A DNA stretch of 64,000 nucleotides from Thermoplasmata archaeon (GTDB lineage: Archaea; Thermoplasmatota; Thermoplasmata; UBA10834), in NCBI GenBank assembly GCA_035529455.1, contig DATKWQ010000052.1, forward strand, positions 5,966 through 69,965. Direction: 5' to 3'. The notes under the pieces were generated by a model. That model did not search any database and had not been told where the DNA came from. It worked only from the letters and a program-made list of their open reading frames with translations. Positions 1 to 64,000 of the stretch are shown piece by piece (positions within the stretch are counted from its first letter, which is position 1; each line of letters opens with the position of its first letter). The position numbers were made by a program, and so were the translations under genes.

Positions 1-181
1 GATGCTCATCGCATTGGATACAATAATTGAGTCTGACCTCCCCTGGCTCGGGGTACAGGTCCAGGACGTTCATCCTTGATTCACTCGGGTTGAACTTGCC
101 GACGTGTGAGGCTGAGCACACGAGGGCACACATCTGACAACCGGTGCATTTCTCAACCTCTGCTTTCAAGCCTTTGCTCAT
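1..181 (-). CDS. 4Fe-4S ferredoxin-type iron-sulfur protein, 5' part only (gene continues past the window start)
   Basis: Reverse-complement translation from the ATG at 179-181 gives MSKGLKAEVEKCTGCQMCALVCSASHVGKFNPSESRMNVLDLYPEPGEVRLNYCIQCDEH. It contains a CxxCxxCxxxC motif and the start of a second CxxC cluster. It is absent from the ORF track because it is truncated at the edge. Confidence 0.55.
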   Translation of the reverse strand, partial: MSKGLKAEVEKCTGCQMCALVCSASHVGKFNPSESRMNVLDLYPEPGEVRLNYCIQCDEH

Positions 182-483
182 TACAGATTTCCTCCCAAAT
201 CAAAGTCCTCGAACGGGGCTCCGCGCGCGGAGAAGATGGATGCAGCTCACGTCAGAGCCCATTCATCCCCGCCCGACCGGCCCCCTAAGAGCGAGGATAT
301 GAACGGCAAAGCCGTATTAGTCATTGTCGGTTTTTCACTCAGATGCCAGTGTTTCAGATTATCCTTCGAAAACCGCCCCAGAATACGGGAAATCGATATG
401 CTCGGCCGAGCCTATCGGGTGGGGCGGCTCGCACTGGCGCAATTCAAATAGCGACGGCAACATATGCTCCGACGGGACACGGC

Positions 484-768
484 ATGAAGGACATCTTCTC
501 ACTCAGGAAAAGGAGGGCGGAACGGTCTAGGCCCGAGGCTCCTGCGAAAATCGAAGCCCCGGCCTACCGCGAGAGTGAGGAAGCGTTCGAGTACAGCGGA
601 CCGCGTCGGGGACAAGCAGTTGACGACGCTTTGCAGGCGGAGGACAGGAATGTCCTGCTCAAGGCGAACTTGAAGCCGCTCCCGCGATGTCCTGAGTGCG
701 CTACCGCCGTCGGTGATGGACAGAGGGAATGTCATCACTGCGGCCGAGGGTTGAGGAAGATGCCATGA
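484..768 (+). CDS. small hypothetical protein with a C-terminal zinc-ribbon (CPEC...CHHC)
   Basis: Internal ATG of ORF 343..768 (MKDIFSLRKRRAE...). Two CxxC pairs lie at the C-terminus. No homology recognised. Confidence 0.3.
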   Translation: MKDIFSLRKRRAERSRPEAPAKIEAPAYRESEEAFEYSGPRRGQAVDDALQAEDRNVLLKANLKPLPRCPECATAVGDGQRECHHCGRGLRKMP

Positions 769-820
769 CCGCTGACCAGAATGAGCGGATCGTCCTTTCC
801 TGGCCGGTGAGGGGACAGTT

Positions 821-1576
821 TTGATACCCGAAGGCGCTAGAGTCATGCTCATGGACGAACGCGATGGTAAGTTCATGTTCGTCGCTGAGCGTAAGATGGT
901 CGAGGTGCGGAGACTTGGAGTAGTAGACGGCTCCGCAGTATGTGACGCGTCATACGGGGACAGCATCTCAATAGGCGGCCGGCGGCTGCTGATCGTCAGA
1001 CCATCGATGATGGACATCATAGGGACGATCGAGAGGAAGGCCCAGGTCATCTCGCCCAAGGACGGCTTCGCTATGCCACACTACCTCGACATCTCCTGCG
1101 GGAGCAGGGTCATCGAGGGCGGCGTGGGGTCTGGCGCACTCACAATCGTGTTGCTCAAGTCGGTCGCTCCCGCGGGCCGCGTATACTCGTACGACCTCAG
1201 GGACGACCACGCCTCAGTGGCGAGGAGGAACATTGCTAGGGCGGGGCTTGAGGACTGCTGGGAGCTGAAGATAGGAGACATATGCACAGCGTCGCTTGAG
1301 GAGGACGTGGACGCCGTCGTGTTGGACATGCCCGACCCCTGGAACGCCGTCGGGAACGTCATCCGAGCACTCAGACATGGCGGGCATCTCTGCTGCTACG
1401 TTCCGAACGCGAACCAGCTGGAGACAGCGGTGAGGGCGATGCGGGATTCTGGTTTCCGGGAGTTGTTCTTGGTGGAGAACCTCCAGCGAGAGATGATTGT
1501 ACACGATGGCGGCGTGAGGCCCAGCTCCGAGATGGCCGGTCACACAGGATACCTTGCCTTCGGCAGGAAACTGTGA
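821..1576 (+). CDS. trmI: tRNA (adenine57/58-N1)-methyltransferase TrmI (Gcd14 family)
   Basis: SAM-MTase fold with a GGVGSGALT motif and the overall TrmI/Gcd14 pattern. Position 821 is a TTG start; an ATG at 845 is an alternative. Confidence 0.8.
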   Translation: MIPEGARVMLMDERDGKFMFVAERKMVEVRRLGVVDGSAVCDASYGDSISIGGRRLLIVRPSMMDIIGTIERKAQVISPKDGFAMPHYLDISCGSRVIEGGVGSGALTIVLLKSVAPAGRVYSYDLRDDHASVARRNIARAGLEDCWELKIGDICTASLEEDVDAVVLDMPDPWNAVGNVIRALRHGGHLCCYVPNANQLETAVRAMRDSGFRELFLVENLQREMIVHDGGVRPSSEMAGHTGYLAFGRKL

Positions 1577-1647
1577 GGGATAGGCGCGCGCCATTGCCCG
1601 TAAAGCTAAGTACACGCTATCATAATGCCGTCCCTGGTGACCGTTGT

Positions 1648-1887
1648 ATGGCTACTGCAGAGGTCAGGGTCACGCTGAAGAAAGGGGTAGCTGACCCGGA
1701 GGGAAAGAACACCCTGAAGGCTCTCGAGCTCCTCGGATTCGAAGGCGTCCGTGAGGTGAGGAGCGTGAAGGTATTCGAGATCGAAATGGACGGGAGGAAG
1801 GCCGAAGTGCAGAAGCGCGTCGAGGAGATGTGCGTTAGACTCCTCGCTAACCCCGTCGTACACGACTATTCCATCGCCGTAAAGTGA
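1648..1887 (+). CDS. purS: phosphoribosylformylglycinamidine synthase subunit PurS
   Basis: ~80-aa PurS-like protein (MATAEVRVTLKKGVADPEGKNTLKALELLGFEG...) immediately upstream of purL. Start trimmed to the internal ATG at 1648. Confidence 0.85.
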   Translation: MATAEVRVTLKKGVADPEGKNTLKALELLGFEGVREVRSVKVFEIEMDGRKAEVQKRVEEMCVRLLANPVVHDYSIAVK

Positions 1888-1896
1888 GGGGGCCGA

Positions 1897-4230
1897 ATGT
1901 CAAAGGCGACTTTGTACGCTCCTCAGGATGTACCCTTTGAGCTCCGAGAGGTGAACCTAGCGGAAGCGTCGGATGATGACCTCGCGGACATCAGCGATGA
2001 GAGTGGGACAGGCCTATCCGTCGAGGAGATGCGCAGTATCAAGGAGTACTTCGGCAAGAAGGGTAGGAATCCCACCGATGTGGAACTCCAGTCGATCGGC
2101 CAAGCCTGGAGCGAGCACTGTTGCTACAAGAGCTCCAAGGTATTTCTGAGGGAATACGTCTTCGGCATAAACAACCGTCATGTCATAGACCGTGGGGATG
2201 CGGGCGTCATGGAGTTCGACAAGGACCACGCCTACGCCCTGCGGGTCGAGAGCCACAACCATCCCAGCGCAGTCGAGCCTTACGGCGGAGCGGCGACCGG
2301 CATAGGAGGCATCCTCAGGGACGTACTATGCATGGGCGCCCAGCCGATTGCGCTTGTCGACCCCCTGTTCTTCGGACCACTCGACTACGCGTTCGAGAAA
2401 CTCCCTGAGGGGATCAAGCATCCGAAGTACCTCCTCGGAGGCGTTGTGGCCGGAATCAGGGACTACGGAAACAGGGTGGGCGTGCCCACCATATCCGGAG
2501 GGCTGTGGTTCGACGAGAGCTACGTCGGCAACTGTCTGGTCAACGTGGGCTGTATAGGGATCGCCGAGAAGGATGACATCCGAAGGAATGCGGTCAAAGG
2601 CCCTGGTGACGTCCTCGTACTCGTAGGCGGACGGACCGGAAGGGACGGCATCCACGGAGTCACTTTCGCGTCCGCGGTGCTTACGGAGGAGAGCGAGACG
2701 GAGTCGAGGGGGGCGGTGCAGCTTGGAGACCCGATCATGAAGGAGCCCGTTATTCACGCCGTCCTCGAGGCCAATGAACGGAAGCTCGTCAACGGCATGA
2801 AAGACCTCGGCGGAGGCGGGCTGTCGTGCGTAGTCGGCGAGATAGCCCTTGCAGGCGGTTGCGGGGCGGAGGTGGATCTCTCCAAGGTACCTCTCAAGGA
2901 GGAGGGGCTGGCGCCGTGGGAGATCTGGGTATCCGAATCACAGGAGAGGATGATGCTCTCCGTATCCTCGCGTAACCTCGACAAGGTCCTGCACATCTTC
3001 AAGCTCTGGGACGTCCCCGCGACACCCGTTGGACGGATAGTCCGCGAGAAGTCTGTGAGGCTGTTCTTCAGAGACGTCAAGGTCTTCGACCTCGAACTGG
3101 AGTTCCTCACGGCAGGGCCGGAGTACTGTCGCCCGTGTGCTGCGAGCCCAGCTCGCAGGGGCGGGAAGGAGGTGACTCCGAAAGCGAGGGACAAGTACGA
3201 CGATGTCCTCCTCAGACTCCTTTCAGATTATAACATATGCAACAGGGATTGGGCCATCCGTCAATACGATCATGAGGTGAGAGCGAGCACGGTCTTGAAA
3301 CCGCTTCAGGGGAAGATTGGCCACTGGTCCCACGGCGACGCCGCGGTGCTCAAGCCCGTCGAAGAGTCGTTCCGTGGACTCGCCGTCGCCACTGCCTCAA
3401 ACCCGTTCGCAGTCGGCATCGACCCGTACAGAGGAGGCAAGACGTGCGTGGACGAGGCCTGCAGGAACCTGGCCGCCGTCGGGGCTCGCCCGCACTCGCT
3501 CACGGACTGCCTCAACTTCGGAAACCCGGAGAAGCCGGAAAGGCTGTGGGAGTTCAGAGAGGCGGTCAGAGGTATAGGCGAGGTCGCGAAGGACCTCAAC
3601 CTGCCGATACCATCAGGCAATGTCAGTTTCTACAACGAATCGCCGACTGGATCCGTCCTCCCGACGCCCACCATCGTCGGATGTGGCATAGTCCGTGACA
3701 TCCGCAAATGCGTGACCTCGGACCTCAAACGCGAGGGGGACCCGCTGTTCCTGGTCGGAGAGACCATGCCTGAGATGGGCGCCTCCGCATACTACAGGAT
3801 GACCAAGGGATACTCGTCAAAGGTTCCGGATGTGGACCTGCGGGCGCTCAGGGCAGGCATCGACATCATAGTCGACGGCGTGGAGCGCGGAGCGATTGTG
3901 GCCTGTCACGACATCTCAGACGGCGGCCTCGCGGTCGCACTGGCGGAGATGTGCATCGGTGGCGACATCGGCGCGGATGTCGCGCTCGAGTCACTTGGCC
4001 ATCTGAGGTCGGACACGAAGCTGTTCGCAGAGGGCAACAGCAGGTGGCTGGTGGAGGTCAAGAGAGGCAAGGAGAGACAGCTCCGGAGAGACCGTGCGAC
4101 CAAGGTCGCAAAAATCGGCCATGTCAGAGGGGACGGACTCACTGTCTCGTCCGGGAGGAAGCTCGTCGATGTGAGCGTCGACCGAATGGCGCGCAAGTTC
4201 AACGAACCCCTGTGGAGGATGGTCGGATGA
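1897..4230 (+). CDS. purL: phosphoribosylformylglycinamidine synthase II PurL
   Basis: 777 aa with typical PurL blocks (FGKKGRNPTDVELQSIGQAWSEHCCYKSSK, AIR-synthase-like domains) in purS-purL-purQ order. Confidence 0.95.
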   Translation: MSKATLYAPQDVPFELREVNLAEASDDDLADISDESGTGLSVEEMRSIKEYFGKKGRNPTDVELQSIGQAWSEHCCYKSSKVFLREYVFGINNRHVIDRGDAGVMEFDKDHAYALRVESHNHPSAVEPYGGAATGIGGILRDVLCMGAQPIALVDPLFFGPLDYAFEKLPEGIKHPKYLLGGVVAGIRDYGNRVGVPTISGGLWFDESYVGNCLVNVGCIGIAEKDDIRRNAVKGPGDVLVLVGGRTGRDGIHGVTFASAVLTEESETESRGAVQLGDPIMKEPVIHAVLEANERKLVNGMKDLGGGGLSCVVGEIALAGGCGAEVDLSKVPLKEEGLAPWEIWVSESQERMMLSVSSRNLDKVLHIFKLWDVPATPVGRIVREKSVRLFFRDVKVFDLELEFLTAGPEYCRPCAASPARRGGKEVTPKARDKYDDVLLRLLSDYNICNRDWAIRQYDHEVRASTVLKPLQGKIGHWSHGDAAVLKPVEESFRGLAVATASNPFAVGIDPYRGGKTCVDEACRNLAAVGARPHSLTDCLNFGNPEKPERLWEFREAVRGIGEVAKDLNLPIPSGNVSFYNESPTGSVLPTPTIVGCGIVRDIRKCVTSDLKREGDPLFLVGETMPEMGASAYYRMTKGYSSKVPDVDLRALRAGIDIIVDGVERGAIVACHDISDGGLAVALAEMCIGGDIGADVALESLGHLRSDTKLFAEGNSRWLVEVKRGKERQLRRDRATKVAKIGHVRGDGLTVSSGRKLVDVSVDRMARKFNEPLWRMVG

Positions 4231-5057
4231 AGGTGAGCGACGCGAAGGTCTGCGTCCTCAGGATAGAGGGGACAAACTGCGAGGAGGAATCGTACCAGTG
4301 CTTCAAGCGACTCGGCGCCAAGCCGGAGAAGGTGCATCTGAAGCAGCTAACGGGCACGGACATCACATCCGACGAGAAACGCTCCCTTTCAGACTACCAA
4401 CTATTGGTATTACCAGGAGGATTCTCGGCGGGGGACTACGTCCGTGCGGGGGCCATCTTCGCCGCCAGGCTGAGGAGCCGATTGTCCACCGACCTCAAGG
4501 AGTTCGTCCGCGAGGGAAAACCGATCCTCGGCATCTGCAACGGCTTCCAGATACTGGTCGAGACCGGTTTGCTCCCGGCGATGTCCGGCATCATGTCCAA
4601 TGTCCCCGAGGCCGTGTTGGGAACGAACGATTCTGCCCGGTTCGAATGCAGGCCGACACTGCTCAAGAAGGTCAATCGCGGCAACTGCGTCTTCTCTACC
4701 AACATCCCCGACGACAAGATCTCCATGTTCCCATCCGCCCACGCCGAGGGCAAGCTGATGTTCCCCGTCGACCGGGCGAAGGCAATCGTCAGGGAGCTGG
4801 AGGACAACGACCAGATCGTGTTCAAATACGTCGACCCCGACGGCGACATCGCAGGCTACCCGTGGTGCCCGAGCGGGTCGACCGAGAACATCGCTGGCCT
4901 GTGCAACCGAGAGGGGAATGTCTTCGGCGTGATGCCTCATCCGGAACGCGTGTTCTTCAGATTCACCCATCCGGACTGGACCAGAAACCCCGACGGGGAC
5001 GGCGATGGCCGTGCGGTGTTCGAATCGGTCCTCGACTACGTCTCGAAGAAGATGTGA
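4227..5057 (+). CDS. purQ: phosphoribosylformylglycinamidine synthase I PurQ (glutamine amidotransferase)
   Basis: The ATG at 4227 overlaps the purL stop (ATGA). Class-I GATase with GICNGFQ (Cys nucleophile), 277 aa. Confidence 0.95.
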   Translation: MKVSDAKVCVLRIEGTNCEEESYQCFKRLGAKPEKVHLKQLTGTDITSDEKRSLSDYQLLVLPGGFSAGDYVRAGAIFAARLRSRLSTDLKEFVREGKPILGICNGFQILVETGLLPAMSGIMSNVPEAVLGTNDSARFECRPTLLKKVNRGNCVFSTNIPDDKISMFPSAHAEGKLMFPVDRAKAIVRELEDNDQIVFKYVDPDGDIAGYPWCPSGSTENIAGLCNREGNVFGVMPHPERVFFRFTHPDWTRNPDGDGDGRAVFESVLDYVSKKM

Positions 5058-5064
5058 GCGGGGC

Positions 5065-5721
5065 TCACAGAGACACGACGAGTTCCACCTGGTCGCCGTC
5101 CTTCAGTCCCAGGGACCGGCGGAGATGGTACTTGCATATGACCTCGATGATGTCCGTGTGATGTGAACGGACGGGCAACACCACGGCGCACTCCATGTTG
5201 TGTATCGACGCGAGGAAACATTTGACGTCACCGAAGGTCCGGCCGTCCTTCTCGAATCCCTTTATGAGTATGCCCTCAGATTTCTTGAGTATCTCTATCT
5301 TGGGAAGCTCTGGGCTGGATATCCTCAGGTTGAGCGTCCCCTCATAGGGCTTGAACCAGAGCTTCTTCTGGAACTGTTCCGCGTAGGCATCCTGGTTGAC
5401 ATAGTACTGCCCCTCACCTAGGCCGGAGGCAACAACCCCGATTATGACCAGGTGGTCCTTCATCTCGAATATTCGTTGATAGTCCGAGTACTCCTTGCGC
5501 AGGAGGTCGAATCCCTTGTCCGTGAGCTTTATGCGCTGACGCCTCGCACCGAGGTCCCTCTCGATCAGGCCTTCGCCGAGCAGCTCCAGAATCTTCTTGG
5601 AGGCGGATTGCTGGCTTATCTCGAGCACGTTCCCGAGCTCCCTCGAGGATATGGCGATATAATCATGGACACCACCCATCAGGGCGATGTGCTTCAGCGT
5701 AGCTATCTGCTTCTCGTGCAT
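5065..5721 (-). CDS. ribK: CTP-dependent riboflavin kinase (archaeal RibK) with N-terminal winged-HTH domain
   Basis: N-terminal HTH followed by an MJ0056-type riboflavin kinase domain (HLVIIGVVASGLGEGQYY...GTLNLR). Last gene of the S6e-aIF2g-PIN operon. Confidence 0.7.
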   Translation of the reverse strand: MHEKQIATLKHIALMGGVHDYIAISSRELGNVLEISQQSASKKILELLGEGLIERDLGARRQRIKLTDKGFDLLRKEYSDYQRIFEMKDHLVIIGVVASGLGEGQYYVNQDAYAEQFQKKLWFKPYEGTLNLRISSPELPKIEILKKSEGILIKGFEKDGRTFGDVKCFLASIHNMECAVVLPVRSHHTDIIEVICKYHLRRSLGLKDGDQVELVVSL

Positions 5722-5797
5722 GTTATCCTTCGGATTAGCGTTGCCTCATAATATGTTTTCGACTGTCACGGTGTGATGCTGGTGGTTTCTGCCATCG

Positions 5798-6166
5798 TCA
5801 ATCAGCGCCTTGGCCCGTAAGCACGAGGTATCTCTCACTCCTGAGGCGCACCACGGGCAGGCCGACCCCTTTGAGGCGGGACATCAGCTCGCGGTCGTTC
5901 GTCACGACCGCTGCCTCGTTCCGCACGGCCACATCGAGGACTCCGTCGTCCCCGGCCAGCTCGGTCTCCACAACCTCGTACTTGCCGGCAAGGGCGAGTG
6001 CGGCCTTGGCTTCGCGCGTCTGCAGTCGCGAGATCTCATCCACCACCGACGACGGGACCACGACCCTTATCTCCCCCAAGAGGCGGGAGATCTCCTTGTC
6101 AAGGTTCATCCTGAACTGGAATGGCATTAGAAGCGCGTTCGCATCGAGCACTAGAGCTTTCACCAA
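5798..6166 (-). CDS. PIN-domain nuclease (Fcf1/Utp23-like, COG1412-type) conserved downstream of aIF2gamma
   Basis: MVKALVLDANALL...TNDRELMSRLKG shows PIN-domain acidic-residue spacing. The position after eIF2gamma is a conserved archaeal arrangement. Confidence 0.6.
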   Translation of the reverse strand: MVKALVLDANALLMPFQFRMNLDKEISRLLGEIRVVVPSSVVDEISRLQTREAKAALALAGKYEVVETELAGDDGVLDVAVRNEAAVVTNDRELMSRLKGVGLPVVRLRSERYLVLTGQGAD

Positions 6167-6185
6167 TTGTCCTCACGACCGGAGT

Positions 6186-7418
6186 CTATTGGACCACGCC
6201 ATAACCTATAAGCCGCCACTTCCCCGCAATCCTCCTCGATATGGCTATGCGCTGGTCCTTCTCTGCGCACACGGGTATCTTCAACGATATGTCGGCTGAG
6301 TCTGACCTTCCGCTCTTGACCACTCCCACCGTCGTTGCGGTCCCTACGCTAAGCATCAGCGGTTCGTTCGTCTTCAACGCCTCCACGGCGAGGTCCGATG
6401 AGACACCGACAACGCGTTTCAGGAGCTCGGTCTTGATGGCGAGGGATTCGGTTATTTCAGGGAGCGAGTCCGGCGCGCCAGCGATGCGCCCGACCAGCGA
6501 ATCGGACTTGGCGAAGGCGGGATCCAGGCCCGTTCCTATGGCAACGAGGCCGCCAGGCGTGGCTGCCTTGAGCTTGAGGGTCCCGGCTACGAGTGAACGC
6601 ACGGTCGTGACCATCGGCTCCCATGACGCGCCGCGGCTGGTCTCGACCTTTCTTCCTGGCCGTATCTCGATTGGGTCTCCCACCTTCAGACTGCCACGGA
6701 TGAGCGAACCGCCTATGACGGCGCCCTTCAATTCATTCAGTTCCGTGCCCGGAGAGTTCACGTCGAACGACCTGGCGATGTACATCCTGACCGGCTCCGT
6801 CTCGGAGTACTCCACAGCGGGGATGGCCTTCTCGATCGCCATGATGAGCGTGTCGATGTTCATGTTGTGATGTGCTGATATTGGGATAATAGGGGCGTTC
6901 TCAGCGATGGTCCCCTTGAGGAACTTCCTTATCTCCTCGTAGTTCTCCATCGCCTGCTCCTTCGTCACCAGGTCGATCTTGTTCTGGACAACGATGATCT
7001 TGTCGACGCCGATTATGCTCAGGGCCATCAGATGTTCGCGCGTCTGAGGCTGAGGGCATGGTTCGTTGGCGGCGACCAGCAGGAGCGCGCCGTTCATGAT
7101 GGCTGCCCCGGACAGCATCGTGGCCATCAGGGTCTCGTGGCCGGGCGAGTCGACGAAGGACACCGCCCTCTGAAGCTCGCACTTCCCGCCGCAGTTGGGG
7201 CATTCAGGCTGGTTCGTGTAACACTCAGAACCTTTGCAGCTGCTGCATTTGTAGAACGCGGCGTCCGCATATCCCAGCCGGATCGAAATGCCTCTCTTGA
7301 CCTCTTCGGAATGACGGTCGGTCCATTCTCCAGTCAGGGCTTTCGTCAGCGTGGTCTTGCCATGGTCCACATGGCCGATCATGCCGATGTTGATCTCCGG
7401 CTGGACAGGAACATTCAT
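6186..7418 (-). CDS. eif2g: translation initiation factor 2 subunit gamma (aIF2-gamma)
   Basis: [10 protein letters not shown]-loop, a zinc knuckle ([10 protein letters not shown]...CPNCGG) and the EF-Tu-like domain II/III. The stop is TAG, and the start overlaps the S6e stop. Confidence 0.95.
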
Positions 7419-7813
7419 TCCTCTTTCTTCTCCTCTTTGTTGATGAGTTCGGAGACCGGCTTCGCGCCGTGCTGTGTGACTTTCAGATTGACCTGGACGG
7501 TGTCGGGAGAGACTGCGTTACCCCTGAAGCTCTTCTTCTTCCTCAGGCCCTTCTCCTCTGACCGGAAGCCTATGCTCTTGGAGACCAGTAGCCTCTTTCT
7601 CCGGGGGCCTGGAAGGTCTTTCCTCATGGGGAATCCGTCCTTGTCGCTCCCACCAGTAATCATGAGCTTATACCCCGGAAGTCCGACGAAGATGCCGTCT
7701 ATGATGTCGCCGATCCTCTTGCCGATCAGCGAGTTCGCATGGTGTCCCGTAACGGGAGCCTGATAAGACTTTCCGTCCTTCGTATCATTTATGACGGCTC
7801 TGAAATCTGCCAC
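7415..7813 (-). CDS. rps6e: 30S ribosomal protein S6e
   Basis: The C-terminal 130 aa of ORF 7415..8056 match S6e ([12 protein letters not shown]...[15 protein letters not shown]...). The upstream part of the ORF is not protein-like, so the start is placed at a GTG (7811-7813). Confidence 0.8.
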
Positions 7814-7913
7814 ACAATCCACTCCGGTATAGCAGGACGCCCTAATGCGCAAGGAGTTATATAGGTTTCGGGAGCGAAATCCCTCCCTGGAACGATTGCG
7901 TTCCGGGCGCGGA

Positions 7914-9698
7914 TCAGCTTCCCCAGAACGGGTTTTCCTTCCGCCGTATCGCCACGACCTTGTCGAGAACCTCTGTCTCGTCGAACGACAGCTTCTGCTC
8001 CAAGAGCTGTCTCGCGTGGCCTTCGGGTATGTCCACGAACAGCACGTCCTCGACATCTATCTGCCTGCCGACGGTGGCGTCGTCTATGGCAATGGCCACC
8101 TCGTCGCCCATCTTGGCCTCGCGCATGGTCTTTTCCCCGCTCCTGATGCTCTTTATGCGGCCAACCGTCTTGCCGTCCACTCTCATGAGCGACTGGCCCT
8201 GCCGTATCCTCCCCGCCAGGACGCGTACACCGACGATGGCGGGCTTGCTGACCCTGAACACATGGTCTCGGAGGATGGACACTTTCCCGGGGAATGAGAT
8301 GTCAAGCCTGCTCTGGGCCTCCAGCTCCTTCGTGCGTTCCTCGCACCACAGGTCGTAATCTTCCAGGAGTCTGTAGACGACCTTGTTCTCGAATAGCGTG
8401 ACCCCGGTCTCTCGGGCCGCGTCGCGGGCGTCTGGATTGACCTCGACGTTGAACGCGAACAGTGCTCTGTGAAGGGGGTTGTCGAAATTAGATGCCTCCA
8501 TGACATCCTTCCTGGACACGTTCCCCATATCGATCTTCCTTATAGGCAGCTCCGCGTTCTTGGCCTCGAACGCAAGGGCTTCGAGCGAGCCGATGGTATC
8601 GCCCCTGACGATTATGCCCTGGTCGGAGAGTTCTGCTCGTATGCAGCTCTCCTTCTCGACCTCGCAGATGACCTCCTCGAGGTTATCGGCGACGACGCGC
8701 ACCTGCCCTCCAGCCATGGCGTCCACGAGATTGGGCGCCACTATCCTGATGCCAGCAGCGGCTGAGACGGACTTGACCTTGTCAAAACGCTGGCTTGGGT
8801 CCCTTATCTCGTCAAGTGGCCTGGGCCGAAGAAGGGCGCGTATCTTGGTCTGAATCGGCTCCCCCTTCGTCGATGATATGACGATGAGGTCGCCGACGCT
8901 CATCGTCCCTCTGTAGATTATCGTGTCTATCGCGGTCCCTATCCCCTTGTCCTCCTTGACTTCCAGGACGGACCCCTCGCCGGGGCCCTCCTCGGTGCTT
9001 AGGTCGGAGCCAAGGAACCTCTGGGCAAGGCCTATGAGCATGAGCAGCAGATCAGGCAGGCCCTCCCCGGTCTTGCCACTGACGGGTACGATCGCCACCG
9101 ACTTGGTGAAATCGTTGATCTTGTCGAACCTGTCCGCGCTGAAACCGCCGATCTCGTACATCCTGCCAGCGAGCGCGTAAATCTTGTCGTCGAGCTCGGA
9201 GACGACGCGGGGGTCCTGCGCCTGGAGCGATACGCCGATAGGCTTGTCCGCCTGGGCCCGCCATCCTGGTATCAGGTCGATCTTGTTCGCCGCGATGACG
9301 AACGGTGTCTTCAGTTTCTTGAGTATATGTATCGACTCGACCGTCTGGGGCTTCATACCCTCGTTGATGTCAATCACGAGCACGACGAGGTCGGCCAACG
9401 CGCCGCCCCTGCTCCGCAGGCTCACGAACGAGTAGTGGCCTGGCGTGTCGATGAACAGGAGGCCAGGCACGCTGAACTTCCGGTCGCCGATCAGGCTCTG
9501 GCACTGAGCGTATATCGCATCGATAGGGACGTCCGTGGCTCCGATGTGCTGAGTGATGCCTCCCGCCTCTCTGGACACCACCTTGGTACCCCTGATGCGG
9601 TCAAGGATTGTCGACTTGCCATGGTCAACATGGCCAAGTACGGATACTATCGGCTGTCTAATAGGCACGGATTCGCCAAAGGCTGAACGGTATATCAA
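7914..9698 (-). CDS. infB: translation initiation factor aIF5B (IF-2 homolog)
   Basis: 594 aa, with VLGHVDHGKSTILD in the G-domain and the aIF5B domain order. No intein. Confidence 0.95.
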   Translation of the reverse strand: MIYRSAFGESVPIRQPIVSVLGHVDHGKSTILDRIRGTKVVSREAGGITQHIGATDVPIDAIYAQCQSLIGDRKFSVPGLLFIDTPGHYSFVSLRSRGGALADLVVLVIDINEGMKPQTVESIHILKKLKTPFVIAANKIDLIPGWRAQADKPIGVSLQAQDPRVVSELDDKIYALAGRMYEIGGFSADRFDKINDFTKSVAIVPVSGKTGEGLPDLLLMLIGLAQRFLGSDLSTEEGPGEGSVLEVKEDKGIGTAIDTIIYRGTMSVGDLIVISSTKGEPIQTKIRALLRPRPLDEIRDPSQRFDKVKSVSAAAGIRIVAPNLVDAMAGGQVRVVADNLEEVICEVEKESCIRAELSDQGIIVRGDTIGSLEALAFEAKNAELPIRKIDMGNVSRKDVMEASNFDNPLHRALFAFNVEVNPDARDAARETGVTLFENKVVYRLLEDYDLWCEERTKELEAQSRLDISFPGKVSILRDHVFRVSKPAIVGVRVLAGRIRQGQSLMRVDGKTVGRIKSIRSGEKTMREAKMGDEVAIAIDDATVGRQIDVEDVLFVDIPEGHARQLLEQKLSFDETEVLDKVVAIRRKENPFWGS

Positions 9699-9783
9699 AT
9701 TAACCTATTAGCGTGAAAGATGAAGCTGGGCGCTGATCAGATGAGATGTCTATCGAACCCTGCCATCTACGGCGCTGAGAAGT

Positions 9784-10242
9784 CTATTCCTCGAACAGCC
9801 AGCCCTCGTCGGGCTTCTGATATTTGTGCAGCTCGTAATCGTTGAAGAACAGGCTTATCTCTCTCCGCGCACTCTCGGATGAGTCGGAGCCATGGACCAC
9901 GTTCCTGCCGGTCACCTGCGCGAGGTCGCCTCGGATGGTTCCAGGCATCGCGTCCTGTGGGTTCGTCTTGCCCATCATGGACCTGACGACAGCGACCGCA
10001 TTCTCGCCTTCGAGAACCATGCAGACGGACGGGCCTGAGGTGATGTATGCGAGGAGCGGTTCGAAGAATGGCTTATCCCTATGCTCCTCGTAGTGACGCT
10101 CCGCGAGCTCCTTCGGGATGCGCATGATCTTCAGAGCCGCCAGCTTGAAACCGCGCCGTTCGAACCGGGAGACTATCTCCCCGACGAGAGCCCTCTGGAC
10201 GCCGTCAGGCTTGACCATGACGAACGTGCGCTCCATCATCAC
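9784..10242 (-). CDS. ndk: nucleoside diphosphate kinase
   Basis: [14 protein letters not shown]...NVVHGSDS contains the NDK active-site His motif. 152 aa. Confidence 0.95.
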
Positions 10243-10580
10243 TCATCACCCTTGTCGGCCTCTGGTCCATCCGCAGCTTCGGACTCAGCTGGCGCGACAC
10301 CCTTGACGGGCGCGGGCTTCTTTGACTTCGCGCGTGTCCTCACCTTGCGCGCCTTCTTCGGCTCGGGCTCTGCCTCTGCCCCCTTGAGCCTGACCTGCTT
10401 CTCTCTGGCGTACCAGCTCGTCCATGTCGTGCGCCTCGGCACGCGCTTGAGCTCGACCATGTTCTTGTAACACTTGGAAGTGCAGAACTGATATGTGACG
10501 CCGTCCTTCTTGATGTACATCCTGCCAGTCCCTGGCTCTATCTCGTTACCACAGAAAGTACAGACCCTTCGCTCCACCAT
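10239..10580 (-). CDS. rpl24e: 50S ribosomal protein L24e with extended Lys/Ala/Glu-rich C-terminal tail
   Basis: Zinc-binding CTFCG...C..C L24e core (~60 aa) followed by a ~50-aa low-complexity tail. The stop overlaps the ndk start. Confidence 0.9.
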
Positions 10581-10613
10581 TGAACATCACCTCGCTTGCT
10601 TGGTCTCAGCGCA

Positions 10614-10823
10614 TTACCTTACGCTGAGCTTCCTCGCCTCTCTCGAGGTCTCTTTCAGCATCAGCACATCGCCGACCCTGACTGGGCCCATAACGTTGCG
10701 CGTGATGATCCTGCCCTTGTCCCTTCCGTCAAGGACCCTCACCTTGACCTGGGTAGCCTCCCCAGTCATCCCGGTCCTGCCGATTATCTCGACCACTGTT
10801 GACGGTATGCTGTCATCGGGCAT
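10614..10823 (-). CDS. rps28e: 30S ribosomal protein S28e
   Basis: 69 aa: [27 protein letters not shown]... Confidence 0.95.
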
Positions 10824-10832
10824 CGGTCACAC

Positions 10833-11204
10833 CTACTTCTTCAGAGCCTTCAGCTTTCCGGCGAGCTCTTCAAGCGCCGGCTTTCCCTTTGCCGCATCAA
10901 CGACCGCCACTGCGGCCGTGGGCTTCTCGAGACCGCATGCGTTCCCCAATTCGGCCTTCGCGGGTACATAGGCGTACGGCACTGCCTTCTCCTCACACAA
11001 CGCGGGGATGTGCATCAGTATCTCGGGTGGTGAGACGTCCTCCGCCATGACGACGAACACGGCCTCGCCACGCTCGACGAGTTTGGTGACCTCATTTGTG
11101 CCCTTCTTCACGCTTCCGCCATCTCTTGCCAGCTCAACGATGTCGTAGGCCTTGTCGACGAGTTCCTTCGGCATCTCGAACTTAACGAATATCGGCTTTG
11201 CCAT
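10833..11204 (-). CDS. rpl7ae: 50S ribosomal protein L7Ae (kink-turn binding protein)
   Basis: 123 aa with the L7Ae/L30e fold (KKGTNEVTKLVERGEA..VVMAEDVSP.EI). First gene of the L7Ae-S28e-L24e-ndk-infB cluster. Confidence 0.95.
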   Translation of the reverse strand: MAKPIFVKFEMPKELVDKAYDIVELARDGGSVKKGTNEVTKLVERGEAVFVVMAEDVSPPEILMHIPALCEEKAVPYAYVPAKAELGNACGLEKPTAAVAVVDAAKGKPALEELAGKLKALKK

Positions 11205-11506
11205 ATCGATACCTCCTTCAGGTGCTCACGCACCATCATCATTCACGGGCTCCTTCGATTCAAAAGAGCAAATGGCAGTAGATGGTCGTTGTATAAAAGG
11301 GTTGCTGAGCACGGCGCGCGCTACATGCATCCGCCTGGGAGGCATGTGATGGTGGTGTATTGAAACTAACGCCTCCGCAGCATTGGATTGAATATCTCGT
11401 CCAGGGAGTCGCCGTTCAGGTAGAACGCCATGATCAGAAGTACTGTGCATGCGCCAGGCTGCGAGAAAGTATATCTTGTGCCGCATTGCTCACCTTCTTG
11501 GTGCAC

Positions 11507-13417
11507 ATGACCAAGAATGTCGTCCGCTTCCAACCTTCGGGCAGCAAGTCGGCCTGCAATGAAGGTGCTTCCATACTTGAACTCGCTCGGGACGCGGGCG
11601 TGTCAATCGAATCGATATGCGGTGGCACGGGAAAATGCGGCAAGTGCAAGGTTGCGCTGGTGGCCGGGGCGGACCTGCTTTCGCCCATGAACGACAACGA
11701 GCGCAGGACATTGGACGAAGACGAGATCGACTCGGGGCTGCGGCTCGCGTGCCAGGCAAGTGTCGTTTCCGAGGGAAACATGACAGTTGACATCCCGGAG
11801 GGTAGCCAGAGAGGTCACCACAGGTTGCTTGCGGCAGGCATCGAACCAGACATAGTACTCATGCCGGCGATGACCAAGATACTCCTGAAGATCCCACCGG
11901 CCACGTTGACCGACATAAGGGCAGATGACGACAGATTGCTGGACATACTGAACGCCGAGGCGGCCGTCACGGCGAACATCGCTCAGGGAGTCCACCAGCG
12001 GATGCCACATGCACTGCGCGAGAAGTCTTGGGAGGCTACCGCGACACTCTACATGAAGGAAGAGTTGATAGGACTCGATCCCGGCGATACGACCGGTGAT
12101 GTCCTGGGGGTGGCAGTGGATGTCGGGACAACGAAGGTTGTGGCGTATCTTCTCGACCTACTGTCTGGGAACACCATCGGGACCGAGAGCCACCCCAACC
12201 CTCAGATACCATTCGGCGAGGACGTGATGTCACGGATAACCTACGCCATGACTAACGAAGACGGCCTCGCGAGACTTCAGAAGGCAGTCATCGGAACAGT
12301 GAACTCACTGATACGACAGCTGTGCGAAAAGGTGGGGAAGAATCCCATCGACGTACTGGAACTAATCATGGTGGGTAACACCGCGATGCATCACATGTTC
12401 TTCGGCATACCACCAAATCACCTGGCATCGGCGCCATATGCTCCGGCAGTCAGGAAATCGATATCGGTCGACCCTAACCACCTTGGGATAGAGATCTATC
12501 CTTTCGGCAAGGTCGGGTCACTGCCCAACATAGCGGGCTTCGTCGGCGCTGACGCCGTGGCAGTCCTTCTGTCGTCCGGTCTGTATGACGACGATGAGAT
12601 TGGCATGATGATAGACATCGGCACGAACACGGAGATCATCGCGGGGAGCAGAGACCGGCTAATCAGCTGTTCGTGCGCGTCCGGACCGGCCTTCGAGGGA
12701 GCGCACATCAAGTACGGCATGAGAGCGGCGACGGGGGCCATCGAGCGCGTGTGGATGGACACGGCTGAGAAGGCGGTTCTCACCCGGACGGTGGACGACG
12801 CCCCACCGAGAGGCATATGTGGTTCCGGGATAGTCGACGCGGTCTCCGAGATGTTCAAGTGCGGAGTCATCTCGGCATCGGGGAAGATCAACTCTTCGTC
12901 CGATTGGGCGGAGCGAATAAGAGAAGGGTCAGATGGCAAGCTCGAATTCGTGCTCGCGGTAGACGAGAGCAACACGGACGACGCGAGGGACGTCGCGATC
13001 ACACAGAACGACGTGCAGGAAATACAGCTAGCCAAGGCTGCGATATTCACGGGTGTCTCGACACTGTTGAGGAGACTCGGGATAAGGTGCTCGGACCTCA
13101 AACGCGTCTACGCGGCGGGAGCGTTCGGGACATATGTCGACGCACCCGCGGCCATCACAATCGGCATGTATCCGGATATACCACCCGAGAGGATACGGTT
13201 CGTGGGGAACGCCGCTGGCTCCGGCGCCCGCATGGCGCTGAAATCTGTCGATGCACGCAAGCTCGCCGACGACCTCTCGCGGAAGGTCGAGTACGTCGAA
13301 CTGGCATCGGAGAAGGACTTCCAATCCGAATTCGCGAAGGCGATGTTCCTGCCACACAGAGAGCTGGACAGGTTCCCGACAGTCGCGCGCGCAATCGCCA
13401 ATTCGTTCGGCCGTTGA
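11507..13417 (+). CDS. RamA/RACo-like corrinoid reductive-activase homolog: N-terminal [2Fe-2S] plant-type ferredoxin domain fused to an ASKHA (DUF4445) ATPase domain
   Basis: Ferredoxin Cys pattern CGGTGKCGKC...C at the N-terminus, then ~550 aa of DUF4445-like sequence (DVGTTKV, DIGTNTE, GSGIVDA). Start trimmed to the ATG at 11507 (MTKNVVRFQP). Confidence 0.75.
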   Translation: MTKNVVRFQPSGSKSACNEGASILELARDAGVSIESICGGTGKCGKCKVALVAGADLLSPMNDNERRTLDEDEIDSGLRLACQASVVSEGNMTVDIPEGSQRGHHRLLAAGIEPDIVLMPAMTKILLKIPPATLTDIRADDDRLLDILNAEAAVTANIAQGVHQRMPHALREKSWEATATLYMKEELIGLDPGDTTGDVLGVAVDVGTTKVVAYLLDLLSGNTIGTESHPNPQIPFGEDVMSRITYAMTNEDGLARLQKAVIGTVNSLIRQLCEKVGKNPIDVLELIMVGNTAMHHMFFGIPPNHLASAPYAPAVRKSISVDPNHLGIEIYPFGKVGSLPNIAGFVGADAVAVLLSSGLYDDDEIGMMIDIGTNTEIIAGSRDRLISCSCASGPAFEGAHIKYGMRAATGAIERVWMDTAEKAVLTRTVDDAPPRGICGSGIVDAVSEMFKCGVISASGKINSSSDWAERIREGSDGKLEFVLAVDESNTDDARDVAITQNDVQEIQLAKAAIFTGVSTLLRRLGIRCSDLKRVYAAGAFGTYVDAPAAITIGMYPDIPPERIRFVGNAAGSGARMALKSVDARKLADDLSRKVEYVELASEKDFQSEFAKAMFLPHRELDRFPTVARAIANSFGR

Positions 13418-13487
13418 TGCGACCGACTATCGAACAACGCGCTACAGGGGGCCTGTCATTTCGAATTTTATGCACCCTATTGGAAAG

Positions 13488-13496
13488 TTTTAAAAA
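13488..13496 (+). promoter_or_regulatory. TATA-like element (TTTTAAAAA) upstream of the saccharopine-dehydrogenase-family gene
   Basis: AT-rich element ~100 bp upstream of the start codon. Confidence 0.3.
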
Positions 13497-13599
13497 CCCT
13501 TTCGAAGGAACCAGCGAAGTTTAAGTAACGACCCTGCCATCAGGGTATCGCCGAGGTTCTGACGCTGTGCGCCGGAACCCGGGGGCTAATGTGAACGAG

Positions 13600-14808
13600 A
13601 TGAAGGGTATTGTTATAGGTGTTGGAGCTGTAGGTTCCGTCATCGCCGATGTCCTTGCGAACTCCGAGGAGTTCGACGAGGTGGTTCTGGCGGACATAGA
13701 CATTGAGAAAGCGGAAAGGATGAAGAAGAGGATCTCCAAGGACAAAGTGTCAACGATGAGGATAGACGCATCGGACACGAAGGGCATGGCCCAAGCGTTC
13801 AAAGGGGTGGACCTCGTCCTGAACGGTGTCATCCCGCGCTTCAACTTCAACATAATGGATGCGTGCCTTATGGCGAAGGCGAGCTACGCAGACATGGCCA
13901 GCGACATATTCCTCTCCAAGGAGAAGCCCGGAGAGATCGTCAAGGAGCCGCCGGTGCAGTACCAGGCACGCAAGTACGATGAGGAGTACAAGAAGGCCGG
14001 GATCGTCGGCATGCTCGGCATGGGCTGCGACCCTGGAGTAGTCAATGTCTTCGCCAGGATGGGCGCGGATCACATGGACAGGGTCAAGAACTTGCTGGTC
14101 AGGGACGGCGACAACGGCTCCGTTGAGGGCTATGATTTCGCGCCGATGTGGTCCCCAGAAACGCTGATAGAGGAAGTCCTTATGCCGCCGATGATCTACA
14201 AAGACAACCATTACCGGAAGGTCGAGCCGTTCAGCGGCAAGGAGGAGTTCGAGTTCCCTGGACCCGTGGGGAAGCTGCCAGTCTACAACGTCGACCACGA
14301 GGAGCAGGAAACGCTTCCGAGATACATCGGTGAGGTCCTCGGCAAGGGCTGTGACTACTGTGACTTCAAGATACACTTGGGCGACGACTATGTCGACGCG
14401 ATCAAGATGATGGGCATGATTGGCCTCGACAATTCCGAGAAGATCAATGTGAAGGGCGTGATGGTGGCTCCGAGAGATGTTGTCACCGCATGCCTGCCCG
14501 ATCCCGCCACGATCGGCGACAGGGCGAAGGGCGACCTCGCCCACGGGACGATCACCACAGGTGTGAAGGACGGTAAGGAAGTGGGGTACTACATCTACAC
14601 GTCCATGAACCACCAGGACTGCTGGAACAAGTACGAGCACAGCGCTACCGCATACACAGTCGGTGTGCCGATCGCGATAGGCGCGATACTGTTCGCTCAG
14701 GGGAAGATAACGCAGAAAGGAGTGTTCCCGCCGGAGATGCTCGATCCGAAGCCGTTCGTGGACATGCTGCCCAAGTACGGCATGAACTGCATCGAGAAGA
14801 AGCTCTGA
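13600..14808 (+). CDS. saccharopine dehydrogenase-family NAD(P)-dependent oxidoreductase
   Basis: Rossmann GxGxxG (IGVGAVGS) at the N-terminus and a saccharopine-dehydrogenase/homospermidine-synthase-like architecture. Start trimmed to MKGIVIGVG. Confidence 0.75.
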   Translation: MKGIVIGVGAVGSVIADVLANSEEFDEVVLADIDIEKAERMKKRISKDKVSTMRIDASDTKGMAQAFKGVDLVLNGVIPRFNFNIMDACLMAKASYADMASDIFLSKEKPGEIVKEPPVQYQARKYDEEYKKAGIVGMLGMGCDPGVVNVFARMGADHMDRVKNLLVRDGDNGSVEGYDFAPMWSPETLIEEVLMPPMIYKDNHYRKVEPFSGKEEFEFPGPVGKLPVYNVDHEEQETLPRYIGEVLGKGCDYCDFKIHLGDDYVDAIKMMGMIGLDNSEKINVKGVMVAPRDVVTACLPDPATIGDRAKGDLAHGTITTGVKDGKEVGYYIYTSMNHQDCWNKYEHSATAYTVGVPIAIGAILFAQGKITQKGVFPPEMLDPKPFVDMLPKYGMNCIEKKL

Positions 14809-14907
14809 GCATCCGAGCGCTGGCCTCGAGAAACCCCTTCATTTCACCTTTTCCACAGAGTGTGCCCTGCAATCAGGTTTATTACGGTTCCCCCATACGG
14901 GAAACCG

Positions 14908-16119
14908 ATGGCTGAGGGCGACCGACGAATCCGCAGGTTCTATCTGTTCAGGGCGCTCACGTCGTTCGCTCTCTGGATGCCCTTCTGGACACTCTGGGCG
15001 TATGAGAACCTGGACAGCGTCTTCCTGATCACGGTTGTGGACGCTGCATTCTGGATGACGATGATCGGGTTCCAGATACCGGCGGGGTTGCTTGGGGACA
15101 AGTACGGCAGAAAGGCGATGCTGTTCTTAGGGGAGATACTGTTCTCCGTGGGCGTCCTGACCTTCGGCCTCAGCACGGAGTTCTGGCAGTACATCGCCTC
15201 CAACTTCGTCTGGGCGCTCGGGGTGTGCTTTGTGGTGAGCGGGGACACGCCGTTCATGTACGACACGCTCCTGGAACTCAAGCGGCCGAACGAGTTCACC
15301 GTGATAATGATCAACGCCACAGTGGTGGCGTACTTGATGAACGCAGTGGCGTGTGTGGTGGGAGGCTATCTGGTCCATACCACTGGCCGCCTGGACCTGC
15401 CACTGCTGATTGCGCCTGCGATAGCAATCATGGGCACGATGACAGTGTTCACGTTGAAGGAGCCAAAGGTCAACAGGACCAGCGTAAGCTCTTTCAGGTC
15501 TCACTTCGGAGTAGGCCTCAGGCAGGTGCTCAACTCGAGGGCGATAGTCATACTCATACTGTTCCAGATAGTCATCGAGGTGGGCGTCTACGTCATGATG
15601 ATATTCAGGTCGATATACATGAACGAGGACCTCTCCCTGGACCATCTTCAGATCGGCCTCCTGTTCTGCAGCTTCCTGATAGTCGGCGCGATCATCATCG
15701 GCTTCGCCCGCAGGGTTGGGGACATCCTCGGCGAGAAGAGGGCGCTGTTGTTCCTGTACTTGGCGGTCTTCTTCTCGTTCGTCGTGGTCTTCGTCGTCAG
15801 GTCGCCTATAGCCATCGTGACGCAGTACCTGATCTACGTCGTCGCTGGCGTCCAGGGACCCATCATATTCGGATACATCAACAAAAGAGTGGATTCCGAG
15901 CACAGGTCGACTATCATCTCCATAGCGACTTTCATATTCACGATAGTACTGGTGCTCGTTGAGGTCGGAGCCGGGTTCATGGCCTCCGCGTGGGGGCTGA
16001 TAGAGAGCCTGTTCGTACTGACGCTGTGCACTGCCCCGATCGCGTTGATACTGATCGTCCTGTGGAACCGCGAAGTCGACCGGGCAGAATCATCCGTCGA
16101 AAATGTCCTTGCAGAGTAG
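14908..16119 (+). CDS. MFS transporter
   Basis: About 12 predicted TM helices and a GDKYGRK MFS signature between TM2 and TM3. Confidence 0.85.
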   Translation: MAEGDRRIRRFYLFRALTSFALWMPFWTLWAYENLDSVFLITVVDAAFWMTMIGFQIPAGLLGDKYGRKAMLFLGEILFSVGVLTFGLSTEFWQYIASNFVWALGVCFVVSGDTPFMYDTLLELKRPNEFTVIMINATVVAYLMNAVACVVGGYLVHTTGRLDLPLLIAPAIAIMGTMTVFTLKEPKVNRTSVSSFRSHFGVGLRQVLNSRAIVILILFQIVIEVGVYVMMIFRSIYMNEDLSLDHLQIGLLFCSFLIVGAIIIGFARRVGDILGEKRALLFLYLAVFFSFVVVFVVRSPIAIVTQYLIYVVAGVQGPIIFGYINKRVDSEHRSTIISIATFIFTIVLVLVEVGAGFMASAWGLIESLFVLTLCTAPIALILIVLWNREVDRAESSVENVLAE

Positions 16120-16190
16120 CCGAGTCCGCGCCTCACAAATAGAAAAAGGGGGGGAGGCTATCAGACCGGTAAGAGTGTGCATTCTAGATA

Positions 16191-16208
16191 AATTTTATCA
16201 TTTTTGAT
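16191..16208 (+). terminator. T-rich tract (AATTTTATCATTTTTGAT) in the convergent MFS/ppsA intergenic region
   Basis: Oligo-T runs ~70 bp downstream of the MFS stop. A matching oligo-T run lies on the other strand (16137-16155) for ppsA. Confidence 0.3.
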
Positions 16209-16256
16209 AACGGCGTTTTGCGGCCAGCCTCTTCGTGTGCAATGTCGAGGGCGACG

Positions 16257-18695
16257 TCACTTGATGCCGAGTTTCTTCTCAGCCTCTGCCACCAGCAGTC
16301 TGGTCGGGATGACCCGGTCCGGGTTCAACGACAGGCTGTCGATTCCGAGGCCGACCAGGAACTCAGTGTATTCTGGGAAGTCGGACGGTGCCTGACCACA
16401 TATCCCGATCTTGCGTCCCCTCGCCTTCGCAACCTTGATCACGCGCGCGATGAGCTCCTTGACCGCGGGGTTCCTCTCGTCGTAGAGATGGGACACGAGT
16501 TCGGAGTCCCTGTCAAGCCCGAGTGTGAGCTGTGTGAGATCGTTGGAGCCGATAGAGAAACCGTCGAACACATCGGCGAATTCGTCCGCGAGAATCACAT
16601 TGCTCGGTATCTCGCACATCACGTATATTTCGAGGTCGTTCTCCCCCTGCTTCAACCCGTGACTGGCCATGACCTCGATGACCTTTCTGCCCTCCTCCGG
16701 TGTCCTGCAGAATGGCACCATCACCTTCACGTTCGTGAGGCCTTTGAGTGACCTCACCCTCTTCAAGGCCTGGCACTCCAGTGCGAACGCCGGCCTGAAC
16801 TTCTCGTCGTAGTACCGCGATGCGCCCCGCCATCCGATCATCGGATTGAACTCCACTGGCTCGTACAGCTTGCCTCCAAGCAGGTTCGCGTACTCGTTAG
16901 TCTTGAAATCGGATAGTCTCACGACGACATCGTTGGGATAGAATGTTGCGGCGATCTTCCCAACGCCCCAAGCGAGCTTGTCAAGGAAGAAGTCCACCTT
17001 GTTGTCGTACCCCTGGGTCTTCGCCTCGATGGCCGACACCACCTCTGCGATGGCCGGTTCGGTCTTGGCACGTTCCTTGAGCTTGTCGAACTCGACGAGT
17101 GCGAGAGGATGGATGCCAATGTGAGACGCGATGATGATCTCCAGACGGGCCAATCCGACGCCGTCACACGGCGTCTGCCCCTGAGTGAAGACATGCTCTG
17201 GCACAGCCACGTTCATCATCACCTTGGTCTTCGTCTTCGGCATCACACTTATGTCCGTCTTGTCGACTCTGAACTTGAGCTTGCCCTCGTAGACGTTGCC
17301 TACGCCCTCCGATGTGTCCACAGTCACCATCTGCCCGTCGCTGAGCACGCTCGTGCCGTTGCCTGTCCCGATTATGCAGGGGATGCCCAGCTCACGGGAG
17401 ACTATCGCCGCATGGCATGTCCTGCCTCCACGGTCTGTGACGATTGCCGATGCGATCCTCATGATCGGCTCCCAGTCCGGGTCGGTCTTGTCTGTCACGA
17501 GCACCTCGCCCTTCCTGAAATCCGATATCTCGAATGCGCTCTCGAGCACGTTGACCGTGCCAGCGCCTATCTTGCTGCCGACGGCCTCTCCACTGATGAG
17601 GGTTTTGCTCCGCTCCTCGAGCACGTAGGCCTCCAGCACTCCACCGACCTTGGCCGCGTGGACCGTCTCAGGCCGTGCCTGCACCACGTACAGCTCGCCC
17701 GTGACGCCGTCCTTGGCCCATTCGATGTCCATCGGTTTCCGATAGTGTTCCTCTATCATCACGGCCCACTTCGCGAGCGTGACTATCTCATCGTCATCCA
17801 GGACGAACCTCTGGCGGTCACGTTCTGGCACCTCCAGGTCGACCATGCCATGCCCTTTGGTCGCGTAGACGAGCTTGTGCTGTTTGCTGCCCAGCTTCTT
17901 CTCGATTATCGGGTCCTTGAACTTGCCCAATGCCGGTTTGAATACGTAGAATTGGTCCGGATTGACCGCTCCCTGCACTATCATTTCGCCAAGGCCCCAC
18001 GAGCCGGTGATGTACACCACCTTGTCGAACCCGCTCTCGGTGTCCAAAGTGAACATCACGCCGGAGCAAGCGAGGTCGCTTCTGACCATCCGCTGGACTC
18101 CCACGGACAGGGCGTTGCTCAGCTGATCGAACCCTCTGTGGGCCCTGTAAGCGATGGCGCGGTCGGTGAACAGACTGGCGAAACACTGTCGGATGGCCTT
18201 CAGGATGGCACTCTCACCGCTCACGTTCAATATCGTCTCGTGCTGGCCGGCGAATGATGCGCCGTCGAGGTCCTCGGAGGTCGCGCTGGACCGGATGGCC
18301 ACGCTGGGATTATTGATCCCCAGCCTGCGGCCGAGCTCCCAGTAGCCGTACTTGATCTCCCGCTCCAGCTCCGCGGGGAACGAGGCGTCGAGAAACGCGC
18401 GTCGTATCTTCTTCCCCCGTTCACCGACGTCCCCAGGATTGTCAGAGTCTACATCGCTGAGCGTCGACAAGATCGCCTCGTCGAGGCCTGCATTCTCAAC
18501 GAACCATCTGAATGCCTTGGTGGTGACCGCGAACCCCTCAGGTACGCGGATACCTTTGGAGGTGAGGTGACGGAGCATCTCGCCCAACGAAGAATTCTTG
18601 CCTCCGACCTTGGCGATGTCCTTGAGGCCTATCTGATCCAACCATAGCAGATGCTCATTGGTTCCGTTGCGTGGTTTGTCCGGCTCATCGAGCAT
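16257..18695 (-). CDS. ppsA: phosphoenolpyruvate synthase (PEP synthase/water dikinase)
   Basis: Has the PEP-utilising domains, the phosphohistidine region (GGRTCHAAIVSRE) and a C-terminal PEP-binding TIM barrel. Start trimmed to MLDEPDKPRN. Confidence 0.95.
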   Translation of the reverse strand: MLDEPDKPRNGTNEHLLWLDQIGLKDIAKVGGKNSSLGEMLRHLTSKGIRVPEGFAVTTKAFRWFVENAGLDEAILSTLSDVDSDNPGDVGERGKKIRRAFLDASFPAELEREIKYGYWELGRRLGINNPSVAIRSSATSEDLDGASFAGQHETILNVSGESAILKAIRQCFASLFTDRAIAYRAHRGFDQLSNALSVGVQRMVRSDLACSGVMFTLDTESGFDKVVYITGSWGLGEMIVQGAVNPDQFYVFKPALGKFKDPIIEKKLGSKQHKLVYATKGHGMVDLEVPERDRQRFVLDDDEIVTLAKWAVMIEEHYRKPMDIEWAKDGVTGELYVVQARPETVHAAKVGGVLEAYVLEERSKTLISGEAVGSKIGAGTVNVLESAFEISDFRKGEVLVTDKTDPDWEPIMRIASAIVTDRGGRTCHAAIVSRELGIPCIIGTGNGTSVLSDGQMVTVDTSEGVGNVYEGKLKFRVDKTDISVMPKTKTKVMMNVAVPEHVFTQGQTPCDGVGLARLEIIIASHIGIHPLALVEFDKLKERAKTEPAIAEVVSAIEAKTQGYDNKVDFFLDKLAWGVGKIAATFYPNDVVVRLSDFKTNEYANLLGGKLYEPVEFNPMIGWRGASRYYDEKFRPAFALECQALKRVRSLKGLTNVKVMVPFCRTPEEGRKVIEVMASHGLKQGENDLEIYVMCEIPSNVILADEFADVFDGFSIGSNDLTQLTLGLDRDSELVSHLYDERNPAVKELIARVIKVAKARGRKIGICGQAPSDFPEYTEFLVGLGIDSLSLNPDRVIPTRLLVAEAEKKLGIK

Positions 18696-19086
18696 TGTTC
18701 GCCCCCGCCTGAAGCAGTCCTCGTGCGAAGTCGCGTCGCGTCTCCGCCTCTCCAGAGCTCCTTCCTGTTTCGGCTGCGCCCCCGACCCGCGAGGGCGCTT
18801 GCTTTCAAGAGCCACCCCATCCATAGCTGCATCTGTCTACTGGCGACCAGCGCAAACCGCGCTGCCAAGGGGATGGATCGACAGTCTCGGTATGGGGATA
18901 AATCCGCACGCCTTAAGAACGTTTCCCAGATACGAGGTCACAGACGTCTTCAGTCGGACTTCGGGCTATGGTATCCGACCGCACCACGTCCATAAATGTG
19001 CATGCGGAGACCATCGTCGGGGCGCGCAAACTGTTTTCACCAGGTAGTTCATTCGAGTCCGCGGACGGTCGTAGGCAGTGCGGCAG

Positions 19087-20211
19087 ATGAAAGTGACAAT
19101 GCTCACATACAGCACGAAGGCGCGTGGAGGCGTTGCCCACGCCCTGAAATTGTCCGAGCATCTTCACGGGAAAGGCGTCGATGTGGTCGTCCACTCATTG
19201 TGCAGGGACGATGACACTGAACCGAAACGATTCTACAGGGAAACCGATGTCCCCCATGTCATCCACGAGTACCGCTGGGACGACGATGTAATGACCCGGC
19301 TTGAGCGCATGATCGCCGCCTATGCAAAGGGGCTTCCGACGGACTCGGATATCTATCACGCGCAGGACTGCGTCGGAGGGACCGCGCTCTCGCGGCTTAA
19401 GACGGGCGGAGCTCTGGACGCGCCAGTGTTCAGGACGGTCCACCATGTGGACGATTTTGCTGAGCCCAGGCTGTTCGCTTTCGAGAAGACGGCGGTCAGT
19501 CAGGCGGACTACCTCTTCGTCGTCTCCGAGTATTGGAGGGCCGCACTCAAGAGGGACTACGGCCTTGACTCGGTCGTTGCTCTCAATGGCATTGACCTCG
19601 AAGACTTCAGTTCCGTCCCGAATAGGAGAACCAAGCACCCTACAATCCTCTTCGTCGGAGGGCTCGAGCCGCGCAAGGGGCTCGAGTATCTCATCCTGGC
19701 ATTACCAGATATCCTTGAGGCCGTTCCGGACGCAACGCTTCGGATCGTTGCCAAGACCGGGTTCCGGGGAGTCGACAAGCTCGAGTGGTTCGAGCTCCTG
19801 GCCGAGAGGGCCGGGGTGGATGGTAGCGTCGAATTTCTCGAGTCGGTCGATCAACAGGAGCTATTGCAGCTCTATTCCGACGCGGACGTCGTCGTCCTTC
19901 CATCCAGAAACGAAGGATGGGGACTGTCACTGATGGAGGCCATGGCACTCCTGAAACCTGTGGTCGCCACGCGCGTGGGAGGGGTACCCGAGCTTGTCAG
20001 GGACGGCGTCGACGGAATCCTAGTCGACCCCGGGGACATCAAAGGCATCGCCAGGGCCATTGCGAAGCTGTTGACCGATCCGGCCCTCCGGTGCCTGATG
20101 GGAGCGGCCGGTCGCCAGCATGTCGCTCGGCACAGCTGGGAGAATACTGCTAAGCTCACACTGAAGGAGTACGAACGCAGCCTCAACCTGACAGACCATA
20201 CTCGTCCATGA
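19087..20211 (+). CDS. glycosyltransferase, GT4 family (GT-B fold)
   Basis: The C-terminal half carries the EGWGLSLMEAMA....GG.PE E-x7-E motif of retaining GT4 enzymes. Confidence 0.85.
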   Translation: MKVTMLTYSTKARGGVAHALKLSEHLHGKGVDVVVHSLCRDDDTEPKRFYRETDVPHVIHEYRWDDDVMTRLERMIAAYAKGLPTDSDIYHAQDCVGGTALSRLKTGGALDAPVFRTVHHVDDFAEPRLFAFEKTAVSQADYLFVVSEYWRAALKRDYGLDSVVALNGIDLEDFSSVPNRRTKHPTILFVGGLEPRKGLEYLILALPDILEAVPDATLRIVAKTGFRGVDKLEWFELLAERAGVDGSVEFLESVDQQELLQLYSDADVVVLPSRNEGWGLSLMEAMALLKPVVATRVGGVPELVRDGVDGILVDPGDIKGIARAIAKLLTDPALRCLMGAAGRQHVARHSWENTAKLTLKEYERSLNLTDHTRP

Positions 20212-21649
20212 AGTCGATCATGAACTTCTCGGTGTCCATCAAGGAAGCGACCTTCTTGTTACCCTCGACGACCATGTACTCGTTGGGGCTGTGCGCAAGA
20301 GAGCTGTGACCCACCCCTCCCATCGTGAAAGGTATCCGCAATATCCGGTTGAACACGTAGAACGGGACCGCGCCACCGCTCGTGGGCCACACCTCCGGGT
20401 CGTAGCCGTGAGCGTCGAACGTCCGAAGCATCGCCTGCACTACGGGGTCCTTCACACTCGTCCTGCACCAATCGTAGCCAGTGTCCACCTCCTTGACGGA
20501 GATATCGGAGTAGCCGTGTTTCTCAAGGTGCCGTTTGACGAGTGGTATCATCCGGTCCTTCCGCTGGTTCGGCACGAGCCGGATATCCACCTTGCATGTC
20601 ACCTCATGAGGAAGGACGGTCTTCGACCCCTTCTCCATGTAGCCCCCCCAGATGCCATCGATGTTCAGGGTCGTCCCGAAAGTGTAGGCGTTCATGAGCG
20701 ATTCCTTGTCGTCTTCTGGGAGTATGAACTTCTTGACCTTCATCGTCCGCTTGAACCCCTCCATGTCCAACTTCTTGGCCAGGTCCTTGATCATCTCATG
20801 GTCCTCCTCGGAGGGGGGCGCGATATCGTCGTAGAAGCCGTCGATGAGTATCCTGTTGCCGCCGTCGTCGGTCATCGTGCCAAGGGCGTCAATCAGCCTC
20901 CAGACAGGGCTGTCCACCCACGCCTTGTTGCTGCTGTGGATCGCGAACTCCTGAGGTCCCCGGCCCCAACGCTTCCCACTGCAGTTCATCTCGAAGTAGA
21001 CGACCCCTTTGACTCCAAGGAAGTGTGTGCACGCTCCTGTCGAATCCTGCGCGAAGAACGGGAAATAGCACGCGTCGGCCTTGGACAGACGTTTCCTATC
21101 CTTCCTCACGTACGATGGCAGGTTGGGGCTGCCGAGCTCCTCCTCGCCCTCGGCGACGAATATCAGGTTGACCGGTGGCCTGCCATCCGCCTTGTTGCAG
21201 GAGTCCACTGCGTTGAGGAAAGCGGCGAGAGGGCCCTTCGTGTTGTCTGCGCCGCGGTTGACGATGGCCTTGACCTTGCCCGACGGGAGCCTCATGTCCA
21301 CCATCTTCGCGCCCATCGCGGGATGCTCCCACCCGGGCTCGTTGAACGGCATGGTGTCGTACATGAAGTAGACCAACAGTGTCCGGTCCGACAGCCCCTT
21401 GCACTTCCCGTAAACGATTGGGTTGCCTTTCGTCTCGATGACCTCGACGCTGTCGCAACCAACCTCAGAGTACAGCTTGCTGACAAGCTCTGCGCACTCA
21501 TCTATGCCTATGTCCTCCTGGCTGGAGCTCGGTTGCTTCAGCAGACGCTTCACGCGCGTGATGTGCTTGTTCTTGTCCTTGTCTATCCTGTCGAAGACCT
21601 TCTCCCTGTCGAATTCGCGAGCCATGAGATCGTCCGTGGTATGCCCCAC
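20183..21649 (-). CDS. M20-family metallopeptidase (dipeptidase / ArgE-DapE-CPG2 family)
   Basis: Metal-binding blocks (HYDTMP-like FMYDTMP, GADNTKG, EGEEELGS) and a dimerisation domain. Convergent overlap with the GT4 gene. Confidence 0.85.
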   Translation of the reverse strand: MGHTTDDLMAREFDREKVFDRIDKDKNKHITRVKRLLKQPSSSQEDIGIDECAELVSKLYSEVGCDSVEVIETKGNPIVYGKCKGLSDRTLLVYFMYDTMPFNEPGWEHPAMGAKMVDMRLPSGKVKAIVNRGADNTKGPLAAFLNAVDSCNKADGRPPVNLIFVAEGEEELGSPNLPSYVRKDRKRLSKADACYFPFFAQDSTGACTHFLGVKGVVYFEMNCSGKRWGRGPQEFAIHSSNKAWVDSPVWRLIDALGTMTDDGGNRILIDGFYDDIAPPSEEDHEMIKDLAKKLDMEGFKRTMKVKKFILPEDDKESLMNAYTFGTTLNIDGIWGGYMEKGSKTVLPHEVTCKVDIRLVPNQRKDRMIPLVKRHLEKHGYSDISVKEVDTGYDWCRTSVKDPVVQAMLRTFDAHGYDPEVWPTSGGAVPFYVFNRILRIPFTMGGVGHSSLAHSPNEYMVVEGNKKVASLMDTEKFMIDFMDEYGLSG

Positions 21650-21682
21650 GCGAATATAGTAGTTTCCGGCGTCGATGACAAG

Positions 21683-22339
21683 ATGAAAATACTGGCAAAC
21701 ATCTCACGGTCTCAGATGTTCGAGGAGTTCCTACTGATATTCATACCGATGTTCGTCGTGATCGACCCATTCGGCGTCATGCCGATCTACCTCGTCCTGA
21801 CGGGGGACATGGACGCGGACAACAAGAGGAAGACGCTTCGTTACTCGATGCTGTTCGCCACCTCCCTTCTGATCGTGTTCGCCCTCATAGGCAAGGTCGT
21901 GCTCGACTACTTGTCAGTCACCATCGAGGCGCTGATGATAACCGGCGGACTCCTCTTGTTGGTCATCGGCATCATGATGCTGTACGAGGGAGACATCCCC
22001 AGGTCCAGAAGAAGGGGCGTCGAGGAGGCCGAGAGCGCGCCGAGCGAGCCGGAGGACGTCGCGTTCGTCCCGTTGGGGACCCCGATGATCGCCGGGCCAG
22101 GGGCGATATCAGTCGTCATCATACTCACAGGGACGGCCGATGTGCCACTAGTTCTCGTATCTCTTCTCGCGGTCATGGCTATCTGCGCGGTCCTTCTGTC
22201 ACAGGCCATCATAGTGCACAAAAGGATAGGCAACGCTGGCGCAAGGGCGTTGACGAGAGTGATGGGACTCATCACATCTGCCTACGCAGTCCAGATGGTG
22301 CTCGACGGCGTCACTGGCTACATCGGCACATTCGGGTGA
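21683..22339 (+). CDS. MarC-family (UPF0056/NAAT) integral membrane protein
   Basis: Six TM helices and MarC motifs (IDPFGVMPIYL, GGLLLLVIGI). Confidence 0.8.
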   Translation: MKILANISRSQMFEEFLLIFIPMFVVIDPFGVMPIYLVLTGDMDADNKRKTLRYSMLFATSLLIVFALIGKVVLDYLSVTIEALMITGGLLLLVIGIMMLYEGDIPRSRRRGVEEAESAPSEPEDVAFVPLGTPMIAGPGAISVVIILTGTADVPLVLVSLLAVMAICAVLLSQAIIVHKRIGNAGARALTRVMGLITSAYAVQMVLDGVTGYIGTFG

Positions 22340-22460
22340 CCGGAGTCCACTGAGCGAGTCAGTTCCCGATTGCACGTGGGTGGTGAATGGCAGAGCGCGT
22401 GCGGGCCAAGCTGTGCCGCGGGTGAGAGAAACGAAAGTGAGGACACGAGGATTCTGCTCG

Positions 22461-23372
22461 TCAAACATGCGCGATTGACGCGACCTCTTTCCTTCCTTCT
22501 CCTGAGGCGACAAGGTAGATGGCTGCGAACACCAGGGCCGCACCGAATGCCGCCAATGGCCTTAGCGTTTCGTCCAGCAGCGATATCGATATTGCCAGTG
22601 CTGTGACAATCTCTATCAGCATTATCGTCGCAGATGACGTCGCAGAAACTCCCTCCAAGCCCATCGCCCAGAACAGTATCGCGACAGACGTGCACATCAC
22701 TCCGAGGTACACCACTGCTAACCAGCCCGGCGTCTCTACTGTGAAATCCGCGCCCACATAACCCAAGTAGGCCAACGGGATCAACAGCCAAATAGCGGAT
22801 GTAACGATTGCGGAGGAGCTCAGCTGGACGGCGTTGAACTTCGAAAGCATCTTCTTGTTCAGGACTATGAAGAACGCCCAGAGCCAACCACAACTGTAGA
22901 CCATTATGTCCCCGATCAGCTCGGAACTGTCGAACGACAATCCCCCGTCGGCTGTGAGCATGGCGATCCCAGCGAGGCCTGTGGTTATCCCGAACGCCTG
23001 CTTCGAACCGATCCTCTCCCTGAAGACGAAATACGATATGATGGCGACCGCCACGACGTTGATGTCCACCAGCAGCGCCGTCTTCGACGCCGACGTGTAG
23101 TTCAGCCCAATGTACTGAGTTACGAACGCGGCGGAGTTCAGCCCACCGATTAGCCATATGTATGGGTTGCGGAAGACTGACAGCTGGAGCTTCCGCAGCG
23201 GCAGGACTATCGAAAGCGTGACAACCGATGCAACCGCGAACCGGAGCCAAAGGAACACGACGTCGTTCCCAACGTAGGAAAGGCCCCACTTCACTCCTGG
23301 AAACGAAGTGCCCCAGATAAGGCTCGCCACGACGGTGAGCAGGATAGCCCTCGTTCGAAAGGAATAAGCCAT
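22461..23372 (-). CDS. EamA/DMT-superfamily transporter
   Basis: Ten TM helices with duplicated EamA halves. Confidence 0.85.
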   Translation of the reverse strand: MAYSFRTRAILLTVVASLIWGTSFPGVKWGLSYVGNDVVFLWLRFAVASVVTLSIVLPLRKLQLSVFRNPYIWLIGGLNSAAFVTQYIGLNYTSASKTALLVDINVVAVAIISYFVFRERIGSKQAFGITTGLAGIAMLTADGGLSFDSSELIGDIMVYSCGWLWAFFIVLNKKMLSKFNAVQLSSSAIVTSAIWLLIPLAYLGYVGADFTVETPGWLAVVYLGVMCTSVAILFWAMGLEGVSATSSATIMLIEIVTALAISISLLDETLRPLAAFGAALVFAAIYLVASGEGRKEVASIAHV

Positions 23373-23404
23373 CGGGGCGGGAAACGCCCTCGAGTATTAG
23401 AAAC

Positions 23405-25090
23405 CTACTTATTGCGCTCTTTGGGGAGGTCTATGTGGAACACGCTCCCCTTGCCGACCTGACTCTCGACCCAGATGCGTCCACCATGGGCCTCGATGAT
23501 CCCCTTCGAAATCGGCAGGCTGAGGCCGATCCTGTCCACCTGATGCGACAGATCGTCGCTGGCGACGATGTAGAACCGGTCGAATATCTTCCCAAGGTTC
23601 TCAAGAGGGATTCCCACACCGTTGTCCTTGATCCAGATATGGATTATCTTGCCCTCGTCCCTCGCGCCGACCTGCACCTTCCCATCGGCCTGCGTGTATT
23701 TCACCGCGTTGTCGATTACGTTGTTGAAGACGTCCCTCAATCTGCGTCTGTCCGCCATGATCAAAGGCAGTTCGCCCTCTGCCGCCAAGGATATCGTCTG
23801 TCCCTTCTCCGAAGCGTCGTGCATCCTCGCCTCCACGACCTCCTCCAGCAGCAGGTCTATCCTCGTCGGCTCGGGGTTGATCTGCAGCGTGCCCTTCTCG
23901 AGTCTGCTGACGTCGAGCATACTCTCCACAAGAGTGTAGAGCTTGTCGGCGTTCGCGCGTATAGTACGCATCTTCTGGGCGAGCTTGGGCTCGGTGAAGG
24001 CAGGGGACTCGGATTCCACAAGATCGAGATATCCACGCAACACGGTCAGAGGGGTCCTCAGCTCATGGGAGACGACGTCGATGAACTGGCTCTTCATCTT
24101 CGTCACCCGCTCCAGCTCCTGATAGGTCTGGATTAGCTTCTCGTAGGACCGCTCCAGCTGGCTCTGCAGCCGCACGTTCGACGTGAGATCCATCGCGACC
24201 ATCAACGCGGTCTCGACCTCCCCCGTCTCAGACGGCACAGGGGCGACCTTGACATGGATGTAGAACGCCTTGTCAGGATTGGGGACGAAATGGACGTTCT
24301 CCTTCTCGCTAGGAGTCCCCTCGAGAGCCTGCATCACGAGGTCGTCCAGCCCCGATTTCGCCATCGGTTCCATCTCGAGGATGTTCGTCCCCACGATGGC
24401 AGCCGCGTCGGACACGTCCAGGATCTTCATCATGAGCTTGTTCATCGAGGTTATCATCCCCTTAGCATCGATGGTCATGAGGCCGATCGGAGCGAGAGAG
24501 AGTATCTTGTCCGTCTCCGCTTCGGTCCTCGCCAACTTGAACGAAGTCCGGACATGATCCAACACGGACGCGATGCAATCAGCGACGAGTCTGATGACAT
24601 GGACTTCTCGGTCGGTGAACGATGGGTTCGTCTTCTTCCGAGCCACTACCAGGTACCCCACAAGGGTGTCTCTGAAGACGATCGACGCTGGGATCATCGA
24701 CCCGAGGTCCAACGCATCGTAGAGGGCGCGCGCTCCATCTGGCACTTCCTCCGGCTTCGTAACAATGAATCCATAAGACCTTCTGCCACGGACGAGCCGA
24801 TTCCTCGCTTCGAGGTCGACGGTCACCCTCGGAAAGTCGGACAGGCTGGACATATCGAGTCCTGCAGCCCCCGCGAACCGCACATCTGACCGACCAGGCT
24901 CGTATATGAGCACTCCCGCGAAATCCGCCTTGGTGAATCTCTTGAGCTCTGTAGATATGAGAGCGTACGCCTTCTGAGCGTCAGCGACGTCCGCGACCTC
25001 GACTATCAGGTCGGCGACCGCTCTGTGGATATCATCATTATCGGGCACACCATCGGACAAACGCACATCCTCCGTCGGCAGGAGCGTCAA
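23405..25090 (-). CDS. sensor histidine kinase (GAF - PAS - HisKA - HATPase_c), cytoplasmic
   Basis: H-box VVSHELRTPLT. N, G1 and G2 boxes (NNVIDNAVKYT, IKDNGVGIP, GLSLPISKGIIEAHGG) lie in the C-terminus. No TM segments. Confidence 0.9.
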   Translation of the reverse strand: MTLLPTEDVRLSDGVPDNDDIHRAVADLIVEVADVADAQKAYALISTELKRFTKADFAGVLIYEPGRSDVRFAGAAGLDMSSLSDFPRVTVDLEARNRLVRGRRSYGFIVTKPEEVPDGARALYDALDLGSMIPASIVFRDTLVGYLVVARKKTNPSFTDREVHVIRLVADCIASVLDHVRTSFKLARTEAETDKILSLAPIGLMTIDAKGMITSMNKLMMKILDVSDAAAIVGTNILEMEPMAKSGLDDLVMQALEGTPSEKENVHFVPNPDKAFYIHVKVAPVPSETGEVETALMVAMDLTSNVRLQSQLERSYEKLIQTYQELERVTKMKSQFIDVVSHELRTPLTVLRGYLDLVESESPAFTEPKLAQKMRTIRANADKLYTLVESMLDVSRLEKGTLQINPEPTRIDLLLEEVVEARMHDASEKGQTISLAAEGELPLIMADRRRLRDVFNNVIDNAVKYTQADGKVQVGARDEGKIIHIWIKDNGVGIPLENLGKIFDRFYIVASDDLSHQVDRIGLSLPISKGIIEAHGGRIWVESQVGKGSVFHIDLPKERNK

Positions 25091-25215
25091 CAGTACTAAT
25101 CATTGGGGGGAGCTGATTATAAGTAGACTGCTGTAACCATTCTTAAGGATGTTGGCCTCAACGACAAGGCGACTCAAGTGAAAGATAATAACCCAGTGAA
25201 GACGATTCCAGGTGT

Positions 25216-25728
25216 ATGCCTCTAAGGGGCTTTGCGGGCAGGATGCCGGCTATAGGAGCTGATGCGTACATAGACGCGGACGCGCTGCTCATCGGAGATG
25301 TGCACATCGGCGCCCGAGCGACGGTCTGGCCGGGAGCGGTCCTACGCGCTGACGATGACAGGATAGAGATAGGCGAAGGGTCTGCCGTGATGGACATGGC
25401 GTTCATAGAGGCGCCGAAGGGAAGACCGACAGTCATCGGCCGAGGATGCATCGTCTCTCACGGTGCGAGACTCCACGGTTGTCTCATCGGTGATGGAGTC
25501 ATGGTCGGCATAGGCGCTATCGTGCTTGACGGCGCCGTTGTAGACACAGGGTCCATCATTGCGGCAGGAAGCGTCGTTCCACCGGGAAAGCGGATACCAC
25601 CGGACTCACTGGTCATGGGCACGCCAGCAAAGGTGACGCGAGAGGTCACGGAAGCTGAGCGAGCATCCCTGCGGGATAATCTGGAAACCGTAAGGGCGAA
25701 AGCAGCGGAACACGCCCGATCCACGTGA
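25216..25728 (+). CDS. gamma-class carbonic anhydrase family / hexapeptide-repeat (LbH) protein
   Basis: Left-handed beta-helix hexapeptide repeats with PaaY/CaiE/CamH-like His residues. Confidence 0.85.
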   Translation: MPLRGFAGRMPAIGADAYIDADALLIGDVHIGARATVWPGAVLRADDDRIEIGEGSAVMDMAFIEAPKGRPTVIGRGCIVSHGARLHGCLIGDGVMVGIGAIVLDGAVVDTGSIIAAGSVVPPGKRIPPDSLVMGTPAKVTREVTEAERASLRDNLETVRAKAAEHARST

Positions 25729-25807
25729 GGCACGGTTCAGACGGTCTCATGCCGGGAATAACCAACATTGAAATACATCCTCGCAGACAGATGCGCGGAC
25801 CGGAGCG

Positions 25808-25818
25808 CTTTTTAAATA
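25808..25818 (+). promoter_or_regulatory. strong TATA-box-like element (CTTTTTAAATA) inside a 430-bp gene-free gap
   Basis: Near-consensus archaeal TATA. No credible ORF lies downstream for ~300 bp. Confidence 0.35.
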
Positions 25819-26092
25819 GGTGGACGACTTTCGAATATGACAGGATTCGAGACACTTGGGGGACAGTTAGCTCGAACAAGGAACGTGGAGAGTTTGGAAG
25901 TTCATTTCGGAAAGCCTGTTGTGACGCGCGTCCGCAAGTGCAGACTAGTAGTCGTGAAGAACCGCCTGCAGCAGGAAGATGAGAAGCGGACGGAAGAGCC
26001 GGTCGACGATTGAGCACGCTCTTCGGCCGTATGTGGGCGATCATAGGCCTATAACCGCTCCAAAAGCGCCTTTTCCCGCTCAGCGACTATTA

Positions 26093-26102
26093 CTTATATA
26101 CT
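26093..26102 (+). promoter_or_regulatory. TATA-box-like element (CTTATATACT) ~55 bp upstream of the 26157 gene
   Basis: Isolated AT-rich element in a GC-rich intergenic region. Confidence 0.35.
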
Positions 26103-26156
26103 TATCCGAAAGTAATTTACACCAGTGAAATCAATATCGGGCTGGAAGGGATAAAA

Positions 26157-26573
26157 ATGGCTTCTCAAGAGAAAGTCGAACCAGCACAGCAGCCGCCACA
26201 GCCGCAATACCCTGTGTATGGACCGCAGTATCAGCCCCAGCACAAACAGGCGATCGAATACATCAGGCCGTTCGCGTCGGATGTAATACTGGCGATCGCG
26301 ATAATCGTCGGTTTGTTCTTCCTGATGCTCGGCTCCGTGATATATGGTATCGCAGATGAGGCAGCGGGCAGAGATGCGGGAATGGTCCTGAAGGCACTTG
26401 GCCTGTTCATAGCGACTGCGGGCATGCTGTTGGGTGCCATCCTGAGGACGGACATGAACAAGTGGGTCAGGGTCGCCCTGTTGCTCAGCGCCACCATGAT
26501 GATCATACTGATTGGCTTCTGGGGCTCGTTCTGGGGTCTTACGGTCGACCTGAGCATACCAGGCTACACCTAA
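26157..26573 (+). CDS. hypothetical membrane protein with Gln/Pro/Tyr-rich N-terminus
   Basis: N-terminal low-complexity segment (QQPPQPQYPVYGPQYQPQ) followed by three or four TM helices. A TATA-like element lies ~60 bp upstream. Confidence 0.5.
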   Translation: MASQEKVEPAQQPPQPQYPVYGPQYQPQHKQAIEYIRPFASDVILAIAIIVGLFFLMLGSVIYGIADEAAGRDAGMVLKALGLFIATAGMLLGAILRTDMNKWVRVALLLSATMMIILIGFWGSFWGLTVDLSIPGYT

Positions 26574-26580
26574 AAACCTC

Positions 26581-26889
26581 TCATTCTTTCAGCCTTTTTT
26601 TCAATTTTTTCTCTACTGACTCTATCTTCGACCGGATGGCATGGTCCACGCCCTTCCTGTCGTCTATCCTTATGATTGTCTCGACTCTTGCGCAAGTGCC
26701 CGCCACCTTCTTGTGACACGCGCATATGACGGACATCACCTCGTCAAACCCACCCTCGACAACCGTGCCCATGGGGTTAACGCGGTAGTCCAGGCCAGAC
26801 TCGTCCACGATCCTGACACACTCCGCGACATGCCTGCTCACGCTCTCTCCCTCCCCGATGGGCACGACCGTGAATTCCGCCAACATCAA
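26581..26889 (-). CDS. MTH1187/YkoF-family (DUF77) thiamine-binding-like protein
   Basis: ~100 aa with a ferredoxin-like duplicated fold (AEFTVVPIGEGESVS...NPMGTVVEG). Confidence 0.75.
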   Translation of the reverse strand: MMLAEFTVVPIGEGESVSRHVAECVRIVDESGLDYRVNPMGTVVEGGFDEVMSVICACHKKVAGTCARVETIIRIDDRKGVDHAIRSKIESVEKKLKKRLKE

Positions 26890-27032
26890 ATACCTCCTGT
26901 TGCGCTTTCGACGATGGGCGCGTTTCTTGCCGCAGCCGCTCGTCGAAAGCCAATGTATTTATACAACCAGAAACTAAATGAAACCTCTGTAGGGGCATGT
27001 TGGTTTTCTTGATTTCCGGGGGCATTAATGTT

Positions 27033-27491
27033 ATGAAGAGAAAAGGGGAGCCGTTGACCGAGTCTTTGAACATCATCACGAAGCTGAGGAAGTCCGACGC
27101 GGCCACTTCCGATGCGACTCTGACCGTCGAACACCTGACCAAGGCCATCAAGAACAGCATAGACAAGCAGGGCATGCCCGAGGAAGAGGCCAGGGCAATG
27201 GCTCAGCATGTGATGAACTTCTTTGGATACAGCGAGAGGATCATCGACAACGTCCTGGAGCCAGAGGACAGGGACGCGTTCTACATGCTGGAGGACGCCG
27301 GCATACTGATGACCGAGCGCGAGGAGACCACGCTGTACGATGGCAGGGAGTGGCGCATCCACTACTGGATGTTCAGGAAGGAGCGCATATCCGAGTTGAT
27401 CTATGGCAGGGGCAGGTCCGAGGGGCAGGCGGATGAAAACGCTTCCGTCTACGACGACATACCCGAGGACATGTGGACCAGCAGGGAATAG
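27033..27491 (+). CDS. hypothetical acidic protein
   Basis: Clean ORF immediately upstream of XPD on the same strand. Not recognised. Confidence 0.45.
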   Translation: MKRKGEPLTESLNIITKLRKSDAATSDATLTVEHLTKAIKNSIDKQGMPEEEARAMAQHVMNFFGYSERIIDNVLEPEDRDAFYMLEDAGILMTEREETTLYDGREWRIHYWMFRKERISELIYGRGRSEGQADENASVYDDIPEDMWTSRE

Positions 27492-27570
27492 GACTTCCGC
27501 TGTCGAACGCCTACTTTCGGGCAGCCTGGGCAAAGCCGTTTAGCACCGATGGCACTTTAGAACCGCAGAC

Positions 27571-29475
27571 ATGTCAGCGGAGCTTTTTCCATACACTCCA
27601 AGAGAGGGGCAGGGGAGTCTCCTGGACTCCATTCGCACAGCCTACGATAGCAGGGGTCATCTGGTCGTCGAGAGCGGCACAGGCACGGGCAAAACTGTTT
27701 GTGCCCTCTGCGGGGTTCTGAGCGGCTGCGCTGGGCGAGGCAAGAAACTCCTGTATCTAACCAGAACGAACTCGCAGCAGAGACAGGTCATGTCCGAGCT
27801 GAGGCAGATGGGCGGTGGCCGACGCAACTTCGGGGTCGCCCTCCAGGGCAGGCGCAACATGTGCCCGCTCGCGAAGGCGGACGAGGATCTCGCAGGTGGA
27901 AATCCCGAAGAGCTCTCCAAGGTCTGCAGCGAGCGGAAGGCGCGCGTCCTGAAGGGCGATGAGGAGGCGTGTCCCTTCTTCGCAACGACGATGTCGACGA
28001 ACCTGCAGACGGTCACGAAGCACATGAGGGAGGCGCTCCCCACCGCTGAGGAATTCACCGCATACTGCAGCGAGAGGCGGCTGTGCCCGTATGAGATCAG
28101 CAAGATGCACGTGCCGGCTGCGGATGTGGTTGCGGCACCCTACATAATGTTCTTTGATGGTTTCATCAGGCACAACCTTCTGGATTGGATGGGGTGTTCC
28201 GCCAGCGATATCGTGGTGGTCATCGATGAGGCGCACAACCTACCCTCATACGCGCGTGAGCTGAAATCGTCCCGCCTCTCGGATGTCGCGCTCCGATTGG
28301 CGAAGGCGGAAATAGACGAATTCGGAAACCCCGAGATAGCGGACGGTTTCGGCCTCCGCGACCTCGTCACGCTGCTCGAGAACGCTCTCGAGAGAGCTGT
28401 CGAAGAATATCTCATCGATGAGGATGGCGTCATCCCGCAGTCGTTCCTCGAGGAGGAGCTCATGCTCGGCATCGGGTCTACGAGCCACAAGCTAAAGGGC
28501 ATGCTGTCTCAAGCCATGAACTACGGCGAGATGGTGCGGGACGCTCGGCGGTCCTCCGGACGGCTGCCGAGGTCGTTCGTCCACAGAATGGCCAGCTTCC
28601 TGGTGTTTTGGCACGGCCTCGAAGAGGGGGAGTATGTCAAACTGGTCGTCAAATCGGATGTCTCCGCGTTCGAGGCGTACTGTCTGGACGCCTCGCTGGC
28701 CTGCGCGCCGCTGCGGGATTGCCATTCCAGCGTGCACATGTCGGGCACACTGAGACCTCTCGACGACTACGCGAAGAGCATAGGCCTGCCGGACGACGCG
28801 ACGCTGCAGTCCATCCCCTCACCGTTCCCGCCGGAGAACCGTCTCGTCCTGTATGCCGATGACGTGACCACCAGATACGAGGACATGGAACGGGAGCCAG
28901 CTATCGTCGAAAGGATCGCGGGACACATAACTGACCTCCTCGGCAGCTGCACGAAGAACACGATCATATTCTACCCGTCTTACGCCATGATGCAGAGGGT
29001 TAGCGACCTCGTCGATGGGGCTCTGACAGGATGGAGGATATACCGAGAGGAGCGCTCCATGGGTCAGTCGGCACTTATGGAGGCCGTGAGCGGCTTCAAG
29101 GGGACCACGGGGAACGCTGTGATGCACGCCATCTCGGGAGGGAGGATAAGCGAGGGAATCGACTTCCCGGGGGAGGAGATGGAGCTGGCGATCATCGCGG
29201 GTATACCCTACCCGAAACCCACCGCCAGGCACAGGGCGCTGCAGTACTTCTGCGAGATCAGGTTCGGCGATGGATGGGCGCACGCCGTCAAGGCGCCAAC
29301 CACCAGGAAGCTCCTGCAGGCGATGGGGAGGCTCATACGGTCCGAGACGGACCGCGGTCTTGCGGTCGTGTTGGACAGGAGAGTGGTCCATTTCGAGGAG
29401 GAGCTGGCGGCGAGGAAATCATCTGCGCTGGCGGAGGATGCGCGCGAGTTCTTCTCGGCCAAGTCGTCTGTATGA
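27571..29475 (+). CDS. xpd: ATP-dependent DNA helicase XPD/Rad3 family (SF2, 4Fe-4S domain)
   Basis: Walker A GTGKT, four Cys in the FeS insertion (CPLAK..CSER..CPFF..CPYE), DEAH box (VIDEAHNL) and C-terminal helicase motifs. Confidence 0.9.
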   Translation: MSAELFPYTPREGQGSLLDSIRTAYDSRGHLVVESGTGTGKTVCALCGVLSGCAGRGKKLLYLTRTNSQQRQVMSELRQMGGGRRNFGVALQGRRNMCPLAKADEDLAGGNPEELSKVCSERKARVLKGDEEACPFFATTMSTNLQTVTKHMREALPTAEEFTAYCSERRLCPYEISKMHVPAADVVAAPYIMFFDGFIRHNLLDWMGCSASDIVVVIDEAHNLPSYARELKSSRLSDVALRLAKAEIDEFGNPEIADGFGLRDLVTLLENALERAVEEYLIDEDGVIPQSFLEEELMLGIGSTSHKLKGMLSQAMNYGEMVRDARRSSGRLPRSFVHRMASFLVFWHGLEEGEYVKLVVKSDVSAFEAYCLDASLACAPLRDCHSSVHMSGTLRPLDDYAKSIGLPDDATLQSIPSPFPPENRLVLYADDVTTRYEDMEREPAIVERIAGHITDLLGSCTKNTIIFYPSYAMMQRVSDLVDGALTGWRIYREERSMGQSALMEAVSGFKGTTGNAVMHAISGGRISEGIDFPGEEMELAIIAGIPYPKPTARHRALQYFCEIRFGDGWAHAVKAPTTRKLLQAMGRLIRSETDRGLAVVLDRRVVHFEEELAARKSSALAEDAREFFSAKSSV

Positions 29476-29608
29476 AACCTGAGCGACGGCGCGGGATGAC
29501 AGCGCCGCGGAGATAAGCGGCGACCGGTTCACGCCGTGATATGCCGCCTGGTCTGAGTGCGGCACATAGGCCATCCTGTGCGTTTCAGTTATTAGACTCC
29601 TCCGCAAT

Positions 29609-30184
29609 ATGCCCCCGACAATGACCCCACTCGAAGCGGCCCTCGCAGGGCTGTGGTTGATGATACCCGCCCTCGTTCCGAATTCAGCGGCAGTCGTATT
29701 CGGAGGTGGACGCCCAATCGACTTCGGCAGGAGCTGGAGGGGCAGACGTATCCTGGGCGACGGTAAGACCTGGCGAGGGTTCATCGGAGGGGCGGGCTGC
29801 GGGGTCCTTGTCGGGCTTCTCCAGGTTGCTGCGGTCGAACTGGGGGGCATGCCCGAGATTTGGAGCTTCGGACCGTGGCCGTCCGCGGTCACCGTGGTGA
29901 TCTGTCTGGGCCTGGGATCGATGCTCGGAGACAGCATGGGTTCCTTTGTCAAGAGGAGGTTCGGCGTGAACAGGGGCACAAAGGCGCCTGGGCTGGACCA
30001 GTACAACTTCGTGGTTGGAGCATCCGTACTGATAATCGTGTTCAGATTCGATTGGTTCCAGGAGCATTTCATAGACGACAACGCGATATGGGGGTTGGTG
30101 GCACTGCTGATAGTCGTCCCCCTCCTGCATCGCGGGGTCAATATCGTTGGATACAGACTAGGTAGGAAGGAAGTACCATGGTAG
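29609..30184 (+). CDS. carS: CDP-archaeol synthase (CarS)
   Basis: Five TM helices and the DGKTWRGF and GD.MGSF.KRR motifs typical of CarS/DUF46. Confidence 0.8.
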   Translation: MPPTMTPLEAALAGLWLMIPALVPNSAAVVFGGGRPIDFGRSWRGRRILGDGKTWRGFIGGAGCGVLVGLLQVAAVELGGMPEIWSFGPWPSAVTVVICLGLGSMLGDSMGSFVKRRFGVNRGTKAPGLDQYNFVVGASVLIIVFRFDWFQEHFIDDNAIWGLVALLIVVPLLHRGVNIVGYRLGRKEVPW

Positions 30185-30696
30185 AAGATGCACAGAAGCT
30201 CAGACGGATGCTCGTGGAACTGAAGGTCGTACAGACCGGGGATTTCACTCTTGCGTCGGGCAAGAAAAGCAATTTCTTCGTCAACATCAAGCGGGCGAGC
30301 ACAGACCCGGTCGTACTGAGGGAGATCGCACGAGCCATGGCGCCCCATGTCGGAAACTGCAAGATCGCAGGCATGGCACTGGGGGCGGTTCCGATAGCAG
30401 TGGCGGTGGCGCTCGAGACGGACAGACCATATGTCATGGTGCGCAAGGAAGCGAAAGATCACGGCACGAAAGACCTGATCGAAGGGGAAGTGGCCCCCGG
30501 GGACAAGTTCGTCATCGTGGAGGACGTCGCCACGACTGGTGGGTCGACCATGAGGGTCGTTGATGCGCTCAGGCAGAAGGGCGCGGTGGTCGAGAAAGCC
30601 ATCGTCGTCGTCGATCGGGAGGAAGGGGCTTCTGCGCTCTTATCGGACAGAGGTGTGGAGCTCATCCCGATATTCAAGGCCAAGGACCTGACATGA
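30178..30696 (+). CDS. pyrE: orotate phosphoribosyltransferase
   Basis: Type-I PRTase PRPP loop VIVEDVATTGGS. ~172 aa. Overlaps carS by 7 bp. Confidence 0.85.
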   Translation: MVEDAQKLRRMLVELKVVQTGDFTLASGKKSNFFVNIKRASTDPVVLREIARAMAPHVGNCKIAGMALGAVPIAVAVALETDRPYVMVRKEAKDHGTKDLIEGEVAPGDKFVIVEDVATTGGSTMRVVDALRQKGAVVEKAIVVVDREEGASALLSDRGVELIPIFKAKDLT

Positions 30697-31262
30697 AGAA
30701 AGCTCAAACGGTACCGGCGAACTGCACGGCGTGTCGGTTGAGCGGGACGCGCACCAATGTCGTTCCTGGAAATGGGCCGTCGAGATCGAAGATATTGTTC
30801 ATAGGGGAGGCGCCTGGAAGAGACGAGGACTTGAGAGGGGAGCCTTTCGTTGGAAGCGCAGGGAAGACTCTGAACCAAGCTCTCGCAGACCTTGGGGTAT
30901 CCCGCGAAGACGTCTATGTAACGAACATAGTCAAGTGCAGACCTCCAGGAAACAGACGACCTGCACGAGACGAGATAGACGCGTGCGTTGGATACCTCTG
31001 TGCCGAGGTCCATCGGGCCGGGCCTTCCGTGATATGTCTCCTGGGCCAGACCGTCGCTCGCGAGCTGCTCGGGCACAATGGCAAGATGTCGGACATCGTG
31101 GGAGAAGTCGTGGATGCCAAAATCTGCGGGTCCGACGTGAAGTGCGTGGTTGCATACCACCCAGCGGCGTGCCTGTACCGTCGGGCAAACTTCGACTCGT
31201 TTCGCGAGTCCATTGCGATGGGACTCAAGCTCGCGGGCATCGAAGGGGGCCGGCCGCAATGA
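30693..31262 (+). CDS. uracil-DNA glycosylase, family 4
   Basis: GEAPG.DED motif (GEAPGRDEDLRGEPFVGSAG), Cys ligands for the 4Fe-4S cluster, and a HPAA-like motif (YHPAA). Confidence 0.9.
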   Translation: MKKAQTVPANCTACRLSGTRTNVVPGNGPSRSKILFIGEAPGRDEDLRGEPFVGSAGKTLNQALADLGVSREDVYVTNIVKCRPPGNRRPARDEIDACVGYLCAEVHRAGPSVICLLGQTVARELLGHNGKMSDIVGEVVDAKICGSDVKCVVAYHPAACLYRRANFDSFRESIAMGLKLAGIEGGRPQ

Positions 31263-33133
31263 GAGACTGGCGAGTCCTGTTGCCTGTAACATTCTCGCTT
31301 CTGGTGCTTTTGACTTCAACCCCTCACGTCATGGCGGACGTCGAGGATGAAGGCGCAGCTCAGTTGGAGAGCTGGACGTTCATGATATACATGGCCGCTG
31401 ACGTGACGGACACGCTTCCTTGGGAAGCGGACATAAACGAGATGGAGGCGGCAGATCAGGCGGAGAATGCGAACATCATAGTGCTTGTGGACCCGCCAGG
31501 CATGGCGAACACCATGCTGTTGAAGATAGAGCATGACGACAATCATTTCGACCCAGAGATAGTCTCAACCACCATCGACGACCTGGGTGAGGTGATACCC
31601 GGTGGGGGAGAGGTCAACACAGGCTCCCCAGCGGTCCTGAGGGACTTCATATTGTTCTCCGCGACGGAATACCCCGCTGACCGCCTCGTATTGGTCCTAT
31701 GGGGACACGGAGCGGGATGGAGAGGTCTGTGTCCCGATGGCACGGACCTGCTGACACTGCCAGAGTTGGGGGCGGCCCTGGCGATGGCGGAGGCGACGCT
31801 CGACCGACGACTTGACATGCTTGTTCTGGACGTCTGCAATGGAGCAACCATGGAGCTCGCGTATGAGATATCGGAGCATGCCGACTTCCTCGTCGGCAGC
31901 GAACTCAACGTGCCGGCGGAAGGGTTGCCCTATGCGGATGTGTTCAACGCATTCTCTGAGGATCCTTGGCAATCGACGAACGCTTTCGGCGAGGCGATAG
32001 TCGACTCGTATGTCGAATGGGCGGAATACGGTTCATCCCACGCGACCGTTGCATGCCTCCTTGACCTCTCCAGAGTGGACGATACTGTGGAAGCTCTGGA
32101 CTCGATGTCGGAGCTGGGGTTGATATTCAACCGGCTCTACCACTCGGCGATGACGGCCGCTGTCCATTCCTCTGAGCATTGCGAGGACGAATGGTCCGTG
32201 GACTTTGGCGCCCTGTGCGGCGAGCTTTGCGCGGAAGACCTTCCAATTGAGGTCAAGGTCGCCTCAATGGATGCTGCAAGAGAGTACCTCCTCGCTGTCA
32301 AGCACTACGCGGAAACGAACACCGATGAGCTGGATGGCGCCACGACCACCGGGTTATCACTCTATTGCCCGTCGAGCGTCTCCGATACTGGCTACCTTGA
32401 GCTCCGCATATCCCAGACACTGTGGACGAATCTCTCGTTCAGGCTTCATGAAGACATCGCCCTGCAGGCCCAGGGCCCCGGCCCTGAGTTGACGTTAGGG
32501 GATTCCTCGGTCGGTGGCGAGAACATTCTAGATTTCGCGACACTGACATGGAACCCGGATGCAGAATGGAACTACACCAGCTACATGGTAAACGTCTTTC
32601 GCATCGAACCAAACGGATTAGTGGCATGCCAGACGATACTGGCTGTGAACCCCGTAATCCGCATCATGGATGTCATCGGCGATCTCTGGATATCCGCTTC
32701 GGGGTGCATCGGCGGCGAAGCGTACTCCAACCACCTGCGTCAGTGCACCCTATCAAGGCTCGTGACGGTGGAAGTGATTGTCAGCAGCCTGCCCGAGACT
32801 TACGACGGAGACATCGGAGTCATGATCAGCTCAGACATCAATGATTTCATGATTTTCAGATGTGAAGACAATGTCTGCACCGTTCTGTTCACAGCTCCGG
32901 ACTGGGCGAATATCGGAGGGATAGTCACATTGCGACTTATCGACCTCACAAACAGGAACATTCTGTCAGAACAAAGAACGCTTGTTTCTGGGGAGGACAT
33001 GGTCGTGACTTTGAACGTCCACATGACGACTGCAGAGACCATCGAATCCGAGATACTCCTCGGATTCGTCGCAATGATAACCATTCTCTGCGTGGCGGCC
33101 GTCGTCTACGTCAACCTGCTGCGGAGGAGATGA
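31259..33133 (+). CDS. clostripain-like cysteine peptidase (C11 family), secreted with C-terminal TM anchor
   Basis: Signal peptide, C11 block WTFMIYMAAD, a catalytic His in VLWGHGAGW and a catalytic Cys in VLDVCNGATME. A C-terminal hydrophobic helix precedes RRR. The start overlaps the UDG stop (ATGA). Confidence 0.75.
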   Translation: MRDWRVLLPVTFSLLVLLTSTPHVMADVEDEGAAQLESWTFMIYMAADVTDTLPWEADINEMEAADQAENANIIVLVDPPGMANTMLLKIEHDDNHFDPEIVSTTIDDLGEVIPGGGEVNTGSPAVLRDFILFSATEYPADRLVLVLWGHGAGWRGLCPDGTDLLTLPELGAALAMAEATLDRRLDMLVLDVCNGATMELAYEISEHADFLVGSELNVPAEGLPYADVFNAFSEDPWQSTNAFGEAIVDSYVEWAEYGSSHATVACLLDLSRVDDTVEALDSMSELGLIFNRLYHSAMTAAVHSSEHCEDEWSVDFGALCGELCAEDLPIEVKVASMDAAREYLLAVKHYAETNTDELDGATTTGLSLYCPSSVSDTGYLELRISQTLWTNLSFRLHEDIALQAQGPGPELTLGDSSVGGENILDFATLTWNPDAEWNYTSYMVNVFRIEPNGLVACQTILAVNPVIRIMDVIGDLWISASGCIGGEAYSNHLRQCTLSRLVTVEVIVSSLPETYDGDIGVMISSDINDFMIFRCEDNVCTVLFTAPDWANIGGIVTLRLIDLTNRNILSEQRTLVSGEDMVVTLNVHMTTAETIESEILLGFVAMITILCVAAVVYVNLLRRR

Positions 33134-33138
33134 CGTCT

Positions 33139-33810
33139 TCAGAATCGCTTCTTGAACAGGAACTTCAGGTTTCCAAGACCATCCTTCCAGCTGTTCAGTT
33201 TCACCTCGCCTATCCTCATCCGATAGGTGATGGGGACCTCAACGGCACGTGATTTCCTGAACGCCTCGATCTTGATCTCCTCGGACATGGCCATCGCATC
33301 GCTATTCAAATCCATCGACGCGAGGAGGGTGCGTCTGAAGACCCACATGCCACTCTGAGAATCCTTAACCCTCACTCTGAACAGGACCCGGGCGGTAACC
33401 GAGAGCATCCAGTTGCCCAGGCGATGCTTCGCGCCCATCGCCCCCTTCTCCATGTTGGCGAACCGATTTGTTGTTATGAAATCGAGGTCCTTAGACACCA
33501 ACTCATCCGCAAGACGTGGTATCTCAGATGCCGGATAGGTCATGTCGGCGTCGAGCGTCGCGATTATGTCACCGCTCGCGCGTGCAAAACCGGTCTTGTA
33601 CGCGCGTCCGTACCCGCGCCGTGGCTCCTCCACAACGATGGCGCCGAGCGAAGACGCTATCTCCCTGGTCCTGTCCTTTGAGTTGGTGTCCACGACGAGT
33701 ATTTCGAAAGGGCGTTCTCCGAAAGCTTCCTTGACCTCGGCTATGACAAGGCCGACGCTCTCCTCCTCGTTCATAGTCGGTATTACGATAGAGACCGTCT
33801 GTTCTGACAC
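33139..33810 (-). CDS. glycosyltransferase family 2 (dolichyl-phosphate hexose synthase-like)
   Basis: GT-A fold with SIVIPTMNEE and DTNSKDRT (DxD-type) motifs. 223 aa. Confidence 0.85.
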   Translation of the reverse strand: MSEQTVSIVIPTMNEEESVGLVIAEVKEAFGERPFEILVVDTNSKDRTREIASSLGAIVVEEPRRGYGRAYKTGFARASGDIIATLDADMTYPASEIPRLADELVSKDLDFITTNRFANMEKGAMGAKHRLGNWMLSVTARVLFRVRVKDSQSGMWVFRRTLLASMDLNSDAMAMSEEIKIEAFRKSRAVEVPITYRMRIGEVKLNSWKDGLGNLKFLFKKRF

Positions 33811-33814
33811 AACA

Positions 33815-34666
33815 TCATCTCCCGGGGAATATCAGTCTCCACCGCTTCCTGCCTTTTCTTTCTTCCTTCCCGCGCGACCAGTCCACATCGTCTGGCACAC
33901 GGTCCAGAAGCTTGCACATCAGATATCCGATGACGGCGACTGCCAACCGGGAAATCGCCCAGAACGACTTCGATGTCTCTATCAGACGAGTTGGTTTGTA
34001 CGAAGACCAGAGATTGCCATGTTTCATCGTCAGCTGCTTTCGTCCCCAGCCGTTCCAGAACGCCTGCTTGAAGAACCCTTTGAAGCTGCCCTTCGTCCGA
34101 TGGTAGACTATGGCGTCAGGATTGACGCCGAACTTGTATCCCTTCTCCACTGCCCGCAGGTTCACGTCGATATCCTCAGCCGTGACAAACCACGGATCGA
34201 ACCCTCCGATGTCGTCCATCACTTGTCGTCTCCACGCCATGCTCGCGCTCGGATGCGAGATGTCGACGCCCCGGTGATACAGCTCAACCCTGTCGAGGTC
34301 CTCGAACGCGTGATACCCGATGTTGATCGTCTTACCTGCCACCACATCGTAGCTCTGGAGGGTTCTGCGCAGTTCGCGGATCCAGAACGGGTTCGCGATG
34401 CAGTCACCGCCAATGGTCGCTATGGCATCACCAGTGGCCATAGAGATGCCGTAGTTGGTGCTCTCGCCTCGTGTGCCTGGACAGTGGAAGTAACGGATGT
34501 TCTCGTGATTCTTGACATAAGACTCAATGACTGCGATTGTGCCGTCCCAACTGCCCGCATCTACCACCACAATCTCCAGCGGTCCCTCCTGCACGATGAG
34601 GCTGTCGAAGAGGTCCCTTACGTGTCTCTTCTCATTGAGAAGGTTGAGAATCACACTTATCTTCAT
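33815..34666 (-). CDS. glycosyltransferase family 2
   Basis: ISVILNLLNE...VVDAGSWDGT...AEDID: GT-A fold with a DxD motif. Confidence 0.85.
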   Translation of the reverse strand: MKISVILNLLNEKRHVRDLFDSLIVQEGPLEIVVVDAGSWDGTIAVIESYVKNHENIRYFHCPGTRGESTNYGISMATGDAIATIGGDCIANPFWIRELRRTLQSYDVVAGKTINIGYHAFEDLDRVELYHRGVDISHPSASMAWRRQVMDDIGGFDPWFVTAEDIDVNLRAVEKGYKFGVNPDAIVYHRTKGSFKGFFKQAFWNGWGRKQLTMKHGNLWSSYKPTRLIETSKSFWAISRLAVAVIGYLMCKLLDRVPDDVDWSRGKEERKGRKRWRLIFPGR

Positions 34667-34730
34667 GTCGATACGAATCCATCTGAAATGGTTCAGCCCT
34701 TATTATGATTTGCAGCGAGGATACGCCCCG

Positions 34731-36053
34731 TCACTTCATGCTGGCAGGCCCGTATCCTACGCCGAAGTACCGGGCTCCAGCTGCCTCGACCTTCTTCGGG
34801 TCTAGGCAACGCCTGCCGTCAACCACCACAGCGTTCCTCATCTTGGAGAACTGCTTCCTGCCAATCTTCCTGAACTCATCCCAATCCGCTTGTATCACGC
34901 ACGCATCGGCGCCTGCGAGCGCGTCATCGACAGACGATGCGAAGTTTATCGTGGGCATGAGTTCTATGAAGTTGGACATCGCCATCGGATCGAAGGCGAC
35001 CACCTCGACGCCGTTCGCCAGCAGACCAGCCACGAGCGGTACCGCGCGTGTATCCCTGACATCATCAACCCCTCCTTTGAATGAGAGGCCAAGCACGGCG
35101 ACCTTCAGACCCTTGATGTCTCCGAATACCCTCTTGAGAGTCAACACGGCCTCGTTCGGCTGCTCATCGTTCACCTTCAGAATGGCGGTGAGCAGATGCG
35201 CCGGGTAATCCATCCCGCGCGCCTTGTGTCTGAGGGCCCTGACGTCCTTTGGCAGACAGCTTCCACCGAACCCAAGGCCGGGCTTCAAGAAGAGCGATCC
35301 TATCCTCGGATCCTTCCCTGTGGCTGTGAGCACCACCTCAGAATCGATCTCCAGCCGTTGACATATGTTGGCAATCTCGTTCGCATAAGTTATCTTCGTC
35401 GCCAAGAAGGAGTTCGAAGCGTACTTGATCATCTCCGCCGTCCTCAGGTCAGTCTTGAACCTGTCGCCTTCGATGGGGGCGTACAGCTTCATCAACGCGT
35501 CGCCAGCGCGCTTGTCGGAAGCGCCCACGACGATCCTCGAAGGCTCCATACTGTCTTTGAGGGCGCTCCCTTCCTGAAGGAACTCCGGATTCATGCAAAG
35601 GCCGAAATCATTTCCGGCGGACTTGTCCGAACCCGCCTCGAGTATCTCCTTGACGACCGTGTCCGTGGTGGACGGTATGACCGTGCTCTTCACTACGACC
35701 ACCTTGTAGTCTTCGGTTCTGACCAATGCCCGGGCCACATCACGGCTCGCTGACTTGAGCGCGCGTATGTCTATCTTGCCAGAGTCCAGCGATGGCGTCT
35801 GCACACAGATGAATATGAACTTGGATTCGGCCGAGGACCCAATGACATCCTTGGAGGCCGTGACCGCCCCGGTCTTCACCAGTCGCGCGAGCTCCTTCTC
35901 CAACGGAGGCTCGTAGAACGGGGCGCGGCCAGCGTTCACATCCCTCACGCGACGGCAGTCGACATCGGCGCACACGACCCTGTGCCCCAACTTGCCAAAC
36001 ATGACCGCGGTGGCGAGGCCAACGTAACCCGCTCCGATCACACATATGCGCAT
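34731..36053 (-). CDS. nucleotide-sugar 6-dehydrogenase (UDP-glucose / UDP-GlcNAc 6-dehydrogenase family, WbpA-like)
   Basis: N-terminal GAGYVG Rossmann motif, a catalytic Cys (GFGGSCLPKD) and the central and C-terminal UDPG-DH domains. Confidence 0.9.
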   Translation of the reverse strand: MRICVIGAGYVGLATAVMFGKLGHRVVCADVDCRRVRDVNAGRAPFYEPPLEKELARLVKTGAVTASKDVIGSSAESKFIFICVQTPSLDSGKIDIRALKSASRDVARALVRTEDYKVVVVKSTVIPSTTDTVVKEILEAGSDKSAGNDFGLCMNPEFLQEGSALKDSMEPSRIVVGASDKRAGDALMKLYAPIEGDRFKTDLRTAEMIKYASNSFLATKITYANEIANICQRLEIDSEVVLTATGKDPRIGSLFLKPGLGFGGSCLPKDVRALRHKARGMDYPAHLLTAILKVNDEQPNEAVLTLKRVFGDIKGLKVAVLGLSFKGGVDDVRDTRAVPLVAGLLANGVEVVAFDPMAMSNFIELMPTINFASSVDDALAGADACVIQADWDEFRKIGRKQFSKMRNAVVVDGRRCLDPKKVEAAGARYFGVGYGPASMK

Positions 36054-36146
36054 GTTGGGCGAGACTCCATCTTGCGGTTATAACACTTTTCATATCTGGC
36101 GGAAGACGGCAAAGGATTATATCACCAGTTCATGTTCATTTCCACA

Positions 36147-37004
36147 ATGAAAGTCGTTATTCCCGCCGCGGGCCTTGGCACGAGGTTCCTGCCTGCCACA
36201 AAGGCACAGCCGAAGGAGATGCTGCCTGTCGTCGATAAACCGACCATACAGTATGTCGTCGAGGAGGCGGTCGAATCGGGCATGACGGACATCATAATCA
36301 TCACTGGCCGTGGCAAACGGGCGATAGAAGACCACTTCGACAGATCATACGAACTCGAGCACCGGCTCATGAAGTCGGGGAACACGGAAGCACTGAATGA
36401 GATCAAGAACATCGCGTCGATGGCGGACATATTCTACATACGTCAGAAGGAGCAGCTTGGGCTCGGCCATGCGATATTGTGCGCCAAGAAGCATGTGGGC
36501 CACGAGCCATTCGCGGTCATGCTTGGGGATGATATAGTCGTGAACGACAAACCATGCATGTCCCAGCTCATGAAGGTACACGAGCAAAAGGACCACGCCT
36601 CGGTTGTTGGGGTGGAAACCGTACCCGAAGCGCTGATATCCAGATACGGAGTAATCAAGGGCGTCAAGGAGACCGATGACGTCTACCAAATTCAGGACCT
36701 GGTCGAGAAGCCATCAGCTGAGAACGCGCCGTCCGACCTAGCGATCATAGGAAGATACATCTTCGAGCCCAAGATATTCGACCATCTGGAGAAGACTGGG
36801 CTCGGGGCGAACGGCGAGTACCAGCTAACGGACGCGATGCGGGCACTGTGCAAGGACAGACGACTCTATGGCCTGAAATTCACTGGCCGGCGATTCGACA
36901 TCGGGAGCAAGGTCGATTGGATAAGGGCGACCGTCGAACTGGGCATGGAGAGGGCAGATCTCGCGCCGGAGCTGAGACCCGCCCTCGAGAAGATTTTGAG
37001 ATGA
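36147..37004 (+). CDS. galU: UTP--glucose-1-phosphate uridylyltransferase
   Basis: VIPAAGLGTRFLPATKAQPKEMLPVVDKP signature. Start trimmed to MKVVIPAAG. Confidence 0.9.
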   Translation: MKVVIPAAGLGTRFLPATKAQPKEMLPVVDKPTIQYVVEEAVESGMTDIIIITGRGKRAIEDHFDRSYELEHRLMKSGNTEALNEIKNIASMADIFYIRQKEQLGLGHAILCAKKHVGHEPFAVMLGDDIVVNDKPCMSQLMKVHEQKDHASVVGVETVPEALISRYGVIKGVKETDDVYQIQDLVEKPSAENAPSDLAIIGRYIFEPKIFDHLEKTGLGANGEYQLTDAMRALCKDRRLYGLKFTGRRFDIGSKVDWIRATVELGMERADLAPELRPALEKILR

Positions 37005-37086
37005 CGCGCCAGCACACCCGTCTATGGCGGAACTCTGATAGGGTTTAGCTCCACAATGTATTATAGCTAGGGATGGCTTCTGGCAC

Positions 37087-37566
37087 GTGCTGGTGAGCAG
37101 GGTGAAGCTCCTCGCAAAATATCATTCCATAGAGGACTGCGAAATCGGTGAGGATACTGTTGTAAGGGATTTCGTCAACCTCTACGGCTGCAGGATTGGC
37201 AAGGGCTGCAAAATCGCAGCTTATGTCGAGATACAACGAGACGTCGTTGTCGGAGACCGATGCAAGATCGAGGCGTTCGCATTCATACCATCTGGGGTCA
37301 CCATCGAGGACGAGGTCTTCGTGGGCCCCCACGCATGCTTCACCAACGACCGCACGCCCAAGGCCGTCGGCGAGTGGTCGGTGACGCCTACCGTGGTGAA
37401 GAAGGGGGCCTCCATCGGGGCCAACGCGACGATCATATGTGGCGTGACGATCGGCGAAGGCGCCTTCGTGGGTGCGGGGGCGGTGGTTACGAAGGACGTG
37501 CCCCCGAACGCGAAGGTCGCGGGAAACCCCGCGAAGGTTATCGGAACGAGGAACCATCGGAATTGA
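37087..37566 (+). CDS. hexapeptide-repeat sugar N-acetyltransferase (WbpD/PglD-like)
   Basis: LbH repeats throughout. GTG start. Sits between galU and the DegT aminotransferase. Confidence 0.75.
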
Positions 37567-37582
37567 ACGGCCATTTGGAGAG

Positions 37583-38677
37583 ATGTGGATGAAAGTACCA
37601 TTGGCACAACCGGTAATGACGGAAAGCATGGTGGAGGCGGCGGCGAACGCCCTCAGGAACGAACGGCTCACAATGGGCGAGAGCATGTTCAAGTTCGAGG
37701 AAGCGTTCGCGAAGATGTGTGGTGTGAAGCACGCAGTGTCAGTCAACTCTGGAACCGCAGCGATCCAACTCTCACTCCTCGCGGCTGGATTGAAGGCCAA
37801 GGACACATTCCTGACGTCTTCGATGTCATTCGTGGCAACGACTAACGCCTTCGTGGCTTTCGGTGGAGTACCCGATTTCGCGGACGTCCTGGAGTCTGAA
37901 TACACCATCGACCCCTCGAAGATCAAGATAACTCCTGGGACAAAGGCGATAATCCCAGTCCACCTCTACGGTCATCCCTCGCGGATGGACGAAATAAACG
38001 AGATCGCCAAAGACGCTGGCGTGCTCGTGCTCGAGGACGCGTGTCAGGCGCATGGCGCGCTGTACAAGGGAAAGCGTGCCGGGGCGCTGGGGGACATCGG
38101 ATGCTTCTCGTTCTACCCCACCAAGAACATGCATGTCGGAGGCGACGGGGGGATGGTCACTACAGACGACAGCGACGTGGCCGAACTCGTGAAGAGGCTG
38201 AGACACTGCGGCAGGAAGGGGCAGTACGAGCATGACATCATCGGCTACACGGCTCGTCTGAACAGTGCGAACGCTGCGGTCGGCCTTGAGCAGCTCAAGA
38301 TGCTGGAAGGGTGGAACGACAAGCGGAGAGGCGTCGCGGCGAAGTACCACAGTCGGTTGAAGGACCTGGACGGCCTGGGACTGCCTCCGCAGCCAACCAG
38401 CGACGTGTCACCGGTCTATCATCTGTACACAGTCAAGACGACGCAGAGAGAGAAACTGAGAGCACATCTCGACGGTGCGGGTGTGCAGACGGGCGTGCAT
38501 TACGAGATCCCGATACACCTGCAGCCAATCTACAAGGAGATGTATGGATACAAGGAGGGTCTGTTGCCAGTGACAGAACGGCTGTGCAAGGAGGTCATGA
38601 CGCTGCCGATGTTCCCAGACATGACTGACGAGCAGGTATCCTACGTATGCGAAAATGTGAGCGAGTTCTACGGATAG
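37583..38677 (+). CDS. DegT/DnrJ/EryC1/StrS-family PLP-dependent sugar aminotransferase (WbpE-like)
   Basis: PLP Lys in FSFYPTKNM, DegT family architecture, 360 aa. Confidence 0.9.
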   Translation: MWMKVPLAQPVMTESMVEAAANALRNERLTMGESMFKFEEAFAKMCGVKHAVSVNSGTAAIQLSLLAAGLKAKDTFLTSSMSFVATTNAFVAFGGVPDFADVLESEYTIDPSKIKITPGTKAIIPVHLYGHPSRMDEINEIAKDAGVLVLEDACQAHGALYKGKRAGALGDIGCFSFYPTKNMHVGGDGGMVTTDDSDVAELVKRLRHCGRKGQYEHDIIGYTARLNSANAAVGLEQLKMLEGWNDKRRGVAAKYHSRLKDLDGLGLPPQPTSDVSPVYHLYTVKTTQREKLRAHLDGAGVQTGVHYEIPIHLQPIYKEMYGYKEGLLPVTERLCKEVMTLPMFPDMTDEQVSYVCENVSEFYG

Positions 38678-38688
38678 GGCGATACATC

Positions 38689-39636
38689 ATGGGCGATTTC
38701 AGTGTCGGTGTGATAGGAGCGGGATATTGGGGCAAGAAGATCGTCGACGAGTACTCGAAGATGGATGATGTCCGACTCGTCGGAATCTCAGACCTGGACC
38801 AGAAGAACCTCGATTTCTGCGCAGAGAGGTTTGGAGTCAAGAATGGATACCGGGATGCGGAGCAGCTCCTTTCGCAGAAAGGGTTGGACGCCGTGAACGT
38901 CTGCACACCGAACTCGTCACACTACGAGATATGTAAGATGGCTCTGGAGATGGACAAGCATGTCCTCGTCGAGAAGCCGATCACCGTGACTTCGGCAGAT
39001 GGATGGAAGCTCGTCAAGATGGCCCAGGACAAGGGATTGACGCTCTCGGTCGGCCACATATTCAGGTTCAACAACGCCCTCGCGAAGATACGCGAGTTGA
39101 TCAAGGAGAGGTACTTCGGCAACCTGTTCCTCATGGAGATGACTTGGACCAACCTAGAGAAGTCCTGGCCTGACAGGGATGTGCTGTTGGACCTTGCACC
39201 TCACATGTTCGACATCCAGAACTACCTTCTCGACAAGTGGCCTGTGGAGGTGTCGTGCTCCGGAACCCCCTCGAGAAGGGAATCGGGCGAGGAGACCGCA
39301 TACATCGTCTCCTCCTTCGAAGATGGCCTAATGGCGATGGCGAACATCAGCTGGCTTGTTCCCCGCAAGACCAGGCAGATAATGCTAGTGGGGGAAGCGC
39401 GCTCGGCTCTGATCGACGCCGTCTCGCAGGAAGTCATGGTGTACGAGAGCGGGTACACATACAAGCTGGGAATCGAGCGAAACAACACGATCCGAGACGA
39501 GCTCGAGCAGTTCCTGAGGTCGGTCGCAGACCCTGAGACGGAGACGAAGAACAGCGGCACCGTGGGCGTCCGCACCGTCGAACTGATAGAGGCCTCCAAA
39601 CGCTCCATCGCCGAGAAGAAGACTGTAGCGCTGTGA
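38689..39636 (+). CDS. Gfo/Idh/MocA-family NAD-dependent oxidoreductase (WbpB-like sugar 3-dehydrogenase)
   Basis: N-terminal GVIGAGYWG Rossmann motif and the EKP motif (VLVEKPIT). Start trimmed to MGDFSVGV. Confidence 0.85.
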   Translation: MGDFSVGVIGAGYWGKKIVDEYSKMDDVRLVGISDLDQKNLDFCAERFGVKNGYRDAEQLLSQKGLDAVNVCTPNSSHYEICKMALEMDKHVLVEKPITVTSADGWKLVKMAQDKGLTLSVGHIFRFNNALAKIRELIKERYFGNLFLMEMTWTNLEKSWPDRDVLLDLAPHMFDIQNYLLDKWPVEVSCSGTPSRRESGEETAYIVSSFEDGLMAMANISWLVPRKTRQIMLVGEARSALIDAVSQEVMVYESGYTYKLGIERNNTIRDELEQFLRSVADPETETKNSGTVGVRTVELIEASKRSIAEKKTVAL

Positions 39637-39660
39637 TGGTCAAAGCGTCTTGCAGCGCAC

Positions 39661-40827
39661 ATGTTTATAGTGGCTGAGAGGATTCACCAGCCGATGCTTT
39701 CGACACTGATGCTTCTCTCTAATCCCTACCGCCCTGACCCTCGCGTATTGAGGGAGGCGCGCGCGCTCATCGGGGCGGACGTGACGGTTCGTCTGGTCGC
39801 GTGGGATAGAGACGGAGGCCGACCATCACCGTCGACTGAGGAGGGTGTTGAGGTCCTCAGAGTCGGCCCCAGAGCCTCCTATCGGTCCGTCTCAGAGGTG
39901 GTACCAGGGCTCCTTCGCTTCTGGTACAGGGCATTCCGCATAGCAAGGAATCTTGATTTCGACGTCGTCCACTGCCACGACTTCGACACGCTTCCGCTTG
40001 GGGTACTCCTTGCAAGGCTACGCAGAAAACCACTGATACTGGATGCGCATGACATCTACTCGCTGATGATCGTGGGAGAGTCCTCGATCGCCGGCAGGAT
40101 GCTGTGGCCTCTCGAGAGGTGTATGGCATCCAAAGCTGACGTACTCATCACCACGAACGAAGCGATGGCTGGGATGCTGTCGGCAAAGAGGACGAAGAGC
40201 TCAGTCATAGTCAGGAACAGCCCCGACCTGTCCGCACTGGCAGGAAGCACCATCGAGGATACTCGGAAACGACACGGTCTGGCGGGTTTCGTTGTCTCGT
40301 ACTTCGGATCGCTCGAACCGGGAAGAGCCGTGGAGGAGCTGGCGACATCGTTCTCGACGGACGATGGGATCAGTGTGATAATCGGAGGAAGCGGAACCCT
40401 GCAATCTGTCGTGGAGAAGGCGAGTGAGAGCAGCTCAGTCGTTCGTTTCTTGGGCAACATCGAGACTGATGAGGTGCTTAAAATCACCTGTGCCAGCGAC
40501 CTTATCCCGGTTATGTACGACCCGTCGAACCCGAAATATCGGATATGCACTCCAATAAAGGTCCTCGAGGCAATGGCTTGTGGAAAGCCAGTCGTCGCGG
40601 CAAAGGGGCTGGACATCTCCGAGATGATAGAGAGAGTCGGCTGTGGCTTCGTAATCGATTACAGTCGGGAGAATCTCGCCCGGACTGTCCGCGAGGCTTC
40701 GAAGTCGAGTGGGGAACTTCAAGAGATGGGGAAGAGAGGGAAGGCGCACTTCGAGAAGAACCTGGCGTGGGAGACTTCGAGGAGCGCACTGCTCGGGGTG
40801 TATAGGGCCCTCGGAGGCCTCACATAG
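39661..40827 (+). CDS. glycosyltransferase, GT4 family
   Basis: GT-B fold with C-terminal E-x7-E (VLEAMACGKPVVA). 388 aa. Confidence 0.85.
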   Translation: MFIVAERIHQPMLSTLMLLSNPYRPDPRVLREARALIGADVTVRLVAWDRDGGRPSPSTEEGVEVLRVGPRASYRSVSEVVPGLLRFWYRAFRIARNLDFDVVHCHDFDTLPLGVLLARLRRKPLILDAHDIYSLMIVGESSIAGRMLWPLERCMASKADVLITTNEAMAGMLSAKRTKSSVIVRNSPDLSALAGSTIEDTRKRHGLAGFVVSYFGSLEPGRAVEELATSFSTDDGISVIIGGSGTLQSVVEKASESSSVVRFLGNIETDEVLKITCASDLIPVMYDPSNPKYRICTPIKVLEAMACGKPVVAAKGLDISEMIERVGCGFVIDYSRENLARTVREASKSSGELQEMGKRGKAHFEKNLAWETSRSALLGVYRALGGLT

Positions 40828-40844
40828 ACCAGCCTGGCGAGAAG

Positions 40845-40855
40845 TATTATATACT
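40845..40855 (+). promoter_or_regulatory. TATA-box-like element (TATTATATACT) upstream of smc
   Basis: AT-rich octamer in an otherwise GC-rich intergenic region. About 120 bp upstream of the SMC start, so a long leader would be required. Confidence 0.3.
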
Positions 40856-40865
40856 GGCAAAACCA

Positions 40866-40894
40866 TTTTTATTGCTGTCCGACATCTGTCGGAC
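40866..40894 (+). terminator. oligo-T tract followed by a perfect 7-bp hairpin (GTCCGAC-atct-GTCGGAC) downstream of the GT4 gene
   Basis: TTTTTATT at 40866-40873 and an inverted repeat at 40877-40894. Archaeal terminators are oligo-T tracts. Confidence 0.3.
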
Positions 40895-40977
40895 TCATTG
40901 GGATGGGATGCAGAGAATCGCGTATGCTGTAAATGCACTCACGCGTCGTTTTCTCGTCCCCGATGGGGTCGGTTGCC

Positions 40978-43900
40978 ATGCACCTAAAGGAAATCGAACT
41001 TGAGAACTTCAAGTCATTTGCACGCAAGATGAAGATACCCCTGCTCGAAGGGTACACCGCCGTGACGGGTCCGAACGGCGCGGGGAAATCCAACATCTCG
41101 GACGCCATTCTGTTCGTGCTCGGGCCCAAGAGCTCCAGGGTCATCAGGGCCGGACGCCTGACAGACCTCATCTTCAACGGTGGCAAGGAGAAGAAGCCCG
41201 CCAAGGAATGCAGGGCAAGCTTGTATTTCGACAACACGGACAGACTGATCCCCATCGACACGAACACCGTGAAGCTCACACGTCTGGTCAAGCTATCTGA
41301 CAACGCCGACGGCTATTACTCATACTACTATGTGAACGACAAGAAGTCCTCCCTGGGAGAATTCGACAACCTCCTCGCCAACGCGAGGATAAGCGCCGAC
41401 GGATACAACTTCGTCCAGCAGGGAGACATCACCAGAATCGTCGAGATGAGCAACCTCGAGAGGAGGAGGATACTCGATGGCATCGCTGGCATCACGAAGT
41501 TCGACGAGGACATCCAGGCGGCCGATAAGGAGCGTGGCGTCGCCGAGCAGAACATGGAGAGGCTGTCGATCATAGTCGACGAGCTCCGGAAGCAGATGAA
41601 GCAGCTCGAGAACGACCGTGAGGGGGCGCTGAAGTACAAAGACTTGCACGACAAACTCACTCTAGCCAAGGCATCTCTGGCCGTGAAGAACCTCGAGGCG
41701 GTGGAACGCGAGATAGCCTCGTACAAGGAACAGAGCACGACCTATACGGAGGAGACATCCAAGGCAGAGCAGAAAAAGGACGAACTCCTGACGGAGCTGG
41801 ACCGCATCACGCAGGAGCTTGCGGACATCGAGAGCGAGATAGCCGAGAGGGGCGGCGATGAGGCCAGGGAGATCAAGGAGAAGATCGACAACCTCAGAAT
41901 AGAGATCGCCCGCGCCAAGGACGCGTGCGCGAACTCCGAGGACATGGTCATGTCCCTCAAGGATGTGCGCAAGGCGCATGTGGAGGACCTCAAGGCAGTC
42001 GACGAAGACCTCGAATCACTGGAGGGGAGACTTGCCCCGCTCAAGGACGAGCACGGGCAGAAGTCGGAAGTCCTTGGGGAGAAGAGGAATGAGTTGGAAG
42101 GGCACCAGGACACCATATCGAAATCCGACACGGAGTTGAACACACTCCAGAAGGAGGTGCTGGAGCTCGGAGTGGACATCAGCAGGAAGGAGGAGAAGGT
42201 TCACGCACTGAAGCTCGAGCGCGACAGGATCGACGACCGCCTGTCCCGTATCAGGATAGACATCTCGAACGCGGAGGAGACCAAGAAGACCTACGAGTTC
42301 GAGCTCAAGGACGCCGAGTGGTCCATCAAGGAACTCGGCAGTGAGACAAAGACCTCAGCGATGGGGCTGAAGAGAACCCAGGAAGAGTACTACTCTGCCA
42401 GGAACCGTGAGAAGAAGCTCATCAAGGACGCCCAGGACCTCGAGAACGCGGTAAAATCCCTCACCCGAGAGTACAACCGATTGAAGGCCGAGGCGGAAGC
42501 GGCCGACATGGTCAAGAAGGGCTTCAGTTCAGCGACGATGTCCCTCCTGGAGGCTCGGGACAAGGGGCAGATCAAGGGCATTCACGGCACGGTGGCCGAG
42601 CTGGCAGACGTCCAAGAGGAATACGAGACGGCGTTGAACGTCGCCGCCGGCAACAGGATGCAGTCCATAGTCGTCGACACGGACCAGGTGGCCGCGGGCT
42701 GTATCGACTTCCTGAAGAAGAACAAGCTCGGAAGAGCCACTTTCCTGCCTCTCAACAAGATGCTCGACGGAAGACCGCGCGGCAAGGCCCTGATGGCATC
42801 CAAGAGCTCACTGGGATTCGCAATAGATCTGATTAGGTTCGATGAGGAGTACAGAGCCGCGTTCTGGTTCGTCTTCGGCGACACGGTCGTCGTGAAGAAC
42901 CTGACGGAAGCCCGTAAGCTCATGGGAGGCGTGAGGCTCGTCACGGTGGATGGCGAGCTAGCCGAGGCGAGCGGCGCAATGGTCGGCGGTACACTGGACT
43001 CAAGGCTCGTCAAGTTCGGCGCGCCCTCCGAGAGCAGGATAGAGAAGAAGGCGGCCGAACTCAGAAGTGCGACGGAGGAATCGGAGAGGGTTCAGACCGA
43101 GCTCTCCGAGCTGAGGATCACTATCTCGGAGCTGGAGAACAAAGTACGAGACTCCACGACCAAGGACAGCGGCGAGAGCGTCAGGAAGAGCTCCCTCGAG
43201 GCGAAGAAGAAGGAGTTCCGGCAGAGGCTCGACTCCTTGGACCGAGAGCTCGAAACGAAGAACAAGGAACTGTCTGAATGCCTCGACCTCATAGAGAAGA
43301 CCGGCCAGGACATACAGAGGCTGGAGGAGGACGTCGAGGGCACTCGCAAGACGAAGGCCAAGAAGGACGAAAAGCTCTTGGAGGCCACTCCAACCGAACT
43401 CTCACAGAGACTGAAGCAGCTCGAGAAGGACATACTTGAGCTCTCAAACGAGACCGCGACACTCAACTCAGACATCCAGACAATTGGCAAACAGATAGAG
43501 CTCGTTGGCGCCAGGAAGAAGGAGATCGAGGACGCGATAGCGAACGTCGACGAGAAGGTGAAGGAGCAGAAGGCCCGTGTAAAGGACAGCGGCGAGAGAC
43601 AGGGGAAGTTCGACACTGAACTGAAGGCGTTGCTCAACATGGAACGATCCATGGGGGACAAGCTCAACTCACTGCGCAACAAGCGTGATTCGCTCTACCA
43701 GGGAAAGATGACGACCGAGACTGCGATAGAGAAGGTCACCACGAAGATACAGACGAACGGCGACTTCGTACTCAGCCTCCAGACGAAGCTGACAGAGGCG
43801 CAGGGCAAGCTGAAGGAGGCCGAGGCAGGCGTCGCGCAGTACTCTTCGGTCGAACTCCCGGAGGCACTTCCATCGGCGGACGAGCTCAGGCGGTCCGTAT

Positions 43901-44589
43901 CCGAGTGCGAGAGGTACATGACCTCGCTGGGCGCGGTCAACCTCAAGGCGATCGACGAATACGAGGAGAGGAAGACCCGCTTCGACGAGATAAGGAGTGA
44001 AGTCAGCCAGCTGACGAAACAGAAATCGAACCTGATGAAGCTCGTCGAAGAGCTCAACACCAAGAAGAAGGTGGGATTCCAGAAAATATTCGGCGCGATA
44101 AGCGAAAATTTCACGAAGATATTCTCGGAGCTGTCCGCTGGAGGAGAGGCGGAGCTGCTGTTGGAGAACGAGGAGGACCCGCTCTCCGGAGGGCTCATAA
44201 TAAAGGCGCGGCCGAAGGACAAGAAGTTCGTGAGGATGGAGGCGCTCTCCGGTGGCGAGAAGAGCCTCACCGCCCTGTCGTTCATATTCGCCATCCAGGC
44301 GTACCAACCCTCTCCGTTCTATCTGCTGGACGAGGTTGACATGTTCCTCGATGGGGTCAACGCGGAGAACGTCTCCAAGGCGGTGAAGAGGAGCTCCAAG
44401 AACGCCCAGTTCATCCAGATATCACTGAGGAAGGTCACACTCAACGAGGCGGACCACTTGATCGGCGTCACTATGCAGAGGGAAGGTGTGACCGACATAG
44501 TGATGAAACCGAACATCGGAGACATTCCAGACGTCCCTCAGGTGGCGACGGACACGAACATGCCCGAGGGAGAGCAGGAGGCTGCTTAG
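40978..44589 (+). CDS. smc: chromosome segregation protein SMC
   Basis: Walker A GPNGAGKSN at the N-terminus, long coiled coils, a hinge, and the C-terminal signature LSGGEKSLTALSF followed by Walker B LLDEVD. ~1200 aa. Confidence 0.95.
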   Translation: MHLKEIELENFKSFARKMKIPLLEGYTAVTGPNGAGKSNISDAILFVLGPKSSRVIRAGRLTDLIFNGGKEKKPAKECRASLYFDNTDRLIPIDTNTVKLTRLVKLSDNADGYYSYYYVNDKKSSLGEFDNLLANARISADGYNFVQQGDITRIVEMSNLERRRILDGIAGITKFDEDIQAADKERGVAEQNMERLSIIVDELRKQMKQLENDREGALKYKDLHDKLTLAKASLAVKNLEAVEREIASYKEQSTTYTEETSKAEQKKDELLTELDRITQELADIESEIAERGGDEAREIKEKIDNLRIEIARAKDACANSEDMVMSLKDVRKAHVEDLKAVDEDLESLEGRLAPLKDEHGQKSEVLGEKRNELEGHQDTISKSDTELNTLQKEVLELGVDISRKEEKVHALKLERDRIDDRLSRIRIDISNAEETKKTYEFELKDAEWSIKELGSETKTSAMGLKRTQEEYYSARNREKKLIKDAQDLENAVKSLTREYNRLKAEAEAADMVKKGFSSATMSLLEARDKGQIKGIHGTVAELADVQEEYETALNVAAGNRMQSIVVDTDQVAAGCIDFLKKNKLGRATFLPLNKMLDGRPRGKALMASKSSLGFAIDLIRFDEEYRAAFWFVFGDTVVVKNLTEARKLMGGVRLVTVDGELAEASGAMVGGTLDSRLVKFGAPSESRIEKKAAELRSATEESERVQTELSELRITISELENKVRDSTTKDSGESVRKSSLEAKKKEFRQRLDSLDRELETKNKELSECLDLIEKTGQDIQRLEEDVEGTRKTKAKKDEKLLEATPTELSQRLKQLEKDILELSNETATLNSDIQTIGKQIELVGARKKEIEDAIANVDEKVKEQKARVKDSGERQGKFDTELKALLNMERSMGDKLNSLRNKRDSLYQGKMTTETAIEKVTTKIQTNGDFVLSLQTKLTEAQGKLKEAEAGVAQYSSVELPEALPSADELRRSVSECERYMTSLGAVNLKAIDEYEERKTRFDEIRSEVSQLTKQKSNLMKLVEELNTKKKVGFQKIFGAISENFTKIFSELSAGGEAELLLENEEDPLSGGLIIKARPKDKKFVRMEALSGGEKSLTALSFIFAIQAYQPSPFYLLDEVDMFLDGVNAENVSKAVKRSSKNAQFIQISLRKVTLNEADHLIGVTMQREGVTDIVMKPNIGDIPDVPQVATDTNMPEGEQEAA

Positions 44590-44590
44590 A

Positions 44591-45517
44591 ATGATGACCA
44601 TGGAAACGGACTTCGGCAACGTGATCAACCATCTCATGTTCCAGAAGGCCATAATCGACGATGACGAGGACCTTCAGAGCAAGATAGGCAGATATGTCAG
44701 CATAGCAGAGGGGATGCAGAGGGGCACCCTGGTGCCATCAGACGACCCCTTCGAGAGATGTGTCGCGCAGGTGTTCGAACTGGTCGTCCAACAGCAGTTC
44801 AACCCGTGGGACATCAACCTGATAGAGTTCTCGAAGACCTACCTCGCCAAGGTACGCAAGGCATCGGAGGTCAACCTGATCGTCGCCGGCAAGATCGTGT
44901 ACATGGCGTGGGAGATCCTCAGGCTGCAGAGCGATGTCGCCGTCGACAGGGCCGACAGGCCGGAGAAATGCGAGCTGATGCTCGAAGGCATGGACCCATC
45001 GGGGTTCGACATGTTCGTCGACCCGTTCGAGCTGGGCGAAGGCGAGGTGCTCATGTACACCGAGGAGATGCCCATCAAGGAACCGATCCGCCGCAAGTCT
45101 GAGCGCTCCGTGACACTCATAGACCTGCTCGACGCGTTCGAGGAGGCGAAGAAGGAGTCCGACATAAGGCAGGAACTCGCCAAGTTCATGCAGAAGTACC
45201 GCCGGCCGGAGTTCGATGACAAGTCTCACAAGGAGTGTCTCGAGGACGACATCGCCGAGGTCTGGGAGAGGATCCAGAAGTTCGGCAACGGGCCGATACC
45301 GATAACGGACCTCAGTAATCTGTGCAAGGAGGACAGGATCACCGTCCTGGTCTCGATGCTCTTTCTGGCCAAGATGGGGAAGATACACATCTGGCAGGAG
45401 AAGCCGCCCTTCGGAGAGATATTCCTTGAAGTCAAGGTCCCGTGGGACATAGCCCAACTCGAGGACGCGGCGACCGTTGAGAACCCGGAGCTGGAGAAGG
45501 TAGCGGTGGTCAAGTGA
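44591..45517 (+). CDS. scpA: segregation and condensation protein A (ScpA kleisin)
   Basis: Immediately follows smc, with a FNPWDINL motif. 308 aa. Confidence 0.85.
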   Translation: MMTMETDFGNVINHLMFQKAIIDDDEDLQSKIGRYVSIAEGMQRGTLVPSDDPFERCVAQVFELVVQQQFNPWDINLIEFSKTYLAKVRKASEVNLIVAGKIVYMAWEILRLQSDVAVDRADRPEKCELMLEGMDPSGFDMFVDPFELGEGEVLMYTEEMPIKEPIRRKSERSVTLIDLLDAFEEAKKESDIRQELAKFMQKYRRPEFDDKSHKECLEDDIAEVWERIQKFGNGPIPITDLSNLCKEDRITVLVSMLFLAKMGKIHIWQEKPPFGEIFLEVKVPWDIAQLEDAATVENPELEKVAVVK

Positions 45518-46032
45518 AGAGCGATAGGATGGTCGAGGCCGTCCTCTTCTCGGCGGGCACGCCTGTGACAGTCACGGACCTCAAGGACGCGTCCGGTCTG
45601 GACGCGAGGACGGTCCGTTCCGCACTGAAGAACCTGATGGACGAGTACAACGACTCGGACAGGGCCATCGAGATAGCCAAGATGGGCCCACGGTATGCCA
45701 TGCAGGTGAAGAAGGATTACGCCTCACCAGCGGCGAAGCTGTCTGCGCTGAAGATCCCAAAGGATCTCCTGAAGACGGCATCTCTGATAGCCTACTATCA
45801 GCCAGTCCTCCAGAGCAAGCTTTCGGACCTACTCGGCAGTAAGGTGTACACACACGTGCGTGCCCTGGAGGAGCTCGGCCTCATCCGACGGAAGCCCAGG
45901 AAGAACAGCGTGGAGCTGACCACGACCAAGAAGTTCATAGAGACTTTCGGCATCGACGCACGTTCGAGGACCGAGGTCAAGGCGTGGATCGAGGGAGAGC
46001 TTTCGAAGAAGAACGACTCGAGACTCAAGTAG
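45514..46032 (+). CDS. scpB: segregation and condensation protein B (ScpB)
   Basis: Tandem winged-helix ScpB (VEAVLFSAG.PV). The GTG start at 45514 overlaps the scpA stop; an ATG at 45529 is an alternative. Confidence 0.85.
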   Translation: MKSDRMVEAVLFSAGTPVTVTDLKDASGLDARTVRSALKNLMDEYNDSDRAIEIAKMGPRYAMQVKKDYASPAAKLSALKIPKDLLKTASLIAYYQPVLQSKLSDLLGSKVYTHVRALEELGLIRRKPRKNSVELTTTKKFIETFGIDARSRTEVKAWIEGELSKKNDSRLK

Positions 46033-46108
46033 GCAGTGGCTCGACTGTGCGAGAGACCAGTGAAGAAAAGCTTTAAGTGAGCACTCAGCATTGACGAGTC
46101 GTGATACA

Positions 46109-46324
46109 ATGGTCATGCCTCTGAGTTTGCTCGAGAAGTCCATGAACAAAAAGGTCTCGTTGCTCCTTAAGGACAGCAGGCTGCTTGAGGGAACCCTTAC
46201 GGGTTTCGATGATTATCTGAACATGGTTCTCGAAGACACGGAGGAGACGAACGGCGACCAGGTCAAGCGGCTTGGGACCGTCATCCTTCGGGGCAACAAC
46301 GTCGTCAGCATATCTCCCAAGTGA
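46109..46324 (+). CDS. archaeal Sm-like protein (SmAP/LSm)
   Basis: Sm1 and Sm2 motifs (VSLLLKDSRLLEGTLTGFDDYLNMVL ... ILRGNNVV). Start trimmed to the ATG at 46109. Confidence 0.8.
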   Translation: MVMPLSLLEKSMNKKVSLLLKDSRLLEGTLTGFDDYLNMVLEDTEETNGDQVKRLGTVILRGNNVVSISPK

Positions 46325-46396
46325 GAGTCGAGGACGCTTTCTGGAGACATACCAGAATCAGATGCTTTTTATGGCACCAGTCGCATCACGCCACCT

Positions 46397-47374
46397 ATGA
46401 AAGCGGTCCTTCTTGTCGGTGGCAAAGGGACGCGCCTCCGGCCGCTCACATACAGGATACCGAAACCCCTCGTCCCCGTCATGGGGAAGCCGCTGATGAT
46501 GCACGTCATCGACTCCCTTCCGGTAGAGGTGGACGAGACTATCATCCCGGTCGGCTACATGAGGGAGGCGATGGAGGGATATCTCAAGGAGCATCCCCCG
46601 TCGAGGAAGATCACCATAGTCGAGGAGAAGCAGCCTATGGGCACAGGAGGCGCCGTCAAGAACGTGGAGGACTACATCGACGGCGACTTCCTAGTCATAA
46701 ACGGCGACAGCATATCGTCTCTCGATATGCGCCGTTTCATCGAATTCCACAGAAGGAAGAAAGCTTTCGCGACCATCTCCCTATGGGAGGTCGAAGACCC
46801 CACCCCGTTCGGTGTTGTCGACATGGATGCGGACGGCAGGATACACCGATTCCAGGAGAAGCCGACCCGTGAGGAGGCGTTCTCCCTTCTCATCAACGCG
46901 GGGGCATACGCCCTCGACTACGAGTCACTTGACTACATTGCCGACGGGTTCGTGTCGATGGAGCGGGAAGTATTCCCGCGGATACTGGACCGAGGCATGT
47001 ATGGCATGAGATTCGATGGATACTGGGTAGACTGTGGCACGAGGGAGAACCTATTGAATGCCTATAGGACTCTGATGAAGGCTGGTGCGCAATGCAGAGA
47101 GAGGCGTGATTGCGAGCGTGCTATAGCCGACACCGCGACTGTCGAAAATGGAGCGGCCGTCGAAGGCGCGTCAATCGGGCCGTACACGTACATATCGAAA
47201 GGCGCCGTGGTTGAACCAGGATCACAGATAACGGGGAGCGTCTTGTTCGAGGATGCAAGAATCGGCCCGAACTGCCGCATCATCGATTCAATAGTAGACC
47301 AGGGCGTGGTTGTCCCAGGCGGCAGCGTAATCGAATCACAGATCCTTGGCGCGATGGAACCAGCGGCGGAGTGA
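46397..47374 (+). CDS. sugar-1-phosphate nucleotidylyltransferase with C-terminal LbH domain (GlmU / mannose-1-P guanylyltransferase-like)
   Basis: LVGGKGTRLRPLT signature at the N-terminus and hexapeptide repeats at the C-terminus. Confidence 0.8.
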   Translation: MKAVLLVGGKGTRLRPLTYRIPKPLVPVMGKPLMMHVIDSLPVEVDETIIPVGYMREAMEGYLKEHPPSRKITIVEEKQPMGTGGAVKNVEDYIDGDFLVINGDSISSLDMRRFIEFHRRKKAFATISLWEVEDPTPFGVVDMDADGRIHRFQEKPTREEAFSLLINAGAYALDYESLDYIADGFVSMEREVFPRILDRGMYGMRFDGYWVDCGTRENLLNAYRTLMKAGAQCRERRDCERAIADTATVENGAAVEGASIGPYTYISKGAVVEPGSQITGSVLFEDARIGPNCRIIDSIVDQGVVVPGGSVIESQILGAMEPAAE

Positions 47375-47393
47375 GTCGAGTCACGACGACCAT

Positions 47394-48419
47394 TCATCCA
47401 AGCCATAGAACGCCGAGGAACAGAAGGCCAGATATCGTCGCCGCCGCGGGGATCGTCACGATCCAGGCGATAATGATCCTCCTTCCCAACCCCCATCTCA
47501 CCGCCGAAAGCCTCTTCGTCGCGCCCACTCCCATTATGGACCCCGAGATTGTGTGTGTAGTGCTCACTGGAATACCGAAGATGGCCGTGAACATAAGCAC
47601 CATCGCACCACCTGTCTCCGCACAGAACCCTTGATAAGGATCGAGCTTGGTTATCCTCGAGGCCATCGTCTTCACTATCCTCCACCCGCCGAAGAAAGTG
47701 CCAATCGCAATGGCGAGGCCGCAAGACAGTCTCACCCAATTGTCGACATGAAACTCACTGGCGTGGCTTCCCCCGGCTGCGATCAGCAGGACGAGGGCGA
47801 TTATCCCCATACCTTTCTGCGCATCGTTCGCCCCGTGCGTGACTGCAAAGAACGCCGATGAGCTCAGCTGGAGGTGCCTGAACCACTTGTTCACTGTTGT
47901 CTTGGCCATCTTCCGAGCGATCCACATGACCAGAACTATCAGGGCGAACGCAGCGGCAAACCCCGTCATAGGCGAGATCACGATGAATGCAATGGTCTTC
48001 AGCGTGCCTGACCACGCGATGGCGTCGGTGAACGCCACCGCACCACCCGCTCCGATGAGGCCGCCGATCAGCGCATGGCTGCTCGAAGTGGGTATGCCGA
48101 ACCACCAGGTGATCAAGTCCCACACTATAGCGCCCACGACAGCGCAGAACACGAGCGTCAGACCGTATTCCCAGACCAGCTCGACGTCGATTATGCCCTT
48201 GCCGATGGTCTTCGCGACCTCTGTCGAGATGAAGATTCCGATGAAGTTGAAAGCAGCAGCCCAGACTACGGCTTTGACCGGCGACAATACCTTCGTGGCC
48301 ACGATTGTTGCAATCGCGTTCGCGGAGTCATGGAATCCGTTGACGAATTCGAACGCCAGGACAAGTCCGATTGTTGCAGCAGCAAGCAAGGACAGGCCAA
48401 ACAGTTCCATCGGGCTCAC
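47394..48419 (-). CDS. inorganic phosphate transporter, PiT family
   Basis: Duplicated PiT motif GFHDSANAIATIV / GANDAQKGMG with ten TM helices. Confidence 0.9.
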   Translation of the reverse strand: MSPMELFGLSLLAAATIGLVLAFEFVNGFHDSANAIATIVATKVLSPVKAVVWAAAFNFIGIFISTEVAKTIGKGIIDVELVWEYGLTLVFCAVVGAIVWDLITWWFGIPTSSSHALIGGLIGAGGAVAFTDAIAWSGTLKTIAFIVISPMTGFAAAFALIVLVMWIARKMAKTTVNKWFRHLQLSSSAFFAVTHGANDAQKGMGIIALVLLIAAGGSHASEFHVDNWVRLSCGLAIAIGTFFGGWRIVKTMASRITKLDPYQGFCAETGGAMVLMFTAIFGIPVSTTHTISGSIMGVGATKRLSAVRWGLGRRIIIAWIVTIPAAATISGLLFLGVLWLG

Positions 48420-49049
48420 CTACGAGTTCTTCGCGAATATGTCCTTTATCACGTCTGCCGCGTCCTCGCACTTGTCCGTCGCCATCTCAAGATGCTCGTA
48501 TATCTCCTTGAGCTTGATTATCTCAAGGACCTCATTCGTCTTGAAAAGGCCTGCGACCGCTTGATGCGTTATGTCGTCGCCGACATTCTCCAGACGGTTT
48601 ATCTCTATGCAGTGCTTGGTGATCTCGTTCTTCTTCTTGAAATTCTTCAAGTCTTTGACAGCGTGATTGACTTCCTTCGCAGAATCGACGAGCACCTCGA
48701 CCAGCCTTATCATGTCCGGGGGAATCCGCTTGATCTCATAGGACCACATCCGATGTGCCGCGGACTCCGTGTAATCCAGAATATCGTCCAGCCTCGACGC
48801 GAGCTTGGACATGTCGTCGTGGTCTATCGGCGTCACAAATGTCCTATTGAGAGCCTCGGAGAGCTCATGGACGATATTGTCACCCTTGTGCTCGATCTCC
48901 TTGATCACATCCCGCTTTCTGGCGACGTCGTCGAAGTTCTTCACTAGGTCCAGAAGCATCTCTGCCCCTTCCAACACGATGTCCGCCTGCTGATCGAGCA
49001 TGCTGAAGAAATGCTTCTCCTGAGGAATAATCCATTCCTTGAAGCCCAT
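48420..49049 (-). CDS. DUF47/TIGR00153-family PhoU-like protein associated with PiT transporters
   Basis: Helical PhoU-like repeats. Located directly upstream of the PiT gene and adjacent to it. Confidence 0.75.
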   Translation of the reverse strand: MGFKEWIIPQEKHFFSMLDQQADIVLEGAEMLLDLVKNFDDVARKRDVIKEIEHKGDNIVHELSEALNRTFVTPIDHDDMSKLASRLDDILDYTESAAHRMWSYEIKRIPPDMIRLVEVLVDSAKEVNHAVKDLKNFKKKNEITKHCIEINRLENVGDDITHQAVAGLFKTNEVLEIIKLKEIYEHLEMATDKCEDAADVIKDIFAKNS

Positions 49050-49186
49050 TTGGTCTCCATCCCCCTTCGTCTGACCGGCGAACGTTTCACTGTCTATTAA
49101 CCCTTGCGGAGATGCGCCATATATAGCTATACGACCAAGGCGGAATCGCTACTACCAGCCAATAGAGCGCAAGGCTTTATTGCCCA

Positions 49187-50587
49187 ATGGGATATGTCCG
49201 ATTTAGAGATATTATGACCCAGGAAGACGTCGTCCCTCGACTTTTCGGCACCAACGGAGTCAGAGGAGTCGTGAACACGGAGGCCATGGACTGCAGATTC
49301 GCAATGCGGCTGGGCATGGCCATCGGCACATTCATGGATGGGGCGGTCGTCATAGGGTCCGATGCGCGCACATCGAGCGAGATGCTCAAATCCGCCTGCG
49401 CGGCGGGGATGATGGCGACCGGCTGTGATGTCCAAGACTGTGGCATCGTTCCGACACCGACCGTCCAGTACGCGGTCAAGGTCGATGACGATATAGCTGG
49501 CGGAGTGGTCATAACCGCCTCACACAATCCACCAGAATTCAACGGCATCAAATGTGTGGACAGAGACGGTACGGAGATGGCCCGCTCCAACGAGGAGAAG
49601 GTCGAAGCCATATTCCACAGACAGGCGTTCTCGGCCGTGCCCTGGGACCGCGTTGGGCATTCCTCTCCTCGGGTCGGCGCCATAGAGGACTACTCCGAAG
49701 CGATACTGGCGCTCATCGATAGGGACTTGATCAAGGCGTCTGGCTTGAGGGTCGCACTGGATTGCAGCAACGGGGCGGGAGCCAATGTGACACCAGGCAT
49801 CCTGGAACGACTCGGAGTCAAATACGTCACCATGAATGCTGATCTGAACGGTGCGTTTCCAGGGCACAACAGCGAGCCCACGCCGGACAACGCCAAGGAT
49901 CTCGTAGAGCTTGTCAGACAGGGGGAATACGACCTTGGGATTATCCACGACGGGGACGCGGACCGTACAATATTCGTAGATGACAAGGGGTCGTACATGT
50001 ATGGGGACAGAAGCCTAGCGATAGCTGCTCACTATGCTTGCCTGGACAATGGCGGCGGACTCGTCGTCACCACAGTAGGATCATCCAGATGTGTGGAGGA
50101 CGCAGTCACCGCGGCTGGCGGGACTGTGATGTACACGCGTGTAGGCTCTCCGGTCGTCGCAAGGGCGATGATGCAACATGGCGCCGTATTCGGAGGCGAG
50201 GAGAACGGCGGGTTGATCTTCCCCGAGCTGCAGTTCTGCAGGGACGGGGCCATGGCAGCGGCAAGAATCATCGAGATCGTAGCCAAACACGGCCCGATGT
50301 CTAAGATCCAGTCCAATATCCCTGCATATTCGCAGTTCAAGACGAAGACCCCGTGTCCGGGCGACATGAAGGAGTCTGTCATGAAGGGGCTCGCCGCCGG
50401 TGCGGAAGGAGAGAGGGTAGACACGACAGACGGGGTCAAGATATACTTCGATGATGGCTGGGTGCTCATCAGACCCTCCGGGACGGAACCGATTGTGCGC
50501 ATCTTCTCCGAGGCGAGCACCGATGACAAGGCAAGAGCGATAGCCGAACGATTCAGAGAAAGGGTCGCGAAGCTCGCAGAAGGATGA
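49187..50587 (+). CDS. glmM: phosphoglucosamine mutase / phosphomannomutase (archaeal GlmM-type alpha-D-phosphohexomutase)
   Basis: Active-site Ser loop TASHNPPEFNGIK and metal-binding DGDADR. Confidence 0.9.
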   Translation: MGYVRFRDIMTQEDVVPRLFGTNGVRGVVNTEAMDCRFAMRLGMAIGTFMDGAVVIGSDARTSSEMLKSACAAGMMATGCDVQDCGIVPTPTVQYAVKVDDDIAGGVVITASHNPPEFNGIKCVDRDGTEMARSNEEKVEAIFHRQAFSAVPWDRVGHSSPRVGAIEDYSEAILALIDRDLIKASGLRVALDCSNGAGANVTPGILERLGVKYVTMNADLNGAFPGHNSEPTPDNAKDLVELVRQGEYDLGIIHDGDADRTIFVDDKGSYMYGDRSLAIAAHYACLDNGGGLVVTTVGSSRCVEDAVTAAGGTVMYTRVGSPVVARAMMQHGAVFGGEENGGLIFPELQFCRDGAMAAARIIEIVAKHGPMSKIQSNIPAYSQFKTKTPCPGDMKESVMKGLAAGAEGERVDTTDGVKIYFDDGWVLIRPSGTEPIVRIFSEASTDDKARAIAERFRERVAKLAEG

Positions 50588-50595
50588 AAAGCGGC

Positions 50596-51456
50596 TCACT
50601 TCTGCAGCATCGACTTCCACTTGACCGCGACGACTTCTCGGATGAACCTCGCTGCCAGCATGGACGTGTTTCCATTGTCACATGGCGGGCAGACCTCGAC
50701 CACATCGAAACCGATGAGCCTGTCACCAAGCCTGTTGATTATATACTTGACATCGAAGGTGGTCAGCCCAAAAGGCTCCGGCGTCCCCGTTCCCGGAGCA
50801 TAGGCGGGGTCGATCCCGTCGATATCGAGGGATAGGTACACCGGCTGGTTCCTCAGCTTGGACATCATCTCCTCGAAGACCTGCTTGCACCCGCGTTCGT
50901 GGATAGTCAGGGAATCGGCATACAGCGCCTCCTCAGGGCGTTCATCAGCGGACATTGACCGCACGCCAAAGGCGAATACGTTCCCCTTTCCCACGACATC
51001 CTCAATGCGCTTGTGTGCGCACGCGTGACTGTTTCTCAGTCCTTGATATTCATCGTTGAAATCGAGGTGAGCATCGATTATGACCGCAGATATCCCACTC
51101 CCGAATGCCTTGACAACGGGCGGGGAGATGGAATGCTCTCCACCGATGGCAATCGGGAATTTCCCTGAAGACACGATGCGTTTGGCCTCTTCTTCTATCG
51201 AGGCGACCATGTCATCCACTGACCCCTCCTCGTGGAGGTCTCCCATGTCATGGAATGGGACATCCCTGAGATCTACGCCGTGTTCGAACAGGTCAGGCTC
51301 GAAATTGATGGAAGCTTCCCGAATGGCCGTCGGGGCGAACCTGGTCCCGCTCCTGAATGTGGTTGTCCTGTCGAACGGAACACCGAAGGCGACAAACCTA
51401 GCATCATCAAAATTTGAGCGTGCATCCGCGAAGCTGAGCATGCCCCTCGCAGGCAT
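50596..51456 (-). CDS. speB: agmatinase (arginase/ureohydrolase family)
   Basis: Mn-binding blocks GGEHS, DAHLD and SLDIDGIDP. Confidence 0.9.
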   Translation of the reverse strand: MPARGMLSFADARSNFDDARFVAFGVPFDRTTTFRSGTRFAPTAIREASINFEPDLFEHGVDLRDVPFHDMGDLHEEGSVDDMVASIEEEAKRIVSSGKFPIAIGGEHSISPPVVKAFGSGISAVIIDAHLDFNDEYQGLRNSHACAHKRIEDVVGKGNVFAFGVRSMSADERPEEALYADSLTIHERGCKQVFEEMMSKLRNQPVYLSLDIDGIDPAYAPGTGTPEPFGLTTFDVKYIINRLGDRLIGFDVVEVCPPCDNGNTSMLAARFIREVVAVKWKSMLQK

Positions 51457-51459
51457 CGG

Positions 51460-51846
51460 TCACACCCGAGTGATCTTCTTCCTGCCCATGGCGATCAAGT
51501 ACTGGATGCTCTCTCCCGGGGTGAGGGAGTCCTTCAAGTCGTCGGGTATGGGCACCTGGAATATCTCGTAGGTGTCTAGGTCCATTAGCTGGACCTCTGA
51601 TCCAACGATCGTGACTATCTGAGCCTGTCTCTTGTCGATGAGCGGAACCTGGACTTTGTGTTTGACGGGATAGACGACTGAGCGCTTGCCACCGTCGAAT
51701 ATCCCAACCGCCTCGATCCGGGCTTTAGCTTCCCCGTGCTTCCCAGGCTTGGAGGTGGATATGCTAGTAATCTTGCATGGTTCGTCATCGATGTTGATGT
51801 AGCGTCCTTCCTTCAGAGTCCTGACTTCAGCTTGCTCCCATGCCAT
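51460..51846 (-). CDS. eif5a: translation initiation factor 5A (aIF5A), hypusine site present
   Basis: STSKPGKHGEAK is the hypusine loop. SH3-like and OB domains. Start trimmed to MAWEQ. Confidence 0.9.
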   Translation of the reverse strand: MAWEQAEVRTLKEGRYINIDDEPCKITSISTSKPGKHGEAKARIEAVGIFDGGKRSVVYPVKHKVQVPLIDKRQAQIVTIVGSEVQLMDLDTYEIFQVPIPDDLKDSLTPGESIQYLIAMGRKKITRV

Positions 51847-51891
51847 GAGTGTCACTTCCGGTGACGGTAACCGAGGGGGGGTTAGAAATAG

Positions 51892-52947
51892 TTACCGTCC
51901 CTTCTTCCTGACCTTCTTGCGTTTGCCAGAAGGCTTCTTCGGCGCCGCGGCCCGCTGTTTCCTAATCTCCTCAACCCGCCTATCCAGCTGCTCCTTCAGC
52001 AACGAGGACAGGTCATTGCCCGTGTACGCATCGGCCCTTGCGGCCATCGAGAGCTTCGATGCGAGGGCTCTCGCAATCGGGCCTCGCTGCCATTCAGGGG
52101 CGTTGTGGACGAGAGGATGCTGGAAGATCATGCCGTGCTTGGGGGGGTTCGTGTGCTTCTTCAGGTGCCGGAACATGGCCTTCTCAGCTCCAAGCAACTG
52201 GATCGTCCCAGATGGCATGGACGCCATTCTCTTAAGGCTTCCAGCCTGCATTATGAGCCTCGCACCAATAACCGGTCCCACGAGCGATGTTATGTTCGGA
52301 GCGACCTGCTTCATTCTGCTCTCAATATACGATTCCTCAGCCCTCCTGGCAGTCATACCAATTTTCAGAGCCGATGCCAGCTCGCGTATGGAATCGAGGT
52401 CTTCCTTCTCAATATCTGCACCGATGGAGTCCATTCGCTCGTCCAGGGAGGACAGGATGTCATCTCTGAAACCCAGGTTGATTATAGCGTCGACATAGTC
52501 CTCCGAGAAGAGGACCTCCTCAAGCTCCGGGAAGTGCAGCGAATACCATTCGTGCAATCTCTCGGACAGGATGTTGTTTGTGAAGACGAGGTCGTCGTGA
52601 GCCCTCACGGCATGTCCGAGATACACGTCCACGCCGATGCTGCTCTTCGCCATCCTCTTTGCCAGTTCGATCGTCGCCTCTCTGTATATGCTCAGAGTGA
52701 ACCCGTATGCATCGGGTTTGATGAAGGATGAGTCGAACTTGGTCACCCTTCCCAGCTCGGACAGCCGTCTGTCAGCCACCTGGCCCGCTCCCTGCCCCAG
52801 ACGTCTCTCCTCGTCGAGGATTCCTCCCTTCCGCATCACCTCGAGACGGTCGGCAACGGCCGTCGGGTCATTCGGGAATAGGGCAGACTTCCTCACTTCG
52901 CCCTCTACGCATAGGAAACTCCCGAACCATTTCGTGACGAGGATCAT
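51892..52947 (-). CDS. nop5: C/D box sRNP protein Nop5 (Nop56/58 homolog)
   Basis: NOP domain (GAEKAMFRHLKK..HGMIFQHP), a coiled coil and a C-terminal KKD/R-rich tail. No fibrillarin gene is adjacent. Confidence 0.85.
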   Translation of the reverse strand: MILVTKWFGSFLCVEGEVRKSALFPNDPTAVADRLEVMRKGGILDEERRLGQGAGQVADRRLSELGRVTKFDSSFIKPDAYGFTLSIYREATIELAKRMAKSSIGVDVYLGHAVRAHDDLVFTNNILSERLHEWYSLHFPELEEVLFSEDYVDAIINLGFRDDILSSLDERMDSIGADIEKEDLDSIRELASALKIGMTARRAEESYIESRMKQVAPNITSLVGPVIGARLIMQAGSLKRMASMPSGTIQLLGAEKAMFRHLKKHTNPPKHGMIFQHPLVHNAPEWQRGPIARALASKLSMAARADAYTGNDLSSLLKEQLDRRVEEIRKQRAAAPKKPSGKRKKVRKKGR

Positions 52948-52995
52948 CTTGGCCCATATCCGAGACTTGGCTAAAAAGCCTGCCGGATTGGACGC

Positions 52996-53988
52996 TCACT
53001 CTGTCAACATCTTCGCGAGTTCGTCCGGGGCGAGCACGCCCTTCTCCGTGATGAAGCCACTGACGTATTTGGCAGGCGTCACATCAAAAGCTGGGTTCAG
53101 AGCATCGCTCTCCGCAGGGGCGATCCTGACGCCGTTCACATTCAGAACCTCATCTGGAGACCGCTGTTCGATCACGATCCCATCACCCGATCTCAGCGAT
53201 GGGTCGAATGTGTTAACTGGAGCGGCAACGTAGAACGGGACCTCGTTCTCCTTGGCGAGAACGGCTTTCTCGTATGTGCCTATCTTGTTCGCGAAATCTC
53301 CGTTCATCGCGACCCTGTCTGCGCCGACGATCACGAGGTCCACTTCGCTCCGGAGATAGTATCCAGCTGCATTGTCTGCAATCACAGCGTGGTCGATGCC
53401 TTCATTCACCATCTCCCAAGCGGTGAGTTTCGCCCCCTGGAACCGTGGGCGGGTCTCGTCCACGAAGACGAAGAGTTTCTTGCCAGATCTATGAGCCACC
53501 CTGATAGGCGCGAGCGCAGTGCCGAAGTCGACAGTCGCAAGTGCGCCTGCGTTGCAGTGAGTCAATATATTCATCCCGTCTTCGATGAGACTGTTGCCAG
53601 CCTCTCCTATCAATCTGCACTTCTCGACAATCGAATCGGCGTAGCTTTCAGCCGCTTCGACAAGTCCATCTCCGACGGATAGCATACGGTCGATTGCGTG
53701 GAAGAGGTCGTGAGCGGTCGGCCGGGTCGCTTTGAGCACGCGCGAAGCGTCTACAATATCGGCCCCGCTCTGCCATGCGAGCGCCATGCCAAAAGCGCCC
53801 GCCGCACCAATCGACGGCGCGCCTCGGACAGTCATGTCAGAGATGGCTCGGGCCATCTCTTCGTGTGTCTTTATGGTGATTATTTCCAATCTCTCTGGCA
53901 AGAATCGCTGATCGATAGCCTTGACGGCGTCGCCCTCCCACCAGATCGCTCTCAAATCCGATTGGCCATTCTGAGTCCTTACGCGCAT
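52996..53988 (-). CDS. eIF-2B alpha/beta/delta-like family protein (ribose-1,5-bisphosphate isomerase / MtnA-like)
   Basis: IDQRFLP at the N-terminus, RGAPSIGAAGA, and the overall e2b2 fold. Start trimmed to MRVRTQNG. Confidence 0.8.
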   Translation of the reverse strand: MRVRTQNGQSDLRAIWWEGDAVKAIDQRFLPERLEIITIKTHEEMARAISDMTVRGAPSIGAAGAFGMALAWQSGADIVDASRVLKATRPTAHDLFHAIDRMLSVGDGLVEAAESYADSIVEKCRLIGEAGNSLIEDGMNILTHCNAGALATVDFGTALAPIRVAHRSGKKLFVFVDETRPRFQGAKLTAWEMVNEGIDHAVIADNAAGYYLRSEVDLVIVGADRVAMNGDFANKIGTYEKAVLAKENEVPFYVAAPVNTFDPSLRSGDGIVIEQRSPDEVLNVNGVRIAPAESDALNPAFDVTPAKYVSGFITEKGVLAPDELAKMLTE

Positions 53989-54056
53989 GTTGCTCAGCCC
54001 CATGAATGCCCAATGCAGGACAAAAAGGATGGGGTCGGTTCGCCTTTGGCCCAGCA

Positions 54057-54069
54057 AAAGAATATTTAC
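54057..54069 (+). promoter_or_regulatory. TATA-box-like element (AAAAGAATATTTA) ~30 bp upstream of tRNA-Val
   Basis: AT-rich element at the expected -26/-30 position relative to the tRNA 5' end. Confidence 0.4.
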
Positions 54070-54094
54070 CTAAGCAGCATTCTTCGGCGTCTAA

Positions 54095-54167
54095 GGGCCC
54101 ATGGTCTAGCGGTTATGACGGCGCTCTCACACAGCGCAGATCACCGGTTCAAATCCGGTTGGGCCCA
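54095..54167 (+). tRNA. tRNA-Val (anticodon CAC), 3' CCA not encoded
   Basis: Manually folded cloverleaf. Acceptor GGGCCCA/UGGGCCC, anticodon stem GCGCU/AGCGC with loop CUCACAC, T-arm ACCGG-UUCAAAU-CCGGU, discriminator A. The D-stem has one U-U mismatch. Confidence 0.8.
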
Positions 54168-54268
54168 CTCCATATCTCGAGTATGATTGTGGCCAACCGC
54201 CCATGAATGGGAGGCCTAGGCGACATTTATATAGAGCAGAAGGCGTCGGTTTCGCCAAGTGGTTTGAA

Positions 54269-56320
54269 ATGCGGGGAATCTCAAGACTCCCGGCAAGCCT
54301 GGTCGGATTCATGGTCATCATCACGACAGTGGCCATCGTCGCGAGCTCGCTCCCTGGGAATTCCAGCACAGCTAATCTGTCAACGGTCTCAATACAGGCG
54401 GAGTCAATGTGCCTCCTCTATGGCTGGGTGAATGATTCGATAACTCACGAAGGCGTGAGTGGGGCGACGGTCTTCTACATTTCGATGGAGGAGTTCTCAA
54501 CAAACCAAACCCTGACTGACGAGACAGGCTACTACGAAGCGCAGGTCGATCAGTCAGCCCTGTTCGTGCAGTGTTACAAGACCGGGCATTTCCCAGTCAC
54601 AGTGGCGATAAACACCACGGGAGAGGACGAGTATCGGCAGGACTTCGAACTGGAGGCCGAGCCGACGGTGCCTGAGGTTTCGATGGCCATCGACCCTGAA
54701 CGCAACATATCGGCCCACAACCCCCTGACGGTCAGCATTGTCGTGGAGGACTATAACCTGATTCTTGTAGAGGTCATCATGGGACAGGTACACAACAGAA
54801 CGGGCGATTGGGTCAATTTCACAACGGCAACCGCTGCGGGGGCCTTTATGTTTTCAGACTCCGTTGTTGACGGTATGTACTTCGAATACACCTATGAGGA
54901 CGATGTGTTCGAGGGGACTGCCGAATGGTACGCGAAGTCGACTCGTTCAGGATACCTGGTCAACGAGACATCGAGCGATTACAGTCAGGCATATGCCAAA
55001 CGGACGATTATGGGAGACGTCAGCTACGGTTTCGCCTGCTATTACTTCAACGACACCCTCTCGATGGAGGAGGGGATAGCATACTTCGACAACGACACGG
55101 GGGAGTACGAAGGGTTTGAGTCCCAGAGCCTCACGTCGGTCTTCGAGGACCCATCCATCCCGGATGCACCCGCGGATGACCCCTTCGGGGAGATCGCCCC
55201 GGTCTCGATCGTAATTCCATGGAAGCTGAACACCACCATGACCTTCGAGGAATACATGACGCTCACTGGCAACTTCGTCTGCAAGGACCGGAGGAGCGTT
55301 GCCGGGCTGACGTTCGAGTACGACGAGACCGTTCCCAGTGGTGAGTACGTCGCGATGGTCTTTGCGATAGACGACGCATTCAACCTCAACGGGACGGTTG
55401 GCCTTCTGACCGTCGACACCGACGACCCCATCGCATACGCCGGTGAAGACTCCACAATCGGGATTGGCGACGAGGCGACCTTGACAGGAGCGGCCTCCGA
55501 TAACGTCGGAGTGGTCAACTACACATGGGCCATCGAGGACGACGGTACGGAAGTCACCTTGCACGGAGAAGTCGTCTCCTACGAGTTCATCGATAAGGGC
55601 GAGCATGTCGTCACTTTGACCGTGCGCGACGGCGCGAACAACGAGGGCTCGGACACGGCGATCATCACGGTCGCCGACATCACAGACCCGACAGCAGACG
55701 CAGGCGAGGACATGGATGTCCTCATAGGCGAGACGTTCACGCTGAACGGCACGGGGTCTTACGATGACATAGGGATAACGGCGTACCTATGGTCGTGCGA
55801 TGAGCTAGACGGCTGGGACGAGAGTGGAGCCGAGGTGGAGATGACGCTCGACTCCGAAGGTGAGTACACCTTCACGCTCGAGACGAGGGACGCTGCGGGC
55901 AACTCCGACACCGATGACGTCATCGTCTACGTCACCGACCCGAACGAGGCGCCTGTCGCCGATGCGGGGACCGACCTTGAGATATCTGTCGGGGAGACGG
56001 CCGACCTCGACGGGTCGGGTTCGTCCGATGACGCGGGCATAGAGAACTACACCTGGACTTTCGAGTATGACGGAGAGACGGTGACGCTGTATGGGGAGAC
56101 CGCTGAATTCACATTCGACATCGAAGGCGAGTACACGGTAAACTTGACCGTCTCTGATGAGCAGGGGGAAAAGGGGTACGACCAGGTCGTGGTCACGGTG
56201 ACGAAGGGCGAGACCGTCACGGGTTACGCACTATACGCCGCCGCAATAATCATCGTGTTGGTGGTTGCCATTCTGGCCGTCGTGCTCATAAGGCGCAGGA
56301 AGCTCGTAGGCTCCTCCTGA
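54269..56320 (+). CDS. cell-surface protein: signal/TM anchor, CarboxypepD_reg-like domain, three tandem PKD domains, C-terminal TM + basic tail
   Basis: N-terminal hydrophobic segment, a beta-sandwich segment (GATVFY...TDETGYYEAQV), 3x ~87-aa repeats (DAG.D..V.VGET..L.G.GS.DD.GI.NYTW) and a C-terminal helix + RRRK. Start trimmed to the ATG at 54269 so that it clears the tRNA. Confidence 0.75.
   Translation: MRGISRLPASLVGFMVIITTVAIVASSLPGNSSTANLSTVSIQAESMCLLYGWVNDSITHEGVSGATVFYISMEEFSTNQTLTDETGYYEAQVDQSALFVQCYKTGHFPVTVAINTTGEDEYRQDFELEAEPTVPEVSMAIDPERNISAHNPLTVSIVVEDYNLILVEVIMGQVHNRTGDWVNFTTATAAGAFMFSDSVVDGMYFEYTYEDDVFEGTAEWYAKSTRSGYLVNETSSDYSQAYAKRTIMGDVSYGFACYYFNDTLSMEEGIAYFDNDTGEYEGFESQSLTSVFEDPSIPDAPADDPFGEIAPVSIVIPWKLNTTMTFEEYMTLTGNFVCKDRRSVAGLTFEYDETVPSGEYVAMVFAIDDAFNLNGTVGLLTVDTDDPIAYAGEDSTIGIGDEATLTGAASDNVGVVNYTWAIEDDGTEVTLHGEVVSYEFIDKGEHVVTLTVRDGANNEGSDTAIITVADITDPTADAGEDMDVLIGETFTLNGTGSYDDIGITAYLWSCDELDGWDESGAEVEMTLDSEGEYTFTLETRDAAGNSDTDDVIVYVTDPNEAPVADAGTDLEISVGETADLDGSGSSDDAGIENYTWTFEYDGETVTLYGETAEFTFDIEGEYTVNLTVSDEQGEKGYDQVVVTVTKGETVTGYALYAAAIIIVLVVAILAVVLIRRRKLVGSS
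55425..56210 (+). repeat. three tandem ~260-bp intragenic repeats encoding the PKD domains
   Basis: Protein-level repeats: IAYAGEDSTIGIGDEATLTGAASDNVGVVNYTW / ADAGEDMDVLIGETFTLNGTGSYDDIGITAYLW / ADAGTDLEISVGETADLDGSGSSDDAGIENYTW. Confidence 0.6.
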
Positions 56321-56560
56321 TCGAATCCCTGCTATCGGAAGGTTCAGGCCCGGTTGAGCCCACTCATCCCACCTTGCTCCGGTTCCTTGTTTTCCACTTT
56401 CGGTGAGACGACTATCCTCAGATATGCGCCCTCTGGATTTCGAATGGAGAAACATCTTGCAGCGGGTTCATGCCTGCCAAGCCATGGGTGCCGTAAACAC
56501 TATGATTGCCTATGCGACTTGTCTGCAGCGACAAAGCAGCTCGTATGCGAGAGACCTCCG

Positions 56561-57160
56561 ATGAACAGGAAGACGGCTTTCAAGAAGTTCCCAGAGATCA
56601 GGACTAAGCGCCTGATTCTCAGACAGCCATCGATGAAGGATGTCGAATGGTACTTTGAGTACTTCTCAAGGCCTGAGATTGTCTGGGGAGGAGGAGAACC
56701 CGGTCCGAAGGACATGGCCGTGGCCAGGGAAGAGTACAGGGAGTACTTGGTCGACCTGTACCGGAAGAGGCGGGGATTCCGATGGGTTATGACACTTAAG
56801 GGAGAAGGTCAGCCGATTGGCACGTTGGGCTTCTACAAGTGGGCCCCCTCCGCGAGCTATCAGGCCGAGATGGGCTATGACCTGGCAAATGAGCACTGGG
56901 GCAAGGGCATAATGAGCGAGGCGATGAGAGCTGTTATCGACTTCGGCTTCGAGAAGATGGAGCTGAACAGGATAGAGGTCTACATCATGCCTCGGAACAA
57001 GCGTTCGATCAGGATGATCAAGAGCCTCGGGTTCAAGAAGGAGGGGCTGCTCAGGCAACGTTATTTTGACGAGCTCGGCAACTTCGCCGACGATATTCTC
57101 TTCTCGATGCTAAGAACCGACTGGGAAGAGTTGAGAACCGACTGGAAAGAGAAGAGATGA
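56561..57160 (+). CDS. GNAT-family N-acetyltransferase (RimJ/RimL-like)
   Basis: Acetyl-CoA-binding motif (HWGKGIMSEAMRAVIDFGF) and an RimL-like N-terminus (RLILRQPSMKD). Start trimmed to MNRKTAF. Confidence 0.8.
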   Translation: MNRKTAFKKFPEIRTKRLILRQPSMKDVEWYFEYFSRPEIVWGGGEPGPKDMAVAREEYREYLVDLYRKRRGFRWVMTLKGEGQPIGTLGFYKWAPSASYQAEMGYDLANEHWGKGIMSEAMRAVIDFGFEKMELNRIEVYIMPRNKRSIRMIKSLGFKKEGLLRQRYFDELGNFADDILFSMLRTDWEELRTDWKEKR

Positions 57161-57720
57161 TTCTAAGAGGTTGGGCCACCCCACCTCTAAGCCAGCTATT
57201 CGACTTCAGACATCTTTCAGGGCATTCCAGCGTCAACACACTGCGAGTAGATGCATCGGCAATGATTATCAATGAGAATACATTTCACGGCCTCGTGGAC
57301 GACGACAGGCTTCGGCGCATCACTGCATCCTACGGCGTCATCGTCGGCGTGATGATGATAGCCCAGTGGACGGGATTCATAATCATGGGACGGGTGGAGG
57401 AGCTCGAGTCGGAGCCGACAAGGATTGCATTCCATCTTGCCGCCGAGCTCGGCACCGCCATTGCGCTGATAATCGGCAGCATAGGCCTCGCCAAACGCCT
57501 GGGCTGGGGCTACCCCGCATTCCTCGTTTCACAAGGAATGTTGGCCTACACCATCATCATCAGCCCAGGTTACTTCGCTCAGGATGGAGAGCTGCTTTTC
57601 GTCGGCATGTTCGCGGTCCTCTGGGTCATGACCATCGCAATCGTCGTGACAGCGGTCAAGCACGAGGCGGCACTCAGGGGCGGCGGACAGATGAATGACT
57701 CAGTCAGTGAAGAAGACTGA
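57157..57720 (+). CDS. hypothetical membrane protein (4 TM)
   Basis: Overlaps the GNAT stop (ATGA), which suggests translational coupling. Hydrophobic helices. No homology recognised. Confidence 0.45.
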   Translation: MILRGWATPPLSQLFDFRHLSGHSSVNTLRVDASAMIINENTFHGLVDDDRLRRITASYGVIVGVMMIAQWTGFIIMGRVEELESEPTRIAFHLAAELGTAIALIIGSIGLAKRLGWGYPAFLVSQGMLAYTIIISPGYFAQDGELLFVGMFAVLWVMTIAIVVTAVKHEAALRGGGQMNDSVSEED

Positions 57721-57740
57721 ACCGTCGAAACAGGAGTCGC

Positions 57741-58805
57741 TCATTCGGTCTTGGACAGTCTGCGTACATGCCCGGAGACTGGAACATCCAGCTTCTGCTC
57801 CAACCGCGATATTCTGACGGCAAGTCTATCCATGTTATCCCTTAGGTCAGCGACCGCGAGGACCAACTCCTTGGAGATGTCGACTCGTTTCGATTGAGTG
57901 GTGTGGAGGTTCATCTCCATCAGCTTCATCCGCTCGTCCAAGGCTGTAAACCTGCTTCTCGTGGCCTCCGCGACAACGGGTTCCTGAGCAGCGACAATGC
58001 ATCTCTCGGCCTTCCTGTCCGAAGAAGACAACAAGACAGCAAGACCCTGGTTGATCTTCTCATCGATCATTCCGTGGAATTCCCCGAGGGTCTTGTTCAT
58101 TGAGAGTTCCAGCTTCTCGAGCGCTTCGTCCTGCGTCTCGACTTTCCTGATGACGTCCGTGAGATTGCCCAGGTCCCTGCATATATCCTCGAGCAGCTCG
58201 CGCTCCTTTACTTCGACCGATATCTCCACAGGCTCGGTCGGATAGTTCCTCAGCGACTCGACCATGGCGAGCATATCAACTTCTGGCCCAGAGTTCATCA
58301 CGGCGTCCCTGATAGGCTCCAGCCGCGTCATCTCAAGCTCTGCGAGCTTGAGCAGGCTCTTGTTTCCCTTCTCCACGCTCGTCAGCTCTGTGAGTATCTT
58401 CTCGAGCTGGGAGACCGCCTTCGCGAGATTGGAGTCCTCGAGCACCCTGACGCTCCTTACGGCGTCCTTCTTACCCTTGGCGATGGCATCCGCCACAGTC
58501 GGGTTCTCATGGGCGTACACAACGACCATGTGCGAGACTCCCGAGAGAGCCTTATTCTCCACATAGGACCAATCGCTCTCCCTTACGGATACTTTCTGCC
58601 GGTCCGCCCGCTCGAACAGCATGACGAAGCACTGATTGGGCATCAGGCAGATTTCGATTCCGTAAGGGCTGTTCCTCGCAAGCGCTGGAATGTGCTCTGG
58701 CCGCTCCCTGTCGACGGTGTTCAGAAAGGCGCCTATGTAGGCGTTCGCGTAGTTCTCAAGGGCGGTCTTGGTTAGCAGTCGCGTCTTGCCGTGTGATGTG
58801 GACAT
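57741..58805 (-). CDS. hypothetical protein: ~130-aa N-terminal globular domain + ~220-aa coiled-coil region
   Basis: Heptad-rich central and C-terminal part (LEKILTELTSVEKGNKSLLKLAELEMTRLE...). Start trimmed to the internal ATG (MSTSHGKTRLL) because the upstream 61 codons are Cys/Ser/Arg-rich and would overlap the divergent GTPase gene. Confidence 0.5.
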   Translation of the reverse strand: MSTSHGKTRLLTKTALENYANAYIGAFLNTVDRERPEHIPALARNSPYGIEICLMPNQCFVMLFERADRQKVSVRESDWSYVENKALSGVSHMVVVYAHENPTVADAIAKGKKDAVRSVRVLEDSNLAKAVSQLEKILTELTSVEKGNKSLLKLAELEMTRLEPIRDAVMNSGPEVDMLAMVESLRNYPTEPVEISVEVKERELLEDICRDLGNLTDVIRKVETQDEALEKLELSMNKTLGEFHGMIDEKINQGLAVLLSSSDRKAERCIVAAQEPVVAEATRSRFTALDERMKLMEMNLHTTQSKRVDISKELVLAVADLRDNMDRLAVRISRLEQKLDVPVSGHVRRLSKTE

Positions 58806-58960
58806 GTACCCAGCCCGGTATTGAGAATATGTACTATTGAGCTTTTGCCTATGGTTTCCATAGTAAGAAATATGTAGACTCCAGCGCATGAGACCACTGC
58901 GACAACGACTGTGAGAACGCAATTCGCTGACGCAACAGGAACGGTCAATTCTGAACTCTG

Positions 58961-59791
58961 GTGATGTGTGTGAGCATAATCCAGTCAAAGCGTTACATCA
59001 AGAAGGTCGGGCTGATCGGCGATTCTGGCGTGGGGAAGACTTCGCTGATCCGGAGATACGTCGTCGACGTGTTCGATGACAAGTACATAGCCACGATAGG
59101 GACGAAGGTGAGCAAACGCGACATCGAGTACAAGCTCGAGGACAAGACCGTGTATCTCACGCTAATGCTATGGGATATACTCGGTCAGAAGGACTACAAG
59201 AAAATCAGGAACCAGAGCATGAGGAGCGCTCATGGCGTCATCATTGCGTCCGACCTAAGCAGACCCGAGACGGTGACTTCCGCAGCGAAGTTCTGGCTTA
59301 AAGAGGCTTGGGAGACCTTGGGAGAGGTGCCAGTCGTATTCGTAGGCAACAAGGTCGACGTAGCTGGAATCGATTGTGAGGCCGCGAAAGAGCTGGAGCG
59401 GATAGCAGAGGAGATTGGGATGCCATTGGTCTTCTGCAGCGCGAAGACGGGAGAGAACGTGGAAAACGCCTTCCGCCGGATCGGGGAGATGATGATATCA
59501 GGCGAGTTCTCCCGCAAGGCGGTTGTTGCCGAAGGAGAATGCGGCTCGCTGGCCCAGGCAGTCGACGAGATCGTTAACGACTTCTGCGAGCAGCATGGTG
59601 AGACCGCGAAGGCGATGGAGATCGTAGAGAAGGAATTCATGAAGGCGAGCATCGACATACATAAACCAACGAAGGATTCCATCCTGATGGCCATCGAGTA
59701 CCTGTCAGATGTCGAGCGGGACATACACGGCAGGGACGTCTCGGAAGTCAACAAACTGAGACGATGGAAGATGATAGACGAGGTGGAATAG
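58961..59791 (+). CDS. Ras-superfamily small GTPase (Rab/Ras-like G domain) with ~110-aa C-terminal helical extension
   Basis: All five G motifs are in canonical order and spacing: G1 GDSGVGKT, G2 YIATIGT, G3 WDILGQ, G4 GNKVD, G5 CSAK. Confidence 0.8.
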   Translation: MMCVSIIQSKRYIKKVGLIGDSGVGKTSLIRRYVVDVFDDKYIATIGTKVSKRDIEYKLEDKTVYLTLMLWDILGQKDYKKIRNQSMRSAHGVIIASDLSRPETVTSAAKFWLKEAWETLGEVPVVFVGNKVDVAGIDCEAAKELERIAEEIGMPLVFCSAKTGENVENAFRRIGEMMISGEFSRKAVVAEGECGSLAQAVDEIVNDFCEQHGETAKAMEIVEKEFMKASIDIHKPTKDSILMAIEYLSDVERDIHGRDVSEVNKLRRWKMIDEVE

Positions 59792-59838
59792 GCCGGCCTC
59801 GAACGCTCCAAGAGCGGTCGCAGAGTGTGATTTGCTTG

Positions 59839-60432
59839 ATGAAGAAGCAGTTGGAGATGACGCTCCAGCGGCTGAAGCCTGTCGATGACAGGAACCCCCG
59901 TCTGGAACAGTATCCGACACCCGCGGGCATAGCGGCGGACATTCTGTGGGAGGCACACGGGGCGGGAGACATCGAAGGGAAGGCCGTGGCGGACCTAGGA
60001 TGCGGCAACGGCGTGTTCTGCATCGGGGCGGCTTTGCTCGGGGCTACGCGAGCTGTGGGAGTCGATATCGACGAACGTGCTGTCAGTATAGCCTCTCAGA
60101 ACGCCAAGAACCTGTCCCTGGACATCGATTTCATCTCGATGGAGGTTTCTGCGTTTACTGGATCTTTTGACACGACGGTCCAGAACCCACCTTTTGGGGC
60201 ACAATTCAGGCACGCTGACAGGGCATTCGTGGAGAAGGCCATCGAGATATCCCCCGTGGCCTATTCCCTTCACAATGAGGTCACAATCGGCTTCATGACC
60301 AAGATGGCGAAATCCATGGGAGCCACATGCGTGCCGGTCAAAAGGTATAAATTCGAGATACCATATGCGTTCGAATTTCACAGAAAGGCCAAAGAAGTCG
60401 TTTCGGTCGTTCTGCTCAAGTTCCAAAAATAG
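59839..60432 (+). CDS. METTL5-like class-I SAM methyltransferase (NPPF motif, N6-adenine/amino-MTase type)
   Basis: Motif I VADLGCGNGVF and motif IV VQNPPFG. Start trimmed to MKKQLEMT. Confidence 0.75.
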   Translation: MKKQLEMTLQRLKPVDDRNPRLEQYPTPAGIAADILWEAHGAGDIEGKAVADLGCGNGVFCIGAALLGATRAVGVDIDERAVSIASQNAKNLSLDIDFISMEVSAFTGSFDTTVQNPPFGAQFRHADRAFVEKAIEISPVAYSLHNEVTIGFMTKMAKSMGATCVPVKRYKFEIPYAFEFHRKAKEVVSVVLLKFQK

Positions 60433-61008
60433 GTGATTAAGCTGGCTAAGACCGGGAAGCGAGTCCTGCCGGGAGACGAGGTTGCCCAGGCAGAAGAGTA
60501 CATGGCGGGAGAGGGCACCTACGAGGACAAAGACGGCAAGATATACTCGAGCGCCGTCGGCGAACTCGACGTTGACGAAAGGGAGAAGATCGTCAAGATA
60601 GCCCCTGACAACCCCCCAATCGTACTCATCGAAGGAGACACCGTGATAGCGAATGTCACTGACGTGAAGCCGGCGATGGTAATCTGCATGATCGTCTCCC
60701 AGGAAGGCAAGGTCCGGGAGGTCTCGAGCGAGAACCTCGCAGCAATCCATATCTCCAAGATATCCAGTTCTTATGTCGACGACGCTGCAGACCTCATGCG
60801 ACCTGGTGACATCATGAGGGCAAAGGTCATCCAGGCATTGCCGTCTGTCCAGCTCACGACATCAGGCCCACATCTTGGCGTGATCAGGGCGCTTTGCTCC
60901 TCCTGCCGCATGCCACTGGAGAAGAAGGGCGACGAGCTCTACTGTAAAAGGTGTGAGCGCACAGAGACCCGGAAGATATCGGACGATTACCGCGATTTCG
61001 AGATATGA
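60433..61008 (+). CDS. csl4: exosome complex RNA-binding subunit Csl4 (S1 domain + C-terminal Zn-ribbon)
   Basis: N-terminal beta-domain, an S1 fold and a C-terminal CSSC....CKRC zinc ribbon. Confidence 0.85.
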   Translation: MIKLAKTGKRVLPGDEVAQAEEYMAGEGTYEDKDGKIYSSAVGELDVDEREKIVKIAPDNPPIVLIEGDTVIANVTDVKPAMVICMIVSQEGKVREVSSENLAAIHISKISSSYVDDAADLMRPGDIMRAKVIQALPSVQLTTSGPHLGVIRALCSSCRMPLEKKGDELYCKRCERTETRKISDDYRDFEI

Positions 61009-61291
61009 GACAAAAACGCTAAATCAGCGAGCAGCAATAGGCTCGATTGGAAGGGGGGGGTTTCATTGAAAGGGAAGGATGAAGACATTCTACAGGAGAT
61101 AGACCGGCTCAGAGAGGATGTGAAACAGCTCCGAGAAGTCGTGAACATACTGGTCAATGTCGTCATGGAAGACGACCTCGACGAGGATGAAGAGGAATTC
61201 TCAACCTTCGCGACCAAGGAGAACCGGTTCAACCTGCTCAACTAAGGAACACGACTGTCCCGCTCGTTCGAGCTCAAGGGGTATGTGAGCA

Positions 61292-62506
61292 ATGGACAAA
61301 GGCTATTTCATCAAACAGATGAGGGCGCAGCAGAGATGGAGGCTGGAGGATTCCATCAATCTCCTACCATCCGAAAATGTCACGAGCCCACAGGTCAGGG
61401 CGCTTCTATCATCGGACTTCGGCCACAGATACACCCTTCCCGTGAACACGGAGTATGCGGGCGAGTTTCTGGAGAACGGCTACAGGGGGACGAGGATAAC
61501 CACAGACATCGAAATCGCAGCCGAGAAGGTTGCCTGCGAGGTGTTTGGAGCACGCCACGCCTGCGTGCAGCCCCTCTCAGGGCACATCGCCGCGATGATA
61601 ACCATCGTGGCGGTCACGAAGAGAGGTGACGGGATGTGCTCCATCCATGTGGAGAACGGAGGTTATGACGGCTACGGACAGCCGTACATCCCGGACATAC
61701 TGGGACTGAGAGCATCTCACCTTCCATTCGACGTTGACAAGCACAACATCGACACGATCAGAGCTGGAGAGCTCATACGGAAGAAGAAGCCGAAGCTCGT
61801 GATCCTGGGGGCATCGTTCATCCCGTTCCCCTACGACATGGGACCCATCCGGGACGCGTGTGGAGAGGCAGGCTCGGTCCTGTCTTACGACGGCTCCCAT
61901 GTGCTTGGACTCATAGCGGGAGGGATCTTCCAGCGCCCGTTGGACGAAGGCGCAGGTATCCTGTACGGCTCCACGCACAAATCGTTCTTTGGCCCACAGG
62001 GTGGGTTGATCGTCACCGATGACGACGATATGGACATGCAGATAAGGAAGAACCTGACATGGCGCATCGTTGATAACGTCCATTGGAACCGAGTGGGGGC
62101 GTTGGGCCAGGCTCTGGTGGAGTCGAAGGAATTCGGCGCACGGTACGCTAAGCAGGTCGTCAAGAATGCGAAGAAACTCGGGAAGGAGCTGACACAGAGA
62201 GGGTTTCCGCTCATGTTCGAAGAATTGGGATTCACAGAGTCCCATCAACTCCTAATAGACACCAAGGGGCTGAAGAAGGCTTACGGGATGACTGTCAACG
62301 ACTTCTCGATCAGGCTGGAGAAATCCAATCTCATCATAGACTCGGTCGCGAGGCTTGGTACCTCCGAGATCACAAGAATGGGAGTGAAGGAGAAGGACAT
62401 ACACGATCTCGCTGACATGTTCGTGCAGGCAGCCGAAGGAAGGAATGTCCGCAAGAGGGTGAAGAGCTTCCGGGAGAGGTTCGACATGGCGTACACCCTG
62501 CGATAG
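61292..62506 (+). CDS. glyA: serine hydroxymethyltransferase (archaeal GlyA)
   Basis: PLP-Lys block YGSTHKSFFGPQGG and the SHMT N-terminal region (NLLPSENVTSP). Confidence 0.9.
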   Translation: MDKGYFIKQMRAQQRWRLEDSINLLPSENVTSPQVRALLSSDFGHRYTLPVNTEYAGEFLENGYRGTRITTDIEIAAEKVACEVFGARHACVQPLSGHIAAMITIVAVTKRGDGMCSIHVENGGYDGYGQPYIPDILGLRASHLPFDVDKHNIDTIRAGELIRKKKPKLVILGASFIPFPYDMGPIRDACGEAGSVLSYDGSHVLGLIAGGIFQRPLDEGAGILYGSTHKSFFGPQGGLIVTDDDDMDMQIRKNLTWRIVDNVHWNRVGALGQALVESKEFGARYAKQVVKNAKKLGKELTQRGFPLMFEELGFTESHQLLIDTKGLKKAYGMTVNDFSIRLEKSNLIIDSVARLGTSEITRMGVKEKDIHDLADMFVQAAEGRNVRKRVKSFRERFDMAYTLR

Positions 62507-62556
62507 GCGTCACCCCGTGAAACGAATTAATACCAGTCGGCACGTATCACAGGTCG

Positions 62557-63306
62557 TTGAGCGGAGACAGGTACTCCAGACAGACACTCCTCAGAGAGAT
62601 AGGTCCCGAAGGCCAGAGTAAGATAGGTGACAGTTTTGCTGTCGTTGTCGGATGTGGCGCCTTAGGAACTCACGCCGCATCGTTACTGGTCAGGGCAGGG
62701 GTCGGCAGGACTGCCGTCGTGGACCCTGATATAATCGAGATTTCGAACCTGCAGCGGCAGACTCTCTTCTGCGAGGAGGATGTTGGGAAGCACAAGGCGG
62801 AAGTCGCGAAACGGCGACTTGCCGAGATAAACTCCGAAGTCGGCGTCGAGGGTTTGGTCGACCGTATCACCGTCGAGAACGCCGAGAGGACCCTCAAAGG
62901 AGCGACGGTCGTAGTCGACGCCACCGATAACATGGAAGCGCGCTTTGTTATGAACGACGCGTGCATCAAGCTAGGCATCCCATGGATATATGGAGGCGCT
63001 GTCGCCACAGCGGGAATGGTCTTCGCCACCACGCGCAACGGCCCATGCCTGAGATGTATCTTCCCCAAATTACCACTCAAAGGAGAGCTGCCGACCTGCG
63101 ATACCGTAGGGATTGTGAATTCGCTTCCGAGCATCGTCGCGTCAATGGAAGTGACCGAGGCGCTCAAGATCATCCTCGGAGAAGAACCCACACCGGAACT
63201 TATGGTCATAGAAGTATGGTCAGGAGACATCCAAAAGATCGAAGTGCGCAAGAATCCGGAATGCATGACATGCGGGCGACACGAGTACTACAACTACAGC
63301 GGGTGA
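62557..63306 (+). CDS. ThiF/MoeB/UbaA-family E1-like adenylyltransferase
   Basis: VVGCGALGT nucleotide loop, RQ..L motif and a C-terminal CxxC (CMTCG). Confidence 0.85.
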   Translation: MSGDRYSRQTLLREIGPEGQSKIGDSFAVVVGCGALGTHAASLLVRAGVGRTAVVDPDIIEISNLQRQTLFCEEDVGKHKAEVAKRRLAEINSEVGVEGLVDRITVENAERTLKGATVVVDATDNMEARFVMNDACIKLGIPWIYGGAVATAGMVFATTRNGPCLRCIFPKLPLKGELPTCDTVGIVNSLPSIVASMEVTEALKIILGEEPTPELMVIEVWSGDIQKIEVRKNPECMTCGRHEYYNYSG

Positions 63307-63313
63307 GTAGGCT

Positions 63314-63940
63314 ATGAAGGCGGTTCTGCTCCTGTCAGATGGCATAGATTCTCCCGTCGCAGGCTACATCATGGGAAGACAGGGCGTCGAGCTTGTGGCG
63401 CTGCATTTTGTTACCCATGGTAACGAACAGGAGCAGCAAATCGACAAGACCTTGAAGATAATGCGACGGCTCGAGGAGACCATGGATACCAGCATGTCGA
63501 AGATCGTGGTTCCCCACGTCGACACCTTGGTCACTCTGAGCCAAGAGTGCAAGCGCAATCTCACATGCATCCTCTGCCGACGGATGATGCTCAGGATAGC
63601 GGACAAGATTGGTGGGGAGACGGACGCGGCGTTCATAATCACGGGAGAGTCACTTGGCCAGGTGGCGTCCCAGACCCTGGCGAACCTGTTTGTGGAGGAG
63701 CAGGCATCAGCGCTTCCGATACTAAGACCTCTTGTCGGCCTTGACAAGGTGGAGATAACGAGGATTGCGAGGGAGATTGGAACATACGACATATCCGTGT
63801 CGTCGAACCTGTGCTGCGACTTTGCGCCTCAGCGACCATCAACTAACAGCTCGCTCGACGAAGTGCTTGAGACGGAGTTGAACATCGATGTTGACTCCAT
63901 CGTCCTTGAGGCGACGAGACGCGTGAGGATGATCGATTGA
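63314..63940 (+). CDS. ThiI-like PP-loop ATP pyrophosphatase (AANH domain only; no THUMP or rhodanese domain)
   Basis: PP-loop SDGIDSPVA (SGGxDS) at the N-terminus and a ThiI-like C-terminus with conserved Cys residues (LCCDF). Confidence 0.75.
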   Translation: MKAVLLLSDGIDSPVAGYIMGRQGVELVALHFVTHGNEQEQQIDKTLKIMRRLEETMDTSMSKIVVPHVDTLVTLSQECKRNLTCILCRRMMLRIADKIGGETDAAFIITGESLGQVASQTLANLFVEEQASALPILRPLVGLDKVEITRIAREIGTYDISVSSNLCCDFAPQRPSTNSSLDEVLETELNIDVDSIVLEATRRVRMID

Positions 63941-64000
63941 CTCAAGAAGGCGTGAAGGGATTCATTCTGGATTCTTCAGCGCTTTACTATGGCAAAGACC

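What the first reader, a model, noticed from the sequence alone, without database searches (positions are those of the whole stretch)
11507..16119. RamA/RACo-like ferredoxin-ASKHA corrinoid activase without an adjacent methyltransferase, next to a saccharopine-dehydrogenase-family gene and an MFS transporter
The 636-aa protein has a plant-type [2Fe-2S] ferredoxin (CGGTGKCGKC) fused to a DUF4445 ASKHA ATPase. This is the architecture of RamA (methanogen methylamine-methyltransferase activation) and of acetogen RACo. Those enzymes ATP-dependently reduce Co(II) corrinoid proteins. No MtaB/MtmB/MttB-type methyltransferase or corrinoid protein is in this 64-kb window. The immediate neighbours instead are an NAD(P) saccharopine-dehydrogenase-like enzyme and an MFS transporter, all on the same strand. 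It is unclear whether this marks a methylotrophic or methyl-corrinoid metabolism encoded elsewhere, or a new substrate system such as amine or quaternary-amine handling. Its placement right after the ribosomal cluster is unusual.
Basis: partly seen in the sequence, partly recalled or inferred. Interest (0 to 1): 0.5.

Follow-up and report, generated by a model that had tools for sequence, protein, structure and literature searches.

The report
Orphan corrinoid activase in Thermoplasmata archaeon
This archaeal gene encodes a known type of ATP-driven enzyme that re-reduces oxidised vitamin-B12 carrier proteins; it sits apart from its target genes in a gene order shared by its whole lineage, so it is an ordinary family member and not a new system.

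Summary
Window 11507-13417 (+) encodes a 636-aa protein with Fer2, RACo_linker, Raco_middle and RACo_C_ter domains. It aligns end to end with the Carboxydothermus RACo crystal structure (3ZYY, E 3e-129). It has the RACo architecture, not the RamA one, and scores below the curated AcsV and RamA cut-offs.

No corrinoid protein or corrinoid methyltransferase was found in the 64-kb window, in 10 kb beyond it, or in about 20 kb around ten related Thermoplasmata loci.

The RACo, SDH-like and MFS order is kept in all relatives. So is the whole 21-kb block of unrelated housekeeping genes around it, so adjacency carries no specific signal. Each of the three genes has its own conserved TATA-like element.

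Outside this clade, 38 of 70 RACo loci have MtrH, B12-binding, URO-D, MTTB or pterin methyltransferase genes within 7 kb. Only one has a distant SDH-family gene and none an MFS gene.

MAGs carrying the syntenic ortholog belong to order UBA10834 (Ca. Gimiplasmatales). Published analyses report ACS/CODH, a folate Wood-Ljungdahl branch and MttB/MttC genes there.

Best reading: a stand-alone activase acting in trans on corrinoid proteins encoded elsewhere. I could not check the source genome for those targets. It is a new member of a known kind, of low interest.

The parts
11460..11475 (+). Promoter-like element of the activase gene. A purine-rich BRE-like stretch plus the TATA-like TATATC (11470-11475) ends 31 nt before ATG 11507, which implies a very short leader.
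   Evidence: The sequence is. The motif GCGAGAAAGTATATC or a close variant lies at the same distance before the ATG in all 11 Thermoplasmata loci compared. This includes L007, L010 and L012, where the upstream neighbour differs. Function as a promoter is inferred, not shown.
11507..13417 (+). RACo-family reductive activase of corrinoid proteins, 636 aa. ATG 11507 is the start. The public 685-aa gene call from TTG 11360 is over-extended.
   Evidence: Four Pfam domains. End-to-end alignment to RACo 3ZYY at 436 bits, E 3e-129, residues 5-626 against 5-630, and to RACo in the CoFeSP complex 4C1N. Orthologs start at the equivalent Met.
11531..11764 (+). N-terminal [2Fe-2S] ferredoxin domain (aa 9-86). 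The cluster cysteines are C38, C44, C47 and C82.
   Evidence: Pfam Fer2 at E 7e-11. The four Cys are invariant across 14 orthologs.
11846..12589 (+). RACo linker (aa 114-196) and RACo middle domain (aa 200-361).
   Evidence: Pfam PF17650 at E 2.8e-14 and PF17651 at E 9e-56.
12596..13384 (+). C-terminal ASKHA ATPase domain (aa 364-626). It contains DIGTNTE (aa 370-376) and the CSCASGPAFEG loop (aa 388-398). DVGTTK (aa 205-210) lies in the middle domain.
   Evidence: Pfam RACo_C_ter at E 2.1e-94 over the full profile, positions 1-260 of 261. These motifs are invariant in orthologs. Ser398 of the Carboxydothermus enzyme, which ligates cobalt, aligns to Ala391, with Ser392 next to it.
13459..13528 (+). 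Regulatory region of the SDH-like gene; this is context, not part of the activase. Two TTTCGAA palindromes (13459-13506) flank a TATA-like TTTTAAAAA. An invariant TATA-like AGTTTAAGTAA follows at 13518-13528, about 72 nt before ATG 13600.
   Evidence: The palindrome pair occurs once in the window, against 0 in 100 shuffles. The A-TTA-ATAA columns are invariant in 8 loci.
13600..14808 (+). Saccharopine-dehydrogenase-family NAD(P) oxidoreductase, 402 aa. It is a neighbour and probably functionally unrelated to the activase.
   Evidence: Pfam Sacchrp_dh_NADP and Sacchrp_dh_C. NCBIfam carboxynorspermidine synthase at 211 bits against an 800-bit cut-off. Nearest solved structures are 4RL6 and 4INA, deposited as saccharopine dehydrogenase, and 8DEB, carboxyspermidine dehydrogenase.
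14876..14884 (+). TATA-like GGTTTATTA about 28 nt before the MFS ATG. This suggests a leaderless, separately started transcript.
   Evidence: The sequence is. A similar element lies at the same distance in the relatives.
14908..16119 (+). MFS transporter, 403 aa, substrate unknown. It is a neighbour and its close homologs are confined to this clade.
   Evidence: Pfam MFS_1. Only 187 homologs at E<=0.001; none of the 120 listed has a functional name, and every organism name given is Thermoplasmata-type.

Best explanation
The gene encodes a RACo-family ATP-dependent reductive activase.

Proposed mechanism, by analogy with characterised homologs:
1. The N-terminal [2Fe-2S] domain takes an electron from a cellular donor.
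2. The middle and ASKHA domains dock onto a corrinoid protein whose cobalt has been accidentally oxidised to Co(II).
3. ATP binding or hydrolysis makes the uphill transfer to Co(I) possible, restoring methyl-transfer activity.

Genomic reading:
- In this Thermoplasmata lineage (order UBA10834, Ca. Gimiplasmatales, or a close relative) the gene stands alone with its own promoter.
- It acts in trans on corrinoid proteins encoded elsewhere in the genome.
- The most likely targets are the CoFeSP of ACS/CODH, MttC/MtbC-type proteins of MttB-superfamily methyltransferases, or both.
- The SDH-like and MFS genes downstream are inherited neighbours, not partners.

What is shown and what is inferred:
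- Shown: domain architecture, full-length homology to a solved RACo, conservation of cluster ligands and ATPase motifs, lack of partner genes nearby, and block synteny.
- Inferred: the enzymatic activity, the identity of the targets, and separate transcription.
For: Family identity:
- Four RACo Pfam domains.
- Alignment to 3ZYY and 4C1N over the whole length.
- Invariant C38, C44, C47, C82, DVGTTK and DIGTNTE in 14 orthologs of 62-81 % identity, which indicates purifying selection.

Context of the family elsewhere:
- 38 of 70 non-Thermoplasmata loci have MtrH (23), a B12-binding protein (22), URO-D (17), MTTB (8) or a pterin methyltransferase (4) within 7 kb.

The local order is inherited:
- The 21-kb block PurL...L7Ae | RACo-SDH-MFS | PEPS-GT4-M20-MarC-EamA-HisK is collinear even where RACo is only 62 % identical.

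Separate transcription units:
- Separate conserved TATA-like elements precede RACo, SDH and MFS.

Targets in the lineage:
- The MAGs RBG_19FT_COMBO_56_21 (L014), RBG_16_62_10 (P0063) and UBA10834 (L013) carry the syntenic ortholog.
- These MAGs are placed in order UBA10834, which is reported to hold MttB-superfamily genes, MtbC/MttC corrinoid proteins, ACS/CODH and Wood-Ljungdahl genes (10.1101/2020.03.09.984617).
- Ca. Gimiplasmatales genus COMBO-56-21 is reported with acsA-E, the H4F methyl branch and mttB, mttC, mtmB and mtgB (PMC11264602).

Mechanism of homologs:
- PMC4934906 and PMC6739815.
Against: - I could not show that the source genome, or any complete genome of the clade, encodes a corrinoid protein. 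Only about 20-kb neighbourhoods were readable and they contain none.
- The literature statements concern relatives with RACo 62-69 % identical, and ACS/CODH is reported mainly for one genus.
- The score against the AcsV model (506 bits) matches that of methyltransferase-associated homologs (475-565 bits). Sequence therefore gives no hint of which target is used.
- The cobalt-ligating Ser398 is not conserved in position.
- RACo-SDH adjacency survives in every locus where both sides are visible, while the L7Ae-RACo junction is broken in three. A functional link therefore cannot be strictly excluded.
Confidence: 0.72

Rival explanations
1. RACo, the SDH-like dehydrogenase and the MFS transporter form one lineage-specific functional module. 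The transporter would import an amine, a methylated polyamine or an opine-like compound. The SDH-family enzyme would process it. A corrinoid methyltransferase encoded elsewhere, kept active by RACo, would demethylate it.
For: - Same strand, short gaps and the order RACo-SDH(-SDH paralog)-MFS in every Thermoplasmata locus seen.
- The junction with L7Ae is broken by insertions in L007, L010 and L012, while RACo-SDH is interrupted only by an SDH paralog in L008.
- The close homologs of both the SDH-like and MFS proteins are confined to the same clade.
- One Bathyarchaeia locus (L031) has a distant SDH-family gene (23 % identity) in a RACo-MTTB-B12-MtrH cluster.
Against: - The whole 21-kb block of unrelated genes is equally collinear.
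- Each gene has its own conserved promoter-like element. The paired TTTCGAA palindromes are found only before SDH.
- The nearest SDH homologs outside the clade sit with Peptidase_S58 and more SDH paralogs, without RACo or MFS.
- 69 of 70 non-Thermoplasmata RACo loci lack SDH and all 70 lack this MFS.
- No corrinoid or methyltransferase gene is in the block.
- No known SDH-family enzyme uses a corrinoid (general knowledge).
Confidence: 0.07
2. The activase serves a non-canonical target instead of CoFeSP or MttC-type proteins. Candidates are a corrinoid protein feeding a folate-independent methionine synthase, an HgcA-like protein, or an undescribed cobalamin enzyme.
For: - The ortholog is present in every Thermoplasmata genome of the clade retrieved, whereas acsA-E is reported mainly for one genus and mttB only for 'a handful' of MAGs.
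- It falls below the AcsV equivalog cut-off.
- The Ser398 position differs.
Against: - No such target was seen in any neighbourhood.
- The only characterised substrates of this family noted here are CoFeSP and methyltransferase corrinoid proteins.
- More than half of the homolog loci sit beside classic methyltransferase systems.
Confidence: 0.15
3. The gene is a relic without current function, left behind after loss of the corrinoid systems.
For: No partner gene was seen in about 75 kb of the source organism.
Against: - The reading frame is intact.
- About 180 positions of 636 are invariant across 14 orthologs, including all cluster ligands and ATPase motifs.
- The promoter motif is conserved.
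- More than 120 distinct orthologs of full length carry all four domains.
Confidence: 0.03

Closest known systems
RACo of Carboxydothermus hydrogenoformans (PDB 3ZYY; complex with CoFeSP 4C1N)
   Same: - Same four-domain order and nearly the same length (636 against 631 aa).
- Alignment over residues 5-626 at 436 bits.
- Same C-x5-C-x2-C...C cluster motif and the same ASKHA motifs.
   Different: - The gene is not near acs or cdh genes.
- The cobalt-ligating Ser398 aligns to Ala391, with Ser392 adjacent.
- The target protein is unknown.
AcsV (NCBIfam NF040756), the corrinoid activation/regeneration protein of acetogen acs clusters
   Same: It is the best-scoring NCBIfam model, matched over its full length (model positions 2-632 of 632).
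   Different: - The score of 505.7 bits is below the 800-bit cut-off.
- Homologs next to methyltransferase or mcr genes score the same (475-565 bits). The match therefore reflects the family, not the AcsV role.
Activating enzyme (AE) of bacterial O-demethylases (Acetobacterium dehalogenans)
   Same: It is a monomeric [2Fe-2S] ATP-dependent activator of an MtaC-like corrinoid protein. The ATP-dependent rise of the Co(II)/Co(I) potential from about -530 to -250 mV is the mechanism I assume here (PMC6739815). Homologs of the window protein often sit next to URO-D, B12-binding and MtrH genes.
   Different: No such genes are near the window gene. I did not compare the AE sequence directly.
RamA (TIGR04270), activase of methanogen methylamine methyltransferases
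   Same: The ASKHA part is homologous (aa 201-608 match model positions 2-409). The role is the same: ATP-dependent Co(II) to Co(I) reduction.
   Different: - The score is 142 bits against a 500-bit cut-off.
- RamA carries two [4Fe-4S] clusters instead of one [2Fe-2S].
- The window protein has no Cys-rich C-terminus.
Carboxy(nor)spermidine dehydrogenase / saccharopine dehydrogenase family (for the neighbouring gene)
   Same: Both Pfam domains are present. The nearest solved structures are 4RL6, 4INA, 8DEB and 8H4Z.
   Different: - It scores 211 bits against an 800-bit cut-off for carboxynorspermidine synthase.
- No carboxyspermidine decarboxylase gene was seen.
- The family is small (1231 hits) and has tandem paralogs in relatives.

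Membership tests
RACo family (COG3894; Pfam Fer2 + RACo_linker + Raco_middle + RACo_C_ter) | N-terminal [2Fe-2S] ferredoxin domain with four cluster cysteines | tested here: met
   Fer2 at E 7e-11. C38, C44, C47 and C82 are invariant in 14 orthologs.
RACo family (COG3894; Pfam Fer2 + RACo_linker + Raco_middle + RACo_C_ter) | Linker, middle domain and C-terminal ASKHA ATPase domain in this order, full length | tested here: met
   PF17650, PF17651 and PF14574 are all above their cut-offs. End-to-end alignment to 3ZYY at E 3e-129.
RACo family (COG3894; Pfam Fer2 + RACo_linker + Raco_middle + RACo_C_ter) | Serine that ligates Co(II) of the bound corrinoid (Ser398 in C. hydrogenoformans) | tested here: inconclusive
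   Ser398 aligns to Ala391, and Ser392 follows directly in CSCASGPAFEG. The same motif occurs in 36 of the homologs, and others have CAAGP or CATGP.
RACo family (COG3894; Pfam Fer2 + RACo_linker + Raco_middle + RACo_C_ter) | ATP-dependent reduction of a Co(II) corrinoid protein | not testable with these tools
   This needs a biochemical assay.
RACo family (COG3894; Pfam Fer2 + RACo_linker + Raco_middle + RACo_C_ter) | A corrinoid protein partner encoded in the same genome | not tested
   None was found in the window, in 10 kb beyond it, or in the related loci. The rest of the genome could not be read. The literature reports such genes in MAGs of the same order.
AcsV (NCBIfam NF040756) | Score at or above the curated cut-off of 800 bits | tested here: not met
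   505.7 bits. Ten other homologs score 475-565 bits.
AcsV (NCBIfam NF040756) | Location in an acs/cdh (ACS/CODH, CoFeSP) gene cluster | tested here: not met
   No CdhD/E, AcsC/D or ACS/CODH family was found in the window or in the related loci.
RamA (TIGR04270) | Score at or above 500 bits, with a C-terminal domain carrying two [4Fe-4S] clusters | tested here: not met
   141.9 bits, matching only model positions 2-409 of 534. The protein ends without a Cys motif. The RamA cluster type is taken from PMC6739815.
   No such Pfam hit. The C-terminal domain is RACo_C_ter over the whole profile.
Carboxynorspermidine synthase/dehydrogenase (NF043000), for the neighbour gene | Score at or above 800 bits | tested here: not met
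   210.9 bits. It can only be assigned to the broader saccharopine-dehydrogenase family.

The most novel reading that the evidence does not exclude
The clade-wide, single-locus RACo would be the general activase that published reconstructions of Ca. Gimiplasmatales methylotrophic acetogenesis lack. Its strictly kept adjacency to a clade-specific SDH-family dehydrogenase (often duplicated) and a clade-specific MFS transporter would mark an undescribed amine or opine-type substrate route. Methyl groups from that route would enter the folate Wood-Ljungdahl pathway through corrinoid proteins encoded elsewhere.
Probability: 0.06. Interest if true: 0.6.

Novelty: new member of a known kind. Interest (0 to 1): 0.2.

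Why it matters
- Published genome reconstructions of the UBA10834 / Ca. Gimiplasmatales archaea propose methylotrophy and acetogenesis through corrinoid proteins, but do not report a reductive activase in these MAGs.
- A conserved, apparently functional RACo ortholog at a fixed locus fills that gap. It modestly strengthens the case that these sediment archaea run oxygen-sensitive cobalamin methyl-transfer chemistry.
- Beyond this annotation point the gene is ordinary. Activases of this family are often encoded away from their targets, and nothing here points to new chemistry.
- The public 685-aa gene model should be shortened to 636 aa.

Tried and rejected
1. Exact-sequence look-up of the 636-aa protein failed because the public gene call starts at TTG 11360. 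The 685-aa version P0001 worked.
2. I looked for partner genes in the rest of the window, in 10 kb past its end, and by tblastn with 97 methyltransferase and corrinoid proteins against 378 kb of window plus Thermoplasmata loci. Nothing was found.
3. I could not scan whole genomes of the clade. I also held no Thermoplasmata corrinoid protein sequence that would surface clade members among the 120 listed hits of a protein search.
4. I tried to separate a CoFeSP-type from a methyltransferase-type activase by the NCBIfam AcsV score. All homologs score alike, so this does not discriminate.
5. I tried the same with the Ser398 loop motif. It varies without an obvious link to context.
6. The supplement of the Zinke preprint holds gene definitions only, not presence per MAG. 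The Gimiplasmatales description paper (10.1111/1462-2920.15349) is not held.
7. An Rfam search of 11000-16400 found only one sub-threshold snoRNA match, which is likely chance.
8. I rejected a BadF/HgdC-type activase because there is no such domain.
9. I rejected a recent island origin because GC content is even across the region, 0.57-0.58.


Full report
**What is there**

The window is archaeal, with even GC content of about 0.57. It matches ENA contig ERZ27256828 k141_3968123, where window position equals L001 position plus 1402.

The finding's coordinates hold three + strand genes.
- The first, 11507-13417, gives a 636-aa protein. Pfam finds Fer2 (aa 9-86), RACo_linker (114-196), Raco_middle (200-361) and RACo_C_ter (364-626, E 2.1e-94, full profile).
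- It aligns without large gaps to the crystal structure of the Carboxydothermus hydrogenoformans reductive activator RACo (3ZYY, 436 bits, E 3e-129, residues 5-626 against 5-630). It also aligns to RACo in its complex with CoFeSP (4C1N).
- The second gene has both saccharopine-dehydrogenase domains. The third is an MFS_1 transporter.

**Corrections of detail**

- ATG 11507 is the true start of the activase. Orthologs begin at the equivalent Met. A conserved BRE/TATA-like motif (GCGAGAAAGTATATC, TATATC at 11470-11475) ends 31 nt upstream of the ATG in all Thermoplasmata loci compared. The public 685-aa call from TTG 11360 (P0001) is over-extended.
- The SDH-like gene most likely starts at ATG 13600 (402 aa), because the upstream GTGs fall out of frame in distant relatives. 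The MFS gene most likely starts at ATG 14908.
- The cluster motif is C38-x5-C44-x2-C47...C82. The domain scores higher with the ISC-type ferredoxin model (45 bits) than with the plant-type model (20 bits).
- The architecture is that of RACo, not RamA. TIGR04270 matches only the ASKHA part at 142 bits against a 500-bit cut-off. The protein has no Cys-rich C-terminus. Corrinoid activators carry either one [2Fe-2S] cluster (AE, RACo) or two [4Fe-4S] clusters (RamA) (PMC6739815).

**Is a partner nearby?**

No.
- Pfam over all window ORFs of 90 aa or more, together with precomputed Pfam for the public contigs, shows no B12-binding, MTTB, MtaB, MtmB, MtrH, URO-D or CdhD/E family.
- The 10 kb beyond the window end hold geranylgeranyl reductase, UbiE, polyprenyl synthase, UbiA and Nuo/Fpo subunits.
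- tblastn with 97 MtrH, B12-binding, URO-D, MTTB and pterin-methyltransferase proteins found nothing in the window or in any Thermoplasmata locus, 378 kb in total.
- tRNA-Val is the only tRNA in the window, so there is no pylT.

**Relatives and gene order**

- The protein has thousands of homologs. The 120 best all have the four-domain architecture at 61-100 % identity, and every organism name given among them is Thermoplasmata, Methanobacteriota or Euryarchaeota.
- A scan of one genome per species gave ten Thermoplasmata loci at 62-81 % identity. Identity then jumps to 48 % or less in Bathyarchaeia, Methanomethylicia, Asgard archaea, Chloroflexota, Nitrospirota and others.
- In every Thermoplasmata locus where the flanks are visible the order is aIF5B-NDK-L24e-S28e-L7Ae, then divergently RACo-SDH(-SDH paralog)-MFS, then convergently PEP synthase.
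- The collinear block is much longer than the trio. It runs PurL, PurQ, riboflavin kinase, PIN, aIF2-gamma, S6e, aIF5B, NDK, L24e, S28e, L7Ae, RACo, SDH, MFS, PEP synthase, GT4, M20 peptidase, MarC, EamA, histidine kinase. All are in the same order in genomes whose RACo is only 62 % identical.
It reflects inherited order.
- Insertions separate L7Ae from RACo in three loci: a peptide-type ABC transporter in L007 and L010, and a GNAT-like gene in L012. A second SDH paralog is present in L008, L011, L014 and L017.

**Transcription signals**

Each of the three genes is preceded by its own conserved TATA-like element.
- RACo: at 11470-11475.
- SDH: AGTTTAAGTAA at 13518-13528, invariant in eight loci, preceded by a pair of TTTCGAA palindromes. 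That pair occurs once in the window and in none of 100 shuffles.
- MFS: GGTTTATTA at 14876-14884, about 28 nt before the ATG.

This argues for three transcription units, although it is inference from sequence only.

**What the family does elsewhere**

- Among 70 non-Thermoplasmata loci, 38 have at least one of these families within 7 kb of the RACo homolog: MtrH (23 loci), B12-binding corrinoid protein (22), URO-D/MtaA-like (17), MTTB (8), pterin methyltransferase (4). Pfam checked representatives of four of these clusters. The pterin methyltransferase cluster is labelled from its sequence only.
- Eight Methanomethylicia-type loci place the homolog directly after mcrC and an A2-like ABC ATPase.
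- Only one locus (L031) has a distant SDH-family gene nearby, and none has this MFS.
- Conversely, the SDH-like protein belongs to a small family of 1231 hits. Members at 59 % identity or more lie on the RACo-bearing Thermoplasmata contigs. The next group, at 45-48 %, sits with further SDH paralogs and a Peptidase_S58 gene, without RACo or MFS.
- The MFS has only clade-internal homologs without names.
- The nearest solved relatives of the SDH-like protein are 4RL6 and 4INA, deposited as saccharopine dehydrogenases, and carboxyspermidine dehydrogenase 8DEB. It scores far below the carboxynorspermidine synthase cut-off.
- Nothing links this enzyme family to corrinoids.

**Which targets?**

- The MAGs RBG_19FT_COMBO_56_21 (L014), RBG_16_62_10 (P0063) and UBA10834 (L013) all carry the syntenic ortholog. 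They are assigned to order UBA10834.
- For that order Zinke et al. report MttB-superfamily methyltransferases, MtbC/MttC corrinoid proteins, ACS/CODH and Wood-Ljungdahl genes, and no mcr (10.1101/2020.03.09.984617).
- For Ca. Gimiplasmatales (UBA10834), genus COMBO-56-21, a later study reports acsA-E, the folate methyl branch and mttB, mttC, mtmB and mtgB. It proposes methylotrophic acetogenesis and mentions a reductive activase only as a methanogen component (PMC11264602).
- The window organism is closest to the San Francisco Bay MAG 13_Jan_SF_Bin61 (RACo 81 %, aIF5B 93 %) and closer to MAG UBA10834 than to COMBO-56-21.
- The likely targets are therefore CoFeSP, MttC-type proteins, or both, encoded elsewhere.
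- Sequence gives no way to choose. The AcsV model scores the window protein at 506 bits, and ten other homologs, including ones beside methyltransferase or mcr genes, at 475-565 bits. All are below the 800-bit cut-off.
- The serine that ligates Co(II) in the Carboxydothermus complex (Ser398; PMC4934906) aligns to Ala391, with Ser392 next to it. This CSCASGPAFEG form is the commonest among the homologs, and the loop varies in others.

**Mechanism (inferred from homologs)**

1. The reduced [2Fe-2S] cluster, at about -330 to -340 mV in the characterised homologs, donates one electron to Co(II).
2. Binding of the activator and ATP shifts the Co(II)/Co(I) couple so that the transfer becomes feasible. 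In the O-demethylase system the shift is from about -530 to -250 mV.
3. One activation serves hundreds of methyl-transfer cycles.

**Limits**

I could not read the rest of the source genome or any complete clade genome. The presence of a target in this organism therefore rests on literature about relatives. Separate transcription and enzymatic activity are inferred.

**Verdict**

This is a correctly recognised RACo-family activase, stand-alone and with its own promoter, in a lineage-wide inherited gene order. The SDH-like and MFS neighbours are most likely unrelated. It is a new member of a known kind and of low interest. Its value is as an annotation that supplies the activase for the corrinoid metabolism proposed for these archaea.

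Noticed in passing
window 11360-11506: Public gene calls (P0001, 685 aa) start the activase at TTG 11360. Orthologs and a conserved TATA-like motif at 11470-11475 show the start is ATG 11507. The extension would run through the promoter.
   Followed up: yes
window 13459-13599: The leader and promoter region of the SDH-like gene holds three conserved features. Two TTTCGAA palindromes 41 nt apart flank a TATA-like TTTTAAAAA, a pair unique in the window (0 in 100 shuffles). A small hairpin at about 13554-13580 keeps 6 of 9 pairs through double changes in 8 loci. An invariant TGTGAA lies 3-4 nt before the ATG. None is in Rfam. It may be a regulator binding site plus a structured leader.
   Followed up: partly
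L008 8538-9629; L011 7312-8520; L014 7940-9196; L017 7593-8801: Some relatives carry a second, tandem SDH-family paralog between RACo and MFS. In the next most similar archaeal group (L087, L088) two to three SDH paralogs flank a Peptidase_S58 (DmpA-like aminopeptidase) gene. The family is small (1231 hits) and uncharacterised.
   Followed up: partly
L019, L032, L036, L045, L049, L052, L061, L065 (about 7 kb upstream of position 10001): In eight Methanomethylicia-type loci the RACo homolog sits directly downstream of mcrC and an ABC-ATPase (A2-like) gene, inside a conserved block of small methanogenesis-associated genes. Here a corrinoid activase is embedded in what looks like the MCR-activation cluster.
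   Followed up: no
L031 15189-16190: One Bathyarchaeia locus has a distant SDH-family gene (23 % identity to the window's) right after a RACo-MTTB-B12-binding-MtrH cluster. It is the only case among 70 loci and may be coincidence.
   Followed up: no
L007 5871-9833: In the complete MAG CP070748.1, three genes are inserted between L7Ae and RACo: an agmatine-deiminase-like gene, an FAD-linked-oxidase-like gene and a peptide-type ABC substrate-binding protein. These labels come from reading the translations, not from a family search. The record has runs of N (masked stretches) here.
   Followed up: no
window 50596-51855 (-): An agmatinase (Arginase family) gene lies directly next to aIF5A. The pairing links polyamine supply to hypusine or deoxyhypusine modification.
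   Followed up: no
window 57741-59791: A Ras/Roc/Arf-like small GTPase (276 aa, 58961-59791) lies next to a 354-415-aa protein with no Pfam hit on the opposite strand. Such eukaryote-like small GTPases are uncommon in Thermoplasmata.
   Followed up: no
window 30731-33133 and 54203-56320: Two large, probably secreted proteins: an 800-aa clostripain-family (Peptidase_C11) protein and a 705-aa protein with three PKD domains.
   Followed up: no
window 1-1402: The window extends 1402 bases past the end of the matching ENA contig (k141_3968123). Its far end matches a different ENA assembly (ERZ27256834 k141_152548), so the window comes from another, longer assembly of the same population.
   Followed up: partly
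window 15647-15702 (-): A sub-threshold Rfam match to C/D-box sRNA sR11 (20.9 bits against a 39-bit gathering score, E 1.3) lies inside the MFS gene on the opposite strand. It is probably chance.
   Followed up: no

Follow-up and report, generated by a model that had tools for sequence, protein, structure and literature searches.

An eight-gene Thermoplasmata locus with predicted UDP-glucuronate and UDP-2,3-diacetamido-sugar modules

The eight-gene locus described here lies within a 64,000-nucleotide stretch of archaeal DNA (the window). With a probability of roughly one half, it encodes two sugar-nucleotide modules and three glycosyltransferases that would serve the synthesis of UDP-GlcA, UDP-GlcNAc3NAc and a lipid-linked glycan. 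Specifically, in module 1, GalU would provide UDP-glucose, which a UGD-type dehydrogenase would convert to UDP-glucuronic acid (UDP-GlcA), following the logic of AglF and AglM in Haloferax volcanii. In module 2, the Gfo/Idh/MocA enzyme would oxidise C3 of UDP-GlcNAc, the DegT enzyme would transaminate the 3-keto sugar, and the LbH enzyme would N-acetylate the resulting 3-amine to yield UDP-2,3-diacetamido-2,3-dideoxy-glucose (UDP-GlcNAc3NAc), with chemistry as in MMP0352/0351/0350 and GnnA/GnnB. An AglJ/DPM-like GT2 would charge dolichyl phosphate with a hexose, and the second GT2 and the GT4 would add the acidic and the di-N-acetylated sugar to a lipid- or protein-linked glycan. This reading builds on gene presence and order, protein families, the clades of the four sugar-modifying enzymes, synteny and promoter boxes, which are observed directly.

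Gene content and conservation of the locus

The interval contains eight open reading frames with the families and order given in the first-pass annotation, and independent gene callers find the same eight genes on identical public contigs (Table 1). The locus is an ordinary one of eight genes, already annotated in public databases. It had been described as seven consecutive genes and one divergent gene; in fact, three minus-strand and five plus-strand genes form two divergent operon-like groups, separated by a gap of 78–93 bp, and the GT4 gene is the last of the plus-strand group. Likewise, the interval holds three glycosyltransferases and not the four that were counted, because GalU is a nucleotidyltransferase.

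Table 1. Features of the locus and the downstream GlmM gene, in window coordinates
Feature	Position	Strand	Length	Supporting match or content
GT2 glycosyltransferase (first)	33139-33810	-	223 aa	Pfam Glycos_transf_2, 96 bits
GT2 glycosyltransferase (second)	33815-34666	-	283 aa	Pfam Glycos_transf_2, Glyco_tranf_2_3, Glyco_trans_2_3
NDP-sugar 6-dehydrogenase, UGD type	34731-36053	-	440 aa	all three UDPG_MGDP_dh Pfam domains
Shared divergent promoter region	36054-36146	.		two TATA-like boxes
GalU, UTP--glucose-1-phosphate uridylyltransferase	36147 (or 36132)-37004	+	285 aa (290 aa from 36132)	TIGR01099
LbH N-acetyltransferase	37102 (or GTG 37087)-37566	+	154 aa (159 aa from 37087)	Hexapep Pfam
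DegT-family PLP-dependent sugar aminotransferase	37601-38677	+	358 aa	DegT_DnrJ_EryC1, 382 bits
Gfo/Idh/MocA NAD-dependent oxidoreductase	38689-39636	+	315 aa	best NCBIfam model NF040723
GT4 (GT-B) glycosyltransferase	39661-40827	+	388 aa	Glyco_trans_4_4, Glycos_transf_1 and related Pfam families
GlmM, archaeal-type phosphoglucosamine mutase (outside the locus)	49187-50587	+		TIGR03990 Arch_GlmM, 546.7 bits (cutoff 439)

The host is an archaeon, as first read, and belongs to the class Thermoplasmata. The clustering of the genes is real, with at least four further Thermoplasmata genomes sharing the gene order, but the term "island" does not fit. The GC content of the locus (0.55–0.58) resembles that of the remaining window, and the locus and both flanks are syntenic in Thermoplasmata relatives. 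Its conservation also equals that of the neighbouring SMC gene: seven of the eight proteins are 65–84% identical to those of relatives, compared with 67–82% for SMC. The most divergent member is the GT4 (44–57% identity), which is still found 3' of the LbH, DegT and Gfo genes in a Methanomassiliicoccales locus (L009). Vertical inheritance as part of the core genome of an uncultured Thermoplasmata lineage is the best explanation.

The GlmM gene is located about 8 kb downstream of the locus, past SMC-ScpA-ScpB, and has the same position in two relatives (L005 and L006). It lies outside the eight-gene locus and possibly supplies a precursor.

The 6-dehydrogenase and GalU

The dehydrogenase had been called WbpA-like. 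HMM scores, PDB ranking, the catalytic motif and JGI names indicate the UGD type instead. Specifically, it scores 448 bits with AglM (under the equivalog cutoff of 670) and 384 bits with TuaD, versus 217 bits with the archaeal UDP-ManNAc dehydrogenase (WecC) and 117 bits with TviB. Its best PDB matches are the UDP-glucose dehydrogenases 3gg2, 4a7p and 3vtf (277–291 bits, 37–39% identity), its catalytic motif is GFGGSCLPKDVRAL (GGSCLPKD), and close cluster members are named 'UDPglucose 6-dehydrogenase' by JGI. The first-pass annotation had set down two outcomes as refuting its pathway, a dehydrogenase of the UDP-glucose class and a 4-aminotransferase; the former is what we find, and the latter was not seen.

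There is a slight chance that the enzyme is a GDP-mannose 6-dehydrogenase that forms GDP-mannuronic acid, consistent with its match to AlgD (1mfz, 240 bits) and with a nucleotidyltransferase 10 kb downstream whose best model is mannose-1-phosphate guanylyltransferase (223.8 bits, cutoff 440). However, the UDP-glucose dehydrogenases score higher and align over the full length, the AlgD alignment covers residues 1–356 only, and the immediate divergent neighbour is GalU.

GalU is genuine, as had been claimed, with 384.9 bits on the galU equivalog TIGR01099 (cutoff 326.8), and NCBI names the product of 36147-37004 GalU. It is the only protein within the locus to reach an equivalog-level cutoff; the off-cluster GlmM also does. 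The gene adjoins the dehydrogenase gene and is divergently transcribed from it across a conserved gap with two TATA-like boxes, TTATAA (36078-36083) and ATTATAT (36116-36122), each about 27 nt from the start codon that it faces. From this spacing, the dehydrogenase and GalU transcripts are predicted to be leaderless. In relatives L005–L007, neither the boxes nor the ATG at 36147 vary, whereas the flanking bases and the ATG further upstream (36132) do; the GalU start conserved in relatives is 36147, not 36132. The dehydrogenase and GalU are explained more simply as a putative UDP-GlcA module than as part of a WbpA route.

The C3 amino-sugar trio

The LbH, DegT and Gfo genes presumably form a trio that encodes C3 amino-sugar chemistry. 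The aminotransferase is WbpE-like, as first annotated: PDB ranking places it in the 3-aminotransferase clade (DesV, QdtB, WbpE), with 302 bits for 7b0d, 273 bits for 2oga (presumably DesV), 247 bits for QdtB and 216 bits for WbpE. The 4-aminotransferases score lower, at no more than 185 bits for perosamine synthase and ArnB and at 114 and 110 bits for 2fn6 and 1o61, which we take to be PseC and PglE. The LbH enzyme, annotated as WbpD/WlbB-like, indeed groups with the 3-amino-sugar N-acetyltransferases FdtD, WlbB and QdtC (FdtD-like 4mzu, 124 bits; 7s43, 108 bits; WlbB 3mqg, 103.5 bits; QdtC, 75 bits), and is predicted to acylate nucleotide sugars at the 3-amino group.

Among the top named PDB matches of these two enzymes, 2oga (DesV), QdtB, FdtD-like 4mzu, 7s43 and QdtC are presumably dTDP-sugar enzymes, and the highest of this type stand slightly above WbpE and WlbB. 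These matches favour a role of the aminotransferase and the acetyltransferase in a dTDP-3-acetamido-3,6-dideoxyhexose (Qui3NAc/Fuc3NAc) pathway, the chance of which is nevertheless very slight. RmlA, RmlB 4,6-dehydratase and 3,4-ketoisomerase were all absent from Pfam scans of essentially the whole window, and the locus instead has a Gfo 3-dehydrogenase, the direct C3-oxidation route for UDP-sugars.

The proposal of a WbpB-like 3-oxidoreductase holds for the likeness to sugar-nucleotide 3-dehydrogenases but not for the kind, which is that of GnnA/MMP0352 and not of WbpB/WlbA. The best NCBIfam model, NF040723 (archaeal UDP-GlcNAc 3-dehydrogenase), gives 201 bits against a cutoff of 450, and the next model gives 100 bits. 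None of 52 diverse relatives does better on NF040723 than E = 2.2e-69 (estimated ~230 bits). In the PDB, GnnA (7bvj) is the second-best match with 77.5 bits and 23% identity, compared with 48–49 bits for WlbA (3q2i/3q2k); no P. aeruginosa WbpB entry was recognised among the best 60 PDB sequences. The AF2 model has a pLDDT of 91, and Foldseek scores are nearly equal across many Gfo-family enzymes. Close homologues (66–96% identical) are named 'UDP-N-acetylglucosamine 3-dehydrogenase' by JGI. We infer all enzyme specificities of the locus from family placement, and the Gfo enzyme is a predicted nucleotide-sugar 3-dehydrogenase, UDP-GlcNAc 3-dehydrogenase-like. As for the suggested WbpA/B/E/D route to a UDP-2,3-diacetamido-hexuronate, there is good support for a di-N-acetylated 2,3-diamino sugar, but these genes do not show that it takes the form of a uronic acid, because the dehydrogenase is UGD-type and the 3-oxidoreductase belongs to the GnnA/MMP0352 kind.

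The three genes are adjacent in most of 80 loci of other organisms (Bacteria and Archaea), and Gfo–LbH fusions occur in 3 of 52 representatives. In other Thermoplasmata (L009 and L010), the trio is found without dehydrogenase or GalU; it is a self-standing module. Outside the window lineage, a dehydrogenase lies beside the trio in eight loci, six of which (Methanosarcina, Micrarchaeota and four bacterial loci) have a GGHC motif. The three scanned dehydrogenases (L057, L065 and L076) score 245–292 bits with WecC versus 142–176 bits with AglM, the reverse of the window enzyme. A UGD-type dehydrogenase is paired with the trio in two bacterial loci (L021 and L031).

A single four-enzyme pathway from UDP-GlcNAc to UDP-GlcNAc3NAcA is possible but unlikely. 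Here the UGD-type dehydrogenase would replace WbpA/MMP0353 without being an orthologue and would act either at the start of the pathway, on UDP-GlcNAc, or at its end, on UDP-GlcNAc3NAc; GalU would only supply glucose for a glycosyltransferase. The tight clustering and joint conservation of all four activities in the window lineage are consistent with such a pathway, as are the pairing in L021 and L031, the di-N-acetylated glucuronic acids of Methanococcus and Methanoculleus N-glycans (PMC11407970; PMC2952790) and the proposal of Porphyromonas gingivalis UgdA, a Ugd-like protein, as the homologue and equivalent of WbpA (PMC4031482). However, that proposal was made from homology and a partial phenotype, without biochemistry (PMC4031482), the scores and motif of the window dehydrogenase are those of a UDP-glucose dehydrogenase and its gene adjoins GalU, six of the eight dehydrogenases beside the trio elsewhere are of the GGHC type instead, and other Thermoplasmata keep the trio without a window-type dehydrogenase.

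GalU is the first gene in the co-directional group of the trio, and therefore UDP-glucose could also feed the trio. The product from UDP-Glc or UDP-GlcA would be UDP-3-acetamido-3-deoxy-glucose or its uronate, by kanosamine-type chemistry. We consider this improbable, although the Gfo enzyme falls under the UDP-GlcNAc 3-dehydrogenase equivalog cutoff and also resembles 6jw6 (67.6 bits; KanD2, presumably a kanosamine-forming 3''-dehydrogenase). Its top-scoring characterised relatives (NF040723, GnnA) use UDP-GlcNAc, in nearly all other loci GalU does not adjoin the trio, the Gfo gene lies 3' of GlmU-like and GlmM-like genes in Bathyarchaeia, and GlmM is syntenic near the window locus.

Glycosyltransferases and related systems

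For the first GT2, the best NCBIfam models are AglJ (TIGR04182, 141.7 bits, cutoff 325) and a haloarchaeal Dol-P-hexose transferase (113.5 bits), and the best PDB match is the Pyrococcus Dol-P-Man synthase (5mlz, 73.9 bits), followed by ArnC. It is predicted to be a polyprenyl/dolichyl-phosphate sugar synthase of the AglJ/DPM1/ArnC-like type; hydropathy predicts no TM segment in it. The second GT2 has one weak C-terminal hydrophobic segment by hydropathy (residues 236–254) and weak NCBIfam matches only, such as MftF (80.8 bits) and the AglG glucuronosyltransferase (44.6 bits); for the GT4, both NCBIfam and PDB matches are weak. We infer the substrates, the pairing of glycosyltransferases with donors, and the acceptor (N-glycan, S-layer, pilin or glycolipid). 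Consistent with the earlier statement that the window has no aglB, STT3 was absent from Pfam scans of essentially all window ORFs, as were a flippase and a second nucleotide-sugar dehydrogenase.

The Agl pathway of Hfx. volcanii includes a glucose-1-phosphate uridyltransferase, AglF, and a UDP-glucose dehydrogenase, AglM (PMC3871713). The window locus resembles that cluster in combining a uridylyltransferase and a UDP-glucose dehydrogenase for UDP-GlcA with a Dol-P-hexose GT2 and more GT2s (PMC3871713), and AglM and AglJ are the best NCBIfam models for its dehydrogenase and first GT2. However, these matches are under the equivalog cutoffs (448 vs 670; 142 vs 325), the uridylyltransferase is a bacterial-type GalU and not AglF-type (139 bits on AglF), and the locus has no AglB, flippase or methyltransferase. 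The halophile cluster, for its part, has no 2,3-diamino-sugar module.

In Methanococcus maripaludis, MMP0350 is required for the diacetylated glucuronic acid (PMC2952790). The MMP0350–MMP0353 cluster, for the GlcNAc3NAcA of the archaellin/pilin N-glycan, is likewise an archaeal cluster of LbH, DegT and Gfo UDP-GlcNAc 3-dehydrogenase genes. The window Gfo enzyme belongs to a sister family and is not an equivalog (201 bits, cutoff 450), no 2-epimerase is present, and the window dehydrogenase is UGD-type, whereas MMP0353 is presumably WbpA/WecC-like.

C3 oxidation, transamination and N-acetylation are also shared with P. aeruginosa WbpA-B-E-D and Bordetella WlbA-C-B, and WbpE and WlbB match the window proteins with 216 and 103.5 bits. 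Unlike these systems, the window locus has no WbpA-type dehydrogenase, and its oxidoreductase is nearer GnnA (77.5 bits) than WlbA (48–49 bits). WbpB and WlbA use 2-oxoglutarate to recycle NADH, a reaction not expected of GnnA/MMP0352-type enzymes.

In Acidithiobacillus ferrooxidans, the Gfo 3-dehydrogenase GnnA and then the DegT transaminase GnnB act on non-oxidised UDP-GlcNAc to make UDP-GlcNAc3N for lipid A (PMC11446377). Both by structure and by sequence, GnnA ranks among the top matches to the window Gfo enzyme. Archaea do not have lipid A, and the amine would here be acetylated by the LbH enzyme, whereas it is acylated by LpxA/LpxD in the GnnA/GnnB system.

Gene content and genomic setting

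According to the ORF listing and family scans, eight genes lie between 33139 and 40827, and their order is the one given by the first-pass annotation (see table). Rather than seven consecutive genes and one divergent gene, as it had described, the minus strand carries three genes and the plus strand five, diverging from a single short gap, and the interval holds three glycosyltransferases instead of four. A further GT4 gene lies 13 kb upstream at 19078-20211 (+), and its product is near the MSMEG_0565 family (240.5 bits versus a cutoff of 259.85). This gene, outside the interval, may be the fourth glycosyltransferase of that count. Public metagenome contigs with identical proteins carry gene calls that agree with the locus, and the GenBank entries for its proteins, HUV61504-HUV61511 from a Thermoplasmata archaeon MAG, already have generic names.

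Genes of the locus, from the ORF listing and family scans
Gene product	Position	Strand
GT2 glycosyltransferase	33139-33810	-
second GT2 glycosyltransferase	33815-34666	-
nucleotide-sugar 6-dehydrogenase	34731-36053	-
GalU	36147-37004	+
LbH acetyltransferase	37102-37566	+
DegT aminotransferase	37601-38677	+
Gfo/Idh/MocA oxidoreductase	38689-39636	+
GT4 glycosyltransferase	39661-40827	+

The locus had been called an island. A horizontally acquired genomic island is ruled out by its GC content, which matches the rest of the window and is uniform throughout, and by conserved synteny. Specifically, the gene order of the locus and of the flanks on either side recurs in L005 (CP070732.1), L006, L007 (CP070736.1) and L008, which are genomes or contigs of other Thermoplasmata. 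Identity to these four relatives is 65-84% for seven of the eight proteins, the level of conservation of SMC (67-82%). Faster evolution is confined to GT4 (44-57% identity) and the adjacent peptidase (32-49%). The locus is a real, conserved and ordinary sugar-nucleotide and glycosyltransferase locus, with all enzymes from well-known families.

The upstream neighbours encode XPD, CDP-archaeol synthase, a phosphoribosyltransferase, uracil-DNA glycosylase and a clostripain-family surface protein; the downstream neighbours encode SMC-ScpA-ScpB, a nucleotidyltransferase, PHO4 and PhoU, as well as a phosphoglucosamine mutase scoring above the archaeal GlmM cutoff (546.7 versus 439 bits). Archaeal markers in the window comprise aIF5A, Nop5, aIF2-gamma, aIF5B, XPD, CarS and SMC-ScpAB. 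Among essentially all ORFs of the window, Pfam scans detected no STT3/AglB, in agreement with the first-pass annotation, and no flippase or second nucleotide-sugar dehydrogenase.

The clostripain-family (Peptidase_C11) protein, encoded at 31259-33133 (+), begins with a signal-like segment and carries a TM anchor at its C-terminus. Its gene is convergent with the first GT2 gene across a 5-bp gap, and is syntenic yet only 32-49% identical in relatives. Elsewhere in the window are a RACo-type reductive activator of corrinoid proteins (11360-13417, +; RACo_C_ter 315 bits), a 705-aa, probably cell-surface protein with three PKD domains (54203-56320, +), and a 276-aa protein with a complete Ras-family small-GTPase domain (58961-59791, +; Pfam Ras 116 and Roc 88 bits). 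The ORFs around the latter, at 57157-57720, 57741-58988 and 59995-60750, have no Pfam match.

The dehydrogenase and GalU genes are separated by a gap of 78-93 bp with two TATA-like boxes, each at a distance of about 27 nt from the facing start codon. Both boxes are unchanged among the relatives, while the bases around them differ. The GalU start codon ATG 36147 is kept in the relatives; the upstream ATG 36132 is not. We infer that the gap contains two back-to-back archaeal promoters that would give leaderless mRNAs. A sigma-70 promoter and terminator scan, whose model is unsuited to an archaeon, returned nothing above shuffled expectation. In L008, the corresponding gap appears to be about 900 bp (about 6570-7490, from coordinates) instead of about 90 bp, which suggests an insertion into the divergent promoter region.

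The 6-dehydrogenase and GalU

Judged by its sequence, the dehydrogenase of the locus is of the UDP-glucose dehydrogenase (UGD) type. Specifically, it scores 448 bits against the NCBIfam model of AglM and 384 bits against TuaD, versus 217 bits against archaeal WecC (UDP-ManNAc dehydrogenase) and 117 bits against TviB; the AglM equivalog cutoff of 670 is not attained. On TIGR03026 it scores 441 bits against a cutoff of 189.8. The top PDB sequences are the UDP-glucose dehydrogenases 3gg2, 4a7p and 3vtf (277-291 bits, 37-39% identity), versus 146-179 bits for UDP-ManNAc/GalNAc-type enzymes. The catalytic segment, GFGGSCLPKDVRAL, contains the motif GFGGSCLPKD (GGSCLPKD core). Like characterised UGDs, to which it is closest, the enzyme has three domains and the catalytic Cys in GGxC(F/L)PKD, and JGI names close members of its cluster 'UDPglucose 6-dehydrogenase'. 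WbpA belongs to the group of dehydrogenases with a GGHC motif. The WbpA-type identity put forward earlier is contradicted by model scores, PDB ranking and motif alike, all of which group the enzyme with UDP-glucose dehydrogenases, one of the two outcomes that the first-pass annotation had itself named as refuting. GDP-mannose dehydrogenase identity was also weighed and is retained solely as a minor rival.

GalU reaches 384.9 bits against the TIGR01099 equivalog cutoff of 326.8, matching profile positions 2-261 of 261, and NCBI gives its protein the same name. GalU, the divergent neighbour of the dehydrogenase, would provide exactly the substrate required by a UGD.

Enzymes for amination and acetylation at C3

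In the PDB ranking, the aminotransferase is placed with 7b0d, 2oga (which we take to be DesV), QdtB and WbpE, at 216-302 bits. WbpE matches over the full length at 216 bits, in line with the proposed WbpE-type PLP 3-aminotransferase, and the recognised matches above it are also 3-aminotransferases. Scores of 110-185 bits are reached by perosamine synthase and ArnB and, at the low end, by 2fn6 and 1o61 (PseC and PglE); 4-aminotransferases thus rank below 3-aminotransferases, and the other outcome named as refuting, a 4-aminotransferase, was not seen. The top matches of the LbH protein are the 3-amino-sugar N-acetyltransferases FdtD-like 4mzu, 7s43, WlbB (3mqg, 103.5 bits) and QdtC, consistent with the WbpD/WlbB-type 3-N-acetyltransferase expected.

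The best NCBIfam model of the oxidoreductase is NF040723 (archaeal UDP-GlcNAc 3-dehydrogenase, MMP0352 type), at 201 bits over the full length; the next model scores 100 bits. The score is below the equivalog cutoff of 450, placing the oxidoreductase in a sister group of the NF040723 equivalogs rather than among them. Comparison with MMP0350-0353 was made through this archaeal model and other papers. The second-best PDB match is GnnA (7bvj, 77.5 bits), confirmed to be a UDP-GlcNAc 3-dehydrogenase. For WlbA (3q2i and 3q2k), the scores are 48-49 bits, lower than for GnnA and many inositol-type dehydrogenases, and no P. aeruginosa WbpB entry was recognised among the best 60 PDB matches. The oxidoreductase is not of the WbpB/WlbA type as had been claimed, although it probably shares the function of WbpB/WlbA, C3 oxidation. 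Its structure model has a pLDDT of 91, and Foldseek against the PDB returned Gfo-family enzymes all at about 1e-25, without discrimination among them.

The placements of these three enzymes (hereinafter the trio) support a C3 amino-sugar pathway. The WbpA/B/E/D route from UDP-GlcNAc to UDP-GlcNAc3NAcA that was first proposed is thus half right: C3 amination and acetylation stand, and the WbpA assignment falls. The trio might instead act on UDP-Glc or UDP-GlcA, a minor rival favoured by the position of GalU as the first gene of the trio's own gene group. A dTDP-3-amino-6-deoxyhexose route is unlikely, because RmlA, RmlB and a ketoisomerase, as in the dTDP-3-amino-3,6-dideoxyhexose pathway, are absent from the scanned window ORFs.

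Partners of the trio and the predicted glycan

As a control, we collected oxidoreductase relatives and their neighbouring genes in 80 loci of other organisms. The three genes of the trio are adjacent in most of these loci, which span numerous bacterial phyla as well as several groups of archaea, and fusions of the oxidoreductase with an acetyltransferase are found in 3 of 52 diverse representatives. The fused domain in these three aligned sequences is a NeuD/PglB/VioB-type LbH acetyltransferase; fusion candidates include P0123, P0137 and P0157, among several members with lengths of about 430-505 aa. More distantly related Thermoplasmata have the trio next to a glycosyltransferase, without the dehydrogenase or GalU, in the order LbH-DegT-Gfo-GT4 in L009 (Methanomassiliicoccales) and LbH-DegT-Gfo-GT2 in L010. 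Therefore, the trio is independent of that dehydrogenase, and its link to UGD and GalU is specific to the window lineage. The Gfo-LbH-DegT trio is thus a widespread, self-standing module.

A GGHC-motif dehydrogenase lies near the trio in six loci outside the window lineage (Methanosarcina L057, Micrarchaeota L069, L040, L065, L070 and L076). The three scanned (L057, L065 and L076) score 245-292 bits as WecC-type versus 142-176 bits for AglM, the opposite of the window enzyme. A UGD-type partner is found in only two loci, the bacterial L021 and L031. In L021 (Acidobacteriota MAG, 10001-17200), the UGD-type dehydrogenase, with GFGGFCFPKD and 473 bits on the TuaD model, lies between two complete Gfo-LbH-DegT trios.

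L021 and L031 hint that a UGD-type enzyme could be recruited beside the trio to yield a uronate, and P. gingivalis UgdA has been suggested as a case of such recruitment from homology and a partial phenotype (PMC4031482). We consider it unlikely that in this Thermoplasmata lineage a UGD-type enzyme has replaced a WbpA/WecC-type one in making a 2,3-diacetamido (or 3-acetamido) hexuronic acid. If it had, the core locus would specify an undescribed acidic di-N-acetylated envelope glycan in an uncultured archaeal lineage. The type of partner dehydrogenase, UGD or WbpA/WecC, needs checking before a uronic-acid product is predicted.

Most likely, the locus comprises two modules, with specificities predicted from family placement; an equivalog-level cutoff is reached only by GalU and GlmM. 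In the first module, GalU would make UDP-Glc and the UGD-type enzyme would convert it to UDP-GlcA, the roles of AglF and AglM in Haloferax volcanii. In the second, the trio would turn UDP-GlcNAc into UDP-GlcNAc3NAc. The first GT2 has AglJ as its best model (141.7 bits versus an equivalog cutoff of 325) and Pyrococcus DPMS as its top PDB match, and lacks the C-terminal TM part; it resembles Dol-P-hexose synthases, with a putative activity. The second GT2 and GT4 would extend the glycan. This gives a testable prediction of surface sugars for an uncultured Thermoplasmata lineage, namely glucose, glucuronic acid and a 2,3-diacetamido sugar.

By its title, a 2015 study by Siu et al. reportedly supports the use of the Pseudomonas route in Methanococcus, as the first-pass annotation had stated. 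2,3-Diamino uronic acids are established constituents of N-glycans in methanogens (PMC11407970; PMC2952790), and in Haloferax volcanii UDP-Glc and UDP-GlcA are made by AglF and AglM of the Agl pathway (PMC3871713).
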